The notes below the pieces were generated by a model that made no database searches, was not told where the DNA came from, and was given only the letters and a program-made list of their open reading frames with translations. Of a stretch of 64,000 bases of DNA, positions 1-64,000 are shown in pieces. How positions within the stretch are numbered: position 1 is the stretch's first letter; each line of letters starts with the position of its first letter. Source of the stretch: Bacillota bacterium (GTDB lineage: Bacteria; Bacillota; Clostridia; Acetivibrionales; JAEZXR01); assembly GCA_023419605.1 (NCBI GenBank), contig JAEZXR010000119.1, positions 1 through 64,000 on the forward strand. The letters are read 5' to 3'. Made by a program: the position numbers and the translations under genes.

Positions 1-28
1 AGCATATCTCCCGCCTCGTTGAAACGGA

Positions 29-105
29 CTGGTCGTAAGCAAAGCTTACTGCTCGTCCATGCAGCCTGGCTGGTCGCAAGCAAAGCTTGCTGCTCGCCCA
101 TGCAA
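29..105. repeat. Two tandem ~37-nt direct repeats, each with a short hairpin (GTAAGC-AAA-GCTTAC and GCAAGC-AAA-GCTTGC) followed by TGCTCGYCCATGCARCCTGG
   Basis: Direct reading: 29-65 and 69-105 are near-identical (about 5 mismatches); each holds a 6-bp palindromic stem with an AAA loop. Confidence 0.7.
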
Positions 106-172
106 CCTGGGTGTGTTGAAATTGCTCCGCAATTTCTTCCGTTGTTATAAAATATGTAAAGGAGTGTTTAGA

Positions 173-1618
173 ATGTTTTTTGATAGTTCAGTAATGTGGG
201 TGCCCATTTTGACTGTTGCCGTTATCTTTATTTTGATATTCAGCCTGTTCTCCATGTATAAGAAAGTACCCCAGGATAAAGCGCTGGTAGTTACCGGTAT
301 TAGAGGAAGAAGAGTTATCACCGGTGGCGGCGGTATTGTTATTCCCTTGTTGGAACGTACCGATATCATGTCACTGGAAAACATGCAGATTGATATTCGC
401 ATTGATGGCGCATTAACTTCCCAGGGTGTTGGTATCATCGCGGACGGTGTTGCCGTAGTAAAAATCAAATCCGATAAGGAATCCATACTTTCAGCGGCAG
501 AGCAGTTCAATACCTCAAAGGGCCTGGAGCATATGCTGAGTGTTATAGCAAGAACAACGCAGCAGGTACTGGAAGGAAAACTCCGAGAAATCGTATCGAA
601 GATGTCGGTGGAGGAAATTTACAGAGACCGGGAAACCTTTGCTTCTCACGTTCAAGGCGTGGCTGCAACGGAACTGCAGGGGATGGGACTAGAACTGAAA
701 GTGCTCACCATTAAAGATATTTCCGATAAAAACGGATACCTGGAAGCACTGGGTAAGCCAAGAATTGCAGAAGTAAAAAGAGACGCACAGATTGCCGAAG
801 CAAATGCGACAAAGGAAACCAAAATTAAGACGGCCCAGGCAAACCGGGAAGGTGAGGCTGCCCGGATTCAAGCAGAAACAGAAATAGCAGAATCAAACAG
901 AGACAAGGAATTAAAGGTTCAATCCTATTACAAGGACCAGCAGACTGCAAAGGCAGAAGCGGACCTTGCCTATGATATCAAGGCAAACGTGGTTAAAAAG
1001 GAAGTTGCCGAAACTTCCATGCAGGTTGAGATCGTAAAGAAACAGAAGGAAATCGAACTGGCAGAACAGGAAGCCTTGAGAAAAGAGAAGGAACTGGAAG
1101 CCACGGTGAAGAAGCAGGCAGATGCTGAAAACTACAGAGCGACCAAAAATGCAGATGCAACCCGGTACAAGGAAGTGGCAGAGGCAGAAGCACGGGCAAA
1201 GGCCATTGAAATCGAAGGTAAGGCGAGAGCAGAAGCGAAAAGAGCAGAAGGTATGGCTGAGGTTGAGATCATCAAAGCCAAAGGTGAGGCGGAAGCCCTT
1301 GCCATGGCGAAGAAAGCGGAAGCCTTCAAGATGTATAACGATGCTGCCGTTACCCAGATGATCATTGAAAAACTGCCGGAAATTGCAACCGCTGTTGCAC
1401 AGCCTCTGGCAAAAACCGAGAAGATCGTTATGATCGGCGATTCCGGAGCATCAAAAATTACAAAGGACATCACCAATGTAATGGCACAGCTGCCTGAAAC
1501 GGTAAAAAGCCTTACGGGAATTGACCTGACGCAGATTATAAGGAATTATGCGGAGGGTGGAAACGGTAACGGTAATGTTGTAAATGATGTTGCGAACAAA
1601 AAAGATGAAATCTATTAA
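173..1618 (+). CDS. floT: Flotillin-like SPFH/band-7 membrane scaffold protein (FloT/YuaG-like) with a long coiled-coil EA-rich region
   Basis: N-terminal TM helix followed by an SPFH-like domain, then a long Ala/Glu/Lys-rich coiled coil. RBS AAAGGAG at 158-164 and ATG at 173. The 59-172 extension in the ORF track has no RBS. Confidence 0.8.
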   Translation: MFFDSSVMWVPILTVAVIFILIFSLFSMYKKVPQDKALVVTGIRGRRVITGGGGIVIPLLERTDIMSLENMQIDIRIDGALTSQGVGIIADGVAVVKIKSDKESILSAAEQFNTSKGLEHMLSVIARTTQQVLEGKLREIVSKMSVEEIYRDRETFASHVQGVAATELQGMGLELKVLTIKDISDKNGYLEALGKPRIAEVKRDAQIAEANATKETKIKTAQANREGEAARIQAETEIAESNRDKELKVQSYYKDQQTAKAEADLAYDIKANVVKKEVAETSMQVEIVKKQKEIELAEQEALRKEKELEATVKKQADAENYRATKNADATRYKEVAEAEARAKAIEIEGKARAEAKRAEGMAEVEIIKAKGEAEALAMAKKAEAFKMYNDAAVTQMIIEKLPEIATAVAQPLAKTEKIVMIGDSGASKITKDITNVMAQLPETVKSLTGIDLTQIIRNYAEGGNGNGNVVNDVANKKDEIY

Positions 1619-1632
1619 TTGAATCGTGTAGA

Positions 1633-1670
1633 CAAAAAAAGTCCGGAAATTCAGGTTTCCGGACTTTTTT
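1633..1670 (+). terminator. Rho-independent terminator (AAAAAGTCCGGAAA..TTTCCGGACTTTTTT)
   Basis: Perfect GC-containing hairpin followed by a T-run, directly after the flotillin stop. Confidence 0.85.
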
Positions 1671-1892
1671 AGAGGATTTGGTAAATTATCTATTTGTTAT
1701 ACATGTTCGCAAACAGTAAGCGGGAAATGAGGAAAAATTATTTGCCCAAAATCAGGAATTATTGAAAAATAGCTATGTATTTCTAAAAATACCGCGTAAA
1801 CATACGGAAAATAGCTAAAGCAGACTTTATTTTCTGCCGAAATATGCTATAATAGTATATATATTCGTAACTTATGTTAAAAAAAGGGGGAA

Positions 1893-2315
1893 GTGGACGC
1901 GGTGGCAACAAAGAATAAAGTGGAAGTGAAAATTGGAGGAAGCGAGTATACTCTGGTAGGAACTGAAGCGGTAGAGTATTTGCAAAGAGTTGCACTTTAC
2001 ATTGATAAAAAAATGAATGAAATAACCCGGTTTAACAGTAAGCTCGGTACTTCCATGGCAGCCGTCCTCACCGCCGTAAATGTCGCTGATGATTTTTTCA
2101 AAAGCCGGGAAAATGAGCTGGCCATGAAAAACCAATATAGTCAGATGACAAAGGAATTGGAAAAACTGAGAGAAGAAGCGCGGAAGTTAAAGTCGGAAAA
2201 CAGATTTTTGGAAGATAGAAATTCCAGCCTTCAGTTGGAGCTTGCAAAACGGGAAAATGAACTGAACGAAATCAAAGATTATCAGGATATGAATGCAAGA
2301 CAAAAAATATCATAG
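1893..2315 (+). CDS. zapA: Cell division protein ZapA
   Basis: N-terminal VEVKIGGSEYTL and LQRVALYIDKKM motifs are typical of the ZapA N-domain, followed by a C-terminal coiled coil. GTG start after AAAAAGGGGGAAG. Confidence 0.7.
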   Translation: MDAVATKNKVEVKIGGSEYTLVGTEAVEYLQRVALYIDKKMNEITRFNSKLGTSMAAVLTAVNVADDFFKSRENELAMKNQYSQMTKELEKLREEARKLKSENRFLEDRNSSLQLELAKRENELNEIKDYQDMNARQKIS

Positions 2316-2411
2316 CCGGATCAATGAGTTCAGAAAATCAATTGTTCTTTTTTGTATAGCTTGTCAGTGCCCTGCCAAGCTGAGAGCAAGAACTTATAGA
2401 ATTTGTACATA

Positions 2412-2437
2412 CCAAAAGCGCCTAGGCGCTTTTTTTC
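2412..2437 (+). terminator. Rho-independent terminator (AAAAGCGCCTAGGCGCTTTTTTT)
   Basis: Palindromic GC stem plus T-run after zapA. Confidence 0.85.
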
Positions 2438-2495
2438 ATATATTCTACACATACTACGAGAGAGACACGCAGGAATGGAGAAAGTAGGTGATTGG

Positions 2496-3380
2496 ATGAA
2501 AGTGATCTTTGTTTTTATTGATGGTTTTGGCCTTGGAGAAAAGGATGCATCGAAAAATCCTATGGTGGCGGTGGAGACTCCAGGGCTGGATTATATATTC
2601 AGCAACTATAAAGTATTTCCCACTGATGCGACACTGGGCATCGAGGGTTTGCCGCAGAGTGCAACAGGGCAGACGGCAATATTCACCGGCGTTAACGGTT
2701 CGGCAGCCCTGGGGCGCCATCTGAGCGGACAGCCGACAGAAACGCTGATCACCATTATCAACCGGATCAGCTTGTTTAAAGCCTTGTTGGAAAGAGGCTT
2801 CACAGTCACGTATGCCAATGTGTACCGGGATCCTTACCTGAAAGAGATGCATAACCCTTCCAGCAGAAAGAACCGTCCATCCGTTACCTCCGTCATGGGA
2901 ATGTCGGTAGGCATGAAATTTAGAAATGTGAGGGACTATCAGGAAGGCAAGGGTGTATACCACGACATCACAGGGCAAATACTTATGGAAAGCGGATACG
3001 ATGTAAAGCCAATCACACCGCAGGAAGCGGCCGGAAGGCTGTATAACATCAGCAGGGACTATGATTTTACCCTTTATGAGCATTTTATGACGGACATCAT
3101 CGGCCATACGGGTGACATGGAACTGGCCATAAAGGAAATCGGGCTTTTGGATGCCTTTTTGGCGGAGTTGGTTCGTTTGGTGGATTTGAACCGGGATCTG
3201 ATTGTCATTACCAGCGACCACGGCAATATAGAAGATATATCCGTGAAAACCCATACCATGAACAAGGTTCCCACTGTTTTCATCGGAAAGCTGCCGGAAG
3301 GGGTGAAGCCCGAAATTAACTCGATCCTGGATATAATGCCCGCGGTAATGGAAATTATGAATAGAGCGAAGGGGAGCTAA
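2496..3380 (+). CDS. Alkaline-phosphatase-superfamily metalloenzyme (cofactor-independent phosphoglycerate mutase / ApgM-like)
   Basis: N-terminal VIFVFIDGFGLG metal-binding motif and C-terminal ITSDHGN motif are diagnostic of the AP-superfamily core. Preferred start is ATG 2496 rather than the longer 2403 ORF. Confidence 0.6.
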   Translation: MKVIFVFIDGFGLGEKDASKNPMVAVETPGLDYIFSNYKVFPTDATLGIEGLPQSATGQTAIFTGVNGSAALGRHLSGQPTETLITIINRISLFKALLERGFTVTYANVYRDPYLKEMHNPSSRKNRPSVTSVMGMSVGMKFRNVRDYQEGKGVYHDITGQILMESGYDVKPITPQEAAGRLYNISRDYDFTLYEHFMTDIIGHTGDMELAIKEIGLLDAFLAELVRLVDLNRDLIVITSDHGNIEDISVKTHTMNKVPTVFIGKLPEGVKPEINSILDIMPAVMEIMNRAKGS

Positions 3381-3403
3381 TTCCCGGCGAATCAAAGAGG
3401 AGA

Positions 3404-5932
3404 ATGAAAACGGAAATGAACAATAGAAGAGTAGAGCTGCTGGCTCCAGCAGGGAGCTGGGAAGCTTTCGTGGCAGCGGTGGAAAATGGGGCCGATGCTA
3501 TTTATATGGGTGGGAAGCTGTTCAATGCCCGGCAGTTTGCCGGCAACTTCGATAACGAGCAGCTGAAGAAAGCCCTGGATTATGCCCATTTGCGGGACGT
3601 TAAGATCTATTTGACCATGAACACACTGGTGAATGATGAGGAGATGGAGGAGGCTGTTAACCAGGTGGGAGAAGCCTACAAAGCAGGTATTGACGGGGTG
3701 ATTGTACAAGACCTGGGATTAGCTGCTTTGATTCGCAAGGTATTTCCCGACTTGGATCTCCATGCCAGCACCCAGATGACGCTATATAATGTACAAGGAG
3801 TTAAGGCGTTGGAAGAACTGGGATTCAAACGGGCTGTTCTTGCCAGGGAACTATCCTTGCAGGAAATCGGTGAAATCGCCCGGTCAACCGCCCTTGAAAT
3901 CGAGGTGTTCATCCACGGAGCCCTTTGTATCAGCTATTCTGGGCAATGCCTGATGAGCAGCTTCATTGGTGGAAGGAGCGGCAACCGGGGAAAATGTGCC
4001 CAGCCTTGCAGGATGAAATATGAGTTGATTAGTGACGGAAATGAGGCGAGGAGCGGGAAGGACTGCAGGTGTGGTGAAGCCGCCTATGTTATGAGCCCGA
4101 AAGATATATGTTCAATTAATGAACTAAAGGATTTGGTGGATGCCGGTGTCACCTCCTTAAAAATTGAAGGGCGCATGAAAACCCCGGAATATGTGGCCAC
4201 AGTGGTCCGGATCTATAGAAAATACCTTGACAGTATCCTGGCTGGAAAGTCGGACAAGCTGGAGGAAAAAGACCTGCGGGAGCTAACCCAGATTTTTAAC
4301 CGGGGAGGCTTTTCAAAGGGATATCTCCATGGAAAAACCGGCAGCGATATGATGAGCTATGAAAAGCCAAAAAACTGGGGAATTCATCTGGGAGAAGTAT
4401 TGTCCTACGACCGGAATACGAAAACTGTAAAAGTGAAGCTCCGGGAAAACATCGCTATTGGTGATGGAATTGAGGTGTGGAACGGAGCGGACGAAAGTCC
4501 GGGAACTATTGTAACCGAGATTAAGGTCAATGCAAAAAATGTCACGGAAGCCCGGCGTGGCGACATTGCCGTTTTAGGCAGTTTAAAAAGCCCGGTGTTC
4601 AACGGAAACAAGGTCTATAGAACATCGGAGAAGCGGCTGAATATCACGGCAAGAGAGAGCTTTGAAGGCAGAAGTGTACGGAAGTCCGGTATCGCAGGAA
4701 AGGTGACGGCAAAATGGGAAATGCCGCTGACTTTGACAGTTAAAGATAGCAGGGGAGATAATGTGGAAGCGACAGGGGAAATACTCCCGGAAAAGGCCTT
4801 GAATAAGCCGCTGACATCGGAGCGTCTGCAGGATCAAATCAGTAAAACAGGCTCCACTCCCTTTGCCTTTCAAGACCTGCAGATAGAATTGGACGAAGGA
4901 CTATCCGTGCCGGTGAGCGAGATTAACAATGTCCGGCGAAAGGCGTTGGAACAGCTGGAGGAGAAAAAAATCCGCTCTTTTGAAAGAAATATGTCGGAGG
5001 ACATGCGAAATACGCGGGAGAAGCTGTTGCATTTCCCGGGAAATAGTCGAAATCCCTCCGGTGAGACAAAAATTTCCCTGTTTCTGTATACTTATGCTGA
5101 AGAGTATCCACTGGAAGAATTGAAAGCAGACCGGGTTTACGTGCCTTTTTCTGCTCTTTTGGAAGAGGCTGCCCGGAAGAGGCTGGGGGAAGATATCGCC
5201 CGAAAAACAGGGGAAATTTTTCTGTGGATTCCCAACATAACGCGGGGAAATTATGACCGGCTGATAAAGACGAAATTGCCGGAAGCTGTGGAGATGGGAA
5301 TCGACGGTATTTTAGCGGGAAATCCATGGGTATTTACCCAATTGAAAAGCGTTCCTTCGATAAAAATAGCAGGCGATTATTCCCTTAATCTATACAATAG
5401 CTTTTCTCTCCAGCAAATGGCGGAGCTGGGCTTGCATGGGGCTGCCCTCTCGTTGGAACTGAACCTGGAGCAGATGGCGGAGATAAAAAATATGGATAGT
5501 TTCCAAAAGGAAGCCATCGTATACGGAAGAATTCCGGTCATGACCAGTGAATACTGCCCTGTAGGAAGTCTGGAAGGCGGACACAATTCGAAAAACCGCT
5601 GCAATAACGCTTGCCTGAGAGGCCTCTACCGTTTAAAGGACCGTAAGGGAATGGAATTCCCCATCCTCTGTGACCGTATCGATTGCAGAAGTACCCTGTT
5701 GAACACCAACGTGATCTATGCAGCGGATAGTTTGGATAAAATAAGGTCGGCAGGAGTTGACATAATGCGGATCAACATCTCGGACGAAAGTCCGGAGGAG
5801 GCCCGACAGCTGGTTAAAATGCATAGGGATGTGTTGGAGCACGGAACCGGTGCATTGAAGCGATATGGCAGGTTGACGGAGGAAATCAAGCGAAAAGGCT
5901 TTACGAAAGGACACTATTTTAGGGGAGTTTAA
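3404..5932 (+). CDS. Peptidase U32 family protein (collagenase-like PrtC) with C-terminal extension
   Basis: ELLAPAGSWEAFVAAVENGADAIY, HASTQMT and a Cys cluster (CISYSGQCLMSS..CAQPC) match the U32 signature. RBS AAAGAGGAG lies upstream. Confidence 0.85.
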   Translation: MKTEMNNRRVELLAPAGSWEAFVAAVENGADAIYMGGKLFNARQFAGNFDNEQLKKALDYAHLRDVKIYLTMNTLVNDEEMEEAVNQVGEAYKAGIDGVIVQDLGLAALIRKVFPDLDLHASTQMTLYNVQGVKALEELGFKRAVLARELSLQEIGEIARSTALEIEVFIHGALCISYSGQCLMSSFIGGRSGNRGKCAQPCRMKYELISDGNEARSGKDCRCGEAAYVMSPKDICSINELKDLVDAGVTSLKIEGRMKTPEYVATVVRIYRKYLDSILAGKSDKLEEKDLRELTQIFNRGGFSKGYLHGKTGSDMMSYEKPKNWGIHLGEVLSYDRNTKTVKVKLRENIAIGDGIEVWNGADESPGTIVTEIKVNAKNVTEARRGDIAVLGSLKSPVFNGNKVYRTSEKRLNITARESFEGRSVRKSGIAGKVTAKWEMPLTLTVKDSRGDNVEATGEILPEKALNKPLTSERLQDQISKTGSTPFAFQDLQIELDEGLSVPVSEINNVRRKALEQLEEKKIRSFERNMSEDMRNTREKLLHFPGNSRNPSGETKISLFLYTYAEEYPLEELKADRVYVPFSALLEEAARKRLGEDIARKTGEIFLWIPNITRGNYDRLIKTKLPEAVEMGIDGILAGNPWVFTQLKSVPSIKIAGDYSLNLYNSFSLQQMAELGLHGAALSLELNLEQMAEIKNMDSFQKEAIVYGRIPVMTSEYCPVGSLEGGHNSKNRCNNACLRGLYRLKDRKGMEFPILCDRIDCRSTLLNTNVIYAADSLDKIRSAGVDIMRINISDESPEEARQLVKMHRDVLEHGTGALKRYGRLTEEIKRKGFTKGHYFRGV

Positions 5933-5971
5933 GTAGTTGACAGTTGCTGGCTGACAGAGGATAATTGTCTT

Positions 5972-6041
5972 GAATTGAGAATTGAGAATTGAGAATTGAG
6001 AATTGAGAATTGAGAATTGAGAATTGAGAATTGAGAATTGA
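5972..6041. repeat. Perfect heptanucleotide microsatellite (GAATTGA)x10
   Basis: Direct reading: ten perfect head-to-tail copies, 12 bp upstream of the dut start codon. Confidence 0.95.
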
Positions 6042-6053
6042 GGCTAAGATTGT

Positions 6054-6554
6054 ATGAGTGATATTGAAGTTTTTATTGAGATATGCCGTGAGGGTGCGGT
6101 TCTGCCGGCCTATGCGCGGGCTGGGGATGCTGGCATGGATGTTTGTGCGGCGGAAGAGGTTGTGATTCGTCCGGGAGAGACGGTGATTATTCCTACAGGG
6201 CTGAAGCTGGCAATACCGGAGGGGTATGAGATCCAGGTCAGGCCCCGGAGCGGTATTTCCTATAAAACGCCGCTGCGGCTTTCAAATTCTCCGGGAACCA
6301 TTGACAGTGGATATCGGGATGAATTAGGGATTATTATGACCAATTCATCGGAGACCTGTGGACAAAATGAAGAGGAGATGCGCTCCATCGAGTCCAGGGG
6401 AAATCAAAAAGGAACTTATAAAATCCGAAAAGGTGATCGAATCGCCCAGATTGTTCTTCAGGTGGTTCCGAAAATGAAGCTGACGGTAGTAGAATCAGTG
6501 CGGGAAATAGGGAGCGACCGGGGCGGGGGCTTCGGCTCCACAGGAGTTCGATAA
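6054..6554 (+). CDS. dut: dUTP diphosphatase (dUTPase)
   Basis: Conserved dUTPase motifs: AGDAGMDV, RPRSG, GTIDSGYRDELGIIM, and a C-terminal GGFGSTG motif 5. Confidence 0.85.
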   Translation: MSDIEVFIEICREGAVLPAYARAGDAGMDVCAAEEVVIRPGETVIIPTGLKLAIPEGYEIQVRPRSGISYKTPLRLSNSPGTIDSGYRDELGIIMTNSSETCGQNEEEMRSIESRGNQKGTYKIRKGDRIAQIVLQVVPKMKLTVVESVREIGSDRGGGFGSTGVR

Positions 6555-6571
6555 TATTTTATTGATATAAT

Positions 6572-6620
6572 GCAGATAGGGCTGGATGAACTAAGTTCAT
6601 CCAGCCCTATCTGCATTATG
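6572..6620. terminator. Bidirectional terminator hairpin between convergent dut and glxK
   Basis: ATGCAGATAGGGCTGGATGAAC..GTTCATCCAGCCCTATCTGCAT is a long perfect inverted repeat. Confidence 0.7.
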
Positions 6621-7755
6621 AAATCTTCATGCCCACTTTCAAAAGCCGAAACAGGCGGTCGGCAGCATCCCGTATCAATTCTTCGGAACGGGATAAGGCC
6701 TCTTCCAAAGGCATGACTCCATTCACCGCAGGTATAATACTGTCAATTCCGTACATATAGACCTTTTGAGCATCCGGTCCCATGGAGCCTACAATGGCGG
6801 CAACGGGGACATTCTTCTCTTTGCTGCGTTTTGCCACTCCGACAGGAACCTTTCCGAAAATGGACTGACCGTCAATACGTCCTTCACCGGTAATCACCAG
6901 ATCGGCACCTTCCAGAAGCCGGTCAAATTGTACAAAATCCAGCACGGTATCAATTCCGGGTTTCAGAGTCGCACCGAAAAATCCCAGCAGTGTGGCGCCC
7001 AGCCCACCGGCAGCTCCGGCTCCGGCAGTATTTCCAATGTCAAACCCCACATGCTTCGCTAAAACCGCTGCATAGTTTTTCATACCGGCCTCCAGGATTT
7101 CCAGCTTTTTGGCATCGGCACCCTTTTGAGGACCAAAGGTGTAGGTGGCCCCCGCAGGTCCCGTCAATGGGCTGCTTACATCACAGATTACCGTAATGGA
7201 ACACTCCTGAATTCGCGGGTCCAACCCCTTTGTATCAATGGAGGAGACTCTGGAAAGAGCTTGCCCTCCAAATCCTACCTCTTCGCCGGCTTTATCAAGG
7301 AACTGTATTCCCAGGGCCTGGGCAGCACCCAACCCACCATCGTTGGTAGCACTTCCCCCGATACCGATAATAAGCTGTCGTATACCTTCATCCAGCGCGG
7401 CTTTTATCAGCTCTCCCGTACCATAGGTAGTGGTGACCAGGGGATCTCTCTCATTGCCGCTTAAAAGGGGAAGACCGGAAGCTTGGGCCATTTCGAGGAT
7501 GGCGGTTTTATTGTTTACAACACCATAACGGGCTTTGATTTTGCGTCCAAGGGGGTCTGTAACCTGTACGATCCTGTATTCACCTCCTGCAGCCAGCACA
7601 AGCGCTTCAACGGTTCCCTCGCCGCCGTCGGCGATGGGAACTTTAACGATTTCAAGCGATGGGAAATGCTCGTGGGCTACGGATTCAACATGTTGGATTA
7701 CTTCAAGGGAAGACAAGGTGCCTTTGAAGGAATCCGGCGCCAGTACTATTTTCAT
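6616..7755 (-). CDS. glxK: Glycerate kinase (GlxK/GarK family)
   Basis: MKIVLAPDSFKGTLSS start and ADGGEGT motifs. Start is placed at the MKIVLAP methionine, which has a strong RBS (GGAGGAG), not at the longer ORF start. Confidence 0.85.
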   Translation of the reverse strand: MKIVLAPDSFKGTLSSLEVIQHVESVAHEHFPSLEIVKVPIADGGEGTVEALVLAAGGEYRIVQVTDPLGRKIKARYGVVNNKTAILEMAQASGLPLLSGNERDPLVTTTYGTGELIKAALDEGIRQLIIGIGGSATNDGGLGAAQALGIQFLDKAGEEVGFGGQALSRVSSIDTKGLDPRIQECSITVICDVSSPLTGPAGATYTFGPQKGADAKKLEILEAGMKNYAAVLAKHVGFDIGNTAGAGAAGGLGATLLGFFGATLKPGIDTVLDFVQFDRLLEGADLVITGEGRIDGQSIFGKVPVGVAKRSKEKNVPVAAIVGSMGPDAQKVYMYGIDSIIPAVNGVMPLEEALSRSEELIRDAADRLFRLLKVGMKIS

Positions 7756-7916
7756 GGTAACTCCTCCTACATCAATAACCCTCTGCGACCCAACAAGCAA
7801 ATACAGAAGCAGAGGATGAATCCAGCTATTGCAGACGCGAAAAATCAAGGAAGAAACTAGAGTCGTATGCAGTATAAAACTATTATATACTTTATTCAGG
7901 TGATTTCAAACAGATG

Positions 7917-7952
7917 TATTGTCAACTTTGCATGAAGTTTTGGTTGACAATA
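7917..7952. promoter_or_regulatory. BirA operator-like inverted repeat (ATTGTCAAC-N15-GTTGACAAT) overlapping a TTGACA -35 element
   Basis: Perfect 9-bp inverted repeat with 15-bp spacer, matching the Firmicutes BirA box architecture (TGTNAAC..GTTNACA), upstream of bioY. Confidence 0.55.
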
Positions 7953-8119
7953 TCGCTTTTTTATTCTATGCTATAAATACATCCCTTTGATTCCGAATTT
8001 ATCCAGTAGGTAAACAGCCGCAAAGCCGTGCGGTTTACTTGCGGGGAAGTATAAAGTTAAGTGGTGTAGCCATAGAGGGTCTATGGGATCAAAATTAAAG
8101 TGATAGAATTCAATGGAAA

Positions 8120-8683
8120 GTGAGTGGTTGTGTGAAAATCAATGTGCGTGATATGACACTGGTAGCGTTGTTTGCTGCTTTGATGGTGGTAGGTGCTTAT
8201 TTGAAAATTCCCCTTCCGTGGGTATCCTTAACTTTTCAGCCCTTCTTCTGCGCCTTTGCAGGAATCCTGCTGGGAGCACGCCTGGGTTTTCTATCCCAGC
8301 TTGTTTATATTGCTATGGGATTGGTGGGATTGCCGGTGTTTACTCAAGGGGGAGGGCTGCTGTATGTGCTGAAGCCATCCTTTGGATATCTGATCGGTTT
8401 TGCTGCAGGAGCCTATATCATCGGTAAAATATCCGAAACCCTGGGAAGGGTTAATGTCGTAAACTCCGCAGCCGCTCTAATCAGTGGGCTGGTGGTAATT
8501 TATGCCATCGGCGTCCCTTACACCTACCTTATACTTAGGTTTTACATGCATAAACCTGACGTGGCCATTGTTGGAGCTACGCTAGTTCCTCTCTTTATCA
8601 AGGATTTGGTACTGTTTTTGCTGATTGCTGCGGTTTCTTCCAGTATTGTACCACGGGTCCGGCGTTCCGTAATAACGGGCTAA
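8120..8683 (+). CDS. bioY: Biotin transporter BioY (ECF transporter S component)
   Basis: About 185 aa with a 6-TM pattern; LVALFAALMVVGAYLKIPLP and GLPVFTQGGG motifs are typical of BioY. A BirA-like box lies upstream. Confidence 0.8.
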   Translation: MSGCVKINVRDMTLVALFAALMVVGAYLKIPLPWVSLTFQPFFCAFAGILLGARLGFLSQLVYIAMGLVGLPVFTQGGGLLYVLKPSFGYLIGFAAGAYIIGKISETLGRVNVVNSAAALISGLVVIYAIGVPYTYLILRFYMHKPDVAIVGATLVPLFIKDLVLFLLIAAVSSSIVPRVRRSVITG

Positions 8684-8698
8684 GAGGCAGCAATAACA

Positions 8699-8737
8699 GG
8701 AAACCCGAAATAAACGGAATTTGCCGCTTATTTCGGG
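8699..8737 (+). terminator. Rho-independent terminator after bioY
   Basis: AAACCCGAAATAAACGG..CTTATTTCGGGTTTTC hairpin plus T-run. Confidence 0.7.
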
Positions 8738-8883
8738 TTTTCACATGAATTCTCCGAGTCTGTTTTTCCATGAAAAAAGAGGCAGTCCGTGAGGGTTGAA
8801 ATCGAATTAACGGAGATATTATCAAGAGTACACGTGCCTTCAACCTGGTAAATGCAATTGGATGCACAGTTTATAGTTGTCAT
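8728..8883 (-). CDS. Small Cys-rich protein, DUF1540-like (MTTINCASNCIYQVEGTCTLDNISV)
   Basis: 51 aa. The C-x4-C ... C pattern with conserved Y and A/I/V residues resembles DUF1540 repeats. GGGAGG RBS sits 8 nt upstream of the internal ATG. Confidence 0.45.
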   Translation of the reverse strand: MTTINCASNCIYQVEGTCTLDNISVNSISTLTDCLFFHGKTDSENSCENPK

Positions 8884-8990
8884 AATATTACCTCCCGATT
8901 TTATTATTGCCACAAAACTTTAAAATATGAAATGAACAAATTAACAAAAAGGTAAGGAATCCTTCAAAAACAATTTGAAGGCATAAAAAC

Positions 8991-9027
8991 ATCCGCGCCC
9001 TGATTTTATTTAATCAGGGCGCGGGTT
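8991..9027. terminator. Hairpin terminator (CATCCGCGCCCTGATT..AATCAGGGCGCGGGTT)
   Basis: Long GC-rich inverted repeat flanked by T/A runs. Confidence 0.6.
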
Positions 9028-9407
9028 ATTTAAATAACTGCCTGTTACCGCGGATACAAGCAGTTAGTTCTAATACCTATATGTATGAGACAAGATCGGG
9101 AAAAATACTAGAGTGCACTTATGTTAATTGCTTTAATTGTTCAAAAATCGTGCATGATAAAGTTCTACGATGGTTGGACGGCTGTAAGAGGGTATTCTAT
9201 GGGGTTTCGCTGCATTGTGCATGGGTCATTTATATGAATGTACTTGTGTCCGGCGGACTTAAAATGCCAGCGGTTTGGACGCCATACAGAAAATAATATA
9301 TAAAATCCATCTTCCGGGAGATCTGTGGAAAACAGTATTCCTGTTTTTCACATTCTCCTTTACATCTGATATATAATATGTATACATGGAAAAAAAGGTG
9401 AATTGAT

Positions 9408-10175
9408 ATGGAAAGTAAAAATATGAACTTTATAGAAAGTCCCAATCTGCCTGTAAAACCTGTTACAGCAGCCATCGTTGACGGGAGGATTCCTTCTTTG
9501 ATGGAAACTACCCTTATGGATAGAGGTATGAAATTATTTAAAACGAAGCCTTTGCCCGGTATTTACAATGCCATAGCCTATCATCCCGATATCATGCTGC
9601 ACCATCTCGGAGGAAGAGATCTCCTGTATGCACCGGGAGTCGATGAGGAGTTTCTGGGAAGCCTGAGGAAAATGGGAATGTGCCTTATAGAAGGAAAGAC
9701 GGAATTAACTGCAAGATACCCTGGAAATATCGCGTATAATATCTGTCGAATCGGAAATACTGCAATTCATAATCTGAATTATACGGATCCCATCCTTCGA
9801 AGGGAACTGGAAAAAAGGGGTGTACAGATCGTTCACGTGAAGCAGGGGTATGCAAAGTGTTCCATTTCGGTAGTGGACAGTCATTCCATTATTACGGCAG
9901 ATGCCGGCATTGCAAAAGCGCTGGAAAAGTACGGAATTGAAGTGCTTTTCATTGAGCCGGAAGAAGGTATTCGTCTGCATGAATTGGAGTATGGATTTAT
10001 TGGAGGAAGTACGGGCTGTCTTGGCAGTAAAACCTGGGCAATAGCGGGAAACCTGAAGCATCTGAATGCAGTAAATCAAATCAGCGAGTTTCTGACGAGA
10101 AAAGGAAAGGATATTCTATGCCTGTATGACGGTCCTGTAATGGACATAGGAAGCATCGTTCCGTTGATGGAGTAA
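9408..10175 (+). CDS. Conserved hypothetical protein (255 aa)
   Basis: Clean ORF with an RBS (AAAGGTG) and no recognisable catalytic motifs. Contains HPDIMLHHLG and GFIGGSTGCLG segments. Confidence 0.65.
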   Translation: MESKNMNFIESPNLPVKPVTAAIVDGRIPSLMETTLMDRGMKLFKTKPLPGIYNAIAYHPDIMLHHLGGRDLLYAPGVDEEFLGSLRKMGMCLIEGKTELTARYPGNIAYNICRIGNTAIHNLNYTDPILRRELEKRGVQIVHVKQGYAKCSISVVDSHSIITADAGIAKALEKYGIEVLFIEPEEGIRLHELEYGFIGGSTGCLGSKTWAIAGNLKHLNAVNQISEFLTRKGKDILCLYDGPVMDIGSIVPLME

Positions 10176-10451
10176 CTTTGTATATTTCTTGAATCTCCTT
10201 TATAAAATAGTAACTCCCTTGATATCCCTCTGCATATAATGTAGCAGATTGCATACTTTGAACCTGGAAAAAGCTTCTCCGAAGCTGAAGTAAGGAGAGC
10301 CTAACAGAATAATGTACTGAAGGCTGCGATCAAAGTAATAGTTCGAAATAATTGAAGAAGTTGGGAAAAATGGAAAATATGTGGAAGAATTTGCATATGA
10401 CCTTTACTGCATACAACAATTTACGAAGACGCATACTACAGTTGAAGGGAT

Positions 10452-11366
10452 GTGAAGTTGATGCAGTTTCTTAGCATTGGGGTTAACGAATGTGCTGATG
10501 ACATATTGCAGCAAATAACAAATGAACTACAGCAACTCAATAGTAAAAAAATTAGTTATTCAATAGATGAAGTTAATTCCGGTGATTCGACTTCCATTAT
10601 CTGCAGCATAGAGGACGACAAAACGCAGGACAGAAAGTCGATTCAATGCTACGATGCACTAAGGATACATGTTTCCAATGCACTGGCAGATTTTATTATC
10701 AGGAAATACGAAGAGAAGTTAATTAGCAGAATCATCAACAGCAATTACTGCTATTTCAACTCCGTAGAGAAAAAGGAGATATTCAATCTCTCACTAAAAA
10801 TCATTCGAAATGAAGATAAAAACCTGGTTAACAGCTTATTCCAGATTCATCGGAGGAATGTCATCATCCGGAAGCTTATGGACTACTTTGAAGGATCAAA
10901 CAGCTTGATTCTGGACGGTTTTGTTAACTTCAGGCTCAAAGACTACATGAAAGATTTGGAAGAAGTTGTCGACAAAGCTGTAGATGATTTTTTAATGGAA
11001 AGGGAATACAGGGAATTTATAAGGCTTTTGAGATATTTTGTCGATATTCAGGAGCCGAAATTTGAAATGATTCATGTTTTAGTCGGATATGATAACAAAT
11101 ATATATTATTGGATGAGCACAAAAAGGAAATTACCAATGAGTGCATCCAGGACTTTGTAAATGAGATATCCGAGGGGGAGATCAATTACGATGATCTTTT
11201 AGTCAGCTCTCTTATCACGCTTGCCCCCAAAAAGGTGATTATACACAGCAACGGGCAGTTTCGAAACAAGGAACTGCTGGAGACCATCAAAAATGTATTC
11301 AATGGAAAAGTAGTTTTATGTACCCAGTGCGATATCTGTAGCGTAAATATGGTAAATAAAAGTTAG
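10452..11366 (+). CDS. ytxC: YtxC-like putative sporulation protein
   Basis: About 300 aa. Overall composition and the segment LILDGFVNFRLKDYMKDLEEVVDKAVDDFLMEREYREFIRLLRYFV recall the YtxC family; this rests on recall only. Confidence 0.45.
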   Translation: MKLMQFLSIGVNECADDILQQITNELQQLNSKKISYSIDEVNSGDSTSIICSIEDDKTQDRKSIQCYDALRIHVSNALADFIIRKYEEKLISRIINSNYCYFNSVEKKEIFNLSLKIIRNEDKNLVNSLFQIHRRNVIIRKLMDYFEGSNSLILDGFVNFRLKDYMKDLEEVVDKAVDDFLMEREYREFIRLLRYFVDIQEPKFEMIHVLVGYDNKYILLDEHKKEITNECIQDFVNEISEGEINYDDLLVSSLITLAPKKVIIHSNGQFRNKELLETIKNVFNGKVVLCTQCDICSVNMVNKS

Positions 11367-11398
11367 AGGAAGTAGGTCCAGACCTACTTCCTTTTTTC
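11367..11398 (+). terminator. Rho-independent terminator (GGAAGTAGGTC-CAG-ACCTACTTCC + T-run)
   Basis: Perfect 11-bp stem followed by TTTTTTCT. Confidence 0.8.
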
Positions 11399-11440
11399 TA
11401 CTTCTAGTACTAATTTACTACAAAATATTTACATATTTCT

Positions 11441-11469
11441 TATTGACTTTACTTTCTAAAATGATAAAA
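11441..11469 (+). promoter_or_regulatory. Sigma-A-type promoter (TTGACT-N17-TAAAAT)
   Basis: Consensus-like -35 and -10 elements with 17-bp spacing. Confidence 0.4.
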
Positions 11470-11616
11470 TATTATCAGGAAATAAAGTTCTCTAACAGGC
11501 TTTATTACTTGATTTGAACCTATACAAAAGATGAATTGCGAAATGAACGAATGATGGATTTATAAAAAGCTAAAGAGGAATAAGAAGAAAGAACAAAAGA
11601 AGAGATCCGGGTAAAA

Positions 11617-11645
11617 AAGAGAGTCACTGGCTCTCTTTTTTCTAT
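11617..11645 (+). terminator. Hairpin terminator (AGAGAGTCACTGGCTCTCTTTTTTC)
   Basis: Stem plus T-run about 170 nt downstream of the predicted promoter. Confidence 0.55.
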
Positions 11646-11705
11646 TGCCTTTTACCACTATGCCAGCAGAAGGTTTTATGGTAGAATAGGTGGTAGTTTA
11701 CATCG

Positions 11706-11833
11706 GTAACGAACTTCGCACCCTACTAAATCGGAGCCGAAAAACAAGCGGCAGTTATATACAATAGGATTGGCAACTGCTGATTTGTATAGGATGGTTT
11801 TCGGCGGAGTAAATTCGACTTTAAAGTTCGTTA
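11706..11833 (+). ncRNA. Structured 5'-leader element, copy 1 (TAACGAACTT..ATCGGAGCCGAAA..GCGGCAGTT..TTCGGCGGAGTAAATTC..AAGTTCGTTA)
   Basis: Closing stem TAACGAACTT/AAGTTCGTTA and internal helices GCCGAAAAC/GTTTTCGGC and GCAGTT/AACTGC. An extended -10 (TGGTAGAAT) lies just upstream. It is co-linear with the conserved blocks of a second copy at 34876-34949. Confidence 0.5.
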
Positions 11834-11855
11834 TCCGTAAGAAGGAGATACAAGC

Positions 11856-12695
11856 ATGAAGGTTTATGGTTTCATTGGTCCCAGTGGTACCGGCAAGAGC
11901 CATCGGGCTACCTGGGTCGCACGTGAAAGAGGGATTGACTTTATTATAGATGACGGTTTGCTGATCCGGGGAACCCGGATCGTGGCGGGAACTTCCGCTA
12001 AAAAGGAAAGTACGAAGATTGCATCCGTAAAGCGGGCTTTGTTTACCGATGCAAAGCATGCTGCGGATGTAAAACGGGCGCTGGAACTATATCAGGCTCC
12101 TTCTTTGCTGATCCTGGGAACCTCCGACGGCATGGTTGAGGCAATTGCAAAACGGCTGGAGCTTCCACAGATCAGCGAAAAAATCTATATTCATCAGGTA
12201 GCCAGCGAATTTGAAATCAAACAGGCCATCTCTACCCGAAGAGAGCAGGGAAAGCACGTTATTCCGGTGCCTACCTTCGAGATCAAAAAAGACTTTTCCG
12301 GGTACTTTCTGGACCCTCTCCAGATTTTTCGAAGAAAGGGCAAGGGAAGCTTTCAACTGGAAGGGGAAAAGTCCGTGGTTCGTCCTACCTTCAGCTACAT
12401 GGGGAAGTATACCATATCCGATTATACCATTTACCAGATTATCGATTACGTAACTTCCAAAATCGAAGGTGTGCATAAAATCTCCCGGTTCCGGGCGGAA
12501 AACCATCCTGACGGATTATATGTCGAGATGGATCTGGTGCTGGTCATGGGCTATCCTATAAAGCCGCTGCTGCGCAGTATTCAGCAAAAGTTGGCGGAAG
12601 AGGTGGAGAAGCTTACGGCGCTGAACATTAAAGCCATCAATCTGGTGGCAAAGAGTTTGGTGGTAGAAGGAAAGAAGGAGCTGGAAGGGGAGTAA
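11856..12695 (+). CDS. Uncharacterised P-loop NTPase (GPSGTGKSH) fused to an Asp23/alkaline-shock-like C-terminal domain
   Basis: Walker A at residues 8-15. The C-terminal segment VHKISRF..LYVEMDLVLVMGYPIKPLLRSIQQKLAEEVEKLTALNIKAINLVAKSL resembles Asp23/Gls24. RBS GAAGGAG. Confidence 0.7.
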   Translation: MKVYGFIGPSGTGKSHRATWVARERGIDFIIDDGLLIRGTRIVAGTSAKKESTKIASVKRALFTDAKHAADVKRALELYQAPSLLILGTSDGMVEAIAKRLELPQISEKIYIHQVASEFEIKQAISTRREQGKHVIPVPTFEIKKDFSGYFLDPLQIFRRKGKGSFQLEGEKSVVRPTFSYMGKYTISDYTIYQIIDYVTSKIEGVHKISRFRAENHPDGLYVEMDLVLVMGYPIKPLLRSIQQKLAEEVEKLTALNIKAINLVAKSLVVEGKKELEGE

Positions 12696-12774
12696 ATATT
12701 GTGAATTATAATTAATGTTATCACAAAATATAATTACTCTTGTAACGGTTATAATAAAATATTGTCATAAATTT

Positions 12775-12822
12775 CGGCCCTTATTGCATCTTGAAGTCAG
12801 GTGCAATAAGGGCTTTATGTTT
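12775..12822 (+). terminator. Hairpin terminator (GCCCTTATTGCA..TGCAATAAGGGC)
   Basis: 12-bp perfect inverted repeat followed by a T-rich tract. Confidence 0.65.
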
Positions 12823-13281
12823 TTGCCGCAGGACTATAGCCGGTAATCGGCACGTTTACGGATGCTGCCCAAAACAACCGGACTCGCAGCCGTACCGCCG
12901 GTACAGATAAAGGGAAATGGAAATAAGAACATTTCCGTCGCTTTCTTCTACCGGAAATATTATGGCGAGTAAATAAAAAGAGGAGGATCTGGACAGCCTT
13001 CAATATACCGCAGAAATAAGCATTGTACAGGTTATGGATTAGACCATGGATAAATTTTTATTTCCCAGGAGCAGACATATTTGCAAAATTTCCATAAATA
13101 GATAATAGAGATGGGAGATCACTTACAACAGCGAGGGACAATCGTCATACTTGCAGCAAAGGGAGTAATGGCTGAATGCATGTTTGGTTCTAAAGAAGGT
13201 ATGACGTGCAGCGGAAAAATTTTACCGGATGGTTGGGTAGGAGCACCCCCGTTGTTGAAAAGAAATCTATATAGCAGGGAA

Positions 13282-13968
13282 AGGATGTGTTTTATGAATA
13301 CAAATTCACCAGGTAAACTAGCGTTTTGGACTGCCTTTTTTGCCGCAGTTTTTAGCGTTATGTACTCAATTTTTCAAATATTATCAGCATTAGGTGTTCT
13401 CACAGGCTATGCCAGCCAGATATTAATCTTTGGTACATCGATTTTAATAGCTCCTTCCTTTGTAGCTATGATGGCGTGTGTACACCAGTCCGCCCCCGAT
13501 TCTAAAAAAGTTTGGAGCCAGATCGGGGTGCTTTTTTCCGTACTTTATGCAGTTTTCGTTATGATGACCTATATGACGGAATTGTTTGTAGTGATACCGC
13601 ACAGTATGCGCGGCGAAGCGGATAAAGTCGCCTTACTGGCCTTTAATCCCGAATCAATCATGTATGTCATTGATGGCCTGGGATATACCTTTATGTGTTT
13701 GGCAACACTGTTTACAGTACCGATATATATAAATACAGGAATTGAGAAGTGGATTAAACGAATGTCTATTATGAACGGGATATTAGGCATACCGATTTTT
13801 ATCGTTTATACTCACTTTCAGCCTGTGCTGTTGTTCTTTGTGGCTTTGTGGATGGTTACCGTACCGGGGATTTGTATTCTTTTGACTGTTCGATTTGGCA
13901 GTACAGTCTATAGGGGAAATAAAACAAATACCCATCATAGGAAGATTGTGAATATTAAAATTTCATGA
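13282..13968 (+). CDS. Hypothetical polytopic membrane protein
   Basis: Six or more hydrophobic helices. The start is uncertain: the ORF opens at 13111, but the hydrophobic core and a GGAAAGG RBS favour ATG near 13282. Confidence 0.55.
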   Translation, partial: RMCFMNTNSPGKLAFWTAFFAAVFSVMYSIFQILSALGVLTGYASQILIFGTSILIAPSFVAMMACVHQSAPDSKKVWSQIGVLFSVLYAVFVMMTYMTELFVVIPHSMRGEADKVALLAFNPESIMYVIDGLGYTFMCLATLFTVPIYINTGIEKWIKRMSIMNGILGIPIFIVYTHFQPVLLFFVALWMVTVPGICILLTVRFGSTVYRGNKTNTHHRKIVNIKIS

Positions 13969-14309
13969 ATATGATCAATCGATACATATAAATAGATGTA
14001 TATACGGATGATAAAGATCAGGAATCCAGAAATGAAGATTAGAACCTCATCCCCAGGAAAACACTGGGCTCAAGTGACGGAATACTGCTCACAGAGACAT
14101 AAGAAGCAAAATAAGGTAGAACCATAGGAAACGAAGACGAGTAATTCGGGTGGCGATGTTACAGGGTCCCCAAAAGGGTGTTATGCGAAGAATAAAATAG
14201 TAGCCACCCTTGGTGGGGTGTATTTTAATATACCTGTTTCTTACTACATATAGGCGACGACTAGGATGTATGGGAATTTCATACGCCACCTTGCTGAAGG
14301 AGATGTTAT

Positions 14310-15350
14310 ATGGATAAAGTTAACACTTTTGATGGATTTGCGAATAAGATACTTAAAACCTATCACATGGGAGAAGAAGAATTCTGGGCGGCTGTAATGG
14401 CCCCGTTCTTATCCGATAGCAATGTTTTGACAATGTGGAAGCACCGTAAGGTGGGTTTGGAGCTTTTAAACCTATTTAAGGATGTAGATGATGAAAGGAA
14501 GAAGTTTCTGGCCCAATATACGATTCCAACGGGACTCGACATAACAAAATGGAAAAGTCTGAGTAAGAAAGATGAATATTTTAAGGATGCCTATCCCGTT
14601 TACGCATTTTTAGTCATATGGATGGAGGAGAACGGATTAACCGAAAAGCTGGAAGCTTTTGGGGATATCCTTCGCGCTGTAGTCTATGGGATCGCGGGGT
14701 ATGGAATCCTGGATGTCATAGTGGACGAAAAGAATTTCTCCGCTATTGAGCTCCTTACTGCCCAAGCGCTTATTGCTGAATATGAGACAAAGATTCTTAC
14801 GACCTTTGGCGCAACGGAAATTAATCTCAACATTTTGCACCGGATTCGAGACCAGTTTCTAAAAGCTGAAATCAAAGAAAAATCCCTTCGTGAAAAGAGG
14901 AGTCCTTATGATAAGGATAAACCGATAGAATGCGGTTTTAAAGCCGCTCATCTTTTGACACCCTTCATGCTTAGCCTGGAGTGTTTGGGAAAGTCCTCTC
15001 TTATCGATGATTATTTTGAGGTTTTCTTTTTATTTGGTGCAGTGATTCAGATTATGGATGATCTGAAAGATTTGGAAGAAGACCTTTCCATTGGACATTT
15101 TTCTTATGTGACACTGGACTCGGATGCATTTTCCTTGTTCAAAAAGGGCCGAAAGCCAGGTGAAATTGCGAAAAGGCTTTTAGAAGACAAGCTGCGTCTG
15201 AAAGATATTTATACCACGTGCAAAAAGCTTATAGCGGATTCAAATACGATTTTAAGGAACCTGAAGGATCCATTTTTGCCAAGGATTGTATATGTTACAG
15301 AACTGAGACTGGATTCCTATTTTAGAAAGGAATTAAAATTGGATGTATAG
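14310..15350 (+). CDS. Isoprenoid-synthase-fold protein (polyprenyl synthetase/terpene synthase-like) with Asp-rich motif IQIMDDLKDLEED
   Basis: GAVIQIMDDLKD resembles the second DDxxD motif (GxxFQIxDDxxD) of trans-prenyl transferases. The first motif is degenerate (ILDVIVDE). All-helical composition. Confidence 0.5.
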   Translation: MDKVNTFDGFANKILKTYHMGEEEFWAAVMAPFLSDSNVLTMWKHRKVGLELLNLFKDVDDERKKFLAQYTIPTGLDITKWKSLSKKDEYFKDAYPVYAFLVIWMEENGLTEKLEAFGDILRAVVYGIAGYGILDVIVDEKNFSAIELLTAQALIAEYETKILTTFGATEINLNILHRIRDQFLKAEIKEKSLREKRSPYDKDKPIECGFKAAHLLTPFMLSLECLGKSSLIDDYFEVFFLFGAVIQIMDDLKDLEEDLSIGHFSYVTLDSDAFSLFKKGRKPGEIAKRLLEDKLRLKDIYTTCKKLIADSNTILRNLKDPFLPRIVYVTELRLDSYFRKELKLDV

Positions 15351-15459
15351 AGAATGAAGGGAAGCTATGCTGCTTAGGCTGTTAAATGCCAATATTCCCA
15401 ACATACAGGGATGCGTATCGCATTCCCTGTATGTTGAGACAGCCTCCAATTATAAAGTT

Positions 15460-17928
15460 CTAGATAAACAAATTCATGTCCGATTCTTCCGCACTACCCA
15501 GGAAGGAAGCCACACCGCCGATGGTGACACCCTCTATGAGTTCTTCCTTCTTAATCCCCATAATGTCCATGGACATATTGCAGGCGACAAAGCTGACACC
15601 ATTTTTTATTGCCTGGTCCATAAGTTCTTCCAAGGAGGCTACGTCCTTTTTGTTCATTAGATACCGTATCATTTTTGGCCCGATACCGGACATATTCATT
15701 TTCGATAAGGACAGCTTCCGTGACCCTTTGGGCATCATAAAGCCGAACATTCTGGAAATCAAGTCCTTCTTAACATTTGCAGGTTCCGCCTTTCTTAGTA
15801 TGTTCAGGCCCCAGAAGGTGAAAAACATCGTTACCTTTCTACCCATGGCAGCGGCTCCATTTGCGATAATAAAGGAAGCGATTGCCTTATCCAGATCGTT
15901 ACTGAATACGATCATGCATTTATCGTTCTTTTTCTGAGTCGTTGAAGCATCCGTGGATGGAAACTCTTTCTTTATGGTCGCCTTAAAGGCGTTATTCTCA
16001 AAGTTGGAATCCAGGAACCGGTTTCCGGTACTTTTACACCAGCTTTTTATATCTTCCGGGAAGGCTGGATCTGTAGCTTTAACTTCAAGCACTTCGCCAT
16101 AATTCATGGAATTTACTGTTTCATAAACCTTCATGATGGGTCCGGGGCACTGGAGGCCGCAGGCATCAAGCTCTATTTTTGTGTCCGGTGTGCATTTCCC
16201 GTCCTCGCAATCCGCCGGTTTGATTTCATCGTTCTTCATAATTTTATCATACTCGTAAATATCTTCGTTAGACTGCTTCTGGACAGCCATCTGATAGGTC
16301 TTATACCCTCCGTTCAGGTTTTTGACAGTATTGTAGCCCTTTTGTATCAATATCCTGCACGCCAGATAGCCTCTTAATCCAACCTGGCAGAAAATATAGA
16401 TTTCCTTCTCCCTGGGGATTTCATCCAAGCGGTCCCTGAGCTCATCCAGGGGAATATTCACGGCACCCTGAATGGTTCCCAGATCAAATTCCGCCGGTGT
16501 TCTGACGTCGATCAGCAGCCCTTCGTCCCTGGCGATGGTTCCTACTTCATCCCAATGGAAGATGCCGCAGGCTTTTTTGAGAATATTGGAAGCCGTATAA
16601 CCGGCAAGGTTTACCGGATCTTTTGCCGAGGAGTAGGGTGGGGCATAGGAAAGCTCCAGTTTTTCCAGATCCAATACGGTCATACCTGCTCTCATGGCTG
16701 TAGACAGTACATCCATTCTCTTGTCCACACCTTCGTATCCCACAATTTGCGCCCCCAAAAGCTTACCGTCCTTTTTTCCGAAAAGCAGCTTGATGGACAT
16801 GGGAATGGCTCCCGGGTAGTATCCTGCATGGGAGGCGGAATGGGTAAAGGACTTTTCATATTCGATCCCATTTCTCTTCAGAATTCTTTCATTGTTTCCG
16901 GTGACGGCAACCGTGATATCGAAAACCTTTACGATGGAGGTTCCCTGTGTGCCCTCAAATTTTTCCGTCAGGCCGCAGATGTTATTTGCTGCAATCCTCC
17001 CCTGCTTGTTTGCCGGTCCTGCAAGGGGGATCAGTGCTTCGCTTCCACTGACGAAATCCTTTACCTCCACAGCATCACCCACGGCATAGATGTCCTCGTT
17101 GGAGGTCTGCATGTATTCGTTCACATAGATTCCGCCGGTTTTTCCGATTTTCAGGCCTGCGTCAGCGGCCAGCCGTGTTTCAGGCTTTACCCCGATTCCC
17201 ATAATCACCATATCTGCTGTAAGGGATTTTCCGCTGGAGAGTTTTACACGAATGCAGGCATCATCCTCTTCAAAGGATTCCACTGCATCCTTCAGGTATA
17301 ATTCCACCTGGTTGGCTTTCATATGCTGGTGTACTAGGGATGCCATATCATAATCCAGAGGGCCGATGACATGGTCTGCCAGTTCGACAACCGTCACCTT
17401 CACGCCGCGCATATGCAGATTTTCGGCAACCTCAAGGCCGATAAATCCGGCACCCACGACGACAGCTCGCCTGGGATTCATTTTGTCAACATAATCCTTA
17501 ATTCGATCGGTGTCGGGAATGTTCCTCAGGGTGAAAATCCGATTTGAAGTAATGCCCGGAAGGTTCGGCTTGACGGGTTCTGCGCCGGGGGAAAGGACCA
17601 GTTTGTCATAAGTCTCCCGATAGACTTTGTTTTCCGCCCTATTTAAGACTTCAACGGTTTTTATCTCCGGCAGAATCTTTATGACTTCACTCTTTATCCG
17701 CACATCGACCCGGAATCTTTTCTTCATTGCTTCCGGTGTCTGAATCAGCAGCTTGTCTTTTTCCTTGATGACCTCACCGATATAATAGGGAAGACCGCAG
17801 TTTGCAAAAGAAATGTGTTCGCCTTTTTCGAATAAAATGATTTCCGCATTTTCGTCCAATCGGCGGAGTCTTGCCGCGCTGCTGGCTCCCCCGGCAACAC
17901 CACCCACAATTACAACTTTTATGCCCAT
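15460..17928 (-). CDS. Multidomain CoA-disulfide reductase/NADH oxidase-rhodanese-TusA-DsrE fusion (persulfide/sulfur-trafficking oxidoreductase)
   Basis: N-terminal FAD/NAD motifs (VVIVGGVAGGASSAARL, FANCGLPYY redox Cys, second GxGxxG VVVGAGFIGLE). Then a rhodanese segment (IFCQVGLRGY), a TusA CPGP motif (CGLQCPGPIMK) and a DsrE-like C-terminus. Confidence 0.85.
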   Translation of the reverse strand: MGIKVVIVGGVAGGASSAARLRRLDENAEIILFEKGEHISFANCGLPYYIGEVIKEKDKLLIQTPEAMKKRFRVDVRIKSEVIKILPEIKTVEVLNRAENKVYRETYDKLVLSPGAEPVKPNLPGITSNRIFTLRNIPDTDRIKDYVDKMNPRRAVVVGAGFIGLEVAENLHMRGVKVTVVELADHVIGPLDYDMASLVHQHMKANQVELYLKDAVESFEEDDACIRVKLSSGKSLTADMVIMGIGVKPETRLAADAGLKIGKTGGIYVNEYMQTSNEDIYAVGDAVEVKDFVSGSEALIPLAGPANKQGRIAANNICGLTEKFEGTQGTSIVKVFDITVAVTGNNERILKRNGIEYEKSFTHSASHAGYYPGAIPMSIKLLFGKKDGKLLGAQIVGYEGVDKRMDVLSTAMRAGMTVLDLEKLELSYAPPYSSAKDPVNLAGYTASNILKKACGIFHWDEVGTIARDEGLLIDVRTPAEFDLGTIQGAVNIPLDELRDRLDEIPREKEIYIFCQVGLRGYLACRILIQKGYNTVKNLNGGYKTYQMAVQKQSNEDIYEYDKIMKNDEIKPADCEDGKCTPDTKIELDACGLQCPGPIMKVYETVNSMNYGEVLEVKATDPAFPEDIKSWCKSTGNRFLDSNFENNAFKATIKKEFPSTDASTTQKKNDKCMIVFSNDLDKAIASFIIANGAAAMGRKVTMFFTFWGLNILRKAEPANVKKDLISRMFGFMMPKGSRKLSLSKMNMSGIGPKMIRYLMNKKDVASLEELMDQAIKNGVSFVACNMSMDIMGIKKEELIEGVTIGGVASFLGSAEESDMNLFI

Positions 17929-18276
17929 AAGCTGACCTCCTTAATTTATCATTATATCATTATATTGCAATTTTATGATTAAAGGTTGTGCCTGTCAATA
18001 TTAAAATTATGCTTATTATTTATAGTCCCTTCTGAGAGAGTTCATGCATTGGCATAGGATATTTTTAAAAAAATTTTACTCTCTTCCGTGTTCCTATCCT
18101 GCATATGAAAAATCAGGCAAATGAAAAAGGAAAAACAACTGCATGAACAATGAGAAGGATAAAAGCTCAATCGGCTCTTCAAGGATTGGGCTTTTTTTGT
18201 TTATAATTTGTATAGAATTGTGTACTATACTTTTATGAGGTAACGATAAAGAGCTTACAAAGAAAGGAGGAGGGAT

Positions 18277-18954
18277 ATGCGTGAAAAGATTCTAATCGCC
18301 GATGATGAGCCGGGAATTGTTGCTTTTGTAAAGCAGTACCTTGAAGGCCAGGGTTTTGAAGTGCTTGCTGCCGGTGACGGAAACCAGGCCTTGGAGCTGG
18401 CTGCGGAAAAACCCGACCTTATCCTGTTGGATATCATGATGCCTGGAATGGATGGGCTATCCGTGTGCCGTGCCATACGGGAAGTGGTAACCTGTCCCAT
18501 TTTGTTTCTTACGGCAAAGGTGGAAGAAGCGGACCGTGTCAGGGGTTTTTCAGCGGGAGCCGACGACTATATACTCAAACCTTTCAGTATCAAGGAATTG
18601 GGTGCACGCGTGGAAGCGCATTTGCGAAGGGAGAGGCGAAAACGCACACAGAGTTCCCGGATGTGCTTTGGGCGTTTATGGGTGGATTATGCCGGCCACC
18701 GGGTTGGCTTTGAAAACGAGGAAATTCCTCTGGCCCGAAAGGAATATGAAATCGTCGAGCTGTTATCGCTCCATGCCGGGCAGGTGTTTTCCCGCGAGCG
18801 CATCTACGAGCGCATATGGGGCTATGATGCGGAAGGCAGCGACAGTGCTGTCACCGAACACATAAAGCGCCTTCGTACCAAGCTTTCTCAGTATAATCAG
18901 GCGGACCGGATTGAAACGGTTTGGGGGGTGGGGTATCGATGGCAAAAAGGATGA
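18277..18954 (+). CDS. OmpR-family response regulator
   Basis: Receiver domain (ILIADDEP, DLILLDIMMPGMDG, LFLTAK) and winged-helix C-terminus (VWGVGYRW). RBS AAAGGAGGAGGG. Confidence 0.9.
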   Translation: MREKILIADDEPGIVAFVKQYLEGQGFEVLAAGDGNQALELAAEKPDLILLDIMMPGMDGLSVCRAIREVVTCPILFLTAKVEEADRVRGFSAGADDYILKPFSIKELGARVEAHLRRERRKRTQSSRMCFGRLWVDYAGHRVGFENEEIPLARKEYEIVELLSLHAGQVFSRERIYERIWGYDAEGSDSAVTEHIKRLRTKLSQYNQADRIETVWGVGYRWQKG

Positions 18955-20129
18955 GAAATGGTTTTTCGCTGAAAACCTGGTTGGTACTTGCTTTTGTAGC
19001 TTCGCTTCTGGTTGCGCTTCCCTTGACGATGCTATCGACGCAAGTGCTGGGAAGTATACAGGGAAAGTGGTTCCCCAGCGTGGAGCTAAAGGAAGGGGAG
19101 GTGCTGTCGCCGGCGGATGCACCCGTCATGATTCTTAAAAATGACGGATTCATACGGGGAAGAATTATAGGGGGCAATACGCCGGGCTATCATGCACTGA
19201 ATCTTCTGCAATCGGGGATGCCGATCCTGATTTTCGGCCTGTGCATAGTGGCGGCGGCTGCCTTGTTTTACCGCTTAAAACTGCAAAAGCCGCTTTATGT
19301 ATTGAAAAACGGAATGGAGCACATCGCCGGACAGGATTTGGATTTTACCATTGATTATGGAGGCGGAGATGAATTGGGGGCACTTTGCGAGGCTTTCGAT
19401 GCCATGCGCCGCGAACTGAACTCTGCCTTTAAAACCCTATGGAATATTCAGGAGCAGCAGAGAAGACTCACACAGGCTTTTGCCCATGACCTTCGTACGC
19501 CTCTGACGGTTCTGAAGGGAAACACGGATTTACTGGCTTTACAAGCGGAAAATAAAAGTTTGGACCCGGAGAAGGTGCTTCACACTACCAACAGGATGCA
19601 GGAAAGCATTGCACGGATGGAACGCTATCTTGAAGCGATGCGTGAAATGCGTCAAATGGAGGAGTGGAAAGTCTTACCTGTACCTGTGGATTTGCAGGAC
19701 TTTACCCAAAGGCTGCAGGCGTCCTTCCATGTACTGGCACAAGCGGCAGGAAAAAAACTTGCGGTGAACTGCCAGAGCGCAGAAGAAGTTTTGCTGGACG
19801 AAATGCTGGTGCTGCGTGTGTTGGACAATCTGGCATCCAATGCCTTGCGCCATGCCCGAAATGATGTTGTGGTGGACATCCGGGCTGTGGGCAGCCGCAT
19901 TGTCTTCCGTGTGGAGGATGATGGAAAGGGCTTTTCCCAAGAAGCACTCCATCATGCCTTTGATGCCTTTTACTCCGGTGACGCTGCACGGACCGGCCAG
20001 AACATGGGGCTGGGAATGACCATTGCTCGGGAGTTGATCCGGCATCACGGCGGAAACATCGACATCGGAAACAGGACAGACAGGGGTGAAATCCTGGGGG
20101 CCTTTGTTGAATGTACACTGTACAGGTAA
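18939..20129 (+). CDS. Sensor histidine kinase (2 TM helices, HAMP, HisKA H-box HDLRTPLT, HATPase)
   Basis: H-box, N-box (LDNLASNALRHA) and G-boxes (DDGKGF, GLGMTIA). The start overlaps the regulator stop, indicating translational coupling. Confidence 0.85.
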   Translation: MAKRMRNGFSLKTWLVLAFVASLLVALPLTMLSTQVLGSIQGKWFPSVELKEGEVLSPADAPVMILKNDGFIRGRIIGGNTPGYHALNLLQSGMPILIFGLCIVAAAALFYRLKLQKPLYVLKNGMEHIAGQDLDFTIDYGGGDELGALCEAFDAMRRELNSAFKTLWNIQEQQRRLTQAFAHDLRTPLTVLKGNTDLLALQAENKSLDPEKVLHTTNRMQESIARMERYLEAMREMRQMEEWKVLPVPVDLQDFTQRLQASFHVLAQAAGKKLAVNCQSAEEVLLDEMLVLRVLDNLASNALRHARNDVVVDIRAVGSRIVFRVEDDGKGFSQEALHHAFDAFYSGDAARTGQNMGLGMTIARELIRHHGGNIDIGNRTDRGEILGAFVECTLYR

Positions 20130-20211
20130 ACTTTGCACATTTATAAGTTTATAAAAAGTATAGATTTGGATGATAGAATCTCCCATGAAATGAATTATGG
20201 GAGGTTTTTTT

Positions 20212-20892
20212 GTGAAGAGAATCAAAACAGAAGGTTTATCCCGTATTTACGGGCAGGGAGATACAAAAGTAGCGGCACTGTGTGATGTGAATCTGAATAT
20301 CAACCCGGGTGAATTTACTGCCTTTATAGGTCCCAGCGGCAGTGGCAAATCAACGCTGCTGCACTTGCTGGGGGGGCTGGATCAGCCCAGCAGCGGGCGC
20401 ATATGGGTGGGAGACAGAGATTTATATGCCATGAGAGAAAAAGAGCGTGCAGTGTTTCGCCGACGGAATTTCGGATTTGTATTTCAATCCTTTAATCTGG
20501 TGCCGGTATTAACAGCGGAGGAGAATATTGTAATGCCCCTTTTATTGGACGGGCAGGCACCGGATCCGGCATGGTTCAAGGAACTGACATCCATGCTGGG
20601 TATCACCGACCGGCTAAAGCACCTTCCGGGGCAGTTGTCCGGAGGGCAGCAGCAGCGCGTAGCCATCGCAAGGGCTTTAGTCACACGTCCCCCCATCGTT
20701 TTTGCAGATGAGCCTACGGGGAATCTGGATACGGTCAATGGAAAGGAAGTGCTGAATTTATTGATTCAGTCTGTGGAAGCGGTAAAAGGCACACTGGTCA
20801 TGATTACCCATGACCCGAATATTGCACAGAAAGCACACCGGGTTATCGCCATTGTGGATGGAAAATTGCAGCAGGGGGGAATGCGTCAATGA
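20212..20892 (+). CDS. ABC transporter ATP-binding protein (MacB/FtsE-like)
   Basis: Walker A GPSGSGKST, Q-loop, signature LSGGQQQRVAIARAL, Walker B VFADEPT and H-loop ITHD. GTG start after GGGAGG. Confidence 0.85.
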   Translation: MKRIKTEGLSRIYGQGDTKVAALCDVNLNINPGEFTAFIGPSGSGKSTLLHLLGGLDQPSSGRIWVGDRDLYAMREKERAVFRRRNFGFVFQSFNLVPVLTAEENIVMPLLLDGQAPDPAWFKELTSMLGITDRLKHLPGQLSGGQQQRVAIARALVTRPPIVFADEPTGNLDTVNGKEVLNLLIQSVEAVKGTLVMITHDPNIAQKAHRVIAIVDGKLQQGGMRQ

Positions 20893-23360
20893 GGAACTAT
20901 CTGGGGACCGGTATACGGACCTTACAGCGTCAAAAGCTGTTGACTGTGCTGACACTCCTTGCAATTGTACTGTCGACGGCTTTGGTAGCTGTGCTGGGTA
21001 TTTTATCCGGCAGCATCCGGCAGGCTGAAGTCGCACAGGCGGAAAAGTTGGCAGGAAGACACCATGTTCAGTTTAATAATCTTACAGAGGAACAGGTTGA
21101 TCGGATCATGAAGGACCCAAGTATTGAGACAGTCGGTATCAGAAGAGGTATAGGTACGGCGAAACTGCCTGCAGGCAACAAGGATCTGTTTCTCATGGAA
21201 ATGGATGCTAGGGCCTTCCAATTAATGAATGTACCGTTGCTAAAGGGGGAATATCCGATGCAGCCCGGGGAGGTAGTGCTGGAACAACGAATACTGGAAA
21301 GTCTGGGGTTGCCGCTGGAGGTGGGACAGGTTATCACACTTGCTCTCCATCTCGAGAGCCCTGCGAATACAGGAACGGAAAGCACCGATAAAGAACTGAA
21401 GGTCACAGGCATTTTAGAGAATCATCCTGCGGGAGTTTTTACAGCCTGCGGCTTTATGGGCACGGGTACGGCACAGGCATGGCTGCCGGTGGAAGCAGTG
21501 CAGAAACATGCCGTTGTGCGTTTCAATGACGGTGTTAATCCTGTTGAGGCTGTAAAAAAACTGGCGGTTGAGATGGAAATAGGGGAGAAAAATATACATT
21601 TTAATGATTGGCTGGTTGCTGCATTGGGGTATGACAGTGAGAAAAAAAGTGAGGAAGGAATGGGCAGCCTATCCGTGACCATAGGAACGCTGGTACTGCT
21701 GGCAGCATTTCTTGTTATCTACAACATTTTTCAAGTGTCGGTGGTACAGCGGACGCAGCAATTTGGCATGCTGCGCGCTGTTGGGGCTTCACCCGGGCAG
21801 GTGCGCCGGCTGGTACTGTTTGAAGCCGCAATTTTGTGCGCCATAGGGATACCGCTGGGACTGCTGCTGGGTGCCGCCGCGTCCCGTTTTGTAGTGGGAA
21901 GTGTAAGCGCCGTTGTTAGTCCTGAACTGTTCCGGGTGGAGAATACCGCACAAGCGGCGAGGGTGATACACGACAATATGCGAATCCCTCTTTCCGCCTT
22001 GCTGGGTGCTTCAGCCATGGGACTTGCTACAACGCTCCTATCGGCGTTGTTCCCGGCAATTCTGGCTTCCCGTGTGCCCCCTACCGTCGCCATATCGGGA
22101 CTGATAGGCGGCGGTATTACCATGAAGCATCGTACCCCTGGAAAACAGGTTAAAAACATCCTGTGGCACAATGCGCGCCTGAATTTATCCAGAAACCGGG
22201 TGCGAACGTACCTTACGGTGCTTTCTCTTGCCATGGCGGTTGTAACCTTTGTGGCGTTGGGCTCCTTTGTCCAATCCTTTAACACCATGGAGCAATTGGC
22301 GAAGCAGATGGACAGCGATTATTCCATAACCGCCAGTGAATCTCCCATCATGCTGGAGGATGCTGCAAAGGGGATAAGTTTATCCGATGTGGAGGAACTG
22401 GAGGCGCTTCCGGGAGTAGAGCGTATACGTACTGCAAGGTATGGCTATGATGGAGAATATGTCCGGCTGCACCGGGAAGCTGCGGGACAAAATGGGGTGG
22501 ATGAAATATTTGCTTTCGATGAACAAACCTTGGCAGGAGTACTGGAGAAATTGGGAAGCAAGGCACCCAGCGTGGAGGAAATGAGGGAAAAATCCTGGGT
22601 ATTGGTAGAAAAATCCCGCAACTACGAGAATCTTGACCTGCCGGAACCGAAAATACCGAATCCCGGCGATGAAATCGAAATCTACGGACATCCCTTTACA
22701 GTGGCCGGTATTGTAGAGGATATGAATTTTATTCTTCCGCAGAGCGGCTTATGGGGAAGGAACATCCTGATACATGAGCAGCAATACCTTCCCTTGGCAG
22801 GACGTAACGACATGCAGAAGGTGGACGTATTTTTGCGGCCGGATGTATCCAAGGAGGATATTCAGCGGTTGAAAGAAGCTGCGGAACGCATGAAGTCGTA
22901 TATACCCACCCTTAGGGTAACTTCCTTTGAAGAGGCAAGGGACGAGATTGAGAAAGGAATTCGGGGTATCCGCAGCCTGGGGTATGGTTTGATTATTCTG
23001 GTTTCTCTTATCGGAGCACTGAATATTGTTAATACCACCGTAACCAGCCTGCGTACCCGAAGCAGGGAGCTGGGCACACTTCGCGCCATTGGAATGAGCA
23101 CAGAGCAGATGAGAGCCATGCTGCTGCTGGAGGGCCTGATGTACGGGCTGCGGGCGCTGCTCTTCGGTTTACCTGCCGGAATCGGGATGTCCGCGCTGGT
23201 GATGCTGGCCACCAAGGGGCTTGAAAACTGGCAGCCTCCGCTTGTACAACTTGTAATAGCGGCTGTTTGTGCACTGGTATTGTGTTTGCTGGCGACACTG
23301 CTTCCTGTCGGAAGGCTTACCAGAGTCAGCATTGTGGAAAGCCTTGGGAGGATTGATTGA
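20889..23360 (+). CDS. ABC transporter permease with duplicated FtsX domains (peptide-antibiotic exporter type)
   Basis: 823 aa; two blocks of 4 TM helices, each with an FtsX signature, separated by large extracytoplasmic domains. Translationally coupled to the ATPase (ATGA overlap). Confidence 0.85.
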   Translation: MRNYLGTGIRTLQRQKLLTVLTLLAIVLSTALVAVLGILSGSIRQAEVAQAEKLAGRHHVQFNNLTEEQVDRIMKDPSIETVGIRRGIGTAKLPAGNKDLFLMEMDARAFQLMNVPLLKGEYPMQPGEVVLEQRILESLGLPLEVGQVITLALHLESPANTGTESTDKELKVTGILENHPAGVFTACGFMGTGTAQAWLPVEAVQKHAVVRFNDGVNPVEAVKKLAVEMEIGEKNIHFNDWLVAALGYDSEKKSEEGMGSLSVTIGTLVLLAAFLVIYNIFQVSVVQRTQQFGMLRAVGASPGQVRRLVLFEAAILCAIGIPLGLLLGAAASRFVVGSVSAVVSPELFRVENTAQAARVIHDNMRIPLSALLGASAMGLATTLLSALFPAILASRVPPTVAISGLIGGGITMKHRTPGKQVKNILWHNARLNLSRNRVRTYLTVLSLAMAVVTFVALGSFVQSFNTMEQLAKQMDSDYSITASESPIMLEDAAKGISLSDVEELEALPGVERIRTARYGYDGEYVRLHREAAGQNGVDEIFAFDEQTLAGVLEKLGSKAPSVEEMREKSWVLVEKSRNYENLDLPEPKIPNPGDEIEIYGHPFTVAGIVEDMNFILPQSGLWGRNILIHEQQYLPLAGRNDMQKVDVFLRPDVSKEDIQRLKEAAERMKSYIPTLRVTSFEEARDEIEKGIRGIRSLGYGLIILVSLIGALNIVNTTVTSLRTRSRELGTLRAIGMSTEQMRAMLLLEGLMYGLRALLFGLPAGIGMSALVMLATKGLENWQPPLVQLVIAAVCALVLCLLATLLPVGRLTRVSIVESLGRID

Positions 23361-23849
23361 GTTGCAGCTTACTTTGAAGAGAAAGGAGGGACAAGGAAAC
23401 TGGGAGAAAGGATTGTTGTCGGAGGCATCGGAGCGATTTCAGACCTATAAAGCAAAGAGGGGATCTTTCCGATGATATATCTGAAAGACTTTCAACAGAT
23501 ACTCTATGGGGTTGCGTTGAAAGTCTTTTCTTATTTACATAAAATTACATAAATGGGATCGGCTTATGGGGTTTTGCAAGCTTCGCAGCAGTTTAAGTGC
23601 AAATTTGATAATGCAGGAATTAACTAAAAAATTTGCATGTGAATAGGCATTTTCTGTTAAAAATATACAGATTAGCATATGAAAATGCAGGATTAAACCT
23701 TAATTTATTCATAACGTATTGCACTTACGGTTTAATTGATGTATTATATTACATAAGGCAAAATGAAGTGAAAAATCTAACAAACATTACGGCATAGATT
23801 GAAGTAGAGATCAGGAAAGCAGTCAGAAAATTTGAAAAGGGGTATTACA

Positions 23850-25733
23850 ATGGATAAAAGTATTTTAAATAAGATGATCCTGCCGGAGGACTTAAAAGCA
23901 ATACTGGATCATGAGGTCAATGTCATTATTCCGGAAAACCGTCAACAGCTTCTAACCCTTTCCATGAATGGTGAAGAAAATACCTTTGTTGAGATAGCCT
24001 ACGATGTTCCCCTGCACGGGAGGGTCACCGAGGCCACTGTTGCCAAATGCAAGAACGGGTTGGTTGTCAATTATATGGACAAATACATGAGAAGGCGGGA
24101 CCCTGACTGTATGGTGATTGCAGATGACGGAGAAACGGATAAGCCACGGTATCGCGATGCCTACGGTGAGGATTTCAAGCCGCTGCGAAATATGACTTTT
24201 GACTGGCTGCGGGAGCAGCAGGAACTGATCATTCTGCCGTTTATGGCGGGTGGAAATGAACTGGGCTATCCTGCACTTCTGGTGGCACCTGCCAATGCGG
24301 GCTTTTTTGCAGCAGCGCTGGCAGACCTCCAGGGCTTCATTCCCAAAGACGAGGTTGAGTACGGATTTACCCCCAGAGCTGTGGTATATCTTGCGCCTAC
24401 TTTCCGGCATACCCATTTTAACGGAAGGCAGATCGTGGTCCACAATCGCCTGAAGGATATGCATGAAGTATTCTCCTATAACCTGTATCCGGGCCCCAGT
24501 GCAAAGAAGGGAATCTACAGCGTACTGCTGAATATTGGAGAGCAAGAGGGATGGGTAACCTTACACGCTTCTGCAGTAAAGGTTATTACCCCCTATGAAA
24601 ATGTTATTACCGTCATGCATGAAGGGGCCAGCGGCGGCGGTAAGAGCGAGATGCTGGAACAGATCCATAAGGAAATGGACGGCCGTATTGTTTTAGGCCG
24701 GCATACGCAGACGAGAGATAAATTATACCTGGAGCTGAAAGAAACCTGCGAGCTCCAGCCGGTAACGGATGACATGGCAATGTGCCATCCTTCCCTGCAA
24801 AATGGAGGTAAGAAGCTGGCTGTGGTCGATGCGGAGAAGGGGTGGTTCCTGCGAATCAACCACATAACACAGTATGGAACAGACCCGCATTATGAAAAGC
24901 TGTGCATTCACCCCAAGGAACCCTTGATCTTCCTGAACATGCAGGGAGAACCGGGCTCTACATGCCTGATCTGGGAACATACCATGGATGAACCCGGAAA
25001 GCCATGTCCGAATCCCAGGGTTATCATGCCAAGAAAATTTGTGCCTAATATTGTAGACGAGCCTGTAGAGATTGATGTGAGAAGCTTTGGTGTAAGGACT
25101 CCGCCCTGCACCAAGGAGAAACCCTCTTATGGAATTATGGGTATGTTTCACATTTTGCCGCCCAGCCTCGCATGGCTTTGGCGGTTGGCAGCCCCAAGAG
25201 GTTTTGCTAACCCCAGTGTAATCGATACGGAAGGGATGAGCAGCGAGGGCGTAGGCTCTTACTGGCCTTTTGCCACAGGGAAAAGAGTGGATCAAGCCAA
25301 CCTTCTGCTGGAGCAGGTTGTCAATACGCCAAGTACCCGGTATATATTGATCCCCAATCAGCATATCGGTGTGTACAAGGTCGGGTTCATGTCCGAGTGG
25401 GTTGCAAGAGAGTACCTGGCGAGACGCGGAAGTGCCAAATTCAGACCGGAGCAGATTACGGAATCCAGATGTCCGCTGCTGGGATATTCATTGGAAACCC
25501 TAAAGGTGGATGGGACCTATTTGCCCATAGGCTTCCTGCAGCCCAATATGCAGCCGGAAGTAGGAAATGAGGGATACGATGCAGGGGCGAAAATATTGTC
25601 CGACTTCTTTAAAAATGAATTGAAGCAATATTTAACTCCGGAATTAAACCCGCTGGGAAGAAAGATTATCGAATGCTGTTTACGGGACGGGAGTATAGAA
25701 GAATATCTTGAGTTGATTCCTATGAGATTGTAG
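23850..25733 (+). CDS. DUF4914-like protein with HPr-kinase/PEPCK-like P-loop (GASGGGKSE)
   Basis: 633 aa. The GASGGGKSE motif resembles the HprK and PEP-carboxykinase phosphate-binding loop. Recall-level match to Clostridial DUF4914 proteins. Own RBS (GAAAAGGGG) and a long AT-rich upstream region. Confidence 0.7.
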   Translation: MDKSILNKMILPEDLKAILDHEVNVIIPENRQQLLTLSMNGEENTFVEIAYDVPLHGRVTEATVAKCKNGLVVNYMDKYMRRRDPDCMVIADDGETDKPRYRDAYGEDFKPLRNMTFDWLREQQELIILPFMAGGNELGYPALLVAPANAGFFAAALADLQGFIPKDEVEYGFTPRAVVYLAPTFRHTHFNGRQIVVHNRLKDMHEVFSYNLYPGPSAKKGIYSVLLNIGEQEGWVTLHASAVKVITPYENVITVMHEGASGGGKSEMLEQIHKEMDGRIVLGRHTQTRDKLYLELKETCELQPVTDDMAMCHPSLQNGGKKLAVVDAEKGWFLRINHITQYGTDPHYEKLCIHPKEPLIFLNMQGEPGSTCLIWEHTMDEPGKPCPNPRVIMPRKFVPNIVDEPVEIDVRSFGVRTPPCTKEKPSYGIMGMFHILPPSLAWLWRLAAPRGFANPSVIDTEGMSSEGVGSYWPFATGKRVDQANLLLEQVVNTPSTRYILIPNQHIGVYKVGFMSEWVAREYLARRGSAKFRPEQITESRCPLLGYSLETLKVDGTYLPIGFLQPNMQPEVGNEGYDAGAKILSDFFKNELKQYLTPELNPLGRKIIECCLRDGSIEEYLELIPMRL

Positions 25734-25769
25734 GAGATTAAAGAGAATTTCTGGAAGGAATGAAAGTAT

Positions 25770-25838
25770 CGTAATCCTTGTCGGTTTTACAGAGGGGGCA
25801 GTATAAGGCCCTGTAAAGCCGGCAAGGATTTTTTAATG
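25770..25838 (+). terminator. Long hairpin terminator (AATCCTTGTCGG..CCGGCAAGGATTTTTT)
   Basis: 12-bp closing stem plus T-run after the DUF4914 gene. Confidence 0.6.
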
Positions 25839-26140
25839 GTAAGGAAATTGTGGTTTTTAATTTTCTTACCATGGGGAGTGCAGAGGGGATTCACCTCACC
25901 GGTTTAGGGGGATGCTCAGGAGCATTAGCTCTGTCGAAGGGGGAAGTAGTTCCCCCTTGCGAAGAACAAAGTGCGATAGCATTTCGTTCTGGGTTGTGGG
26001 AATAGAATTACAGATCGGAGAAGACTCTTTTACCGCATCCGGATTTATGATAGAATTTTCTTAGGCTTCTTTGTTACACTTCATATATTCTTATAGATGA
26101 AAGACATTAATGGCAAACTAAACCAGAGGGGCTATGCAAA

Positions 26141-26386
26141 ATGTTCATTGACCAGGATAAGAACCTGAACGCAGTACGGTTTATTGTGTTTTGCGGAATA
26201 ATGGCGATTATCCTAATGGCCGGAGCACTCTATGCGATCCATATTGAACAGAAGAATGAGCTTCGTTCCGCTCAGCCGGCAAGTACCACGGGACCCGGTA
26301 ATCCCGGAGGCCAGGATTCCCAAAACGAAAAACAGAAGGAGACGCAGCAGAGGGGACTTATAGCAGCGACACCCAAGATACCCTAA
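26141..26386 (+). CDS. Small single-pass membrane protein (81 aa), hypothetical
   Basis: One TM helix (FIVFCGIMAIILMAGALYAI) followed by a low-complexity tail. Weak RBS. Confidence 0.3.
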   Translation: MFIDQDKNLNAVRFIVFCGIMAIILMAGALYAIHIEQKNELRSAQPASTTGPGNPGGQDSQNEKQKETQQRGLIAATPKIP

Positions 26387-26435
26387 GAGTAGAGAGAAAG
26401 CAGCTTACCAGGATAATGCAGAAAATATTTCCAAT

Positions 26436-26482
26436 GAAGCAGGAAAGCCTGCCATTCCGTCGAATGGCAGGCTTTCCTGCTT
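26436..26482. terminator. Bidirectional terminator (GCAGGAAAGCCTGCCATTC..GAATGGCAGGCTTTCCTGC)
   Basis: 19-bp perfect inverted repeat between convergent genes. Confidence 0.75.
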
Positions 26483-26496
26483 TACTACAGTTTAAC

Positions 26497-26829
26497 TTAC
26501 AGCATTTTTCCTATGGTATCCAATAATTCATCCACTACGTCATTATCCCCGGACTGAACTCTTTCGATTACGCAACCTCGCATATGGCTTTCCAGAACAA
26601 GCTTGCTGATCGATTTCATGGCGGCTTGAACAGATGAAATCTGGTTTAGGATGTCGTCACAGTAAGCATCTTTTTCAATCATCCCTTTAATGCCGCGCAC
26701 CTGTCCTTCGACACGGTTAAGACGGACAATCAGGGAGTTTTTTAATTTATCCGGCCTGTTCTTTGTCCGTGGGCTTGACACACTGTGGCAGTCCATGGAG
26801 TGTTCACAGGTTATTTTTTCATCGTCCAT
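26497..26829 (-). CDS. csoR: CsoR/RcnR-family metal-sensing repressor (copper-sensitive operon repressor)
   Basis: LIVRLNRVEGQVRGIKGMIEKDAYCDDIL ... SHMRGC matches the CsoR signature (RxxRIEGQxRGIxxMxExxxYCxDxL..H..C), including the metal ligands. Confidence 0.8.
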   Translation of the reverse strand: MDDEKITCEHSMDCHSVSSPRTKNRPDKLKNSLIVRLNRVEGQVRGIKGMIEKDAYCDDILNQISSVQAAMKSISKLVLESHMRGCVIERVQSGDNDVVDELLDTIGKML

Positions 26830-26864
26830 ATTTCTTCCTCCAAGCGTTTGTAGGTGATCTTCTC

Positions 26865-27080
26865 TTATAAGCTTACCACAGAAACCACGTCATAGCCAGC
26901 TTCTTCCACGGCGTTTTTCAATTCCGAATCTGCCACATCCCTTCCCAGGGTCACAATGGCATTTTTACCTTTCAGGTCCACCGTTACTTCCGCAACTCCG
27001 TTTACTTCCCGCAGGGCTTCCTCTACGTGCTTTACGCAATGTCCACAGCTCATGCCTTCAATATTGATTTGTTTTTTCAT
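26865..27080 (-). CDS. copZ: Copper chaperone CopZ (HMA domain)
   Basis: 71 aa with a GMSCGHC metal-binding motif. GGAGG RBS; the start is MKKQ. Confidence 0.85.
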   Translation of the reverse strand: MKKQINIEGMSCGHCVKHVEEALREVNGVAEVTVDLKGKNAIVTLGRDVADSELKNAVEEAGYDVVSVVSL

Positions 27081-27133
27081 AAGAAATACCTCCATTTTTT
27101 ATCTCACATAAATTATAGCATACCCATTTCATA

Positions 27134-27805
27134 TTATTTCAGGTCAAAAGGCTTTAAAAATTTATCCACCTGTTCCGGTTTGCCGTTCTTGTCCTTCACC
27201 TCAACCTTTGCAAAAGCCCAGCCTTCTACCTTATCCGGTTTGACCCCCGCATCGATAAAGGGTTGGGGATTCAGCACAAATACGATGTCTTTATCGTTTT
27301 TAGCCATATCCTTTGCCCATTCAAACATGTTTCCATTACCCAGCGCGACCCCATAATGGTCCAGCTTTTCATGGTATCCGACGACATCGCGGTGAGTCTT
27401 AACCAATTGTTTAAAGGAATCCAAAGGTTTCGCTTCACCGGTATAGGTGAACTTATCCTGTCCGAATTCTGCCTGAATGACGATTTTGTCGCCTGCCACC
27501 ATGCCCTTGGGCAATTTGTTTACATCCAGCCCGGCAGAAACGAAGGGCTTAGCGTCAAATTCCAGCATTGCATCCGGTTTGCCGGCACTGCTGAAATCCT
27601 TACTCCAGAGGAATCGCTCTCCGGTAGGGGAGGTCAAAGCCCAGCCATTGTTTGTATCATCGGATTTGACTTTATCCGGAATAGTATTGAGGACGGCTTC
27701 AAAGGACGTAGACGCTACTTTGCCCACTACATCGGTGGACTGGCAGGCGGAAAATGTAAATGCTACCGCCAGGGAAAGGACTGCCAGAATTACTTTGCTT
27801 CTCAT
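27134..27805 (-). CDS. Lipoprotein of unknown function in the cop operon
   Basis: Signal peptide plus lipobox (LAVAFTFSAC), then a Lys/Asp-rich soluble domain. Lies between copA and copZ. Confidence 0.7.
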   Translation of the reverse strand: MRSKVILAVLSLAVAFTFSACQSTDVVGKVASTSFEAVLNTIPDKVKSDDTNNGWALTSPTGERFLWSKDFSSAGKPDAMLEFDAKPFVSAGLDVNKLPKGMVAGDKIVIQAEFGQDKFTYTGEAKPLDSFKQLVKTHRDVVGYHEKLDHYGVALGNGNMFEWAKDMAKNDKDIVFVLNPQPFIDAGVKPDKVEGWAFAKVEVKDKNGKPEQVDKFLKPFDLK

Positions 27806-27829
27806 TGTTTAAACCTCCGTAAATTTATA

Positions 27830-30295
27830 TTATTTGTAGGGCTTGAAACCTTTTAAACGCAGCGCATTGGTCAAAACGGATACTGAGCTTAAGGACATGG
27901 CAGCGGCTGCAAATATCGGATTCAGCTTGGGTCCGCCAAAGGCGTACAGCAGTCCGGCAGCAATGGGAATGCCTGCTACATTATAGCCGAAGGCCCAGAA
28001 GAGATTCTGCTTGATATTCCGTATGGTGCTCTTGCTGAGCTGGATCGCCGTAGGCACATCCATCAAATCGCTCCGCATCAGTACGATGTCGGCAGATTCC
28101 ATGGCCACGTCCGTACCGGAACCGATGGCGATTCCGATATCCGCTTGTGCAAGGGCAGGGGCATCGTTGATGCCGTCTCCCACCATAGCTACTTTCTTTC
28201 CTTCTGCTTGCAGTTTCTTCACTTCATTGGCCTTATCCTGGGGCAACACCTCTGCCAGGATACGGTCGATACCCACCTGTTTGGCGATGGCTTCGGCAGT
28301 CCGGCGGTTGTCTCCCGTGATCATGGCTACTTCGATTCCCATGGAATGGAGCTTTTTGATGGCGTTGGCACTGCTTTCCTTCACTACGTCGGCGACAGCA
28401 ATGATTCCGGCCAACTGGTCCTGTATCGCAATATACATGGGTGTTTTTCCTTCGGAAGCGAGCCGGTCCGACTCCTTTTCCAGGGGCTCCAGTGCTACGT
28501 TCCGGTCCAGCATAAGCTTGCGGTTCCCCAGAAGAATCGGGTTGTTATCGATCTGAACCTCAATTCCGTGACCCGGTATGGCGGTAAACTTCTCCACCTG
28601 AATGAGTTCCAGTGCTTCCTTTTCCGCCCCTCTTACGATGGCTTCACCCAAAGGATGCTCCGAGCCCTTTTCCGCAGAGGCTGCGATCAGAAGAAGCCGT
28701 TGACGGTCAACTCCATTTGCAGTGAGTATATCTGTCACTTCCGGTTTTCCTTCGGTGATGGTGCCTGTTTTATCAAATACAATGGTATTGATTTTGTGCG
28801 TGCTTTCCAAAGCTTCGCCGCCTTTGATCAGTATGCCGTATTCCGCGCCCTTGCCGGTACCTACCATGATGGCGGTGGGCGTAGCCAGACCCAGTGCACA
28901 GGGGCAGGCGATAACCAGAACTGCGATGAAGATGGTGAGGGAAAATACGGTGGATTCACCGCTCAAATACCATGCCAGTGCAGCAACCACTGCGATAGCG
29001 AAAACAATGGGGACAAAATATCCGGATACGATATCCGCCATCTGGGCGATAGGGGCTTTTGAACCCTGGGCATCTTCCACCAGCTTGATAATCTGCGCCA
29101 GCGCCGTATCACTTCCTACCTTTGTCGCCTTAAATTTGATGGAGCCGTTTTTATTGATGCTTGCTCCGATGACCTTCGCTCCGACACTTTTTTCTACAGG
29201 GATGCTTTCTCCCGTCAGCATGGATTCGTCCACGGAAGTGTGGCCCTCGATGACTTCGCCATCCACGGGGATTTTTTCGCCCGGTTTTACCAGAATTATG
29301 TCGCCGACTTCCACTTCCTCAATGGGGATCTCAATTTCCTTGCCGTCCTGAAGGATGGTAGCCGTTTTGGGGGCCAATCCCATTAACTTCTTTATAGCTT
29401 CGGAGGTCTTTCCTTTTGAAACAGCCTCCAGTGATTTTCCCAGGAGTATGAGGGTGATAATAACGCCTGCTGTTTCAAAGTACAAATCGTTGACATAGAT
29501 AAAGTCGCCGATGAAGATCCTGTAAGTGGAATACAAGCTGTATAACACGGCGGCGGAGGTTCCCATGGCAATGAGGGAATCCATGTTGGGGCTTCTTCGC
29601 CAAATGGCTTTGAAACCAATGGAATAGAATTTGTTTCCTGCGATGATTACGGGAGTTACCAGAGCAATCTCCACCAGAGCATAGAGCAGAGGGAACTGCA
29701 TCGGGTTCAGCCACTGGGGAATGGGCCACTTCAGCCACCAGATCATGGCACCCATGGCGACATACAGCAGGGGGACTGTGAATACCGCAGAAACGATGAA
29801 CTTGGTCCACAGCGTGCGTATCTCTTTCTCTTTTCTTATTTTATCCTCATCAACGGAAGCTTTGCTCTCAATCTCCAGCGCTTTATAACCGGCCTTTGAA
29901 ATGGCTTGCTTGATTTCGGAAATCCTCACTTTGGAAGGATCGTATTTTACTGTAGCTTTTTCGGTGGCAAAGTTCACGGATGCATGGGCGACCCCTTCCA
30001 TCTTGCCTACCACCTTTTCGATCCTGCTGGCACAGGCCGCGCAGGTCATACCCTGGATGGGCATGGTAATTTCCTTTTCGACCTTCTCTTCCACGGCCTC
30101 ATAACCGGCCTTGGCAACGGCTGTCTTAATATCGGCAACAGAAACCTTCGACTCATCAAAGGAAATATTTAATTTTTCCGTAGAGAAATTGACGCTGGCT
30201 TCCGTGACGCCTTCCAATTTCTTTACCGCTCTCTCCGCTGCCTTGGCGCAAGCCGCACAAGTCATGCCGAGGATTTTTATATTTTCAGTTTTCAT
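27830..30295 (-). CDS. copA: Copper-translocating P1B-type ATPase CopA with two N-terminal HMA domains
   Basis: Two GMTCAACA motifs, CPC ([11 protein letters not shown]), [18 protein letters not shown] and the 8-TM pattern. Confidence 0.92.
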
Positions 30296-30315
30296 TTTTT
30301 CACCTTCCTGCCAGA

Positions 30316-30347
30316 TTATTAGGGTATATACTATACCCCCCTACCCT
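30316..30347. promoter_or_regulatory. Candidate CsoR operator: GC-tract pseudo-palindrome GGGTATA-TAC-TATACCC(CCCC)TACCC
   Basis: Perfect 7-bp inverted repeat with a C7 tract, immediately upstream of the copA start. It resembles known CsoR operators (TACCC..GGGGTA type). Confidence 0.45.
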
Positions 30348-30478
30348 ATATGACACTTATGATACTCCTTCGATGTAGTTTTGTCAAGGGGGCTTTTTTA
30401 AATACGCAGGATATTGCCTTAGTCCCGTAAAATCGGGAAGCTTTTGCACCTTGTTGAAAATAACATATCAATTAATTA

Positions 30479-30495
30479 TGAAGATCTTATGGAGA
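30479..30495. promoter_or_regulatory. Inverted copy of the TTCATAAGATCTTCA box (TATGAAGATCTTATGGA)
   Basis: The reverse complement is TCCATAAGATCTTCATA, matching the box consensus at 14 of 17 positions. Confidence 0.35.
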
Positions 30496-30542
30496 TTTTT
30501 AAAAGTACAGAGTAAATATTTTAAAATAAATTATGGAGATTT

Positions 30543-30560
30543 CTTCATAAGATCTTCACA
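30543..30560 (+). promoter_or_regulatory. Box 1: CTTCATAAGATCTTCACA (11-bp-spaced direct repeat CTTCAYA, candidate OmpR-family regulator site)
   Basis: Identical 18-mer recurs at 32853-32870; a one-mismatch copy is at 32234-32251. Each lies 40-60 bp upstream of a gene start. Confidence 0.5.
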
Positions 30561-30606
30561 ATTTTACTGTAAAATTTATACAAACTGTTTTGAAGGGGCG
30601 TGTACA

Positions 30607-31404
30607 ATGTTTGATCAAAGGAATAATAACCCGCGAGCAGTCAAATATCTTGCTTTATGTGGAATTGTGGTGGTACTACTGGCTATTGTGGGCCTCTATG
30701 GCATGCGCACGAAAGGGCAGAAGGAGAACGGCACACTTCAACCGGTGAGTATTGCAGCAACGGGTAATGCGGAAACCGATACTTCCCAAAGGAAGGGACA
30801 GAATGACATACCGCAGACTCAGCCCATTCCGAAGGATATCAATGGCAGCATTCCATCGGCTGCAAATGAAGTGAAGCCGGCAGAGACGGAGAAACCGAAG
30901 CCGGAGGTGGAACCAACTCCCCAAAGTGTGGAAAAGAACACGGAGCCTCCCGCCAGTACTCCAAAGAACGAGGTTGGAACCGCGGAGGCAAAACTGCAAA
31001 CCGAACCGCCTAAAGTCCAGTCCACTGTAAAACCTATGGATATAGCAATTAAAGTTCCCAAAGCCGAGGTAACGGCCCAGGCAAAGTTCTACCCCTGTAA
31101 AATCGATAATATAACGATGGAAGTCATTGCTGTAAAGGCCAGCGACGGAAGCATCCGGACTGCGCTGAATACCTGCCAGGTTTGCTTTGATTCCGGTAAA
31201 GGGTATTATGTTCAGACCGGTGAATACCTGGTATGCCAAAATTGTAAAAATAAATTCCATATCGATCAGGTAGAGAAGGTGAAAGGCGGGTGTAACCCTG
31301 TGCCGGTTTTACAGGAGGATAAAACCGATCTCGGAGACTCTATCGCAATAGCAAAGGACTTTTTGGCGAGTCAAAAGGAATACTTTAAAAAGTGGAAGAA
31401 ATAA
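30607..31404 (+). CDS. Membrane-anchored protein with C-terminal Cys4 (CxxC..CxxC) domain, DUF2318-like; paralog A
   Basis: TM helix, Pro/Glu/Lys-rich linker, then a domain FYPCK..ALNTCQVCFDSGKGYYVQTGEYLVCQNCKNKFHIDQVEKVKGGCNPVPV. RBS GAAGGGG. Confidence 0.75.
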   Translation: MFDQRNNNPRAVKYLALCGIVVVLLAIVGLYGMRTKGQKENGTLQPVSIAATGNAETDTSQRKGQNDIPQTQPIPKDINGSIPSAANEVKPAETEKPKPEVEPTPQSVEKNTEPPASTPKNEVGTAEAKLQTEPPKVQSTVKPMDIAIKVPKAEVTAQAKFYPCKIDNITMEVIAVKASDGSIRTALNTCQVCFDSGKGYYVQTGEYLVCQNCKNKFHIDQVEKVKGGCNPVPVLQEDKTDLGDSIAIAKDFLASQKEYFKKWKK

Positions 31405-31425
31405 TAAAGTTTCGGGGGGAAGGGT

Positions 31426-32187
31426 ATGAAACGATTGTTAGTATTTATCTTGATTTGGGGCATGGTTATCCATTCCTTCATGATGCAGGTGGCAGCGCAG
31501 CCGTTGTCACAGAGTGAAATCAAGGTACTGTTTAATGGAAACCCGCTTGAGTTTGATGTTAAACCCAGTGTAAAGGATGGCAGGACATTGGTTCCCTTTA
31601 GGAAGATCCTGGAGGCCTTTGGCGCCGAAGTGAAATGGGATGCCGAACAGCAGGTGGTATCAGCTAAAAAAGGCTCCACGGAAATGTATTTGAAAATCGG
31701 AATTGACTATGCTTACGTAAACGGCTATGAGGTGAATCTGGATGTGGCGCCTGAAACGCTGGAAGGAAGGACCTTGGTTCCCTTGCGCTTCATCAGCGAA
31801 AGCCTGGGAGCAGAGGTTGGCTGGGATGAAGCCGCCGGAACTGTGGCGATTTTATACAATAGCACCGTATATAAATTGGGACAAGCAGGTACATATAAAG
31901 ACATAACGTTTTCCATTGAAAAAGTAGAGGCCCAGACGGGCAATGGAACGCTAAAGGTTTCGGGGAAAATAAATTCCATCCCGCAAAAGCTGGTTGTAGA
32001 GGTAGCGGATGATAACGGATATATACTCCCGGGTGAAATGAAGGTCATAAAGAAGGAAGGAGAGATGTATGCCGTAGAGACGGAAATATATTTACCTTCC
32101 TGTCATAATTTTGTGGGAAAATACCTATCGGTAAAAGTTCAAAACCAGGAACAAAAACTTATAAAAATCGCAGAATACGAGCTGTAA
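31426..32187 (+). CDS. Secreted protein with tandem copper-amine-oxidase N-terminal-type (stalk) domains
   Basis: Signal peptide, then two repeats of DGRTLVPFRKILEAFGAEVKWD / GRTLVPLRFISESLGAEVGWD typical of Cu_amine_oxidN1 domains. Confidence 0.7.
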   Translation: MKRLLVFILIWGMVIHSFMMQVAAQPLSQSEIKVLFNGNPLEFDVKPSVKDGRTLVPFRKILEAFGAEVKWDAEQQVVSAKKGSTEMYLKIGIDYAYVNGYEVNLDVAPETLEGRTLVPLRFISESLGAEVGWDEAAGTVAILYNSTVYKLGQAGTYKDITFSIEKVEAQTGNGTLKVSGKINSIPQKLVVEVADDNGYILPGEMKVIKKEGEMYAVETEIYLPSCHNFVGKYLSVKVQNQEQKLIKIAEYEL

Positions 32188-32233
32188 GAGATCAAAAGGA
32201 TTTTCATGATTCTAAGTAAAAATTTTCGTTTGC

Positions 32234-32251
32234 CTTCATAAAATCTTCACA
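32234..32251 (+). promoter_or_regulatory. Box 2: CTTCATAAAATCTTCACA
   Basis: One mismatch relative to boxes 1 and 3; lies 40 bp upstream of the 32291 start. Confidence 0.5.
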
Positions 32252-32290
32252 AGTACATGCTATCATGGAAACAAATCAATAGAGGGTGGT

Positions 32291-32809
32291 ATGAAAATGA
32301 GTAAAGGAAAGCAGCGTAGTAAAAATGGACAGCCGATGAATAAGAACAGCGTTATCCTTATTGGCATTATAGCCGTGTTGGTGGTTGGCTTTTTTGTGTT
32401 TAAAGCAGTGACAAAGGAGGAAAAGACTGTCGCATCCGCTGGAGGTGACCTGGTAATACCCAAGAGTGAAATTACCGAAACTGCAAAGTTCTACCCCTAT
32501 AAAGCAGGAAATACAGCCATGGAAGTAGTAGCGGTGAAAGCAAAGGATGGAACCATCCGGACTGCATTGAATACCTGCCAGGTGTGCAACAATTCCGGAA
32601 AGGGATATTATAAGCAGCAGGGAGAAGCCCTGGTCTGCCAGAATTGCGGAAATGTGTTTAAAATGGACCAGGTGGAGAAAATAAAAGGCGGCTGTAACCC
32701 GGTGCCTGTTACAACAGACGATAAAACCGACGACGGAGCAAACATTACCATCCCCAAAGCTTTCCTGGAGCAGAATAAAGATTTGTTCAAGACCTGGAAA
32801 CGTCAATGA
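32291..32809 (+). CDS. Membrane-anchored Cys4-domain protein, paralog B of 30607-31404
   Basis: The same domain, ALNTCQVCNNSGKGYYKQQGEALVCQNCGNVFKMDQVEKIKGGCNPVPV, is more than 60% identical to paralog A. It follows an N-terminal TM helix. Confidence 0.8.
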   Translation: MKMSKGKQRSKNGQPMNKNSVILIGIIAVLVVGFFVFKAVTKEEKTVASAGGDLVIPKSEITETAKFYPYKAGNTAMEVVAVKAKDGTIRTALNTCQVCNNSGKGYYKQQGEALVCQNCGNVFKMDQVEKIKGGCNPVPVTTDDKTDDGANITIPKAFLEQNKDLFKTWKRQ

Positions 32810-32822
32810 TAGGATGCCTGTA

Positions 32823-32852
32823 AGAACGAGCTATTAAGCCATAGCTCGTTTT
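32823..32852 (+). terminator. Hairpin terminator (AACGAGCTAT-TAAGCC-ATAGCTCGTT + TTTC)
   Basis: 10-bp perfect stem. Confidence 0.65.
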
Positions 32853-32870
32853 CTTCATAAGATCTTCACA
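32853..32870 (+). promoter_or_regulatory. Box 3: CTTCATAAGATCTTCACA
   Basis: Identical to box 1; lies 57 bp upstream of the 32927 start. Confidence 0.5.
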
Positions 32871-32926
32871 TTCTTCTGGTATTCTGTTTTCTATGAAAGA
32901 ACGACAAGTTGTGCAGGAGGTATGCA

Positions 32927-34771
32927 ATGGAGCAGAAAGTAGTACGCAAAGTCCTTCAGGTTGAAGGTATGACATGTGCGAGCTGCGAAATGAGAATTGA
33001 GAATGCTGTGAAAAAATTGGCGGGAGTACAAGAGGTCAAAGCAATCTTCAGCAGTTCCAATGTGTATATAACGTATGATGTAAATAGTACAGGGTTGGAT
33101 CAAATCATTGAAACTATCGAAAAACTGGACTATAAAGTGAAGCAGAACCGACCTGAAAGACAGGGTACGGTAGGCACTGGCGCCGGAAAACCGCCCGGGG
33201 ACAAATTAACCATGGACCAGCTGCTGGGAATCGGCATTATTCTGCTTGCATTATTTATGGTGATCCGTCATACGGTCGGCTTTAACTTTATACCGGAAGT
33301 GGATGCCTCCATGGGATACGGGATACTGTTCGTCATCGGATTGCTTACCTCCCTGCACTGTATTGCCATGTGTGGAGGAATTAACCTTTCCCAATGTATT
33401 TCCTACAATGGGGGCAGCCCTGAAGCAGGTAAATTCGGAAAGCTGACTCCTAGTTTGTTGTATAACTCCGGGAGAGTGGTATCCTATACGGTCATTGGCG
33501 GTATTGTAGGTGCCCTGGGCTCCGTCATCAGTTTTTCCGGAGCGGCCAAAGGAACTGTAGCCATCATCTCCGGTGTGTTTATGGTGATTATGGGACTGAA
33601 TATGCTGAATATATTCCCGTGGCTTAGAAAACTGAATCCGAGAATGCCCCGGATCTTCGGCAATAAAATACACAGTAACAATGGTCGGTACGGTCCGTTT
33701 TATGTTGGCCTTCTCAACGGCTTGATGCCTTGCGGTCCGCTGCAGGCCATGCAGATTTATGCTTTAGGCACGGGAAGCTTCGCGGCAGGTGCCTTATCCA
33801 TGTTCATGTTCAGCCTGGGTACAGTCCCCTTGATGTTTGGCTTTGGCGCCATCAGCTCGGTTTTAAGCAGAAAATTCACCCACAAGATGTTGAAGGTAAG
33901 TGCGGCATTGGTCATGGTACTGGGGTTCGTTATGGTAGGCAGGGGGCTGTCCTTGTCAGGTGTCAATATAGCCTTTGCTTCTCCGGCAGCGGGAGCATCG
34001 GGAAATGTAGCCCGGATCGAAGGAAATGTGCAAGTTGTCAGCACTCGGATTGAGTCGGGACGCTATTCTCCCATCGTCGTTCAAAAAGGAATTCCGGTCC
34101 GGTGGACGATACAGGCGGACAAAAACAACCTCAATGGCTGCAACAACAGAATTAATATTTTGGAGTATAATATAAGAGACAAGGCGTTGGTGCCGGGAGA
34201 GACTGTGATCGAATTTACGCCTGACAAAGAAGGGAATTTTGTTTACAGCTGCTGGATGGGGATGATCCGCAGCAGTATAAAGGTGGTGCCGGATATTAGC
34301 AGTGTTTCCAAAGGCGAACTCCAGGATTCAAAAGGACCCGCTCTTGCAGGTACAGAGAGTGATGGTGCCATACCTACGGAGGAAGCTGCGGTTGCAAAGG
34401 TCACAAATGGGATACAATATGTAAGTATCGATGTGAAGGATGACAGCTTTTCACCGGCCATTGTGGTGGTACAAAAAGGAGTAGAGGCTCGGTGGGTGGT
34501 CAATGGTGTAGAATTGAATGTACACAATAGTACGATGGTTTTCCCGGAATTAAATTCAAAAGTCGGTTTGAAGAAGGGAGAAAATCAACTGCAATTTACG
34601 CCGGACTACGATTTCTCCTTCCAGTGCGGCACCGGGCTGCTCAATGGCTATGTGAAAGTGGTAGAGGATATAAATAAAATTGATATGAATGCCATTAAGG
34701 CGGAAGTGAAGGGCTATGTACCGCCAAGAACAGGAAGCCTGGGCGGTGGAAGCGGCATGAGCTGCCATTAG
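32927..34771 (+). CDS. HMA-domain / DsbD_2-type (UreH-like) transmembrane domain / tandem cupredoxin-like domain fusion protein
   Basis: N-terminal GMTCASC HMA motif. TM core with Cys pairs SLHCIAMCGG and MPCGPLQAMQ. Two C-terminal beta-rich domains, each with a single Cys (YSCWMGM and FQCGTGL), look cupredoxin-like. Confidence 0.75.
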   Translation: MEQKVVRKVLQVEGMTCASCEMRIENAVKKLAGVQEVKAIFSSSNVYITYDVNSTGLDQIIETIEKLDYKVKQNRPERQGTVGTGAGKPPGDKLTMDQLLGIGIILLALFMVIRHTVGFNFIPEVDASMGYGILFVIGLLTSLHCIAMCGGINLSQCISYNGGSPEAGKFGKLTPSLLYNSGRVVSYTVIGGIVGALGSVISFSGAAKGTVAIISGVFMVIMGLNMLNIFPWLRKLNPRMPRIFGNKIHSNNGRYGPFYVGLLNGLMPCGPLQAMQIYALGTGSFAAGALSMFMFSLGTVPLMFGFGAISSVLSRKFTHKMLKVSAALVMVLGFVMVGRGLSLSGVNIAFASPAAGASGNVARIEGNVQVVSTRIESGRYSPIVVQKGIPVRWTIQADKNNLNGCNNRINILEYNIRDKALVPGETVIEFTPDKEGNFVYSCWMGMIRSSIKVVPDISSVSKGELQDSKGPALAGTESDGAIPTEEAAVAKVTNGIQYVSIDVKDDSFSPAIVVVQKGVEARWVVNGVELNVHNSTMVFPELNSKVGLKKGENQLQFTPDYDFSFQCGTGLLNGYVKVVEDINKIDMNAIKAEVKGYVPPRTGSLGGGSGMSCH

Positions 34772-34875
34772 TAAGGCGCTGTAAAATAACAGAAAGAAAC
34801 TCCTTGTGATTTGCGTTGGTGAAAGGGCTTTGTCCAAGAGCTTTTTCACCAACTTTTCATATGGTATACTATAGA

Positions 34876-34949
34876 TAACGAACTTTAAACCTTAATCCAT
34901 CGGAGCCGAAACTGCCGGCAGTTGAGATGGGGTTCGGCGGAGTAAATTC
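34876..34949 (+). ncRNA. Structured 5'-leader element, copy 2 (TAACGAACTT..ATCGGAGCCGAAAC..CCGGCAGTT..GGTTCGGCGGAGTAAATTC)
   Basis: Shares blocks TAACGAACTT, ATCGGAGCCGAAA, GGCAGTT and TTCGGCGGAGTAAATTC, in the same order, with copy 1. An extended -10 (TGGTATACT) ends about 6 nt upstream. Confidence 0.45.
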
Positions 34950-35040
34950 TAATGAATATCCTTTCTACGGTTATATATGGATAAGGGCAACGGTCTGTTT
35001 TAATACCTGTGTAAGCATGTGGATGTACGGAGGGTGGAAG

Positions 35041-35742
35041 ATGGCAAACAGCAGCAAGAGAATACTGGTGGTAGATGATGAGGTGAAGATTGTCGAAGTG
35101 GTGAAATCCTACCTGGAGAACAGTGGGTATTCCGTTTATGAAGCATATAACGGGAAGGATGCACTGGAACGCTTTGAAAAAGTCAGCCCTGCGCTGGTGA
35201 TATTGGACCTGATGCTTCCGGATATAACCGGCAAGGAGGTTTGCAGAGCCATACGGAAAAAGTCAGGGGTGCCTATCATCATGCTTACGGCAAAGACCGA
35301 GGAAGAGCATATTCTGGAGGGACTTACCCTGGGCGCGGATGATTATATCACAAAGCCTTTCAGTCCCAGACAACTGGTGGCGCGCGTGGAAGCCGTATTG
35401 AGAAGGTCGGGGGGGACTTCGGTCCCGCATTCGAATGTACTGTCCTTCGGTAATAATGAGCTGACCATCGACACTGTAAAGTTTGAAGTGAAAAAAGAGG
35501 GGGCCGTGGTGAATTTAACTCCCAATGAATACAAGATTCTGATGACCATGGCGAAATATCCGGACAAGACCTTTACGAGGGAAGAACTGGTATTTCTGGT
35601 GCTGGGGGAAGATTATGACGGTTATGACCGCACCATCGATACCCATATAAAAAATTTACGGCAAAAGATGGAAAACGATCCGAAGAACCCTAAGTATATT
35701 CTTACTATCTATGGGGTGGGATACCGGTTTGGTGGTGAATGA
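35041..35742 (+). CDS. OmpR-family response regulator
   Basis: ILVVDDE, LVILDLMLPD and IMLTAK motifs plus a winged-helix C-terminus (LTIYGVGYRF). RBS GGAGGGTGGAAG. Confidence 0.9.
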   Translation: MANSSKRILVVDDEVKIVEVVKSYLENSGYSVYEAYNGKDALERFEKVSPALVILDLMLPDITGKEVCRAIRKKSGVPIIMLTAKTEEEHILEGLTLGADDYITKPFSPRQLVARVEAVLRRSGGTSVPHSNVLSFGNNELTIDTVKFEVKKEGAVVNLTPNEYKILMTMAKYPDKTFTREELVFLVLGEDYDGYDRTIDTHIKNLRQKMENDPKNPKYILTIYGVGYRFGGE

Positions 35743-35743
35743 G

Positions 35744-37138
35744 ATGAAATCCAACCTGAGAACAAAGCTATCCTTAACGTATATGTTTGTAGCGCTGGTC
35801 TGTGTATTTTTAATCAGCATTCTCACCAATGTATTTTTGGATAAGTACTTCAAGGATTATGTCAAACGAAATCAGGAGAACAAGAATAAGGAAATCGTAG
35901 CATGGATCAACCAGCAATATAAACCCGGGAACAAGTGGGATGCAGAGGCAATAGAGAATATCGGCATTACCACCCTGGAGCAGGGAATGATTATCCGTGT
36001 AACGGATTCTACAGGCACGGTGATATGGGATGCCATGGTGCACAACAATGGTCTGTGCCAGCAGATGATCGCTCACATGGCCCAAAACATGAGCAGCCGG
36101 TATCCGAACTGGAAGGGAGGCTATATAGAGAACCAGTATCCTGTCCTGCACGACCTGCGGGAGGTAGGGGTAGTGGATATCGGCTATTATGGTCCGTATT
36201 ACTTCACTGACAGCGATCTGGCATTTATCACAGCACTAAACCAACTGTTAATCCTGGTCGGTGTATTTTCACTTCTTCTGGCGCTATTCATCGGTTCCTT
36301 CATGGCAAAAAGACTGAGTACTCCGATTTCAAGAGTAATCAATACCGCACAGATGATTTCCCGGGGATACTATGGAGACCGGCTGCGCGAAGAGTCCGAT
36401 ACGAAGGAAATTGCACAGCTTACGGGAACCATTAATAACCTTGCGGAAACCCTGGAGATACAGGAGACACTCCGGAAAAGGCTTACGGCGGATGTGGCCC
36501 ACGAGCTGAGGACACCCCTTGCGACGCTTCAGAGCCATATGGAGGCTATGATCGATGGAATCTGGAAGCCGGAACCCGAGCGGCTGAAAAGCTGCCATGA
36601 AGAAATACTGCGGATTAACCGGATGGTAGGGGATCTGGAAAAGCTGGCCAGATACGAAAGTGAAAATTTACTTCTGAATAAGACGGAATTTAGCATGACA
36701 GAGCTGGTGCAGCACATTATACAAAATTTTGAGACTGACTTTATGAATAAAGGGATTCAATTGCAGTTTTCGGGGGATGAGGGAATTGCATTTGCAGATC
36801 GGGATAAAATCAGTCAGGTTATTATAAACCTGTTGTCTAATGCCTTGAAATACACTTCTCAGGGAGGCTCGGTAGAGGTCGGCATCAAAAGTGCTCCGGA
36901 TCATATTGAGGTTTCCGTTAAGGATACAGGAAACGGAATTCCGCCCGAGGATTTGCCTCATATCTTTGAGCGCTTTTACCGTGCGGATAAATCAAGAAAC
37001 AGGCTGACAGGCGGTGCCGGCATTGGGCTTACCATTGCGAAGGCAATTGTGGAAGCCCACAGGGGGAGTATCCAGGTGAAAAGCAGGCCCGGTGAGGGAA
37101 CGGAATTTATTGTGACAATTCCGAAACAGGCAGGGTAG
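35744..37138 (+). CDS. Sensor histidine kinase (PhoR/ResE-like)
   Basis: Two TM helices, HAMP domain, H-box HELRTPLATL, N-box LLSNALKYT, G-boxes DTGNGIP and GGAGIGLTIA. The ATG lies 1 nt after the regulator stop. Confidence 0.85.
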   Translation: MKSNLRTKLSLTYMFVALVCVFLISILTNVFLDKYFKDYVKRNQENKNKEIVAWINQQYKPGNKWDAEAIENIGITTLEQGMIIRVTDSTGTVIWDAMVHNNGLCQQMIAHMAQNMSSRYPNWKGGYIENQYPVLHDLREVGVVDIGYYGPYYFTDSDLAFITALNQLLILVGVFSLLLALFIGSFMAKRLSTPISRVINTAQMISRGYYGDRLREESDTKEIAQLTGTINNLAETLEIQETLRKRLTADVAHELRTPLATLQSHMEAMIDGIWKPEPERLKSCHEEILRINRMVGDLEKLARYESENLLLNKTEFSMTELVQHIIQNFETDFMNKGIQLQFSGDEGIAFADRDKISQVIINLLSNALKYTSQGGSVEVGIKSAPDHIEVSVKDTGNGIPPEDLPHIFERFYRADKSRNRLTGGAGIGLTIAKAIVEAHRGSIQVKSRPGEGTEFIVTIPKQAG

Positions 37139-37207
37139 AGGCCTGATCTGAAATTGTTGCAACTGGACTCCAGGAATTTATTGATAAGAGCGTATGGAGG
37201 GATTCCA

Positions 37208-38167
37208 ATGAAAATAGTGGTTTTGGATGGTTTTGCGTTAAATCCGGGAGACCTTACCTGGGAGAAGCTGGAGGGTATGGGGGAGCTCACTGTATATGAC
37301 CGGACCCCGGCGGAAAAAATCCTGGAACGAATCGGGGAGGCCGAAATTATTTATACCAATAAGACTCCCCTGACAAGGGAAATTCTTGAAAAGGCGGCCA
37401 ATATAAAGTTCATTGGGATACTGGCTACGGGTTACAATGTTGTTGATGTTGCTGCCGCGAAGGACAAAAGCATCGTCGTTACCAATATTCCTGCTTATGG
37501 TACGGCGGCGGTAGCGCAGTTTACCTTCGCACTGCTTTTAGAGCTGTGCCATCATGTCTGGGCGCATAATGAGGAAGTAAAAAAAGGTGCATGGACCCGT
37601 AGTCCGGATTTTTGTTTTTGGATTTATCCTCAAACTGAGCTTGCAGGGAAAACCATGGGGATTATTGGGTTTGGAAAGATCGGTCAGGCCGTGGGTAAAA
37701 TCGCGCAAGCCTTCGGAATGAGGATTCTGGCTTATGCCCGACACCCGGAGCCTGCCTTGGAGAACGATAGGATGCGATATGCCGGTCTGGAAGAGCTGCT
37801 GGAGAAATCCGACGTGATAAGCCTTCACTGCCCGCTCTCCGAGAGTACGCAAGGCATTATCAATCGAGAGACCTTGTCGAAAATGAAGGCGGGTGTATTG
37901 CTGCTGAATACCTCCAGGGGGCCTTTGATCGTCGAGGAGGATCTGGCAGAAGCCTTGAATTCCGGAAGGGTTGCAGGGGCGGCAGTAGATGTTCTGGCAG
38001 TGGAACCGGCTAAAATGGAAAATCCCTTGCTAACGGCAAAAAATTGCATTATCACACCGCATATCGCATGGGCGCCCAGGGAGTCCAGAGAGCGGCTGCT
38101 AGCGATTGCAGCAGATAATCTGGCACAGTTTTTGAAGGGGAATCCGGTAAATGTGGTGAATAGATGA
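37208..38167 (+). CDS. D-isomer-specific 2-hydroxyacid dehydrogenase (glycerate dehydrogenase/HprA-like)
   Basis: NAD-binding motif GIIGFGKIGQAV and catalytic Arg/Glu/His arrangement (..NTSRG..E..L.....ITPHIAW). Confidence 0.85.
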   Translation: MKIVVLDGFALNPGDLTWEKLEGMGELTVYDRTPAEKILERIGEAEIIYTNKTPLTREILEKAANIKFIGILATGYNVVDVAAAKDKSIVVTNIPAYGTAAVAQFTFALLLELCHHVWAHNEEVKKGAWTRSPDFCFWIYPQTELAGKTMGIIGFGKIGQAVGKIAQAFGMRILAYARHPEPALENDRMRYAGLEELLEKSDVISLHCPLSESTQGIINRETLSKMKAGVLLLNTSRGPLIVEEDLAEALNSGRVAGAAVDVLAVEPAKMENPLLTAKNCIITPHIAWAPRESRERLLAIAADNLAQFLKGNPVNVVNR

Positions 38168-38239
38168 TCGTGTTAATCTGCAAAAAGCACATAAAACGCA
38201 TATTGACAGGGTTTGCGTTATATGCTAAAATCAGATCAA

Positions 38240-38376
38240 TAAAGGGGAGTAGCTTATAAGCTATAAAGTCAACAAACGGCGCGCTGAACTGCGTCTGGCT
38301 TTATACTCCATACGGAAAGCAAGACCTTTAACGAGATCCAATTCATTTGGATTTACGTTAAAGGTCTTTTTATTTT
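38240..38376 (+). ncRNA. Mn(2+) riboswitch (yybP-ykoY family) with terminator-type expression platform
   Basis: Hallmark AAAGGGGAGTAGC 5' block and CTCCATACGGAAAGCAAGACCTTTAACGAGA 3' block. A terminator hairpin (AAGACCTTTAAC..GTTAAAGGTCTTTTTATTTT) follows. Upstream of a TerC/YkoY-family gene, the classic context. Confidence 0.7.
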
Positions 38377-38411
38377 CCCTGAAAACTATATTATTATCGG
38401 AGGTATATTGA

Positions 38412-39251
38412 GTGTCGACAAAAAAAGCATTATCGTGGTTGGGATTCTGGGTAGGGCTGGCACTGCTGTTTAATGCAGGGGTCTATTTCTTTATGGGACC
38501 ACAGAAGGCCCTGGAATTTTTAGGCGGCTACATCATCGAACAAAGCTTAAGCTTGGATAACCTGTTCTTGTTTCTCTTGATATTCGGGAGCTTTGGTATT
38601 CCGGCGCAATATCAAAGGCGGGTACTGAACTACGGAATCATAGGTGCTATCGTTCTCCGTCTGATTTTTGTGGTTCTGGGTGTTTCCATCGTAAACAGAT
38701 TCCATTGGATTCTGTACATATTTGGATTTATACTGATTCTCAGCGGTATCAAGATGATGCTTAAAAATGAAGAGCATCAAAACTTTAAGGACAATAAGCT
38801 GTTAAAGCTGCTGGGCAAGATCGTGCCGGTTTCCGATGAACTGGCGGGTGAAAAGTTTTTCGTACGTAAAAACAAAGTCCTGTATGCAACGCCCCTGTTT
38901 GCCATTCTGGTACTGGTAGAAGGTTCTGACCTGATTTTTGCCATCGATTCCATCCCTGCCATTTTTTCCATAACCACCGACCCTCTTATCGTGTATTGCT
39001 CCAATATTTTTGCCATTATGGGTCTGCGGAATTTATACTTCCTGATTGAAAAGCTTCATAGCTCCTTTGAATATGTAAAGTATGGAGTTGCTTTAATTCT
39101 TACCTTTACAGGAATAAAGCTCTCGCTTTTGATGTTCCACATAGAAATCCCCATTGTTTTGAGTATCCTTGTGATATTCTCTCTGCTGGCATTAAGCATG
39201 CTGGTATCCGTAGTGATGAAAAATAGTTCGAAAGTGAAAGTGACAGAGTAA
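38412..39251 (+). CDS. TerC-family integral membrane protein (YkoY/Alx-like, putative Mn/metal exporter)
   Basis: Polytopic membrane protein; EQSLSLDNLFLFLLIF and LVEGSDLIFAIDSIPA motifs are typical of TerC. GTG start with GGAGG RBS. Confidence 0.85.
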   Translation: MSTKKALSWLGFWVGLALLFNAGVYFFMGPQKALEFLGGYIIEQSLSLDNLFLFLLIFGSFGIPAQYQRRVLNYGIIGAIVLRLIFVVLGVSIVNRFHWILYIFGFILILSGIKMMLKNEEHQNFKDNKLLKLLGKIVPVSDELAGEKFFVRKNKVLYATPLFAILVLVEGSDLIFAIDSIPAIFSITTDPLIVYCSNIFAIMGLRNLYFLIEKLHSSFEYVKYGVALILTFTGIKLSLLMFHIEIPIVLSILVIFSLLALSMLVSVVMKNSSKVKVTE

Positions 39252-39374
39252 TAAACGGTTTACACCATAAAAGATAAGAGCTTGCCGTCTGAAAGTTGAC
39301 AGCAAGCTCTTATCTTTTAACAAACATTTCAAGGCAAGCTATTCCCGTAGCATCGGAAAAATTATTGCACCGGT

Positions 39375-39959
39375 CTATGCAGCAATGGGAAGATCCTTCA
39401 TTAAACAAGCCGTAATGACGGCCAGAGAAACGGAGCTGCATACGGCCAGTGTGTAGCTTTTATCCGTTGCATAGGACATGGGTCCCTTCAAATACTGCTC
39501 ATACATTTCCTCGATATAGCCGCAGATGGATGAGTAATCAGGGTTAATGGGAACCTGGGGCAAGGGATTTACCATTTTAGGAGCGCCTGAATTTCTTATC
39601 CAATAGCTGGATAGGTGCATTTCATACACATAGTGATTGAATTCACTGCCCGTATAGTGTGGAGAGTGGACAAAACAGAAAAAATCCGAAAGAAAGTGCA
39701 TGATGATCCCCAGCTTTTGAGAGAACTCCTTTGTACACTTTGGAAATGCACTCATTTCATAATTTACTAATTCCTTTATTTCACCTTTGATAAAATCCAT
39801 GGCGCTTTTCTTGATATGGGGAATTCTGAAAAGACTTGGAGAAATGTCCGGTTTGATGTTTCCATACCGGAAGGCCATGGGATCTAATCTTACAGAAACC
39901 TCCTTTTCAATCGCTTGTAAAGTGGTTCTGGCTATGTTCAAATGGTTAAAAATATTCAC
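39375..39959 (-). CDS. Hypothetical protein (194 aa), His-rich; possibly a zinc-dependent phospholipase C-like fold
   Basis: Clean ORF with several conserved-looking His residues (FNHLNIA, FLSDFFCFVHSPHY). Assignment is tentative. Confidence 0.45.
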   Translation of the reverse strand: MNIFNHLNIARTTLQAIEKEVSVRLDPMAFRYGNIKPDISPSLFRIPHIKKSAMDFIKGEIKELVNYEMSAFPKCTKEFSQKLGIIMHFLSDFFCFVHSPHYTGSEFNHYVYEMHLSSYWIRNSGAPKMVNPLPQVPINPDYSSICGYIEEMYEQYLKGPMSYATDKSYTLAVCSSVSLAVITACLMKDLPIAA

Positions 39960-40283
39960 ATGCTCACATCCTCATAGAGAATTGTCTTTCTATGTCCATT
40001 ATAGAAAAGGATTACTAAGGGGAAATTATAAGTTTGTAAAATTTCCTTTAAGTTTTAACCTTCAAAAAACGAAGCTTCGGAATATAGATAACCGGTTTTG
40101 GCCCTGAATTTATCCAGTGGAAAAGTGGCCCCAAAACCCGGGTATTTTTACCACTGGAAGTTATAAGGTTTAAAAGTTGGTTATCTGCAAAAAATGGGTA
40201 TACTAGTCTCGAAGCATTGAATGGCACATGGTCATAGGATGAGAAAAGGAATTGCTTATGCTTAAAATAAGGAGACGAAAAAA

Positions 40284-41642
40284 GTGGCAGATACACCGAC
40301 CATAAAACGTGGCTTTAACCGTAAACATTTGATTGTAATGGCCCTGGGCAATATCATTGGTTCGGGAATTTTCCTGGCCAGCGGAACCGCCATATCGCTG
40401 GCGGGACCGGCAGCAGTGCTGGCTTATGTGATTGGTGGAATCATCATGGTGATGGAAGTGATGTTCATTGCGGAAATGTCCATCATTAATCCTGCACCGG
40501 GTTCTTTCCGGGTCCATGCCACGGAAATTTTCGGTCCCGGGCTGGGCTTTGTGAACGGTTGGATGTTCTGGTGCAGCGGCGTGCTGGGCATGGCGGGAGA
40601 AGTGACGGCAGCTGCCATCTATATTTCCTTCTGGCTTCCAACTGTTCCTCCCTGGGTTTTTTGCCTGCTTTTTGCCATTATCATGACCGTTATAAATTTT
40701 CTGGATGTGCGGGGTCTCAGCCGTTTCGAGGCATGGCTGGCTTCGGTGAAAATTATTACCCTGGCAGCTTTTGTGCTTTTTGGAACACTGGCGGTGCTGC
40801 ACATCATCCCTGTTGAACTTCAGGGAAAGGCCGCAGGCTTTTCTTCTGCCGGTGCTTTCATGCCCCATGGTATAAAGGGAATTATGGCTTCCATGCTTAT
40901 GGTGCTGTTTTCTTTTACAGGTACCGGTATTATCGGACTGACCATTGCAGATGCCGAGGACCCGGAGAAAGAGGTTCCTCCAGCCATAAACTCTATTTGC
41001 TTCGCGGTGATATCCCTTTATGTACTGACCATCCTTTTAATTGTATTGCTGGTACCCTGGAATACGCTTTCCTCTGATCAGAGTCCTTTTGTAACCATAT
41101 TGAACAATTTGAGAATCCCTTTCGGAGCGACGGTAATCACCTTTATCGTCCTTACAGCGTCCCTTTCCGGATTGAATTCAGCCATGTACAGTGCCTCGCG
41201 GATGCTTTTTTCTCTTAGCAGGGATAAGCAGGCGCCGGGCATTTTTCTGAAGACCAATAAAAACGGAGTTCCCGTTTACGCGGTTGGTGTTGGAAGTGCG
41301 GTACTTGTTTTAACAGCGGTAGTATCCTACCTGCTTCCGCAGAATCTGTTCATCATATTGACTGGAGCCAGCGGTTTTCTAGCAATGTTTAACTGGCTGA
41401 CCATTTCTGTTACCCACTATTTCTACCGGAAAAAGGTTTTGAGGGAAAAACCGGAGAAGTTGAAATACAAGGTTCCCGCCTATCCTTTTATTACCATCCT
41501 GGCAATTGTTCTTATCGCGGGCATTATAGCCACCTCCTATCTTTATCCCGGACAAATTGCCAGTCTCATTACAGGAATCGCGATTATTGCAGTATTAATT
41601 CCTGCCTATTGGGTTTTCCGCAAGGTGAAGGCTTTAAAATGA
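40284..41642 (+). CDS. Amino acid permease (APC superfamily)
   Basis: 12-TM architecture with an N-terminal LGNIIGSGIFLASG signature. GTG start after AAGGAGACG. Confidence 0.85.
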   Translation: MADTPTIKRGFNRKHLIVMALGNIIGSGIFLASGTAISLAGPAAVLAYVIGGIIMVMEVMFIAEMSIINPAPGSFRVHATEIFGPGLGFVNGWMFWCSGVLGMAGEVTAAAIYISFWLPTVPPWVFCLLFAIIMTVINFLDVRGLSRFEAWLASVKIITLAAFVLFGTLAVLHIIPVELQGKAAGFSSAGAFMPHGIKGIMASMLMVLFSFTGTGIIGLTIADAEDPEKEVPPAINSICFAVISLYVLTILLIVLLVPWNTLSSDQSPFVTILNNLRIPFGATVITFIVLTASLSGLNSAMYSASRMLFSLSRDKQAPGIFLKTNKNGVPVYAVGVGSAVLVLTAVVSYLLPQNLFIILTGASGFLAMFNWLTISVTHYFYRKKVLREKPEKLKYKVPAYPFITILAIVLIAGIIATSYLYPGQIASLITGIAIIAVLIPAYWVFRKVKALK

Positions 41643-41896
41643 AAGCTTCCGGCAACCGCCGGATAGTTTATGCGAATGAAATTTCTGTTATTGACAAATT
41701 ACAATACAAAATAACGTTTTAAGGTCATGAAAAAATAAGAATTTAATGGACAAATTTTTATGAAACCCCTTTACTTATTGCAAAAAATGGTATATTATAA
41801 GACATATATAGAAAAAATTCATTTTTTTGTAAGTATTGTAACTATTTTCGTATTGTATGGAGAATAATGTTTGAAGTATTTGTGGGGTGATAATCA

Positions 41897-44800
41897 TTGG
41901 ACCAGATCATAGTTCATATCATTCACGGCGACATATTTAACGAATTCGATATTGAAAAGCTCCATAAAGATGCAATATCGATTGGAAGCCACGAATCCGA
42001 TGATATCTTTATTCAGTCGGATGTACTAAAGGCCAAGCACATTGTCATAGAAAAGAGATTAGACTCCTGGATCATTCTGGTTCCCCTCTTCCGCGGTCTA
42101 ATCTATAAAGACAAAAAGATTGATAAAAAGTTTCTTGAGGATGGAGATACGTTTACTATTCCGAATTCAGGGGATGAGAACATCTCCATTATCATCCTGG
42201 ATAAGCAGGAGTTTACCGCCAGTAACAAATCCGCCCGGTTCACTCTGAAGGATATAAATGAAATATCCATAGGAAAAAGTGAAAACAATCACATTGTATA
42301 TCGCAACAAACAGGTATCGGATCATCATGCAACAATCAAGATTACAGCAGATGGAGAGTTTCACGCTATCGCCAAAGAGGGCAACATTATGCACGTCAAC
42401 GGCCGGAGGGTGGAAGAAAAGCTTTTGAATCCCGGCGATGTGATCCATATCTGGCGATATAAGATCATATTTGATAAGACGTACATAACGGTATTTAATC
42501 TTGGGGGCAATACGGTTTCGGTCAATCATTTAAGAGAAGTACTATCCATGGAATCAACCTATCCGTTCTTCCAGCGATCGCCCCGGTTGGAGCCGCTGCT
42601 GCCGGATGAAGAGATTTCGATTCCAGACCCCCCGGGTAAGAGCAATAAGCCCAATACCGATTTCTCTTTCTGGCTTCAATTGTTTTTACCGCCGATGGTA
42701 ACGGTGCTTGCAGCTTTCGCATATCCCAGATCCATAGTTTTTACACTTCCCATGGTAGGGTCTACCTTAACGATTTCTTTGACGAACTATGTTTCCCAAT
42801 TAAGAAATTATAAAAAACGTGAAAAAAAGCGTACCGAGAAGTACATGGCTATTATCGATCGAATTGATTCGGATTTGAATCGAATTAAAACCGAGCAAAA
42901 GGATATACTTTTACGAACGCATCCAAGTTTGGATGAAAGCATGCAAATGGCGGTGGAGAAATCCAGAAGGCTTTGGGAAAGGGCCCAGGATGATATTGAT
43001 TTTCTTGACACCCGACTGGGGATCGGAAAAGCTTCTCTGTGTGTTGAAATAAAATACGAGGATTCGGAGATTAATCTGGATGAAGACCCGTTAAAGGATC
43101 AACCGAAGAATTTATATGATAAATACAGTATTCTTGATGAGATCCCTGTGACAGTTCCTCTGTATGAAGCCTGCACAGTAGGGATCGTAGGCATACGAAG
43201 CAGTATTATCAGTATTGTAGGAAGTATTATTTTACAAATTGCTTCCCGTCACTCTTATGATGAGGTGAAGATCGTTACGGTTTTCCCCAATGAGGAACAG
43301 GAGGAATGGAACTGGATAAAATGGCTGCCCCATGTCTGGGATGAGAGCAGAAAAAAAAGGTACATTTCCTGTGAGGCTGCTTCAACCCATGAAATGCTCA
43401 CTACCTTTAATGATATCTTAAAAAAGCGTGAAAACATCTTGCTCCAAGCCAATGAAGACAAGATTGAGAAGTTTCTTCCCCATTATGTTATCATTCTGGC
43501 GGACAGGGAAATGACTGAAAACGAAGCCATTATGAAGATCCTGATTGAAAACAAGAGTGTACTGGGCGTGTCCACCATTTTTGCCTTTGACAGAATGGAA
43601 TATCTGCCGAAGAATTGCCGATACATCCTGGAAGTAGGGGAGGCTGCCGGTACTCTTTATGAAAAAAAGAAATCCTCAAAAAAGCTGTCCTTCACCCCGG
43701 ACGTACTATCCAGGGACCAGACCGAAGCCTTTGCAAGGACCATGGCGCCCATAAGGCTCAGACAAATCGGTGCTGCGCTGGATATACCGAACAGCGTACC
43801 CTTTCTTGACCTTTTCGATGTTAACACCGTTGAAGGTTTGAATGTTATTACAAAATGGTCCAATAGCGAAACCTTCAAATCGCTTGCGGTTCCCCTGGGA
43901 ATTCGCGATGGCGGTGAAAAGCTGCTGCTGGACCTCCATGAAAAGTATCATGGACCTCATGGACTCATTGCGGGAACAACCGGTTCCGGGAAAAGTGAAT
44001 TGATGCAGAGTTTGATTCTTTCTTTGGCGATTAATTTTCATCCCCACGATGTTGTATTCGTCTTAATTGATTATAAGGGTGGAGGAATGGCCAATTTATT
44101 CGAGGGGATGCCGCATTTGGTAGGAACCATTACAAACCTCGACGGAAACCAGATTACCCGATCCCTTATTTCTATAAAAAGTGAAATAAAAAAAAGACAG
44201 GGACTTCTGGGGGAATACAAGGTCAATCATATCGATGGATATCAGGCACTTTACAAGCAAGGAAAAGCCTCCAAGCCGCTGCCGCATTTATTTATAATCA
44301 TCGATGAATTTGCTGAATTAAAATCGGAACAGCCGGAATTTATGAGGGAGCTGGTAAGCGCGGCGAGGGTCGGAAGAAGCTTGGGTGTACACCTTATTCT
44401 GGCCACACAAAAGCCTTCCGGCGTAGTGGATGATCAGATTTGGAGTAATGCGAGATTCCGATTGTGCTTGAAGGTACAGGGAAGAGAGGACAGCAACGAG
44501 GTATTGAAGCGGCCGGATGCAGCAAATATCAAGCAGCCTGGAAGAGCCTATTTGCAGGTTGGAAATAATGAGATGTTTGAGCTTTTCCAGTCCGCCTGGA
44601 GCGGTGCGGAGTATTCCCCCAATGAAAATGGCAGCCAACGTGAAAAAACCTTGCTGAGGGTGGACCTGGAAGGGAAAAGAAAGCCTTTGTTTGGCTTTGA
44701 GAAGAAAACCAGGGAAAAAAGTGGAGTTACACAGATTGATGCTGTTATAAAGGAAATTATCAATACCGCCGCAAGAGAAAACATTCCAAAACTGGATGGC

Positions 44801-46483
44801 CCATGGCTGCCACCTTTGCCGGAGACGGTATACCTGGGGGACCTGTTGGGGAAGGATTTGAAAAAGTGGGATGGCTGCACCTGGGAAGCAGAGGACAAAT
44901 GGATTTGCCCTGTTATTGGGTTGGCAGACAGCCCTCATGAGCAAAAACAGTTCCCGGTTGCCATTGATTTGGGCAAGGAAGGGCATTTGCTGATATATGG
45001 GGCTCCCGGTACGGGAAAGACAACTCTTTTAAATTCATTAATTACTTCTTTGGTACTTACCTATTCACCGAATGATTTGAACCTGTACATTTTAGACTTC
45101 GGCGGCAGGACCTTCGGTATTTTCTCGGATTTGCCCCACGTCGGCGGAGTTGTCATGGGCGATGAGGATGAAAAGCTGAGTAAGCTGATGAAGCTGCTGA
45201 AAAAGGAAATTGAAAAGAGAAAACGGCTTTTTTCCGACGTGGGTGTGAGCAGTTTGTCCTCCTATAGACAGGCTGTAGGGAATAAAATGCCTGCAATCCT
45301 GCTGGTACTGGATAATTATTCGGCCCTGGCGGAATTATATCCCGATGTAGAGGAGTCCTTTGTACAACTGTCGAGAGAAGCGGGAAACTATGGGATTCAC
45401 CTGGTCATAACGGCCAATAGTACGTCGGCCATACGTTATAAGGTATCCCAGAACTTTAAACTGGCCATTGCACTTCAAATGACGGATAAGGGCGATTACA
45501 ACAGTATTATCGGTAAAACAAACGGACTTGAGCCATCCCCGGTGAATGGAAGAGGGCTTGTAAAGGCAGGCATTCCTGTTGAATTCCAGACTGCACTGCC
45601 TGTAGCCGGTGATAATGAAGCGGAAAGATCCGCAGAGATGAAGAGCTTGTTTGAGAAAGTCCGTGTTTCGTGGAAGGGGAGAAAAGCGAAAAGCATTCCG
45701 ATACTTCCGGACGTACTCAGATACAAGGATATGCTTGAATATGATGAGCTTAAGTCTGAGATACAGGCGGATAAAAATCTTATTCCTTTGGGTTTGACAA
45801 CGGAGGATTTGGACCCTGTATTTGTTGATCTCAGCGAGACGGGCTGTGTCATGGTGACAGGACAGATTCAAAGCGGAAGAACGAATGTTTTAAAATCCTT
45901 CATTTCATCCTTAAAGGAAAGGGAGGGATTAAAGAGCTGCTATATTATTGATTCCAACAATACCGGATTATATCAGTACAGGTCTGTTTTAGAGCCGAGA
46001 GCCTACATAACGGATGGAAGCGTATTATCTTCAGTGATGGAGGAGATTGTGGAAGAACTGGATTCAAGGAAGAATGACCTCATAAGCAGAAGAAGGGATT
46101 CGGAAACGGAATTCGATGAAAAGAAATATTTGGAAAGCTTGCCGCAAATCATTTTATTTATTGATGAATACAGTGATTTTATCAATATGGCGGATGAAGA
46201 TACCAAGAGCAGCATAGAAAAAATACTGAAAAAATATAAAGGTTTAAAATTCTGTATGGTTATCAGCGGTCTATCGGATGAAATATCTGCAAATAGTTAT
46301 GACTCCTTTACAAAAGCGATGATAGAACAGCAAAACGGGTTAGTGATTGGGGGTAGTTTCGATCAGCAAAGGGTTTTCAATTCCAGAATGCCTTATGCGG
46401 AACAGAGCAGGATTTTAGAAATCGGCGAGGCTTACTATATCACGAAAGGAAAAACCAGCAAAATCAAGCTGCCATTGGTGTAA
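41897..46483 (+). CDS. essC: Type VII secretion system FtsK/SpoIIIE-family ATPase EssC (YukBA-like) with N-terminal FHA domains
   Basis: 1528 aa. Two FHA-like segments at the N-terminus, 2 TM helices, then three P-loop ATPase domains (GxxGxGKSE; the second reads GTTGSGKSE with D-box IIIDEFAEL). Confidence 0.88.
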   Translation: MDQIIVHIIHGDIFNEFDIEKLHKDAISIGSHESDDIFIQSDVLKAKHIVIEKRLDSWIILVPLFRGLIYKDKKIDKKFLEDGDTFTIPNSGDENISIIILDKQEFTASNKSARFTLKDINEISIGKSENNHIVYRNKQVSDHHATIKITADGEFHAIAKEGNIMHVNGRRVEEKLLNPGDVIHIWRYKIIFDKTYITVFNLGGNTVSVNHLREVLSMESTYPFFQRSPRLEPLLPDEEISIPDPPGKSNKPNTDFSFWLQLFLPPMVTVLAAFAYPRSIVFTLPMVGSTLTISLTNYVSQLRNYKKREKKRTEKYMAIIDRIDSDLNRIKTEQKDILLRTHPSLDESMQMAVEKSRRLWERAQDDIDFLDTRLGIGKASLCVEIKYEDSEINLDEDPLKDQPKNLYDKYSILDEIPVTVPLYEACTVGIVGIRSSIISIVGSIILQIASRHSYDEVKIVTVFPNEEQEEWNWIKWLPHVWDESRKKRYISCEAASTHEMLTTFNDILKKRENILLQANEDKIEKFLPHYVIILADREMTENEAIMKILIENKSVLGVSTIFAFDRMEYLPKNCRYILEVGEAAGTLYEKKKSSKKLSFTPDVLSRDQTEAFARTMAPIRLRQIGAALDIPNSVPFLDLFDVNTVEGLNVITKWSNSETFKSLAVPLGIRDGGEKLLLDLHEKYHGPHGLIAGTTGSGKSELMQSLILSLAINFHPHDVVFVLIDYKGGGMANLFEGMPHLVGTITNLDGNQITRSLISIKSEIKKRQGLLGEYKVNHIDGYQALYKQGKASKPLPHLFIIIDEFAELKSEQPEFMRELVSAARVGRSLGVHLILATQKPSGVVDDQIWSNARFRLCLKVQGREDSNEVLKRPDAANIKQPGRAYLQVGNNEMFELFQSAWSGAEYSPNENGSQREKTLLRVDLEGKRKPLFGFEKKTREKSGVTQIDAVIKEIINTAARENIPKLDGPWLPPLPETVYLGDLLGKDLKKWDGCTWEAEDKWICPVIGLADSPHEQKQFPVAIDLGKEGHLLIYGAPGTGKTTLLNSLITSLVLTYSPNDLNLYILDFGGRTFGIFSDLPHVGGVVMGDEDEKLSKLMKLLKKEIEKRKRLFSDVGVSSLSSYRQAVGNKMPAILLVLDNYSALAELYPDVEESFVQLSREAGNYGIHLVITANSTSAIRYKVSQNFKLAIALQMTDKGDYNSIIGKTNGLEPSPVNGRGLVKAGIPVEFQTALPVAGDNEAERSAEMKSLFEKVRVSWKGRKAKSIPILPDVLRYKDMLEYDELKSEIQADKNLIPLGLTTEDLDPVFVDLSETGCVMVTGQIQSGRTNVLKSFISSLKEREGLKSCYIIDSNNTGLYQYRSVLEPRAYITDGSVLSSVMEEIVEELDSRKNDLISRRRDSETEFDEKKYLESLPQIILFIDEYSDFINMADEDTKSSIEKILKKYKGLKFCMVISGLSDEISANSYDSFTKAMIEQQNGLVIGGSFDQQRVFNSRMPYAEQSRILEIGEAYYITKGKTSKIKLPLV

Positions 46484-46568
46484 AAACATAAAATCGGCAG
46501 AAGCAGCAAGTCATTTATATAATTATAGCTGCTTCATAAAAATATCTACATATTCAATGATGGAGGGC

Positions 46569-46814
46569 ATGAAAATTATGGATATGGTTATCGTAACCAT
46601 CAAATCACAGGAAGGGAAGCAGCTGATGGATATAGAAGTTCCGTTTGATATTACGGCTGAAGAACTGGCCGCCTCACTGGCAAACTATATGCAGGTGAAA
46701 GAGATAAAAGGTTTGAGGGCAGAGCCGCTAAAAAGAGTGCTCATGAATCATGAGACACTTAAGGAGGCCGGCGTGTGGGAAGGAAGCCATATAATCATTG
46801 AGGGTGCCCATTAG
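46569..46814 (+). CDS. esaB: EsaB/YukD-like small ubiquitin-fold T7SS protein
   Basis: About 80 aa directly after essC; beta-grasp-like pattern (VIVTIKSQEGKQLMDIEVPFDITAEEL). RBS GGAGGG. Confidence 0.6.
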   Translation: MKIMDMVIVTIKSQEGKQLMDIEVPFDITAEELAASLANYMQVKEIKGLRAEPLKRVLMNHETLKEAGVWEGSHIIIEGAH

Positions 46815-46900
46815 AGGCAGCAAACCAAAAAGTCATAAATTTCCGGTTAATTCTAGATACCCGGATCGAATAAAAACAAAAAATGAAAGGGTGGTACATA

Positions 46901-47197
46901 ATGGCAATCGGTACTATAAGGATTACTCCCGAGCAAATAAGGGATGAGGCTACAAAGTTGAAAGGTCTTTCAGACCAGCATGATGGAGTTTTTAAACAAA
47001 TGACAAACTTGATTAATGCACTGAGCAGTCAATGGGAAGGTGCTGCCATTGAAGCATTTTTGCAGTCCTTTACCAATGCGAAGACGGAACTGGAGAAATT
47101 CAGAAAATCTATTGACGTGTTCGAAAAGGACATGAGAGAGTCTGCAAGAATACTGGAAGAAACAGACAAGGCGCTGGGTACACAGTTAAAAAGGTAG
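46901..47197 (+). CDS. esxA: WXG100-family protein (EsxA-like secreted T7SS substrate)
   Basis: 98 aa helical hairpin with WXG (SSQWEGAAIEAF) near the centre. RBS AAAGGGTGG. Confidence 0.8.
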   Translation: MAIGTIRITPEQIRDEATKLKGLSDQHDGVFKQMTNLINALSSQWEGAAIEAFLQSFTNAKTELEKFRKSIDVFEKDMRESARILEETDKALGTQLKR

Positions 47198-47270
47198 TTT
47201 GCTTGTGGCAATGGCTGCACACCTGTGTGTAGCCATTGCGAACCTTATTAAGTTTTGAAAGGTGGATGCT

Positions 47271-47567
47271 ATGACACGCATTAAAGTGAATGCAACTGAA
47301 TTTAAGGCAGTAGCAAAGAAATTCAATTCCGCCGCTGAACGCTGCTCCAAGATTCAGGAAAAATTAAAAACTGCGTCCGATGATTTATTGGGGCATTGGA
47401 GCGGCAAGAGCAAGGAGGCCTTTTCGACCGAGTATAACACGCTGTATAAAAATATGTATAATTACAAAGACGTGTTGGAGTGCATAGCAAAGGATTTGGA
47501 TACTATTGCGGTACGTTTTGAAGAAGCCGACAAGAGTTTGAAAGATGGCATGGAAAAGACTACGTAG
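47271..47567 (+). CDS. WXG100-like protein (second Esx-type partner)
   Basis: 98 aa helical protein with HWSGKSKEAF (WxG) at mid-sequence. Confidence 0.65.
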   Translation: MTRIKVNATEFKAVAKKFNSAAERCSKIQEKLKTASDDLLGHWSGKSKEAFSTEYNTLYKNMYNYKDVLECIAKDLDTIAVRFEEADKSLKDGMEKTT

Positions 47568-47600
47568 AACAAATTGTGTGATATAGGGTGGAGGATGAGA

Positions 47601-49211
47601 ATGAGTACGGCGTCCTTGAGCATAAATAGCCCGATCATCGGTATTTCCTTCGAAAGAATGAATGCAGCAAAGAAAAGAATATCCAGAGCCCGGGAAGAGG
47701 CACAGACAGAGAGGGACAGTGTATCCAGGGCCATCAGCAGCCTGCAGGTGGAAGATGGAAGGCTCAGGCAGCGAGCAGAGGCATTAAACAGCCTGCGAAG
47801 CAGAATGAATCGACAGATATCCGACCAGCAGCGAATGGAAGTGCATCTGGATCATGTAGTGCAAAGGTTCAAGGAGACAGATAACCTGTGTGCCCAGCGG
47901 ATAAAAACGGGTGGTTATGCAGTCAGAAAATCTGTGGGTCTGGGATCTGGCGGCGGGATATTCGGTAATGTCATAGGAGGACTGGTGTCTGTGGTTTCCA
48001 AGGGGATCACGGCGTGGAAAGATACCAATAAGCTGATTGCAGATGGAATCAAGTATGTTTTCCGCAATGAAATAGCGGCGGCAAAATATGCAGCAAAAGC
48101 TATAGGAGATTTCTATGAGAAGCATAAGGTAGTCATAAACAACATCGCTGCCATTGCCTTGGAAGCAGGCGCGATAGCCCTTACCGTGGCAGGAGTTGCA
48201 GCCCTTTCATTAACCGGTGTCGGATTGGTAGTGGCAGTTGGGATTGCAGCAGCCGGTATTGCCTACAGTGCAAGCAATATTGTAGATTCAGGCGTTAAGC
48301 TGTATAATTATTGTACAACAGGAGAAGAAGTGGGCTTTAATCCGCTGGAAAAAGGATTTCAGGCGGCACTTGGAGACGAACTTGGAACTAAGGCTTATAA
48401 TATTACCGGTATAGGAATAGCCGTTGCAGATATTATTTTAGGAGCAGGACTCATAAAGGCAGGAAGACAGGCGATAAAAGCTGCAAAGGCTGGTGAACTT
48501 CTTGATGAAGCGGGGGATATAGCTAAGACAATCGGGAAAGCTGAAGCGGCTGAACTTGCTAAACAAAAAGGCTCCAGATTTAGCCGGTATGTAATGCCTG
48601 AGGTGCGTTCTTTTGAAGATAATATCGATTCGGTGCTAAAAAAGTTAGACGTTGATAAAGAATACTTTAATAGCTTAAGGATGGAAAGAACAGAATTACT
48701 ATCGGAGATGGAAAGAAAGGTAGTACGAGATGTAAGGAATGCCGTTCCACCGATTGAAGAAGGGGTGCTAGTCCAAAAGGTTATTCCTCAGAGTGCCATT
48801 GAAGCCTATCAAAATGGTAGCCAGGCTTGGGCAAAGTCGATAAGGGGTTGTGTAACAAAAGCTGAAGATACAATGGCTTTGGATAACTATAAATCTATTT
48901 TTGATAACTTAAGACTGGACTATCCGGGAACCCGGTTTGGGGAACTGGATGATGCTTGCGGTGTATTAAGATTTCCTGCAAAAGATGGCGGTTGGTTCAA
49001 GACACCGTTTAATCCGGATATGGGCGGGAGCGCGATGGCTTCACAACCGTTTACAGGGAATGGATTTACAAAAAGTATAGAGAAGATAGTTCCGGAATTT
49101 GAAATGGTTGAGCAGGCCATTCCCAGGGGAACGGAGCTCTATAAAGTCACAAAAGATGGAGTAGAGGAGTTTATGGGAGTTTATAATGGAGTAAAATTTA
49201 TATTGCCATAA
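47601..49211 (+). CDS. T7SS-associated polymorphic toxin 1: conserved N-terminal helical domain + glycine-zipper membrane segments + TTGEE pre-toxin motif + unique C-terminal domain
   Basis: The first ~300 aa are about 70% identical to the ORF at 52892, then diverge completely. RBS GGGTGGAGG. Sits downstream of essC and esx genes. Confidence 0.7.
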   Translation: MSTASLSINSPIIGISFERMNAAKKRISRAREEAQTERDSVSRAISSLQVEDGRLRQRAEALNSLRSRMNRQISDQQRMEVHLDHVVQRFKETDNLCAQRIKTGGYAVRKSVGLGSGGGIFGNVIGGLVSVVSKGITAWKDTNKLIADGIKYVFRNEIAAAKYAAKAIGDFYEKHKVVINNIAAIALEAGAIALTVAGVAALSLTGVGLVVAVGIAAAGIAYSASNIVDSGVKLYNYCTTGEEVGFNPLEKGFQAALGDELGTKAYNITGIGIAVADIILGAGLIKAGRQAIKAAKAGELLDEAGDIAKTIGKAEAAELAKQKGSRFSRYVMPEVRSFEDNIDSVLKKLDVDKEYFNSLRMERTELLSEMERKVVRDVRNAVPPIEEGVLVQKVIPQSAIEAYQNGSQAWAKSIRGCVTKAEDTMALDNYKSIFDNLRLDYPGTRFGELDDACGVLRFPAKDGGWFKTPFNPDMGGSAMASQPFTGNGFTKSIEKIVPEFEMVEQAIPRGTELYKVTKDGVEEFMGVYNGVKFILP

Positions 49212-49225
49212 TAGGAGGTAATCAG

Positions 49226-49630
49226 ATGAAAGAAGGTAGCTATGCAGTTTACAAAGGAAAGATTTATGAGGCTGACCTGTCAACAGATCCAAAGGAAAAG
49301 GGGCTGATCATGCTGATCTCATATGATGAATCGGACTTAAACAATGGTTTCGTCAGGGATAGGATATTTGGCATAATTAAAAATGTTAGAAGGGATGAAT
49401 TAACTACCGCATATTATCTTCAAACCTATGCTAAAGTTCAAGGCGTTAGTGTTAAAGTCACCGAGATACAGGGAGATAACATCTACATATATTCGAACGA
49501 TTACAATACTTTTCAGAAGTTGGGTATGGAGCAGTACGAGCCCCTTGTATACCATAAATGGATAAAGAAGGATGCTGTTGAGACAATGTGGGAGGAAAAG
49601 AAGCCGATTTGGGGTTTCATGAATGCATAG
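49226..49630 (+). CDS. Candidate immunity protein for toxin 1 (134 aa)
   Basis: Starts 15 nt after the toxin stop and has an AGGAGG RBS. Small acidic cytoplasmic protein; the call rests on position only. Confidence 0.45.
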   Translation: MKEGSYAVYKGKIYEADLSTDPKEKGLIMLISYDESDLNNGFVRDRIFGIIKNVRRDELTTAYYLQTYAKVQGVSVKVTEIQGDNIYIYSNDYNTFQKLGMEQYEPLVYHKWIKKDAVETMWEEKKPIWGFMNA

Positions 49631-49642
49631 AGAAGGTGCTGC

Positions 49643-49969
49643 ATGGTTCAACAATATGAAAATGAATTTTCTATAGGCTCAAAGGATGGAGAAATATTAT
49701 TTTACGAAGATAAAAGCTGCAAGATTAATTTTACAGTGATTGATTTCAGAGATTCCGTATTATGGATTGCCGTTGAAAAAACAGTGGAAAAAGCAAGCGA
49801 TGAAGAACGAAAGCTTTCAAAAGAGCAAAAATTCGAATTCTACAGGCGCTTGGCTTCCTACTTCAAATTACATGGCTTTAATAGCGGGATCTGTGTGGAT
49901 GACTTTAAAGAGGTCATTCAGGAGGATATGGAAAATATAGATTGTACCAGGGACATATTGGAACTATGA
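49643..49969 (+). CDS. Small hypothetical protein (108 aa), possible immunity or orphan module
   Basis: Tightly packed after the previous gene; no recognisable motifs. Confidence 0.4.
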   Translation: MVQQYENEFSIGSKDGEILFYEDKSCKINFTVIDFRDSVLWIAVEKTVEKASDEERKLSKEQKFEFYRRLASYFKLHGFNSGICVDDFKEVIQEDMENIDCTRDILEL

Positions 49970-49987
49970 TCATTAGCTGGAGGGAAT

Positions 49988-50539
49988 ATGGTAAAAGTAA
50001 CAACGGAACTGTGTGAAGACCAGATAGAAATGGGCTGGAAATATATAAGCTTTTCCAGGGAGAAAGAAAAATTAGTATTCTTAGTCGAGCCAATGATGAA
50101 TAAGGAAGATATCGCTTATATACCTGGTGATAATGCATGGAAAGAAAGCGCGCCCTATTGGGCCAAGGACAAAAAGGAAGAAATATTGCGTACAATAAAG
50201 TCGGTACCATGGAATCGCAGGATACAGTGGATAGAGGATGAGGATACGCTAATTACAGCGGTTCCGAGAGAAAAAAGTCCGTTATTGAAGGGCACCCTGG
50301 AAACAACGGAGGCAGGACAGGAGTTTTTGAAGTTGAATTTATTTGATCCCGGATCGGAAATACCCTTTGAACAGGTTCATGAGTTGTGGCGCGTTCTGGA
50401 GAAAAGATTTGCGGAGCAAGTCCGGGGTGAAGTTACAATTTACGCCAGTACAATCGTTGAAGGTAGTGTTTTTGAAGGCGTTTCGCTGCCTGTGTTGATG
50501 GAAAATAAAAACGCAGTTTTAACGATAGTAGGAAATTGA
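49988..50539 (+). CDS. Hypothetical protein (183 aa)
   Basis: Clean ORF with a GGAGGG RBS and acidic composition. Confidence 0.45.
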   Translation: MVKVTTELCEDQIEMGWKYISFSREKEKLVFLVEPMMNKEDIAYIPGDNAWKESAPYWAKDKKEEILRTIKSVPWNRRIQWIEDEDTLITAVPREKSPLLKGTLETTEAGQEFLKLNLFDPGSEIPFEQVHELWRVLEKRFAEQVRGEVTIYASTIVEGSVFEGVSLPVLMENKNAVLTIVGN

Positions 50540-50787
50540 GAACAGGGAAGTCGGTTATTTTATTTATTTCTTGTAAACCCGTAGTATCACGTTGTTAATA
50601 GTAAGAGTTACTGCTTTATTTCTTATGCTGTTAATTTTGCGATTTTAGCAGTTGTCAGAAGAGATGAAGGCAATAGCTTTATTTTATGATTCCATTTTTT
50701 AAAATATTTTCAATATAAAGGCTGTGAAGATGAACATTATTATTTTATATAAATGCAGTTCCAAAAAATGTAAAGGGGATGATAAAA

Positions 50788-51153
50788 GTGAACCGTTACC
50801 AGATAAAGTCCAGTATCAACGGAGCGAATAATGCCATTGGGCATATTCGGCAAGCAATCAATCATGCCGGGCAGGAAAGCGGTTTTTTGCGTGACGCCTC
50901 CGTGGAAATCCAGAATGGATATAAGGGTGCGTCAAGTGCCGGCATCAGTGAGAAAATCACAAGCTACAGCAGAGAAACAAGCAATCAATCCAATGAGATG
51001 TCCAACGAAATACGAAGCATACAGTCTATTGTCAGTGATCTTCAATATCTTGACAGACAGTTGGAAGAACAGGAAAGAAGGGAAAGAGAAGCACGGGAAA
51101 GAGCTGCAAGAGAAGCCAGAGAAAAAGCGGGAGGACTAAGCTATGGACGCTGA
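50788..51153 (+). CDS. Small helical protein with C-terminal RERE repeat (possible T7SS Lap-like accessory)
   Basis: GTG start 9 nt after GGGGA. About 120 aa helical protein ending in EEQERREREARERAAREAREKAGG. Overlaps the following TPR gene. Confidence 0.45.
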   Translation: MNRYQIKSSINGANNAIGHIRQAINHAGQESGFLRDASVEIQNGYKGASSAGISEKITSYSRETSNQSNEMSNEIRSIQSIVSDLQYLDRQLEEQERREREARERAAREAREKAGGLSYGR

Positions 51154-52498
51154 GGTGAAAAAACTAAGTGCAGAGGAATTAAATAAAATGGGACTGGTTT
51201 TGATGCAGGCCGAGCAAGTGGAGGAAGCATTAAAATACTTTAACAGAGCTCTTGAAGCGGATTCGGAATATTTACAATCCTATTATAATAAAGCAATGCT
51301 CTATTTAGTTACGGAAGAGTATGATGAAGCCCTGGCGTGCTATGATGAAATTTTGTGCAAAGATCCAAAACAAGGGGAAGCGTGCTATCATAAAGCCAAT
51401 CTGTTATTTTTCTACAAGGAAAATAGCAAGGAAGCGGTGGAGTTATATAACAAAGCCATTTGTCTAGGTGAAAAAAATGAAGACATTTACTATAACCTGG
51501 GATTATGCATGGAAGCTTCCGCTCTGAATGAAGAGGCACTTAAATGGGTTGAAAGAGCAAGCAGAATCAATGAAAAGCGAACCGATATTTTGTTAAAGAA
51601 ATCAGAATTGCTGACTTCATTGAAAAGATATGAAGAAGCCATCGAGTGCTATGATCAAGTGCTGATGATTGAATCGGATAACGAAGAGGCTTTCCATTTT
51701 AAGGCCATCCTTCTGGGAGAGACGAAGCGGACGGAGGAAGCTTTTACGGTATTGGATAAAGCTGCGGAAATCATTGGGGACAAGGCGATATTCGAATATG
51801 ACAGAGCCTTGCTTTATGAAAACCAGGGTCAATATGAAGAAGCTTTATCCGCCGTAGATAAGGGATTGGAGCTCGATGACCGCAATACCCTGCTGATCGT
51901 AAAGAAGGGATCACTGCTTGCCATGGCCGGCAATTATGAAGGAGCCAAGAACGTGTTCGATAAGGTTTCAGAAATAGAGCCGGAAAATGTCGAGGGAGAG
52001 TTCAATAAGGCAAGTATACATATTTTGTTGAAGGAATTTGAAGAAGCGGACAAGCTATTTGAAGCCATCCTCCAAAAGTGTCCGGATGAAAATCCCTATA
52101 AAATTAATTCCTATTATTACAAAGGCCTTGTGCTTCAAGGGGCGGGCAAATCCCAAGAGGCTAAAAAAGCCTATGAAACGGCGCTAACGAACTATAGTGT
52201 CCTTTCTCTTACTTACACGCACGATGCACAGCTTATGCTTCTGAAGGCAAATACCCTCAGGGACCTGCAGAGGTATCAGGAGGCGGAAGAGCTGTATGAA
52301 TATGTCATTGACCTGAATAAAGATATGGCGGAAGCGCATCTCATGCGGGCAAAAAATTATATTTACCTTGGGAAATTGAAGGAAGGGAAAAAGGAAATTG
52401 ATCTTGCATTGGCCATAAATCCGGCCTATAAGGGTATTGTTGAAATTGATGAAGAGTTAAAAAGGGTTTTTAACAGCCATGAATTTGGGAAGGTGTAA
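51143..52498 (+). CDS. Tetratricopeptide-repeat (TPR) protein
   Basis: About 12 tandem 34-aa repeats with W/LG/Y/A/F/A/P spacing (e.g. AMLYLVTEEYDEALACYDEIL). RBS GGGAGGA. Confidence 0.8.
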   Translation: MDAEVKKLSAEELNKMGLVLMQAEQVEEALKYFNRALEADSEYLQSYYNKAMLYLVTEEYDEALACYDEILCKDPKQGEACYHKANLLFFYKENSKEAVELYNKAICLGEKNEDIYYNLGLCMEASALNEEALKWVERASRINEKRTDILLKKSELLTSLKRYEEAIECYDQVLMIESDNEEAFHFKAILLGETKRTEEAFTVLDKAAEIIGDKAIFEYDRALLYENQGQYEEALSAVDKGLELDDRNTLLIVKKGSLLAMAGNYEGAKNVFDKVSEIEPENVEGEFNKASIHILLKEFEEADKLFEAILQKCPDENPYKINSYYYKGLVLQGAGKSQEAKKAYETALTNYSVLSLTYTHDAQLMLLKANTLRDLQRYQEAEELYEYVIDLNKDMAEAHLMRAKNYIYLGKLKEGKKEIDLALAINPAYKGIVEIDEELKRVFNSHEFGKV

Positions 52499-52791
52499 TG
52501 ATGGATAAGATTGAGATCGATATTTCAAAAATACGGGACACCGTGACATTGTACAGGAGTTGCAGGACTGAATTGGAGGAAATGCTTAAGGACCTGAATG
52601 CCAGCATTGAGAAGTTAAAAGCCAATTGGGAGGGGGAGGCTCAGAAGAGTTTTTTTGAAAATCATTTCCCGACATTTTCCGATAGCGTAGCGAAGCACAT
52701 AAGGATGATCGCTTTTCTTGAAGGAGAGCTCCAGTCCACGGCAAATGACTTCCAGGACCTGGACAGAGAGCTACGGTCAAAGCTCCTTTAA
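52498..52791 (+). CDS. WXG100-like small helical protein (NWEGEA motif)
   Basis: 97 aa; WxG lies between two helices. The start overlaps the TPR stop (TAATG). Confidence 0.6.
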   Translation: MMDKIEIDISKIRDTVTLYRSCRTELEEMLKDLNASIEKLKANWEGEAQKSFFENHFPTFSDSVAKHIRMIAFLEGELQSTANDFQDLDRELRSKLL

Positions 52792-52891
52792 AAATGTTTA
52801 TTGGCATAGTTAATGAAATAAGGCTATTAAAGCTTTTTAAGCAGTATGGAGGATGCCAGGTAGCCTGGCATGTAATGGGTGGGGGATGAGA

Positions 52892-54412
52892 ATGAGTGGA
52901 GCAGCTTTAAGCATGAACAGTTCAATCATAGGTATATCCTTCGACAGAATGAATGCAGCAAAGAAAAAAATATACAGAGCACAAGAAGAAGCACAAGGGG
53001 AGCGGGACAGCCTGTCAAGGGCCATCAGCAGTCTGCAGGTAGAGGATGGCAGGCTCAGGCAGAGAGCAGAAGCACTAAACAGGCTGCGCAGCAGGATAAA
53101 TAACCGAATGGCTGAACTGCAAAGAATGGGAAACCATGTAGAATATGCAGTGCAAAGATTCAAGGAAGTGGATAACCAACGGGCGCAGAAGATAAAGACA
53201 GGAGGCTGTGAAGTCAGAAAAGCTGTGGGTATTCCCAAGGAAAGTGGAATATTCGGCAATATCGTCAGCGGCTTGGTTTCTATTGTTGATAGGGGAGCAA
53301 GGGCATGGTACAATACAAATAAGGCAGTGATCGATGGGGCCAAGTTTGTCTTTGGCAAGGGATGGGAAGCTATAAAATATGGTGCAAAAGCGGTAGGAGA
53401 TTTCTATGAGGATCATAAGGTGCTGATCAACAACATCGCTACCATTGCACTGGAAGCAGCATCGATCGCGCTGACAGTGGCAGCCGTTACCGCTCTTTCG
53501 GTAACGGGTGTGGGATTGGTGGTGGCTGTGGGGATTGCAGCAGCCGGGATCGCATACAGTGCCAGCAACATCATCGATTCAGGCGTTAAAATCTATAATT
53601 ATTGTACAACCGGTGAGGAGAAAGGCTTTAACCCGCTGCAAAAGGGATTCCAGGCAGTGCTGGGCGACGAGCTGGGTGAGAAGGTATATAATTATGCCGG
53701 TATCGCTGTGGCTGTGGCAGATGTGGGCGCCGGGGCTGTCAGCATGCTAAAGGCGGCCAAGCAGGCAAAGACTGCCTTTAGCCTTACAAAATCGGTGAAA
53801 GAAGCGGGCAATGTTCTAAAAGAGTTCGGGCAAAAAGGGGTACAGCAACTGAAGAATACGGCAAAGGAGATGATCGAGAGCGGGAGCCAGCTGTTTAAAA
53901 AGTCTGAAAGTTTGGTAGATGCGGCTACAGGGACCAGGTTCTCCGATAAAATGCTGGATTTTGGCAAGGTTGATATGCCTGTGGTGAAGGAGACCCCGGT
54001 ACAAAGTAACTTTAAGGCTGTCATGAATGGGTCGGATACGGGAGTAAGTAAGGTTAACAGCAAAATAGAGATTGTTGATAAAAATAATAAAACTTTCAAA
54101 ATAAATGATTGGAGTGACTACCCTGACGATTATGTTCCTTTGCCAGATAAAAATAAAACTTGGGAGTTACTTGAGGGAGATGCCTATAACGATGCAAGAA
54201 AAGCAGCCAATAATGCAAATGCTAAAATTACTAAGCAAAATCCTGACATCAGAGCAAACGAACTTGAGATTCATGAGGTAGAACCTGTTAAATTTGGGGG
54301 AAGTCCGACTGACCTTGCTAATAAAGTAGGCATTCAAGGAAAGGCACATAGAAAATATGTTACCCCTTGGTGGAATAGAATCAGGGATGCTGTCAAAGAG
54401 GAACTGAAATAA
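52892..54412 (+). CDS. T7SS-associated polymorphic toxin 2: same N-terminal module as toxin 1, C-terminal HNH/beta-beta-alpha-Me-type nuclease domain
   Basis: N-terminal 300 aa are paralogous to 47601-49211. The C-terminus LEIHEVEPVKFGGSPTDLANKVGIQGKAHRKYVTPWWN fits the H..E..P...GG.....N.......H pattern of an HNH-like nuclease. Confidence 0.72.
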   Translation: MSGAALSMNSSIIGISFDRMNAAKKKIYRAQEEAQGERDSLSRAISSLQVEDGRLRQRAEALNRLRSRINNRMAELQRMGNHVEYAVQRFKEVDNQRAQKIKTGGCEVRKAVGIPKESGIFGNIVSGLVSIVDRGARAWYNTNKAVIDGAKFVFGKGWEAIKYGAKAVGDFYEDHKVLINNIATIALEAASIALTVAAVTALSVTGVGLVVAVGIAAAGIAYSASNIIDSGVKIYNYCTTGEEKGFNPLQKGFQAVLGDELGEKVYNYAGIAVAVADVGAGAVSMLKAAKQAKTAFSLTKSVKEAGNVLKEFGQKGVQQLKNTAKEMIESGSQLFKKSESLVDAATGTRFSDKMLDFGKVDMPVVKETPVQSNFKAVMNGSDTGVSKVNSKIEIVDKNNKTFKINDWSDYPDDYVPLPDKNKTWELLEGDAYNDARKAANNANAKITKQNPDIRANELEIHEVEPVKFGGSPTDLANKVGIQGKAHRKYVTPWWNRIRDAVKEELK

Positions 54413-54431
54413 AAAGGAAGGATGTAGATGC

Positions 54432-54851
54432 ATGGATTATAAAAGTAATAAATACTTTAAAGATCTTGATTTTGGTAATCATCATCCTATTACAATTGAA
54501 GATTTGAACGAAGTCGAAGATGCTGTGGGGATTAGTTTCCCACAGCAGTACAGAGAATTTATGCTATTTTCTAATGGTGCAGTTGGTGAAATTGGTAACA
54601 GCTATTTAACCATATGGGAACTTGAAGATGTTCAGGATTTTTATGAAGATTGCTGTGAAGGTGATTTGGCTAATATAGTTCTATTTTCATCTGATGGTGC
54701 AAAGGTCGGCTATGGGTTTGATAAAAGCAAAAGTGGAACTATTGTTTCAGTACCGTTAGATTCACTTGAAATGGACTATGTAGAATTTTGTGCCAATACA
54801 TTTGAGGAATTTATGGAATATTTATATAATTATAACTGGGATGAAGAATAG
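54432..54851 (+). CDS. SUKH/SMI1-KNR4 family immunity protein
   Basis: ISFPQQYREFMLFSNG motif (FP..Y..FL..NG) and about 140 aa size; lies directly after the toxin with an AAAGGAAGG RBS. Confidence 0.75.
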   Translation: MDYKSNKYFKDLDFGNHHPITIEDLNEVEDAVGISFPQQYREFMLFSNGAVGEIGNSYLTIWELEDVQDFYEDCCEGDLANIVLFSSDGAKVGYGFDKSKSGTIVSVPLDSLEMDYVEFCANTFEEFMEYLYNYNWDEE

Positions 54852-54888
54852 CTTTAGAAATTATCAACCGAAGGGTGAAGGTGCTAAT

Positions 54889-55137
54889 ATGAGTAGTGAA
54901 AAACAGCATAACGCATACGATGAAGCAAAAAAAAATTGTAACATTGCAAATAGGCAATTAAGAAAAAATGACCTAACTTTAAAAGGATTGCAAATACACG
55001 AAATCGAGCCTATAAAGCTTGGGGGCAGTCCTACTGATACATCAAATAAAGCTTTTCTTCCTCGTGATAAACACGCAAAGGTAGTTGTATGGTGGAACAA
55101 AAAGATAAGAGAAGTTAGGAAAAGTATGGGGGAATAA
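54889..55137 (+). CDS. Orphan HNH-like toxin C-terminal cassette (82 aa)
   Basis: NAYDEAKKNCNIANRQLRKNDLTLKGLQIHEIEPIKLGGSPTDTSNKAFLPRDKHAKVVVWWN is homologous to the last ~85 aa of toxin 2. Own RBS AAGGGTGAAGG. The longer ORF from 54790 overlaps the upstream immunity gene. Confidence 0.5.
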   Translation: MSSEKQHNAYDEAKKNCNIANRQLRKNDLTLKGLQIHEIEPIKLGGSPTDTSNKAFLPRDKHAKVVVWWNKKIREVRKSMGE

Positions 55138-55139
55138 GA

Positions 55140-55553
55140 GTGGATAATAAGTACGGTAATCTGTTAGACAAAATTGAGTTGAATCTTCCCTGCTCCATGG
55201 AAGCTATTAAAGAAGTAGAAAAAAATCTTGGATTTACTTTTCCAAAGGATTACTTGGACTTTCTTCTAACAAGTAACGGGGGCGAAGGCTGGGTGGGAGA
55301 AGATTCGTATCTGTCACTATGGAAAGTAGATGAAATTGTGGCTTTAAATGAAGCATATGAGGTAAGTGAGTTTGCTCCAGGCCTTATACTATTTGGCTCA
55401 GATGGAGGGTTAGATGCCTATGGGTTTGATATAAGGGATGAGAGTACGGCAATAGTTGAAATACCATTTATAGGTATGGATTTAAGGGAAGTAAAGAATT
55501 GTGGAAACACTTTTGTGGAGTTCTTAGAGTATTTATTACACAGAGGTTTTTAA
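55140..55553 (+). CDS. SUKH/SMI1-KNR4 family immunity protein
   Basis: FTFPKDYLDFLLTSNGGEG motif; 137 aa. Confidence 0.75.
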   Translation: MDNKYGNLLDKIELNLPCSMEAIKEVEKNLGFTFPKDYLDFLLTSNGGEGWVGEDSYLSLWKVDEIVALNEAYEVSEFAPGLILFGSDGGLDAYGFDIRDESTAIVEIPFIGMDLREVKNCGNTFVEFLEYLLHRGF

Positions 55554-55556
55554 TCC

Positions 55557-55979
55557 GTGTGGGAAAAACTATTGTCGGATATTAGAAAAGTCGAGGAAAA
55601 ATACGGGGATTCCCTTAATACTCCAGCGTCAAACGAGCAAATCGAGCTTTTAAAAAAAATAGTTAAGGAAAAGTTTGGTCACGTTTTACCTGAGCAATAT
55701 GTCAATTTTTTAAAAACGGTTAATGGGCTTGAATTTAACGGGTTTATATTCTATGGAGTTGATAGTTCATTGCTTGAGGTTCAAAATAATCAAACAGCTT
55801 ATGGATATGTTGATACAAATGAAATTTGGTACGAAAATGAACATCAAAAGCAATATATGTTTTTTGGAGAAAGTAATATAAGCGGGGATTGCTTTGATTT
55901 ATCAAACGGAGTTTATGTTGAACTTGATAACCCATTAGGGACATTAATGTATACATTTAATGATTTTAACTCTATATAG
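55557..55979 (+). CDS. SUKH-superfamily immunity protein (third copy)
   Basis: HVLPEQYVNFLKTVNGLEFNG motif; 140 aa; GTG start 3 nt after the previous stop. Confidence 0.65.
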   Translation: MWEKLLSDIRKVEEKYGDSLNTPASNEQIELLKKIVKEKFGHVLPEQYVNFLKTVNGLEFNGFIFYGVDSSLLEVQNNQTAYGYVDTNEIWYENEHQKQYMFFGESNISGDCFDLSNGVYVELDNPLGTLMYTFNDFNSI

Positions 55980-56470
55980 GGAAAGGCACTTAAAGACAGT
56001 CTTCTTTGATAAAGTGCAACCAAGAAAGTAAATATATCAGACAAAGTCTTAATGGAGATATTCTCCATTGAGACTTTGTTTATTACTCCCATTGGCAAAA
56101 CGTTCAAAGCCGAAAATTCCCTTTATTAAATAGATAACAGGGATTTCTTTTAAATAATTACAAACTATTACAAAAAATGGTATTTAACAATAATTTTCAC
56201 AAAAAACTGGTCCATAAAAAACATTATTTATCGAAATTTGTCCAAAATAGCTTGACATAAATGCAAGTTTTTGGTAATGTATTTATAAGGACAAATGTTG
56301 ATGAAATCTCAGAAGCACTTGCTAACTGTAGTTTTAGTTAACAGTGTTCTATTCAAAAAAGCAGTAATGAATCTTTATTTATCTATGACCCGGAGGGTCT
56401 TCAAATATAAATGTCACCACACCGAATAGTTCTAAAGTGAATGATTGTTTTGATCAGGGAGTGGAATGTC

Positions 56471-57553
56471 ATGCATATCAAAAAAGTATTTCTTATAATA
56501 GCAGCCTGTGTGCTGATACTGTTATTATGTGTAAATGTATTTCAATTTGTATTTTGGAGTGGAAAAGCCAAACAACTGGAGGCCTCTTATACGGAACAGA
56601 TAGGAGAACTGGAGGAAAGGCTCGGAAGTATTGGACCCATGGCTCAGGCGTGGACTGTAGCCAAACAGGTAACACCGGGCCAAAAAATCACACAGGAAGA
56701 TCTGAAACCCATTCAAGTGTTGAAAAAATCTATGGAAGATGCATACATAACAAATCCAAAAGAAATCCTCGGTAAATTCTATAAAATATCTATTCTTCCG
56801 GGAACGCCTATCACAAAAGGTCTGGTTATGGAAGAAAAAATCAAAAACTCATTGAGACAGTATGATGTTGTAGCCAATACGATTCCCATCGGGCTGAAGG
56901 CCGGAGATTATATTGATTTCAGGTATCTGATGCCCAAAGGCGAAGATTATATAGCGATGACGCACAAACGGGTGGAAGCGGTACATACAAAAACCGTAAC
57001 TCTTCACCTGTCGGAAGAAGAAATCCATGTTTATCAAAGCATGCTGGTAGACTACTTTTTAAAGGAAGGCAGCTTGCTTTATATGACAAAATATCTAGAA
57101 CCGGGTGTTCAGGAAGCAGCAGAAACCTACTATCCAGTCGATGAAAATATTTTAAACGTAATGTTGATCGATCCAAATGTAATTGATAAGCTTGAGGCTG
57201 CTGTCATTAAAGGCAGCAGGGATATATTAAACACGACAGATAAAAGTATTGAAGATCTCATCAGAAGCAAGATAAGCACCGGCCGGGCATCGATTCAGGG
57301 AAGTGTAGATGCTGCAAACGCTGTATATTGGGATAGATTGGAAAAGGCAAATAAAGAGAAGGATTTACAGCAAGGGGAAGTTACAAGTGTACCACCCCAG
57401 CAGCAACCGCAAGCAGAGGCAAAACAATCTCAAACTCCTGTGACGGGCAATCCATCGGCCAACACTTCAGCACCACCGGCAAAGACGGAACCACAGGAGA
57501 ATGGAAATACAAATAATGGGAAACTGATTATGCAGGAAGGGATCGTAGAATGA
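56471..57553 (+). CDS. CpaB/RcpC-like Flp-pilus assembly protein (N-terminal TM helix, SAF-like domain, Gln/Pro-rich C-terminal tail)
   Basis: TM helix, then a segment VAKQVTPGQKITQEDLKPIQV..ILGKFYKISILPGTPITKGLV typical of the SAF domain of CpaB. Low-complexity PPQQQPQAEAKQSQTP tail. Confidence 0.6.
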   Translation: MHIKKVFLIIAACVLILLLCVNVFQFVFWSGKAKQLEASYTEQIGELEERLGSIGPMAQAWTVAKQVTPGQKITQEDLKPIQVLKKSMEDAYITNPKEILGKFYKISILPGTPITKGLVMEEKIKNSLRQYDVVANTIPIGLKAGDYIDFRYLMPKGEDYIAMTHKRVEAVHTKTVTLHLSEEEIHVYQSMLVDYFLKEGSLLYMTKYLEPGVQEAAETYYPVDENILNVMLIDPNVIDKLEAAVIKGSRDILNTTDKSIEDLIRSKISTGRASIQGSVDAANAVYWDRLEKANKEKDLQQGEVTSVPPQQQPQAEAKQSQTPVTGNPSANTSAPPAKTEPQENGNTNNGKLIMQEGIVE

Positions 57554-58125
57554 TTGTAGTATGTCTGGGCCATGTTGATAAAAGACCGATATTGTATTCA
57601 CTGATGAAGCTTCTGCAATCCTTTGGAGATGTTGCAGTTGTGACGCGAAACAGACAGTTGCAGCGTTTGCTGGAGAGCAAGAGCTCTTCAGGGTATTTCA
57701 ATAATATTTTTGTAGCGATTTCGGACGCGGTGCCGGAAGCGGCGATCTTAGAAGCAGGATGCGCGCCGGGGGATTTTGACCATATAATTTATGACAGCAT
57801 CGATGTGCTGCCCGATCGCTATGATCTCTGTATTCATAGCAAAAGCTTTGGATTGATGGAGTACGAAAGTGAAGTTCTCGGATATAAAAGCGATATTGTA
57901 CAATACAATTTTGTCTATGATGGCAAGACGGAGAAGGGATGTATTAATATTCCCGTTGCATTCCCCTTAATAAAAAGCGTGGAGGAGTTTGAGGCAAGAA
58001 AGCTTTTAATTCCTATACAATGTGACGTAATGCAGAAAAGTTTGTCAAGTTTAACGGCACCACAGCTTAAGATTACTGAAAAGGATGCATTGAAAATCCT
58101 CAAGAGGAAGTGGAATGAGAAATGA
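57550..58125 (+). CDS. Hypothetical protein (191 aa) within the Tad-like operon
   Basis: Translationally coupled (ATGA overlaps) on both sides; no motif recognised. Confidence 0.5.
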   Translation: MIVVCLGHVDKRPILYSLMKLLQSFGDVAVVTRNRQLQRLLESKSSSGYFNNIFVAISDAVPEAAILEAGCAPGDFDHIIYDSIDVLPDRYDLCIHSKSFGLMEYESEVLGYKSDIVQYNFVYDGKTEKGCINIPVAFPLIKSVEEFEARKLLIPIQCDVMQKSLSSLTAPQLKITEKDALKILKRKWNEK

Positions 58126-58901
58126 AGATAGCAGTAATGTCACCTTCAAGGGACCAGGGAATTACAACGGTCAGCGTTTTGTTGGGCTTAACCCTGGCAC
58201 AGACCCAAGGGCAAAGCGTGTGCCTTACACATTCCGGAATTGACAGTTTTTCTTTAGATTCCTATTTGGGCATATCAAAATACAATGATAAAACAAAGTC
58301 CATCACCCAGATCATTCGACTGCTAGAGACCCATGCAATATCCGGTAACGATATCGCTGACTATTGTACGAAGATTGAAAATAATTTTGAGCTGCTGAAT
58401 ACGGCAGCTCCCGATGTAAACGGAGAGGAAAGCGCAAAGTTGTTAAAATTTGTGATTCCGAACCTGAATCATGATATTGTTATAACGGATGTAAAGACAG
58501 AGCTATGGGAGGAGACAACCCAGCAAACCCTGCAAACGGCAGATGTAATAATCATCGTTTTGTCTCAGAATATACAAACGGTGAAAAAACTTGAAGCGTG
58601 GAAAGCATCGGAATATTATGCTGCCATACATGGAAAGCCGACGATGTACATTATAAATAAATTTGACGGGTATGTATCCTCTTTTCGTGATTTTACGAAG
58701 CTAGCAGGCTTGAAGCACATACAATGCTGTAAAATATCATACTCCCCCTATATAAAAAAGACAGCGAACCTGGGGAAATTACATACTTTATTGCCCTATA
58801 TTATTGAAAGAGATGTGAGGGTATGTGAGCTTAATAATGACCTTAAGGAGTGTATGCAAGTAATTATGGCGCACATGGGTAAGCGGTGCAATTGGAGGTA
58901 A
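58122..58901 (+). CDS. Degenerate ParA/MinD-fold protein (TadZ/CpaE-like, Walker A not conserved)
   Basis: Begins MKIAVMSPSRDQGITTVSVLLG where ParA-type proteins carry KGGVGKTT. Size and position upstream of the CpaF-like ATPase match TadZ/CpaE. Confidence 0.5.
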   Translation: MKIAVMSPSRDQGITTVSVLLGLTLAQTQGQSVCLTHSGIDSFSLDSYLGISKYNDKTKSITQIIRLLETHAISGNDIADYCTKIENNFELLNTAAPDVNGEESAKLLKFVIPNLNHDIVITDVKTELWEETTQQTLQTADVIIIVLSQNIQTVKKLEAWKASEYYAAIHGKPTMYIINKFDGYVSSFRDFTKLAGLKHIQCCKISYSPYIKKTANLGKLHTLLPYIIERDVRVCELNNDLKECMQVIMAHMGKRCNWR

Positions 58902-58907
58902 GTTCAC

Positions 58908-60746
58908 ATGACAAACATAGTACTCACCATCATCACCCTGCTGGGAGGCGGGACTGCGCTGTACTTGCTCTACATCAAAGCCAAAAAGGAGCGGCCGGAT
59001 TATAAACCCTCAAATACTTTCACCATGGAAAAACTGTTGGACATTGTAAGGAACAGTCTCCTGGACCTGGTGAAGGATGAGAGCTTTGAAGGCCTGGAAG
59101 ATGAAGAGGAGTTTGAGAGTATATACAAACGTAAAGCAAGGATACAGGAAGCGATACGTAATTGTGTGCATGGCATTGACTCCGCGAAAATAATTGTTCA
59201 GGATTTGATCAGAAACATTATAGCGGAGAAGCTTCCGGATGAAGCCTCTGTACTTCAGTTAATTGATTTTAATTCCCATGATCTGGAGCCGCGAATAAAA
59301 TTTGAGATCCTCATGTACTTCTTTAAAAAGTATTATGGCAAGGATGCTTTGGCCGAATTAATCGAAAAATATTATCTGGACCGAGAGCGGTATGAGATTG
59401 AGGAAAAGCTGGAACCAAGCTATTTAATTACGGAAGACGACATCAATGATATTTACGCAAAGGAATCTATTGAATTGAATTACAGTGTAATGATCGATAT
59501 CGTAACGGTGTTGATATACCAGCGGTACAAAGGGTTTGGCATTGTGGATACCATCAGGGAAATGAATATAAACGGATTTAACTGTGGTACTTCCGGGTCC
59601 ATATTAAGCAACGTGGGTTCCGTGGAAATGGATGTCCCAAGAGCGCCGAGATCCGTATGGTTGTATTTCAGAGGGAAATATATTCATTTAAAATTTTTAA
59701 ACTTTGGGACAGAAGAAGAATTAAGAAGAGTGGTGCAGCTGCTTTGCAGGTACAACAATCCCGGACCCTTAACGGAAAAGCGGGGATATCTTGTAAATAC
59801 AATGTATGATAAATCCCGTGTTCTGGCCTTACGGCCACCGGCTTCCGAATATTGGGCGGTTTTTGTCCGGAAGTTTTCACTGTCGGATCAATCTACGGAA
59901 GCACTTATAAATAAGCCTTATACAAAGAATGCCTACCTTGCCGTTAATCTTTTGATCTATTTGATGAAGTGCGAAGTTACCTGTGCTGTCACCGGCAGGC
60001 AGGGTTCGGGAAAGACCACACTCATGGCGTCACTGGTTAAATTTATAGACCCGCGGTATACGATACGTGTTTTGGAAATGGCCCCGGAGCTCTACCTCAG
60101 GGAATTATACCCGGAAAGAAACATACTTTCCGTCCAGGAGACGGACTATGTATCGGCTACTGCTTTACAGGATGCTTTGAAAAAATCCGATGCAGCCGTA
60201 TCCATGGTGGGGGAGGTAGCTACAGACTCCATTGCAGCGCGTATGATACAGCTGGGCCAGGTGGCCTCATTGTTTACCATATTCTCACATCATGGAAAAA
60301 CACCCAAGGATCTGGTTTACTCCTTAAGGAACTCTCTGGTCAATGCAGGCGGGTTTACCAATATGCTGACAGCAGAGCAGCAGGTGGTGGATGTAGTGAA
60401 AGTGGACGTGCATTTGGATTATACGCCGGATGGGAAACGGTACATAGAAAGGATTTCTGAAATTATTCGACTGGATGAAGCCATACCGTATCCCAGGTAT
60501 GATGAGAATGATCCCGTAAATTCAATCAATGCCATCACGAAGGAATATTATACCCGGCAAACGGACCGGCAAACCTTCATTACCAGAGATATCCTTACCT
60601 ATGATGTGAAAACACATACCTATCATACTGCAGAATGGTTTTCAGAAAAGTTGACAGATTATATGCTGCACAATATATCGGAGCAGAATGCCAGCGATTT
60701 TAAGGAGTTTATTGTGAACCACTGGAAGGGAGTTGAGAATTTATGA
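58908..60746 (+). CDS. CpaF/TadA-type secretion ATPase (GspE/VirB11 superfamily) with ~230-aa N-terminal extension
   Basis: Walker A VTGRQGSGKTTLMASL, Asp box, Walker B and His box of T2SS/T4P-type ATPases in the C-terminal 380 aa. GGAGG RBS. Confidence 0.85.
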   Translation: MTNIVLTIITLLGGGTALYLLYIKAKKERPDYKPSNTFTMEKLLDIVRNSLLDLVKDESFEGLEDEEEFESIYKRKARIQEAIRNCVHGIDSAKIIVQDLIRNIIAEKLPDEASVLQLIDFNSHDLEPRIKFEILMYFFKKYYGKDALAELIEKYYLDRERYEIEEKLEPSYLITEDDINDIYAKESIELNYSVMIDIVTVLIYQRYKGFGIVDTIREMNINGFNCGTSGSILSNVGSVEMDVPRAPRSVWLYFRGKYIHLKFLNFGTEEELRRVVQLLCRYNNPGPLTEKRGYLVNTMYDKSRVLALRPPASEYWAVFVRKFSLSDQSTEALINKPYTKNAYLAVNLLIYLMKCEVTCAVTGRQGSGKTTLMASLVKFIDPRYTIRVLEMAPELYLRELYPERNILSVQETDYVSATALQDALKKSDAAVSMVGEVATDSIAARMIQLGQVASLFTIFSHHGKTPKDLVYSLRNSLVNAGGFTNMLTAEQQVVDVVKVDVHLDYTPDGKRYIERISEIIRLDEAIPYPRYDENDPVNSINAITKEYYTRQTDRQTFITRDILTYDVKTHTYHTAEWFSEKLTDYMLHNISEQNASDFKEFIVNHWKGVENL

Positions 60747-62749
60747 TGATGTTCATCATGGTAGCAGTTATTGCGACCCTTTTCTTGGCTTCCGGCATGA
60801 TTCTCCTGTTTGGCAATACCAAAGGAAACCGCAAAAAGACCGTATCCAAAAAGAACACCAAAAAGCCGAATTCGCTTATTTCTACGGCTACGTACAATAA
60901 GGCTTATGACATGCTCAATAATACCTTCTTAACCCGAAGCGGATTACGAAAACTCTTCGACAGATTGGCTGAGCTATCCATTTACAACGCAGAAGATTTA
61001 AAAATCATAGCCGTCAGGTTTTATGTGCTGTCAGTGGCCGCATCCATTACAACAGTGGTAGTAGGCGCTTTTACATTCAAGGATTTATTTTCTACTTTAT
61101 TATGCGTTGCTTTTGCCTTTGTAGTAAAGAACACCCTCATCGACAAGCAGGTGGACGGCATACACTTTAAACTGTTGAAACAACTGGCGGTGGCTATAAG
61201 CTCCCTGCGGCAAAATTATCTACGGTATAACTCCATACCGGATGCCGTGTCCGAAACCGAAGCCGGACCTTTGGTCAAACGGGCTTTTGAGGAAATCCAT
61301 CTGATTTTGACTTCGGAGAATGATGAAATAAGGCTGCAAGAGTTTTACGCGTCGACTCCCTTTAAACTTCTTCAAACCCTGGCAGGTGTATGTTTTAAGT
61401 TGAATTCCAGCGGGGATGTGCAGTTGTATGACGGTACATCCAACTTTATCCAGGCCATGACCATGATGAGCTCGGAAATAAATCTTGAAATAAGGCGGAT
61501 CTCCTTGCAAAGGGCAAGATTTGGTTTCCTGGAAATATTGCCGCTGGCACCCATCGCCGCTGTGGGAGTGATAGAAAGGTTCTTTAGCGGTGTAATCCCG
61601 GGAACTTCCATCATATACCACGGAGTCATGGGATACCTGACGAGAATCTTAATCGTATTGAGCGCTATGGTGGGCTACACGGTGATTGTAAAAATAAACA
61701 GTGCTGTAACCATAAAAGCGGATGATCGTTCGGAATGGATAAAGAAGCTGTTGACTCGAACTGAATTCAAGCAATTTATTCAGGATATTTTGCCGAAGAA
61801 ATCAAAAAAAATAACGCAGAAAACAAAATTAATAAAAAGTGCCTTGAGCAGAATCGATATTTACCATTTGTATGCAAGAAAAGTGATCTATGCCTCCATT
61901 GCACTGGTGGCTTCCATAATAGCAGCTTTCTTCATCGTCAATCTGAGCAGAGATTTTATCTATCGAAATGTAGCGGAATTATCACTGATCGGAGGGGAAA
62001 ATCTGACGCAAAAGGATATTGAAACCAGAAGAAAAATGGATGCTATTTATCTATCGGGACAAAAGCTGAGTGAAAAGCAGACCACTCAGTTTGTAGAATC
62101 CTATCTGCCGAAGCTGCAGGAATATGATAAGCAGGCACAGGTAAGAAGGCTGCGCATGAAGTATGATGCATACTACGGGACTCATTTCCAGTGGTGGATG
62201 CTGCTGGCCTGCTACCTCATATCGATAGGTGCCTGGTTTATGCCGGAAATGACGTTAAAGGCAAGACGATGGTTTATACGCACAGAGGCAGAGGAAGACG
62301 TTTTACAGCTTCAAACCATCATTGCAATACTGATGAACACAACCTGTGACACGCTGGACATCCTCTACTGGATGGAACGGCAGAGCAGAGTACATAAGCA
62401 TGCCTTGCTGGCCGCCTACCATGAGTATCCCTCCAATCCGGAGCTTTCACTGAACCGGCTGAAGGCAAAGGCTTCTCTCCCGGAGTTTAAGCGAATGATC
62501 GACAAGCTGATTCTGACCATTCATCAGATTTCTGTTGCAGAAGCATTCAGTGATCTAATTACCGAAAGGGATCACATATTACGCATCAGAGAAATTGCAC
62601 AGGTTACATCCATTAACAAGAAAAGGCAGGCCGTGAGCCCTTTGTCAATGCTTCCCTTAGGAATTACAGCCTTTGGTTACATATTATTGCCCTTAGGAAT
62701 TTTGGGCTTTCAAGAATTCACAAATGCATTATCCAATTTTGGCCACTAG
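60743..62749 (+). CDS. TadB/TadC-like polytopic membrane platform protein (duplicated T2SS-F-type domains, 668 aa)
   Basis: Two blocks of 3 TM helices separated by cytoplasmic helical regions. The start overlaps the ATPase stop (ATGA). Confidence 0.65.
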   Translation: MMMFIMVAVIATLFLASGMILLFGNTKGNRKKTVSKKNTKKPNSLISTATYNKAYDMLNNTFLTRSGLRKLFDRLAELSIYNAEDLKIIAVRFYVLSVAASITTVVVGAFTFKDLFSTLLCVAFAFVVKNTLIDKQVDGIHFKLLKQLAVAISSLRQNYLRYNSIPDAVSETEAGPLVKRAFEEIHLILTSENDEIRLQEFYASTPFKLLQTLAGVCFKLNSSGDVQLYDGTSNFIQAMTMMSSEINLEIRRISLQRARFGFLEILPLAPIAAVGVIERFFSGVIPGTSIIYHGVMGYLTRILIVLSAMVGYTVIVKINSAVTIKADDRSEWIKKLLTRTEFKQFIQDILPKKSKKITQKTKLIKSALSRIDIYHLYARKVIYASIALVASIIAAFFIVNLSRDFIYRNVAELSLIGGENLTQKDIETRRKMDAIYLSGQKLSEKQTTQFVESYLPKLQEYDKQAQVRRLRMKYDAYYGTHFQWWMLLACYLISIGAWFMPEMTLKARRWFIRTEAEEDVLQLQTIIAILMNTTCDTLDILYWMERQSRVHKHALLAAYHEYPSNPELSLNRLKAKASLPEFKRMIDKLILTIHQISVAEAFSDLITERDHILRIREIAQVTSINKKRQAVSPLSMLPLGITAFGYILLPLGILGFQEFTNALSNFGH

Positions 62750-62797
62750 CTACATAAGAATCAACCGGTAGAAAGTTACGGAAGGGAGGGGAACTGC

Positions 62798-62893
62798 ATG
62801 AACAGTTACTTTATAGGGGCGATTGTTGCGTTTGGTGCTGCGATTGGAGCAGGAGTCCTATTTATGATACTTAGAAAAAGAGCAGGGGGGTGA
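62798..62893 (+). CDS. Unannotated 31-aa hydrophobic peptide (MNSYFIGAIVAFGAAIGAGVLFMILRKRAGG)
   Basis: Below the ORF-track size cut-off. Strong RBS GAAGGGAGGGG 7 nt upstream of the ATG. Single glycine-zipper TM helix (GxxxGxxxG) with a basic C-terminus. Confidence 0.4.
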   Translation: MNSYFIGAIVAFGAAIGAGVLFMILRKRAGG

Positions 62894-62996
62894 GATATAG
62901 ATTCATCACAACCGGAAAGGAGAGGGACGAAAAAACTATTTATGTGGGTAAATAATAAACAATTAAAATAAAGAAAAGGAATGGAGTGAGGAAACA

Positions 62997-63563
62997 ATGG
63001 AAGGTGAATTAGGTTCGGGCGCGAGGATTGCCATTGCGCTGATTGTTGTGGGCGTAATCATAGGGATTATATTCGTAATATTGGGTTTCACAAGAGGTGC
63101 TACCAACCAGGGTGTTGGAACGGTACAAAATGCAATGGACCAGATGCAGAGTTCAACCTTTGATGATTATGACCAGCAGATCATGAGTGGGACGCAGGTA
63201 AGTTCAGCCATCAAATTGTTTGAGGGGAGGCCCATTGGTGTTATCGTTATTACAGCATTGTCAAAATCTTCGTTATATGGTATAAATTATGGTGCTCGAT
63301 TTCAAGATACAAGTGCTACCAACAATCATATTAGCTTTACCTCCACTTTTGATGGCGCTGGATTGGCAAAAGCAAATACAGCAGATTCATTCTACACCGA
63401 AAATCTTTTTGTCAGTGGTGGATCAATGGCTTTTAATATGAATACAATGGATACGAAAAAGTCAGGAACCCCTGAGTTTATTCGGCCCACAGCTAAATTT
63501 AAGGCTGAACTTATAAAGGATACCTCCGGCACTATAACCGGAGTATGCTTCACTCAGCAGTAA
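62997..63563 (+). CDS. Membrane-anchored secreted protein (188 aa), paralog of the next gene; possible pilin/pseudopilin-like subunit
   Basis: N-terminal MEGELGSGARIAIALIVVGVIIGIIFVILG helix, then FDDYDQQIMSGTQVSSAIKLFEG, a motif shared with the 63641 ORF. RBS GGAGTGAGG. Confidence 0.55.
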   Translation: MEGELGSGARIAIALIVVGVIIGIIFVILGFTRGATNQGVGTVQNAMDQMQSSTFDDYDQQIMSGTQVSSAIKLFEGRPIGVIVITALSKSSLYGINYGARFQDTSATNNHISFTSTFDGAGLAKANTADSFYTENLFVSGGSMAFNMNTMDTKKSGTPEFIRPTAKFKAELIKDTSGTITGVCFTQQ

Positions 63564-63640
63564 CCGTGTATTGTTCGTGTAGAGGAGATTCTCCAGACTC
63601 TCCTCTATAGCATAGAATACATAAAAGGGAGGCAATCGCC

Positions 63641-64000
63641 ATGGAATCGGAAGCGGTCAGCAGTGTAAAAATTGCCATACACCTAATGGTGATCAGCACG
63701 TTGATCTTTACCATCCTCTTGACGGTGAATATAGCAAAACCCTATATCTTTGATATGATCCTTGGGGTTGTAAATGTGACGGAGGAAGAGAAGGCAAAAC
63801 AGTTCGATGATTACGATCAAAAATGGGTGTCCGGGACTAAAGTGCTGCGTGTGTTGAAATTATATGAAAATACCGGATTTGGCGTTGTATACGGGACAAA
63901 AAAGACCCAATCCTCCGGGAATTACGCCGTGAACTTTGGAGGCGTATTCAAGGAGTCGGATACCTATGCTCAGGGTTATCGGATATTGAACTTCACAGCC
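63641..64000 (+). CDS. Membrane-anchored paralog (partial, continues beyond the window end)
   Basis: MESEAVSSVKIAIHLMVISTLIFTILL helix, then FDDYDQKWVSGTKVLRVLKLYEN. RBS AAAGGGAGG. Confidence 0.5.
   Translation, partial: MESEAVSSVKIAIHLMVISTLIFTILLTVNIAKPYIFDMILGVVNVTEEEKAKQFDDYDQKWVSGTKVLRVLKLYENTGFGVVYGTKKTQSSGNYAVNFGGVFKESDTYAQGYRILNFTA

Follow-up and report, generated by a model that had tools for sequence, protein, structure and literature searches.

Tad/Flp pili (type IVc) have been described in Aggregatibacter (tad), Caulobacter (cpa) and Bifidobacterium breve (tad2003). They are built from an Flp pilin of ~50 aa, made as a prepilin of ~50-80 aa with a G/XXXXEY site, and further involve TadE/TadF, a TadV/CpaA peptidase, separate TadB and TadC platform proteins, each with a T2SSF domain, and TadZ/CpaE, a ParA/MinD-like protein with an atypical receiver domain. 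Prepilin peptidase genes are frequently distant from Tad loci, as in Bifidobacterium and MSH systems. In TFF phylogenies, archaeal Epd-like pili and archaella are the sister group of Tad (PMC6668835). In Paenibacillus, Tad pilus genes adjoin T7SSg and T7SSh, an adjacency described as invariable (Garrett, Higginson & Palmer 2024, PMC11217815). The authors of that survey consider that the co-location may be coincidental; they noted the adjacency alone, and the Tad-like components, the pilin and the missing peptidase go unanalysed there. The operon described here, conserved in Gram-positive bacteria, codes for a pilus machine of the Tad type, albeit a very divergent one. We consider that it probably builds a type IV filament in the manner of Tad systems, from a new class of pilin.

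Organization of the operon and its surroundings

The window, the whole 64-kb stretch of DNA that was analysed, carries the ORFs A to H between positions 56471 and 64000, all on the + strand. The initial annotation had listed a SAF/CpaB-like protein, a 191-aa protein, a ParA-like protein, an ATPase, a 668-aa platform, a 31-aa peptide and two FDDYDQ proteins, and each of them is found. The features, including those of the T7SS island upstream, are as follows:

41897..47567, + strand: T7SS core, with an FHA + 3xFtsK EssC-like ATPase (41897-46483), YukD (46557-46814) and two WXG100 proteins (46883-47197 and 47262-47567)
47574..55979, + strand: T7SS toxin/immunity modules, with two paralogous toxin-like proteins (545 and 519 aa), a TPR protein, a third WXG100 protein and three SUKH/SMI1_KNR4 immunity genes
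56471..57553, + strand: A, 360 aa (alternative ATG at 56441), membrane-anchored SAF-domain protein, CpaB/RcpC-like
57550..58125, + strand: B, 191 aa, conserved cytoplasmic protein without an assigned fold
58122..58901, + strand: C, 259 aa, ParA/MinD-like protein devoid of the Walker A lysine, in the TadZ/CpaE position
58908..60746, + strand: D, 612 aa, membrane-anchored CpaF/TadA-like secretion ATPase
60743..62749, + strand: E, 668 aa, platform protein, polytopic and of the GspF/PilC fold
62798..62893, + strand: F, micropeptide of 31 aa, a single helix ending in a basic tail
62997..63563, + strand: G, 188-aa FDDYDQ protein, pilin-like, proposed major filament subunit
63578..63609, + strand: stable RNA hairpin directly 3' of G, with no T-run after it
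63641..64000, + strand: H, divergent FDDYDQ paralogue, incomplete at the window edge (full length 189 aa, contig L001)

Stop and start codons overlap by 4 nt at A/B, B/C and D/E, which indicates a single, translationally coupled operon. The next 10 kb past the window were taken from a metagenome contig with the same sequence (L001). There, the full H gene (10645-11214) is followed 3' by I (145 aa), a Cu_amine_oxidN1 protein (334 aa), J (144 aa), K (125 aa), L (138 aa), M (148 aa) and N (320 aa). The order ATPase, platform, major subunit and five minor subunits is kept in 22 loci from two Bacillota classes, and the same gene order also occurs in plasmid and metagenome sister clades.

Inspection beyond the window end reveals further single-helix proteins and neither Flp nor a TadV-type peptidase, whose presence there would have spoken for a standard Tad locus. 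The absence of a canonical Flp pilin, as well as of an aspartic prepilin peptidase (A24: PilD, TadV, FlaK), first noticed in the window, holds over the 64 kb, the 10 kb downstream and ±10 kb of the 22 syntenic loci. TadE/F are likewise missing from the 10 kb downstream (L001).

The operon had been reported to lie next to a T7SS island, and the wider comparison bears this out. An EssC-type FtsK ATPase, YukD and three WXG100 proteins, the set by which a T7SS is recognized (EssC/EccC ATPase, WXG100, YukD/EsaB), together span 41897-52791. In the core, Pfam reports FtsK_SpoIIIE (3.4e-72), FHA (7.6e-13), YukD (3.5e-6) and WXG100 (2.6e-14 and 4.4e-16). No EssA, EssB or EsaA was found among the island genes scanned (41.9 to 56 kb), so that the T7SS is a non-canonical variant. 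On the downstream side (L001 15480-17596), the operon is followed by a third toxin-like paralogue (570 aa) and an immunity-like gene. Toxin/immunity modules thus flank it on both sides, and the operon sits inside the island. Besides the window, 16 of the 21 reference-genome loci have an EssC-like gene within 10 kb, downstream in Paenibacillaceae and upstream in Vallitalea. The T7SS adjacency, already known from the literature, is conserved and not a coincidence of one genome. The present operon and the "Tad pilus genes" of PMC11217815 very probably belong to the same gene family, being likened by genera and adjacency: they share genera (Paenibacillus, and Vallitalea for the related T7SSi), and both adjoin a non-canonical T7SS with YukD, WXG100 and LXG-like toxins. 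However, the EssC-like proteins here contain an FHA domain, of which TsgC and TshC are described as devoid.

Proteins of the proposed assembly machinery

PDB searches with D report the CpaF structures 8rkd/9e24 as closest relatives (E 3.5e-10, residues 298-523 out of 612), and NCBIfam reports TIGR03819 TadA (E 9.3e-10), in agreement with the CpaF-type assignment of the initial annotation. The Pfam T2SSE score (18.3 bits) is under the cutoff of 24.9. D scores nearer CpaF/TadA than VirB11, FlaI (E 1.2e-4 in NCBIfam and 0.13 in PDB) or PilT, and the ComGA match is at E 0.021. The Walker A motif is intact (GRQGSGKT at 363), and a Walker-B-type glutamate (VGE) and the His-box histidine align with those of CpaF; D is of the PilB/CpaF/FlaI-type hexameric class that characterizes TFF systems. 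The N-terminal extension of ~230 aa first ascribed to it was overstated: residue 298 aligns with residue 217 of CpaF (9e24), leaving an excess of ~80 aa. What is unusual is the N-terminal hydrophobic/transmembrane anchor, present in the orthologues of all 22 loci. NCBI names the D orthologues CpaF/TadA, and independent annotators have labelled some E orthologues TadB/GspF.

E is a single polypeptide of 668 aa. Its polytopic topology and GspF/PilC-fold cytoplasmic domain are those of a TFF platform. This fold and a size equal to TadB and TadC combined are what speaks for the TadB/TadC fusion proposed earlier; a Pfam T2SSF match and an internal repeat or duplication are not detected.

A contains a SAF domain above the Pfam cutoff (23.4 bits; cutoff 21). 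TIGR03170 FlgA_cterm is reported at E 3.8e-8, under the model cutoff, and TIGR03177 CpaB at E 8.6e-6, with 25 bits against an equivalog cutoff of 71; A is therefore CpaB-like, as annotated, and not an equivalog. In 22/22 loci, the conserved core begins with A. B occurs in all 22 as well (38-43% identity), with an invariant N-terminus (GxxDKRP..Y..K.L..GDV). Listed at first as an unknown protein, it matches nothing in Pfam, NCBIfam or PDB, and a relationship with C is not detectable. For C, a ParA fold with an ablated Walker A had been suggested. The loss of the lysine stands: the P-loop position is occupied by S-P-x-R-x-Q-G-x-T-T (SPDRRQGGTT), in the window SRDQGITT. The fold itself finds less support, the sole recurrent family being Pfam CbiA, matched by 9/22 orthologues with a best E of 0.011. 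C has no receiver domain. A C homologue on a plasmid is annotated ParA, and a REC-like/ParA-like protein of 449-486 aa is encoded in Vallitalea and plasmid relatives, with none in the window. By sequence, B and C are essentially unclassified.

The FDDYDQ proteins and the other putative subunits

A six-frame search of the window places the FDDYDQ motif in G and H alone, and the two proteins share 35% identity, as expected of the paralogues they were taken for. The G family counts 768 cluster representatives in a metagenome library (E<=1e-3) and has no match in Pfam, NCBIfam or PDB. JGI has labelled one G homologue "FlaG/FlaF family flagellin (archaellin)". Structure prediction, which had been recommended for these proteins, gives for G an AF2 model (pLDDT 88) with the shape of a lollipop: an N-terminal helix of ~50 residues (7-56) followed by a beta head, for which no pilin-like structural neighbour was found. 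Near-invariant stretches of ~85 aa at the N-terminus and ~40 aa at the C-terminus enclose a hypervariable centre. Each locus holds 1-4 copies of G in tandem. In the four loci with tandem G, paralogues of the same genome are 98-100% identical over residues 1-85 and 81-94% over the C-terminal 44 residues; their centres share 38-50% identity in three of these loci and 88% in the fourth (L015). The 86-nt G-H spacer (63560-63645), which holds the hairpin, folds with -28.5 kcal/mol (z -3.75). In 22/22 loci, the spacer behind the last G-type gene is structured (z -1.7 to -6.3), whereas no such spacer occurs between tandem G copies. The model, the conserved ends around a variable centre, the tandem copies and the hairpin together are what one would expect of a major filament subunit. 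The FDDYDQ proteins are most likely the assembled substrate of the system, which supports the initial suggestion that it handles them rather than a classical pilin. That suggestion can be refined, since a long N-terminal helix bearing a head argues for a new pilin class and not for a non-pilin cargo.

The G to N subunits match none of the Flp, TadE/F, N_methyl or archaeal pilin profiles (TadE/TadF at E<=1), and 135 diverse G homologues leave the TadE/TadF profiles unmatched. Neither Pfam nor NCBIfam places the FDDYDQ proteins in the TadE/TadF class; such a classification had been named beforehand as speaking against an atypical locus. By hhalign, G/H resemble I/J over their full length (96% probability) and K over the first ~57 residues (94% probability), pointing to a common N-terminal module that bears different heads, the arrangement of pilin sets. 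None of the G to N subunits has a canonical G/XXXXEY site or a Glu5. Acidic rather than basic leaders are seen in G, I/J, K and L. The leader is short, conserved and mostly acidic and ends in Gly (MEGELGSG/A), a conserved Gly8 in G. Leader, helix and head of G follow the layout of TFF subunits, in which a class III signal peptide precedes a hydrophobic N-terminal helix and a globular head, but this leader is acidic, and G matches no pilin profile or structural neighbour.

Assembly model, alternatives and related systems

In the model that we propose, the CpaF-like hexameric ATPase D, anchored in the membrane through an N-terminal helix of its own, would drive the fused GspF-fold platform E, which would pull single-helix subunits out of the membrane into a polymeric filament crossing the thick cell wall. 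G would be the main subunit, with its ~50-residue helix packed in the core of the filament and its variable central loops exposed at the surface. The proteins with the N-terminal module of G (H, I/J and K), as well as L, M and N, may be minor subunits of low abundance, which would prime filament assembly or sit at the tip, and the hairpin 3' of G could ensure a stoichiometric excess of the main subunit. A, the SAF protein, might form an extracytoplasmic collar, like CpaB/RcpC in Tad systems, and B and C, the latter devoid of the P-loop lysine, may act as TadZ-like non-catalytic positioning or scaffold factors. The acidic leader of the subunits would be cut by a peptidase encoded elsewhere, or the subunits would be used uncut. 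The filament would likely serve in adhesion or cell-cell contact for the neighbouring T7SS toxin system. A bolder version, which we hold to be rather doubtful, would see here a class of type IV filaments that needs no peptidase or uses a novel one, made of an undescribed pilin superfamily and acting as the cell-wall-spanning or contact partner of a variant T7SS in Bacillota. If true, it would couple, physically or functionally, two secretion nanomachines never shown to cooperate.

Alternatively, operon and island might be one apparatus, the subunits forming a short wall-spanning contact fibre of the T2SS/Com type that the variant T7SS needs to deliver its LXG-like toxins. The EssC-like genes close to 16 of the 21 reference-genome loci and in the window, the paralogous toxin/immunity modules on both sides, the adjacency called invariable for T7SSg/h (PMC11217815) and, in 13 loci as well as L025, an adjoining M23 peptidoglycan hydrolase all agree with such a fibre. 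So does the gene order, which resembles comG. The comG operon encodes a cell-wall-spanning pseudopilus. However, the sister clades (plasmids pBsph and pART37; L025 and L029) have no T7SS genes in the flanks examined, the flanks of the P. psychroresistens locus contain no EssC-like gene, with sugar-transport genes on the downstream side, and the survey's own authors allow for coincidence. Moreover, the Tad-like genes (ATPase 66-69%) are far more conserved than the EssC genes (26-39%), which argues against strict co-evolution, and we regard this apparatus as unlikely. An ordinary Tad locus in disguise, with F as the Flp-like major pilin, G to N as TadE/TadF-type pseudopilins and a TadV/ComC peptidase elsewhere in the genome, is less likely still. 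F lies just 5' of the subunit genes behind a strong ribosome-binding site (GGAGG), a hydrophobic peptide of ~30 aa with a basic tail occupies the same E-G gap in 9/22 loci, L029 has there a peptide of 44 aa whose basic leader and hydrophobic core recall Flp, and peptidases may lie far from Tad loci, as mentioned above. Yet F is missing in 13/22 loci, where the E-G gap measures 64-140 nt, and neither sequence nor charge topology is conserved at its position, the basic C-tail of the window and Cohnella peptides giving way in L029 to a basic leader before the hydrophobic core. F lacks a G/XXXXEY motif, Pfam Flp_Fap does not match it, the TadE/TadF profiles remain unmatched, and it is G that looks like a major subunit, with its variable copies in tandem, extremely conserved termini and a downstream hairpin.

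Several results count against the Tad-like filament itself: T2SSE under threshold and T2SSF unmatched; G to N foreign to Flp, TadE/F, N_methyl and archaeal pilin profiles; acidic leaders with no G/XXXXEY or Glu5, and no prepilin peptidase in the neighbourhoods; no detectable duplication in E, and B and C essentially unclassified. G to N might instead be bitopic proteins of a static envelope complex, for instance for surface display or wall remodelling, which ATPase and platform would only insert or regulate. The missing processing site and peptidase, the ambiguous topology that acidic leaders entail, the G head with no pilin-like neighbour and the large surface proteins recurrently adjoining the loci (ALK_LTK_GRD, SLH, DUF5704, Cu_amine_oxidN1) would suit such a complex. 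We nevertheless judge it very improbable: the mosaic conservation and tandem variable copies of G are typical of polymer subunits. To our knowledge, no CpaF/PilB-type ATPase paired with a GspF-fold platform has been characterized in the TFF superfamily that does not make a helical fibre. All characterized systems of this kind build helical fibres of single-helix subunits (PMC6668835). Last, an archaellum-like rotary filament acquired from Archaea is the least credible of all. The JGI label, the several subunit paralogues with variable regions, as in archaellin gene sets, and the descent of Tad systems from archaeal Epd-like pili are consistent with it, but D is nearer CpaF/TadA than FlaI (E 9.3e-10 versus 1.2e-4 in NCBIfam, 3.5e-10 versus 0.13 in PDB), and general profile and PDB searches of the operon products gave no FlaH, FlaX or FlaCDE match, so that the FlaI, FlaH/FlaX/FlaCDE and archaellin set of an archaellum does not describe this operon.

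The Tad-like filament machine that we favour shares with Tad/Flp systems its closest ATPase relative (CpaF/TadA), a SAF-domain CpaB-like protein, a ParA-like protein in the TadZ/CpaE position, a GspF-fold platform of TadB+TadC size and larger minor subunits at the 3' end, and with the monoderm Tad systems the lack of a secretin. It differs from them by a proposed major subunit of ~185 aa with a globular head in place of the short Flp pilin, by subunits that match no TadE/TadF profile, by a locus without a peptidase, by a platform in one T2SSF-undetected polypeptide, by the transmembrane anchor of its ATPase, by a TadZ-like protein devoid of P-loop lysine and receiver domain, and by an extra conserved protein of 190 aa. 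The ComG pseudopilus follows the same operon logic (ATPase, platform, one major and four to five minor subunits) in a monoderm host, where the fibre must cross thick peptidoglycan. However, the ATPase here belongs to the CpaF and not the ComGA/PilB clade, the subunits have no N-methylation-type leader (KGFTLxE), and no ComC, ComEA or ComEC is found near the operon. Archaeal Epd-like pili and archaella also have subunits devoid of Glu5 and several subunit paralogues, whereas the present subunits match no archaeal pilin or archaellin profile, the ATPase is nearer CpaF than FlaI, and the SAF and ParA-like accessories are bacterial. Lastly, the Myxococcus Kil system (cited in PMC11217815), a Tad-derived machine tied to contact-dependent antagonism, offers a functional analogy for a possible cooperation with T7SS toxins. 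The host of Kil is diderm, though, and Kil comprises a secretin along with Tad components of the canonical kind. A role in killing for the operon described here would be drawn from this analogy.

Anatomy of the Tad-like operon

The initial annotation had described an atypical Tad/Flp-like locus beside a T7SS. Its sequence-level description proved accurate: the run of plus-strand genes is confirmed, and a search of all six frames of the window finds the FDDYDQ motif in G and H only.

Genes of the Tad-like operon in the window and their continuation on the metagenome contig L001
56471-57553, + strand: A, SAF-domain protein, 360 aa
57550-58125, + strand: B, conserved protein, 191 aa
58122-58901, + strand: C, weakly ParA-like protein, 259 aa
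58908-60746, + strand: D, CpaF/TadA-like ATPase, 612 aa
60743-62749, + strand: E, platform, 668 aa
62798-62893, + strand: F, micropeptide, 31 aa
62997-63563, + strand: G, FDDYDQ protein, 188 aa
from 63641, cut at 64000, + strand: H, FDDYDQ paralogue, 189 aa in L001
L001, after H: I, 145 aa; Cu_amine_oxidN1 protein, 334 aa (11731-12735); J, 144 aa
L001, after J: K, 125 aa; L, 138 aa; M, 148 aa; N, 320 aa

The 4-nt overlaps at A/B, B/C and D/E indicate that A-E form a single translationally coupled unit. A consensus scan for promoters and terminators is uninformative, its promoter matches being no better than those in shuffled sequences. L001, a 109.8-kb contig encoding G with identical sequence, provides 10 kb downstream. 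Beyond N, this stretch encodes a toxin-like protein of 570 aa, its 129-aa partner and then a giant ALK_LTK_GRD protein. The first Cu_amine_oxidN1 gene separates the duplicated genes I and J and is specific to the window's lineage; a second gene with this domain (376 aa) lies at L001 18206-19336.

The nearest solved structures of D are those of CpaF (E 3.5e-10, residues 298-523), with VirB11, PilT and FlaI far behind, and among NCBIfam models TadA scores best (E 9.3e-10). Its Pfam T2SSE score falls under the cutoff, and its Walker A is intact. In 22/22 orthologues of D, as in the plasmid and metagenome relatives, the N-terminus carries a hydrophobic anchor with basic residues after it; to our knowledge, such an anchor is unusual for the CpaF/TadA-type ATPase family. 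The SAF domain of A scores slightly over the Pfam cutoff, while its resemblance to CpaB and FlgA stays under the model cutoffs. C had been assigned a ParA fold with an ablated Walker A: the P-loop lysine is indeed missing, but the ParA likeness is weak, being returned for 9 of 22 orthologues (best E 0.011). B is conserved and obtained no classification; hhalign shows no relation between B and C, and B was rejected as a truncated ParA-like paralogue. Likewise, hhalign of the N-terminal against the C-terminal half of E gives no signal for a TadB/TadC duplication. Sequence and profile searches of A, B, C, E and G against the PDB return no meaningful match.

The micropeptide F is semi-conserved: in 9 of 22 loci, the gap between E and G encodes a hydrophobic peptide of ~30 residues with a basic tail, and where this gap is short the peptide is missing. 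Such micropeptides are found in the window (62798-62893), in L003, L004, L005, L010, L015 and L020-L022, and in the remoter L029 (7806-7940), where the charge topology is reversed, the basic stretch being N-terminal instead of forming a C-terminal tail. Across loci, a single-helix micropeptide of ~30-44 residues recurs at this position and its sequence is not conserved.

The FDDYDQ family and the subunits that follow it

Each of G-N opens with a short polar leader, then a single hydrophobic helix, and profile searches of G-N return no match to Flp, TadE/F or peptidase A24. The 10 kb downstream on L001 contain no Flp or TadV-type peptidase, and the FDDYDQ proteins match no TadE/TadF profile; neither of the two findings by which the initial annotation would have been refuted is therefore made. 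Among the window's multi-pass membrane ORFs, those surveyed for a peptidase were identified as TerC, BioY and an amino-acid permease. Four were left out of this survey (13111-13968, 20889-23360, 27830-30295 and 32909-34771), so that the window is not fully cleared; they encode 285-823 aa, mostly far above the 140-260 aa of the peptidases sought. The ±10-kb flanks of the 21 reference loci are likewise free of small polytopic ORFs bearing a GxGD motif. In L029, the 161-aa product of a gene that separates E from G was considered as a small TadV-like peptidase and rejected, being soluble and non-hydrophobic. It belongs to a type of additional soluble protein (161-183 aa) that some clades encode between the platform and major-subunit genes (L017-L019, ~12000-12550; L029, 7331-7816); this protein is OB-fold-like by eye, non-hydrophobic and no peptidase.

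The close homologues of G, 123 in number and all annotated as hypothetical, come from Paenibacillus, Cohnella, Vallitalea and metagenomes, and a profile search retrieves 768 cluster representatives at E<=1e-3. Alignments show an almost invariant N-terminal segment of ~85 residues (MEGELGSGARIAIALIV...TNQG...FDDYDQ..SGTQV..AIKLFEG.P), a hypervariable, indel-rich centre and a conserved C-terminus (FVRPTAKFLAELIKDxTGTIVGICFTQQ). Four loci have tandem copies within one genome. In three of these the copies follow this pattern, with residues 1-85 98-100% identical, the C-terminus 81-94% and the centre 38-50%; in the fourth, L015, the centre is 88% identical. The AF2 model of G (pLDDT 88) comprises a 50-residue helix (residues 7-56) bearing a small β domain, and this predicted fold is the lollipop of classical pilins. 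The head has no significant structural neighbour, and a set of 135 diverse homologues yields no recurrent Pfam family. By profile comparison, homology between G/H and I/J extends along the entire protein (96% probability), and K has the leader and helix module in common with G/H (94%). L, M and N were set aside as relatives of G, hhalign showing nothing beyond the common architecture of a single N-terminal helix.

Directly after G lies a stable hairpin without a T-run (63578-63609). A structured spacer is found 3' of the last G-type gene in 22/22 loci (equivalents in L002-L023; z -1.7 to -6.3), and none separates tandem G copies. Such an arrangement would be expected if a major subunit is expressed strongly and the minor subunits behind it at low level, and the hairpin is probably an attenuator or mRNA stabiliser setting their ratio. 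Since H lies behind the hairpin and is diverged throughout, it is grouped with the minor set.

Distribution, sister systems and the T7SS island

A platform-alignment scan of 185,579 reference genomes yields 21 loci, confined to Cohnella, Paenibacillus and Vallitaleaceae; no platform was found in phage records. The gene order A-B-C-D-E-G(x1-4)-I/J-K-L-M-N is invariant, and remoter metagenome versions (L025, with a 717-aa ATPase, and L029) have the same architecture. Sister systems are carried by 27 large plasmids, from Paenibacillus, Lysinibacillus, Butyrivibrio, Clostridium and other hosts, including pBsph (L027, NC_010381.1) and pART37 (L028, NZ_CP043762.1). In these two, the order is a REC-like 483-aa protein, SAF, a 241-aa protein, ParA-like, TadA-like ATPase, platform, a G-like gene of 155-160 aa with a Y.YD...SG..V motif, a 118/128-aa gene, M-like (blastp support in pART37 only) and N-like, followed 3' by an SLH protein and a giant DUF5704 protein of >1000 aa. 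The carrier plasmids are classed as non-mobilizable, and the Tad-like genes adjoin replication and partition genes. An identity with the pXO16 conjugation machinery was dropped, as a review describes pXO16 as a pCW3-like T4SS.

Several neighbours recur. A 449-486-aa protein with a receiver-like N-terminus (L018 2140-3486, - strand; L027 4186-5637; L028 7847-9307) is missing from the window; in its Vallitalea version, a P-loop region that is degenerate and a hydrophobic helix at the C-terminus are also visible by eye. A lipoprotein-like gene of ~195 aa (family 9) immediately precedes the SAF gene in 17 loci (~5000-5700 in L003-L023), and a 188-aa gene of L025 (6587-7153) takes the corresponding place; the window has no such gene, and SUKH immunity genes abut the operon there. 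An M23 peptidoglycan peptidase gene follows N in 13 syntenic loci, mostly of Paenibacillaceae with one Vallitaleaceae MAG (e.g. L010 15966-16931), and precedes the operon in L025 (5293-6438), an arrangement consistent with the cell wall being remodelled locally for a trans-wall structure. Giant secreted proteins with the ALK_LTK glycine-rich domain (PF12810) adjoin the operon in three different clades (L001 19333-20567, from a 1937-aa gene; L020 15919-21561; L025 1-5272), immediately 3' of N in Cohnella cholangitidis, and may be cargo or adhesins of the Tad-like system.

Upstream of the operon, the window encodes an EssC-like ATPase (FHA and three FtsK domains), YukD, three WXG100 proteins and a TPR protein, together with two toxin-like paralogues and three SUKH immunity proteins.

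Toxin-like paralogues
window 47574-49211: 545 aa
window 52853-54412: 519 aa
L001 15480-17192: 570 aa

The N-terminal parts of the three paralogues are 54-62% identical. All three contain hydrophobic, glycine-zipper-like segments in the centre and lack a Pfam match, and each is followed by small immunity-like genes (three SUKH, or 134/129-aa proteins). As the third paralogue with its immunity-like gene lies downstream and the others upstream, the operon sits inside the T7SS island. Of the 21 reference loci, 16 have an EssC-like gene no more than 10 kb away, upstream in Vallitalea and downstream in Paenibacillaceae, there after an M23 peptidase and small helical proteins. The EssC proteins are far more diverged (26-39% identity) than the Tad-like proteins (66-69% for the ATPase). 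Plasmid and some chromosomal relatives have no nearby T7SS, so the link is frequent, not obligatory. "Tad genes" adjoining T7SS loci have already been published, with the functional link left open (PMC11217815); the supplements of that study contain no accession or term tying them to the FDDYDQ-locus family.

A candidate branch of the type IV filament superfamily

We favour, with reasonable though not full confidence, a Tad-derived type IV filament machine with a new pilin class. The membrane-tethered CpaF-like ATPase and fused platform would drive assembly, with a SAF collar and degenerate ParA-like proteins as accessories; G would be the major and H-N the minor subunits, either cut after the conserved Gly8 or not processed. 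The homologies and folds, the synteny, the conservation pattern and the lack of Flp and of a peptidase are observed here; we infer polymerisation, processing and function. Among the alternatives, a pseudopilus coupled to the T7SS, given the frequent but not obligatory association of the two, is unlikely. Somewhat less probable is a canonical Tad system in disguise, with micropeptide F, present in under half of the loci, as its Flp, and a static membrane complex is more doubtful still. An archaellum-like filament appears very improbable, FlaI trailing far behind CpaF among the matches of D.

The CpaF/TadA annotation of the ATPase was already known, as were the Tad genes beside these T7SS loci. 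What is new is the anatomy of the system, the finding that loci consistently lack Flp, TadE/F and a prepilin peptidase, the membrane anchor of the ATPase, the existence of sister clades on plasmids and in metagenomes and the identification of the FDDYDQ family as the probable major subunit. If correct, a well-defined and widely distributed branch, on Paenibacillaceae and Vallitaleaceae chromosomes, large Bacillales and Clostridia plasmids and in many metagenomes, would join the superfamily, and a ~185-aa family of hypothetical proteins would gain a testable role as major filament subunit. The T7SS toxin islands enclosing the locus in three distant lineages would also offer a handle on how Gram-positive T7SS toxins pass two thick cell walls and on whether dedicated contact structures take part. 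Several rules of the superfamily would be broken (no Flp, no Glu5 or G/XXXXEY site, no locus-encoded prepilin peptidase, a membrane-anchored ATPase, a fused platform), making the system a good test case for the true essentials of pilus assembly. Lastly, the receiver-like protein of the Vallitalea and plasmid versions recalls TsfV, the TadZ-like protein of T7SSf.
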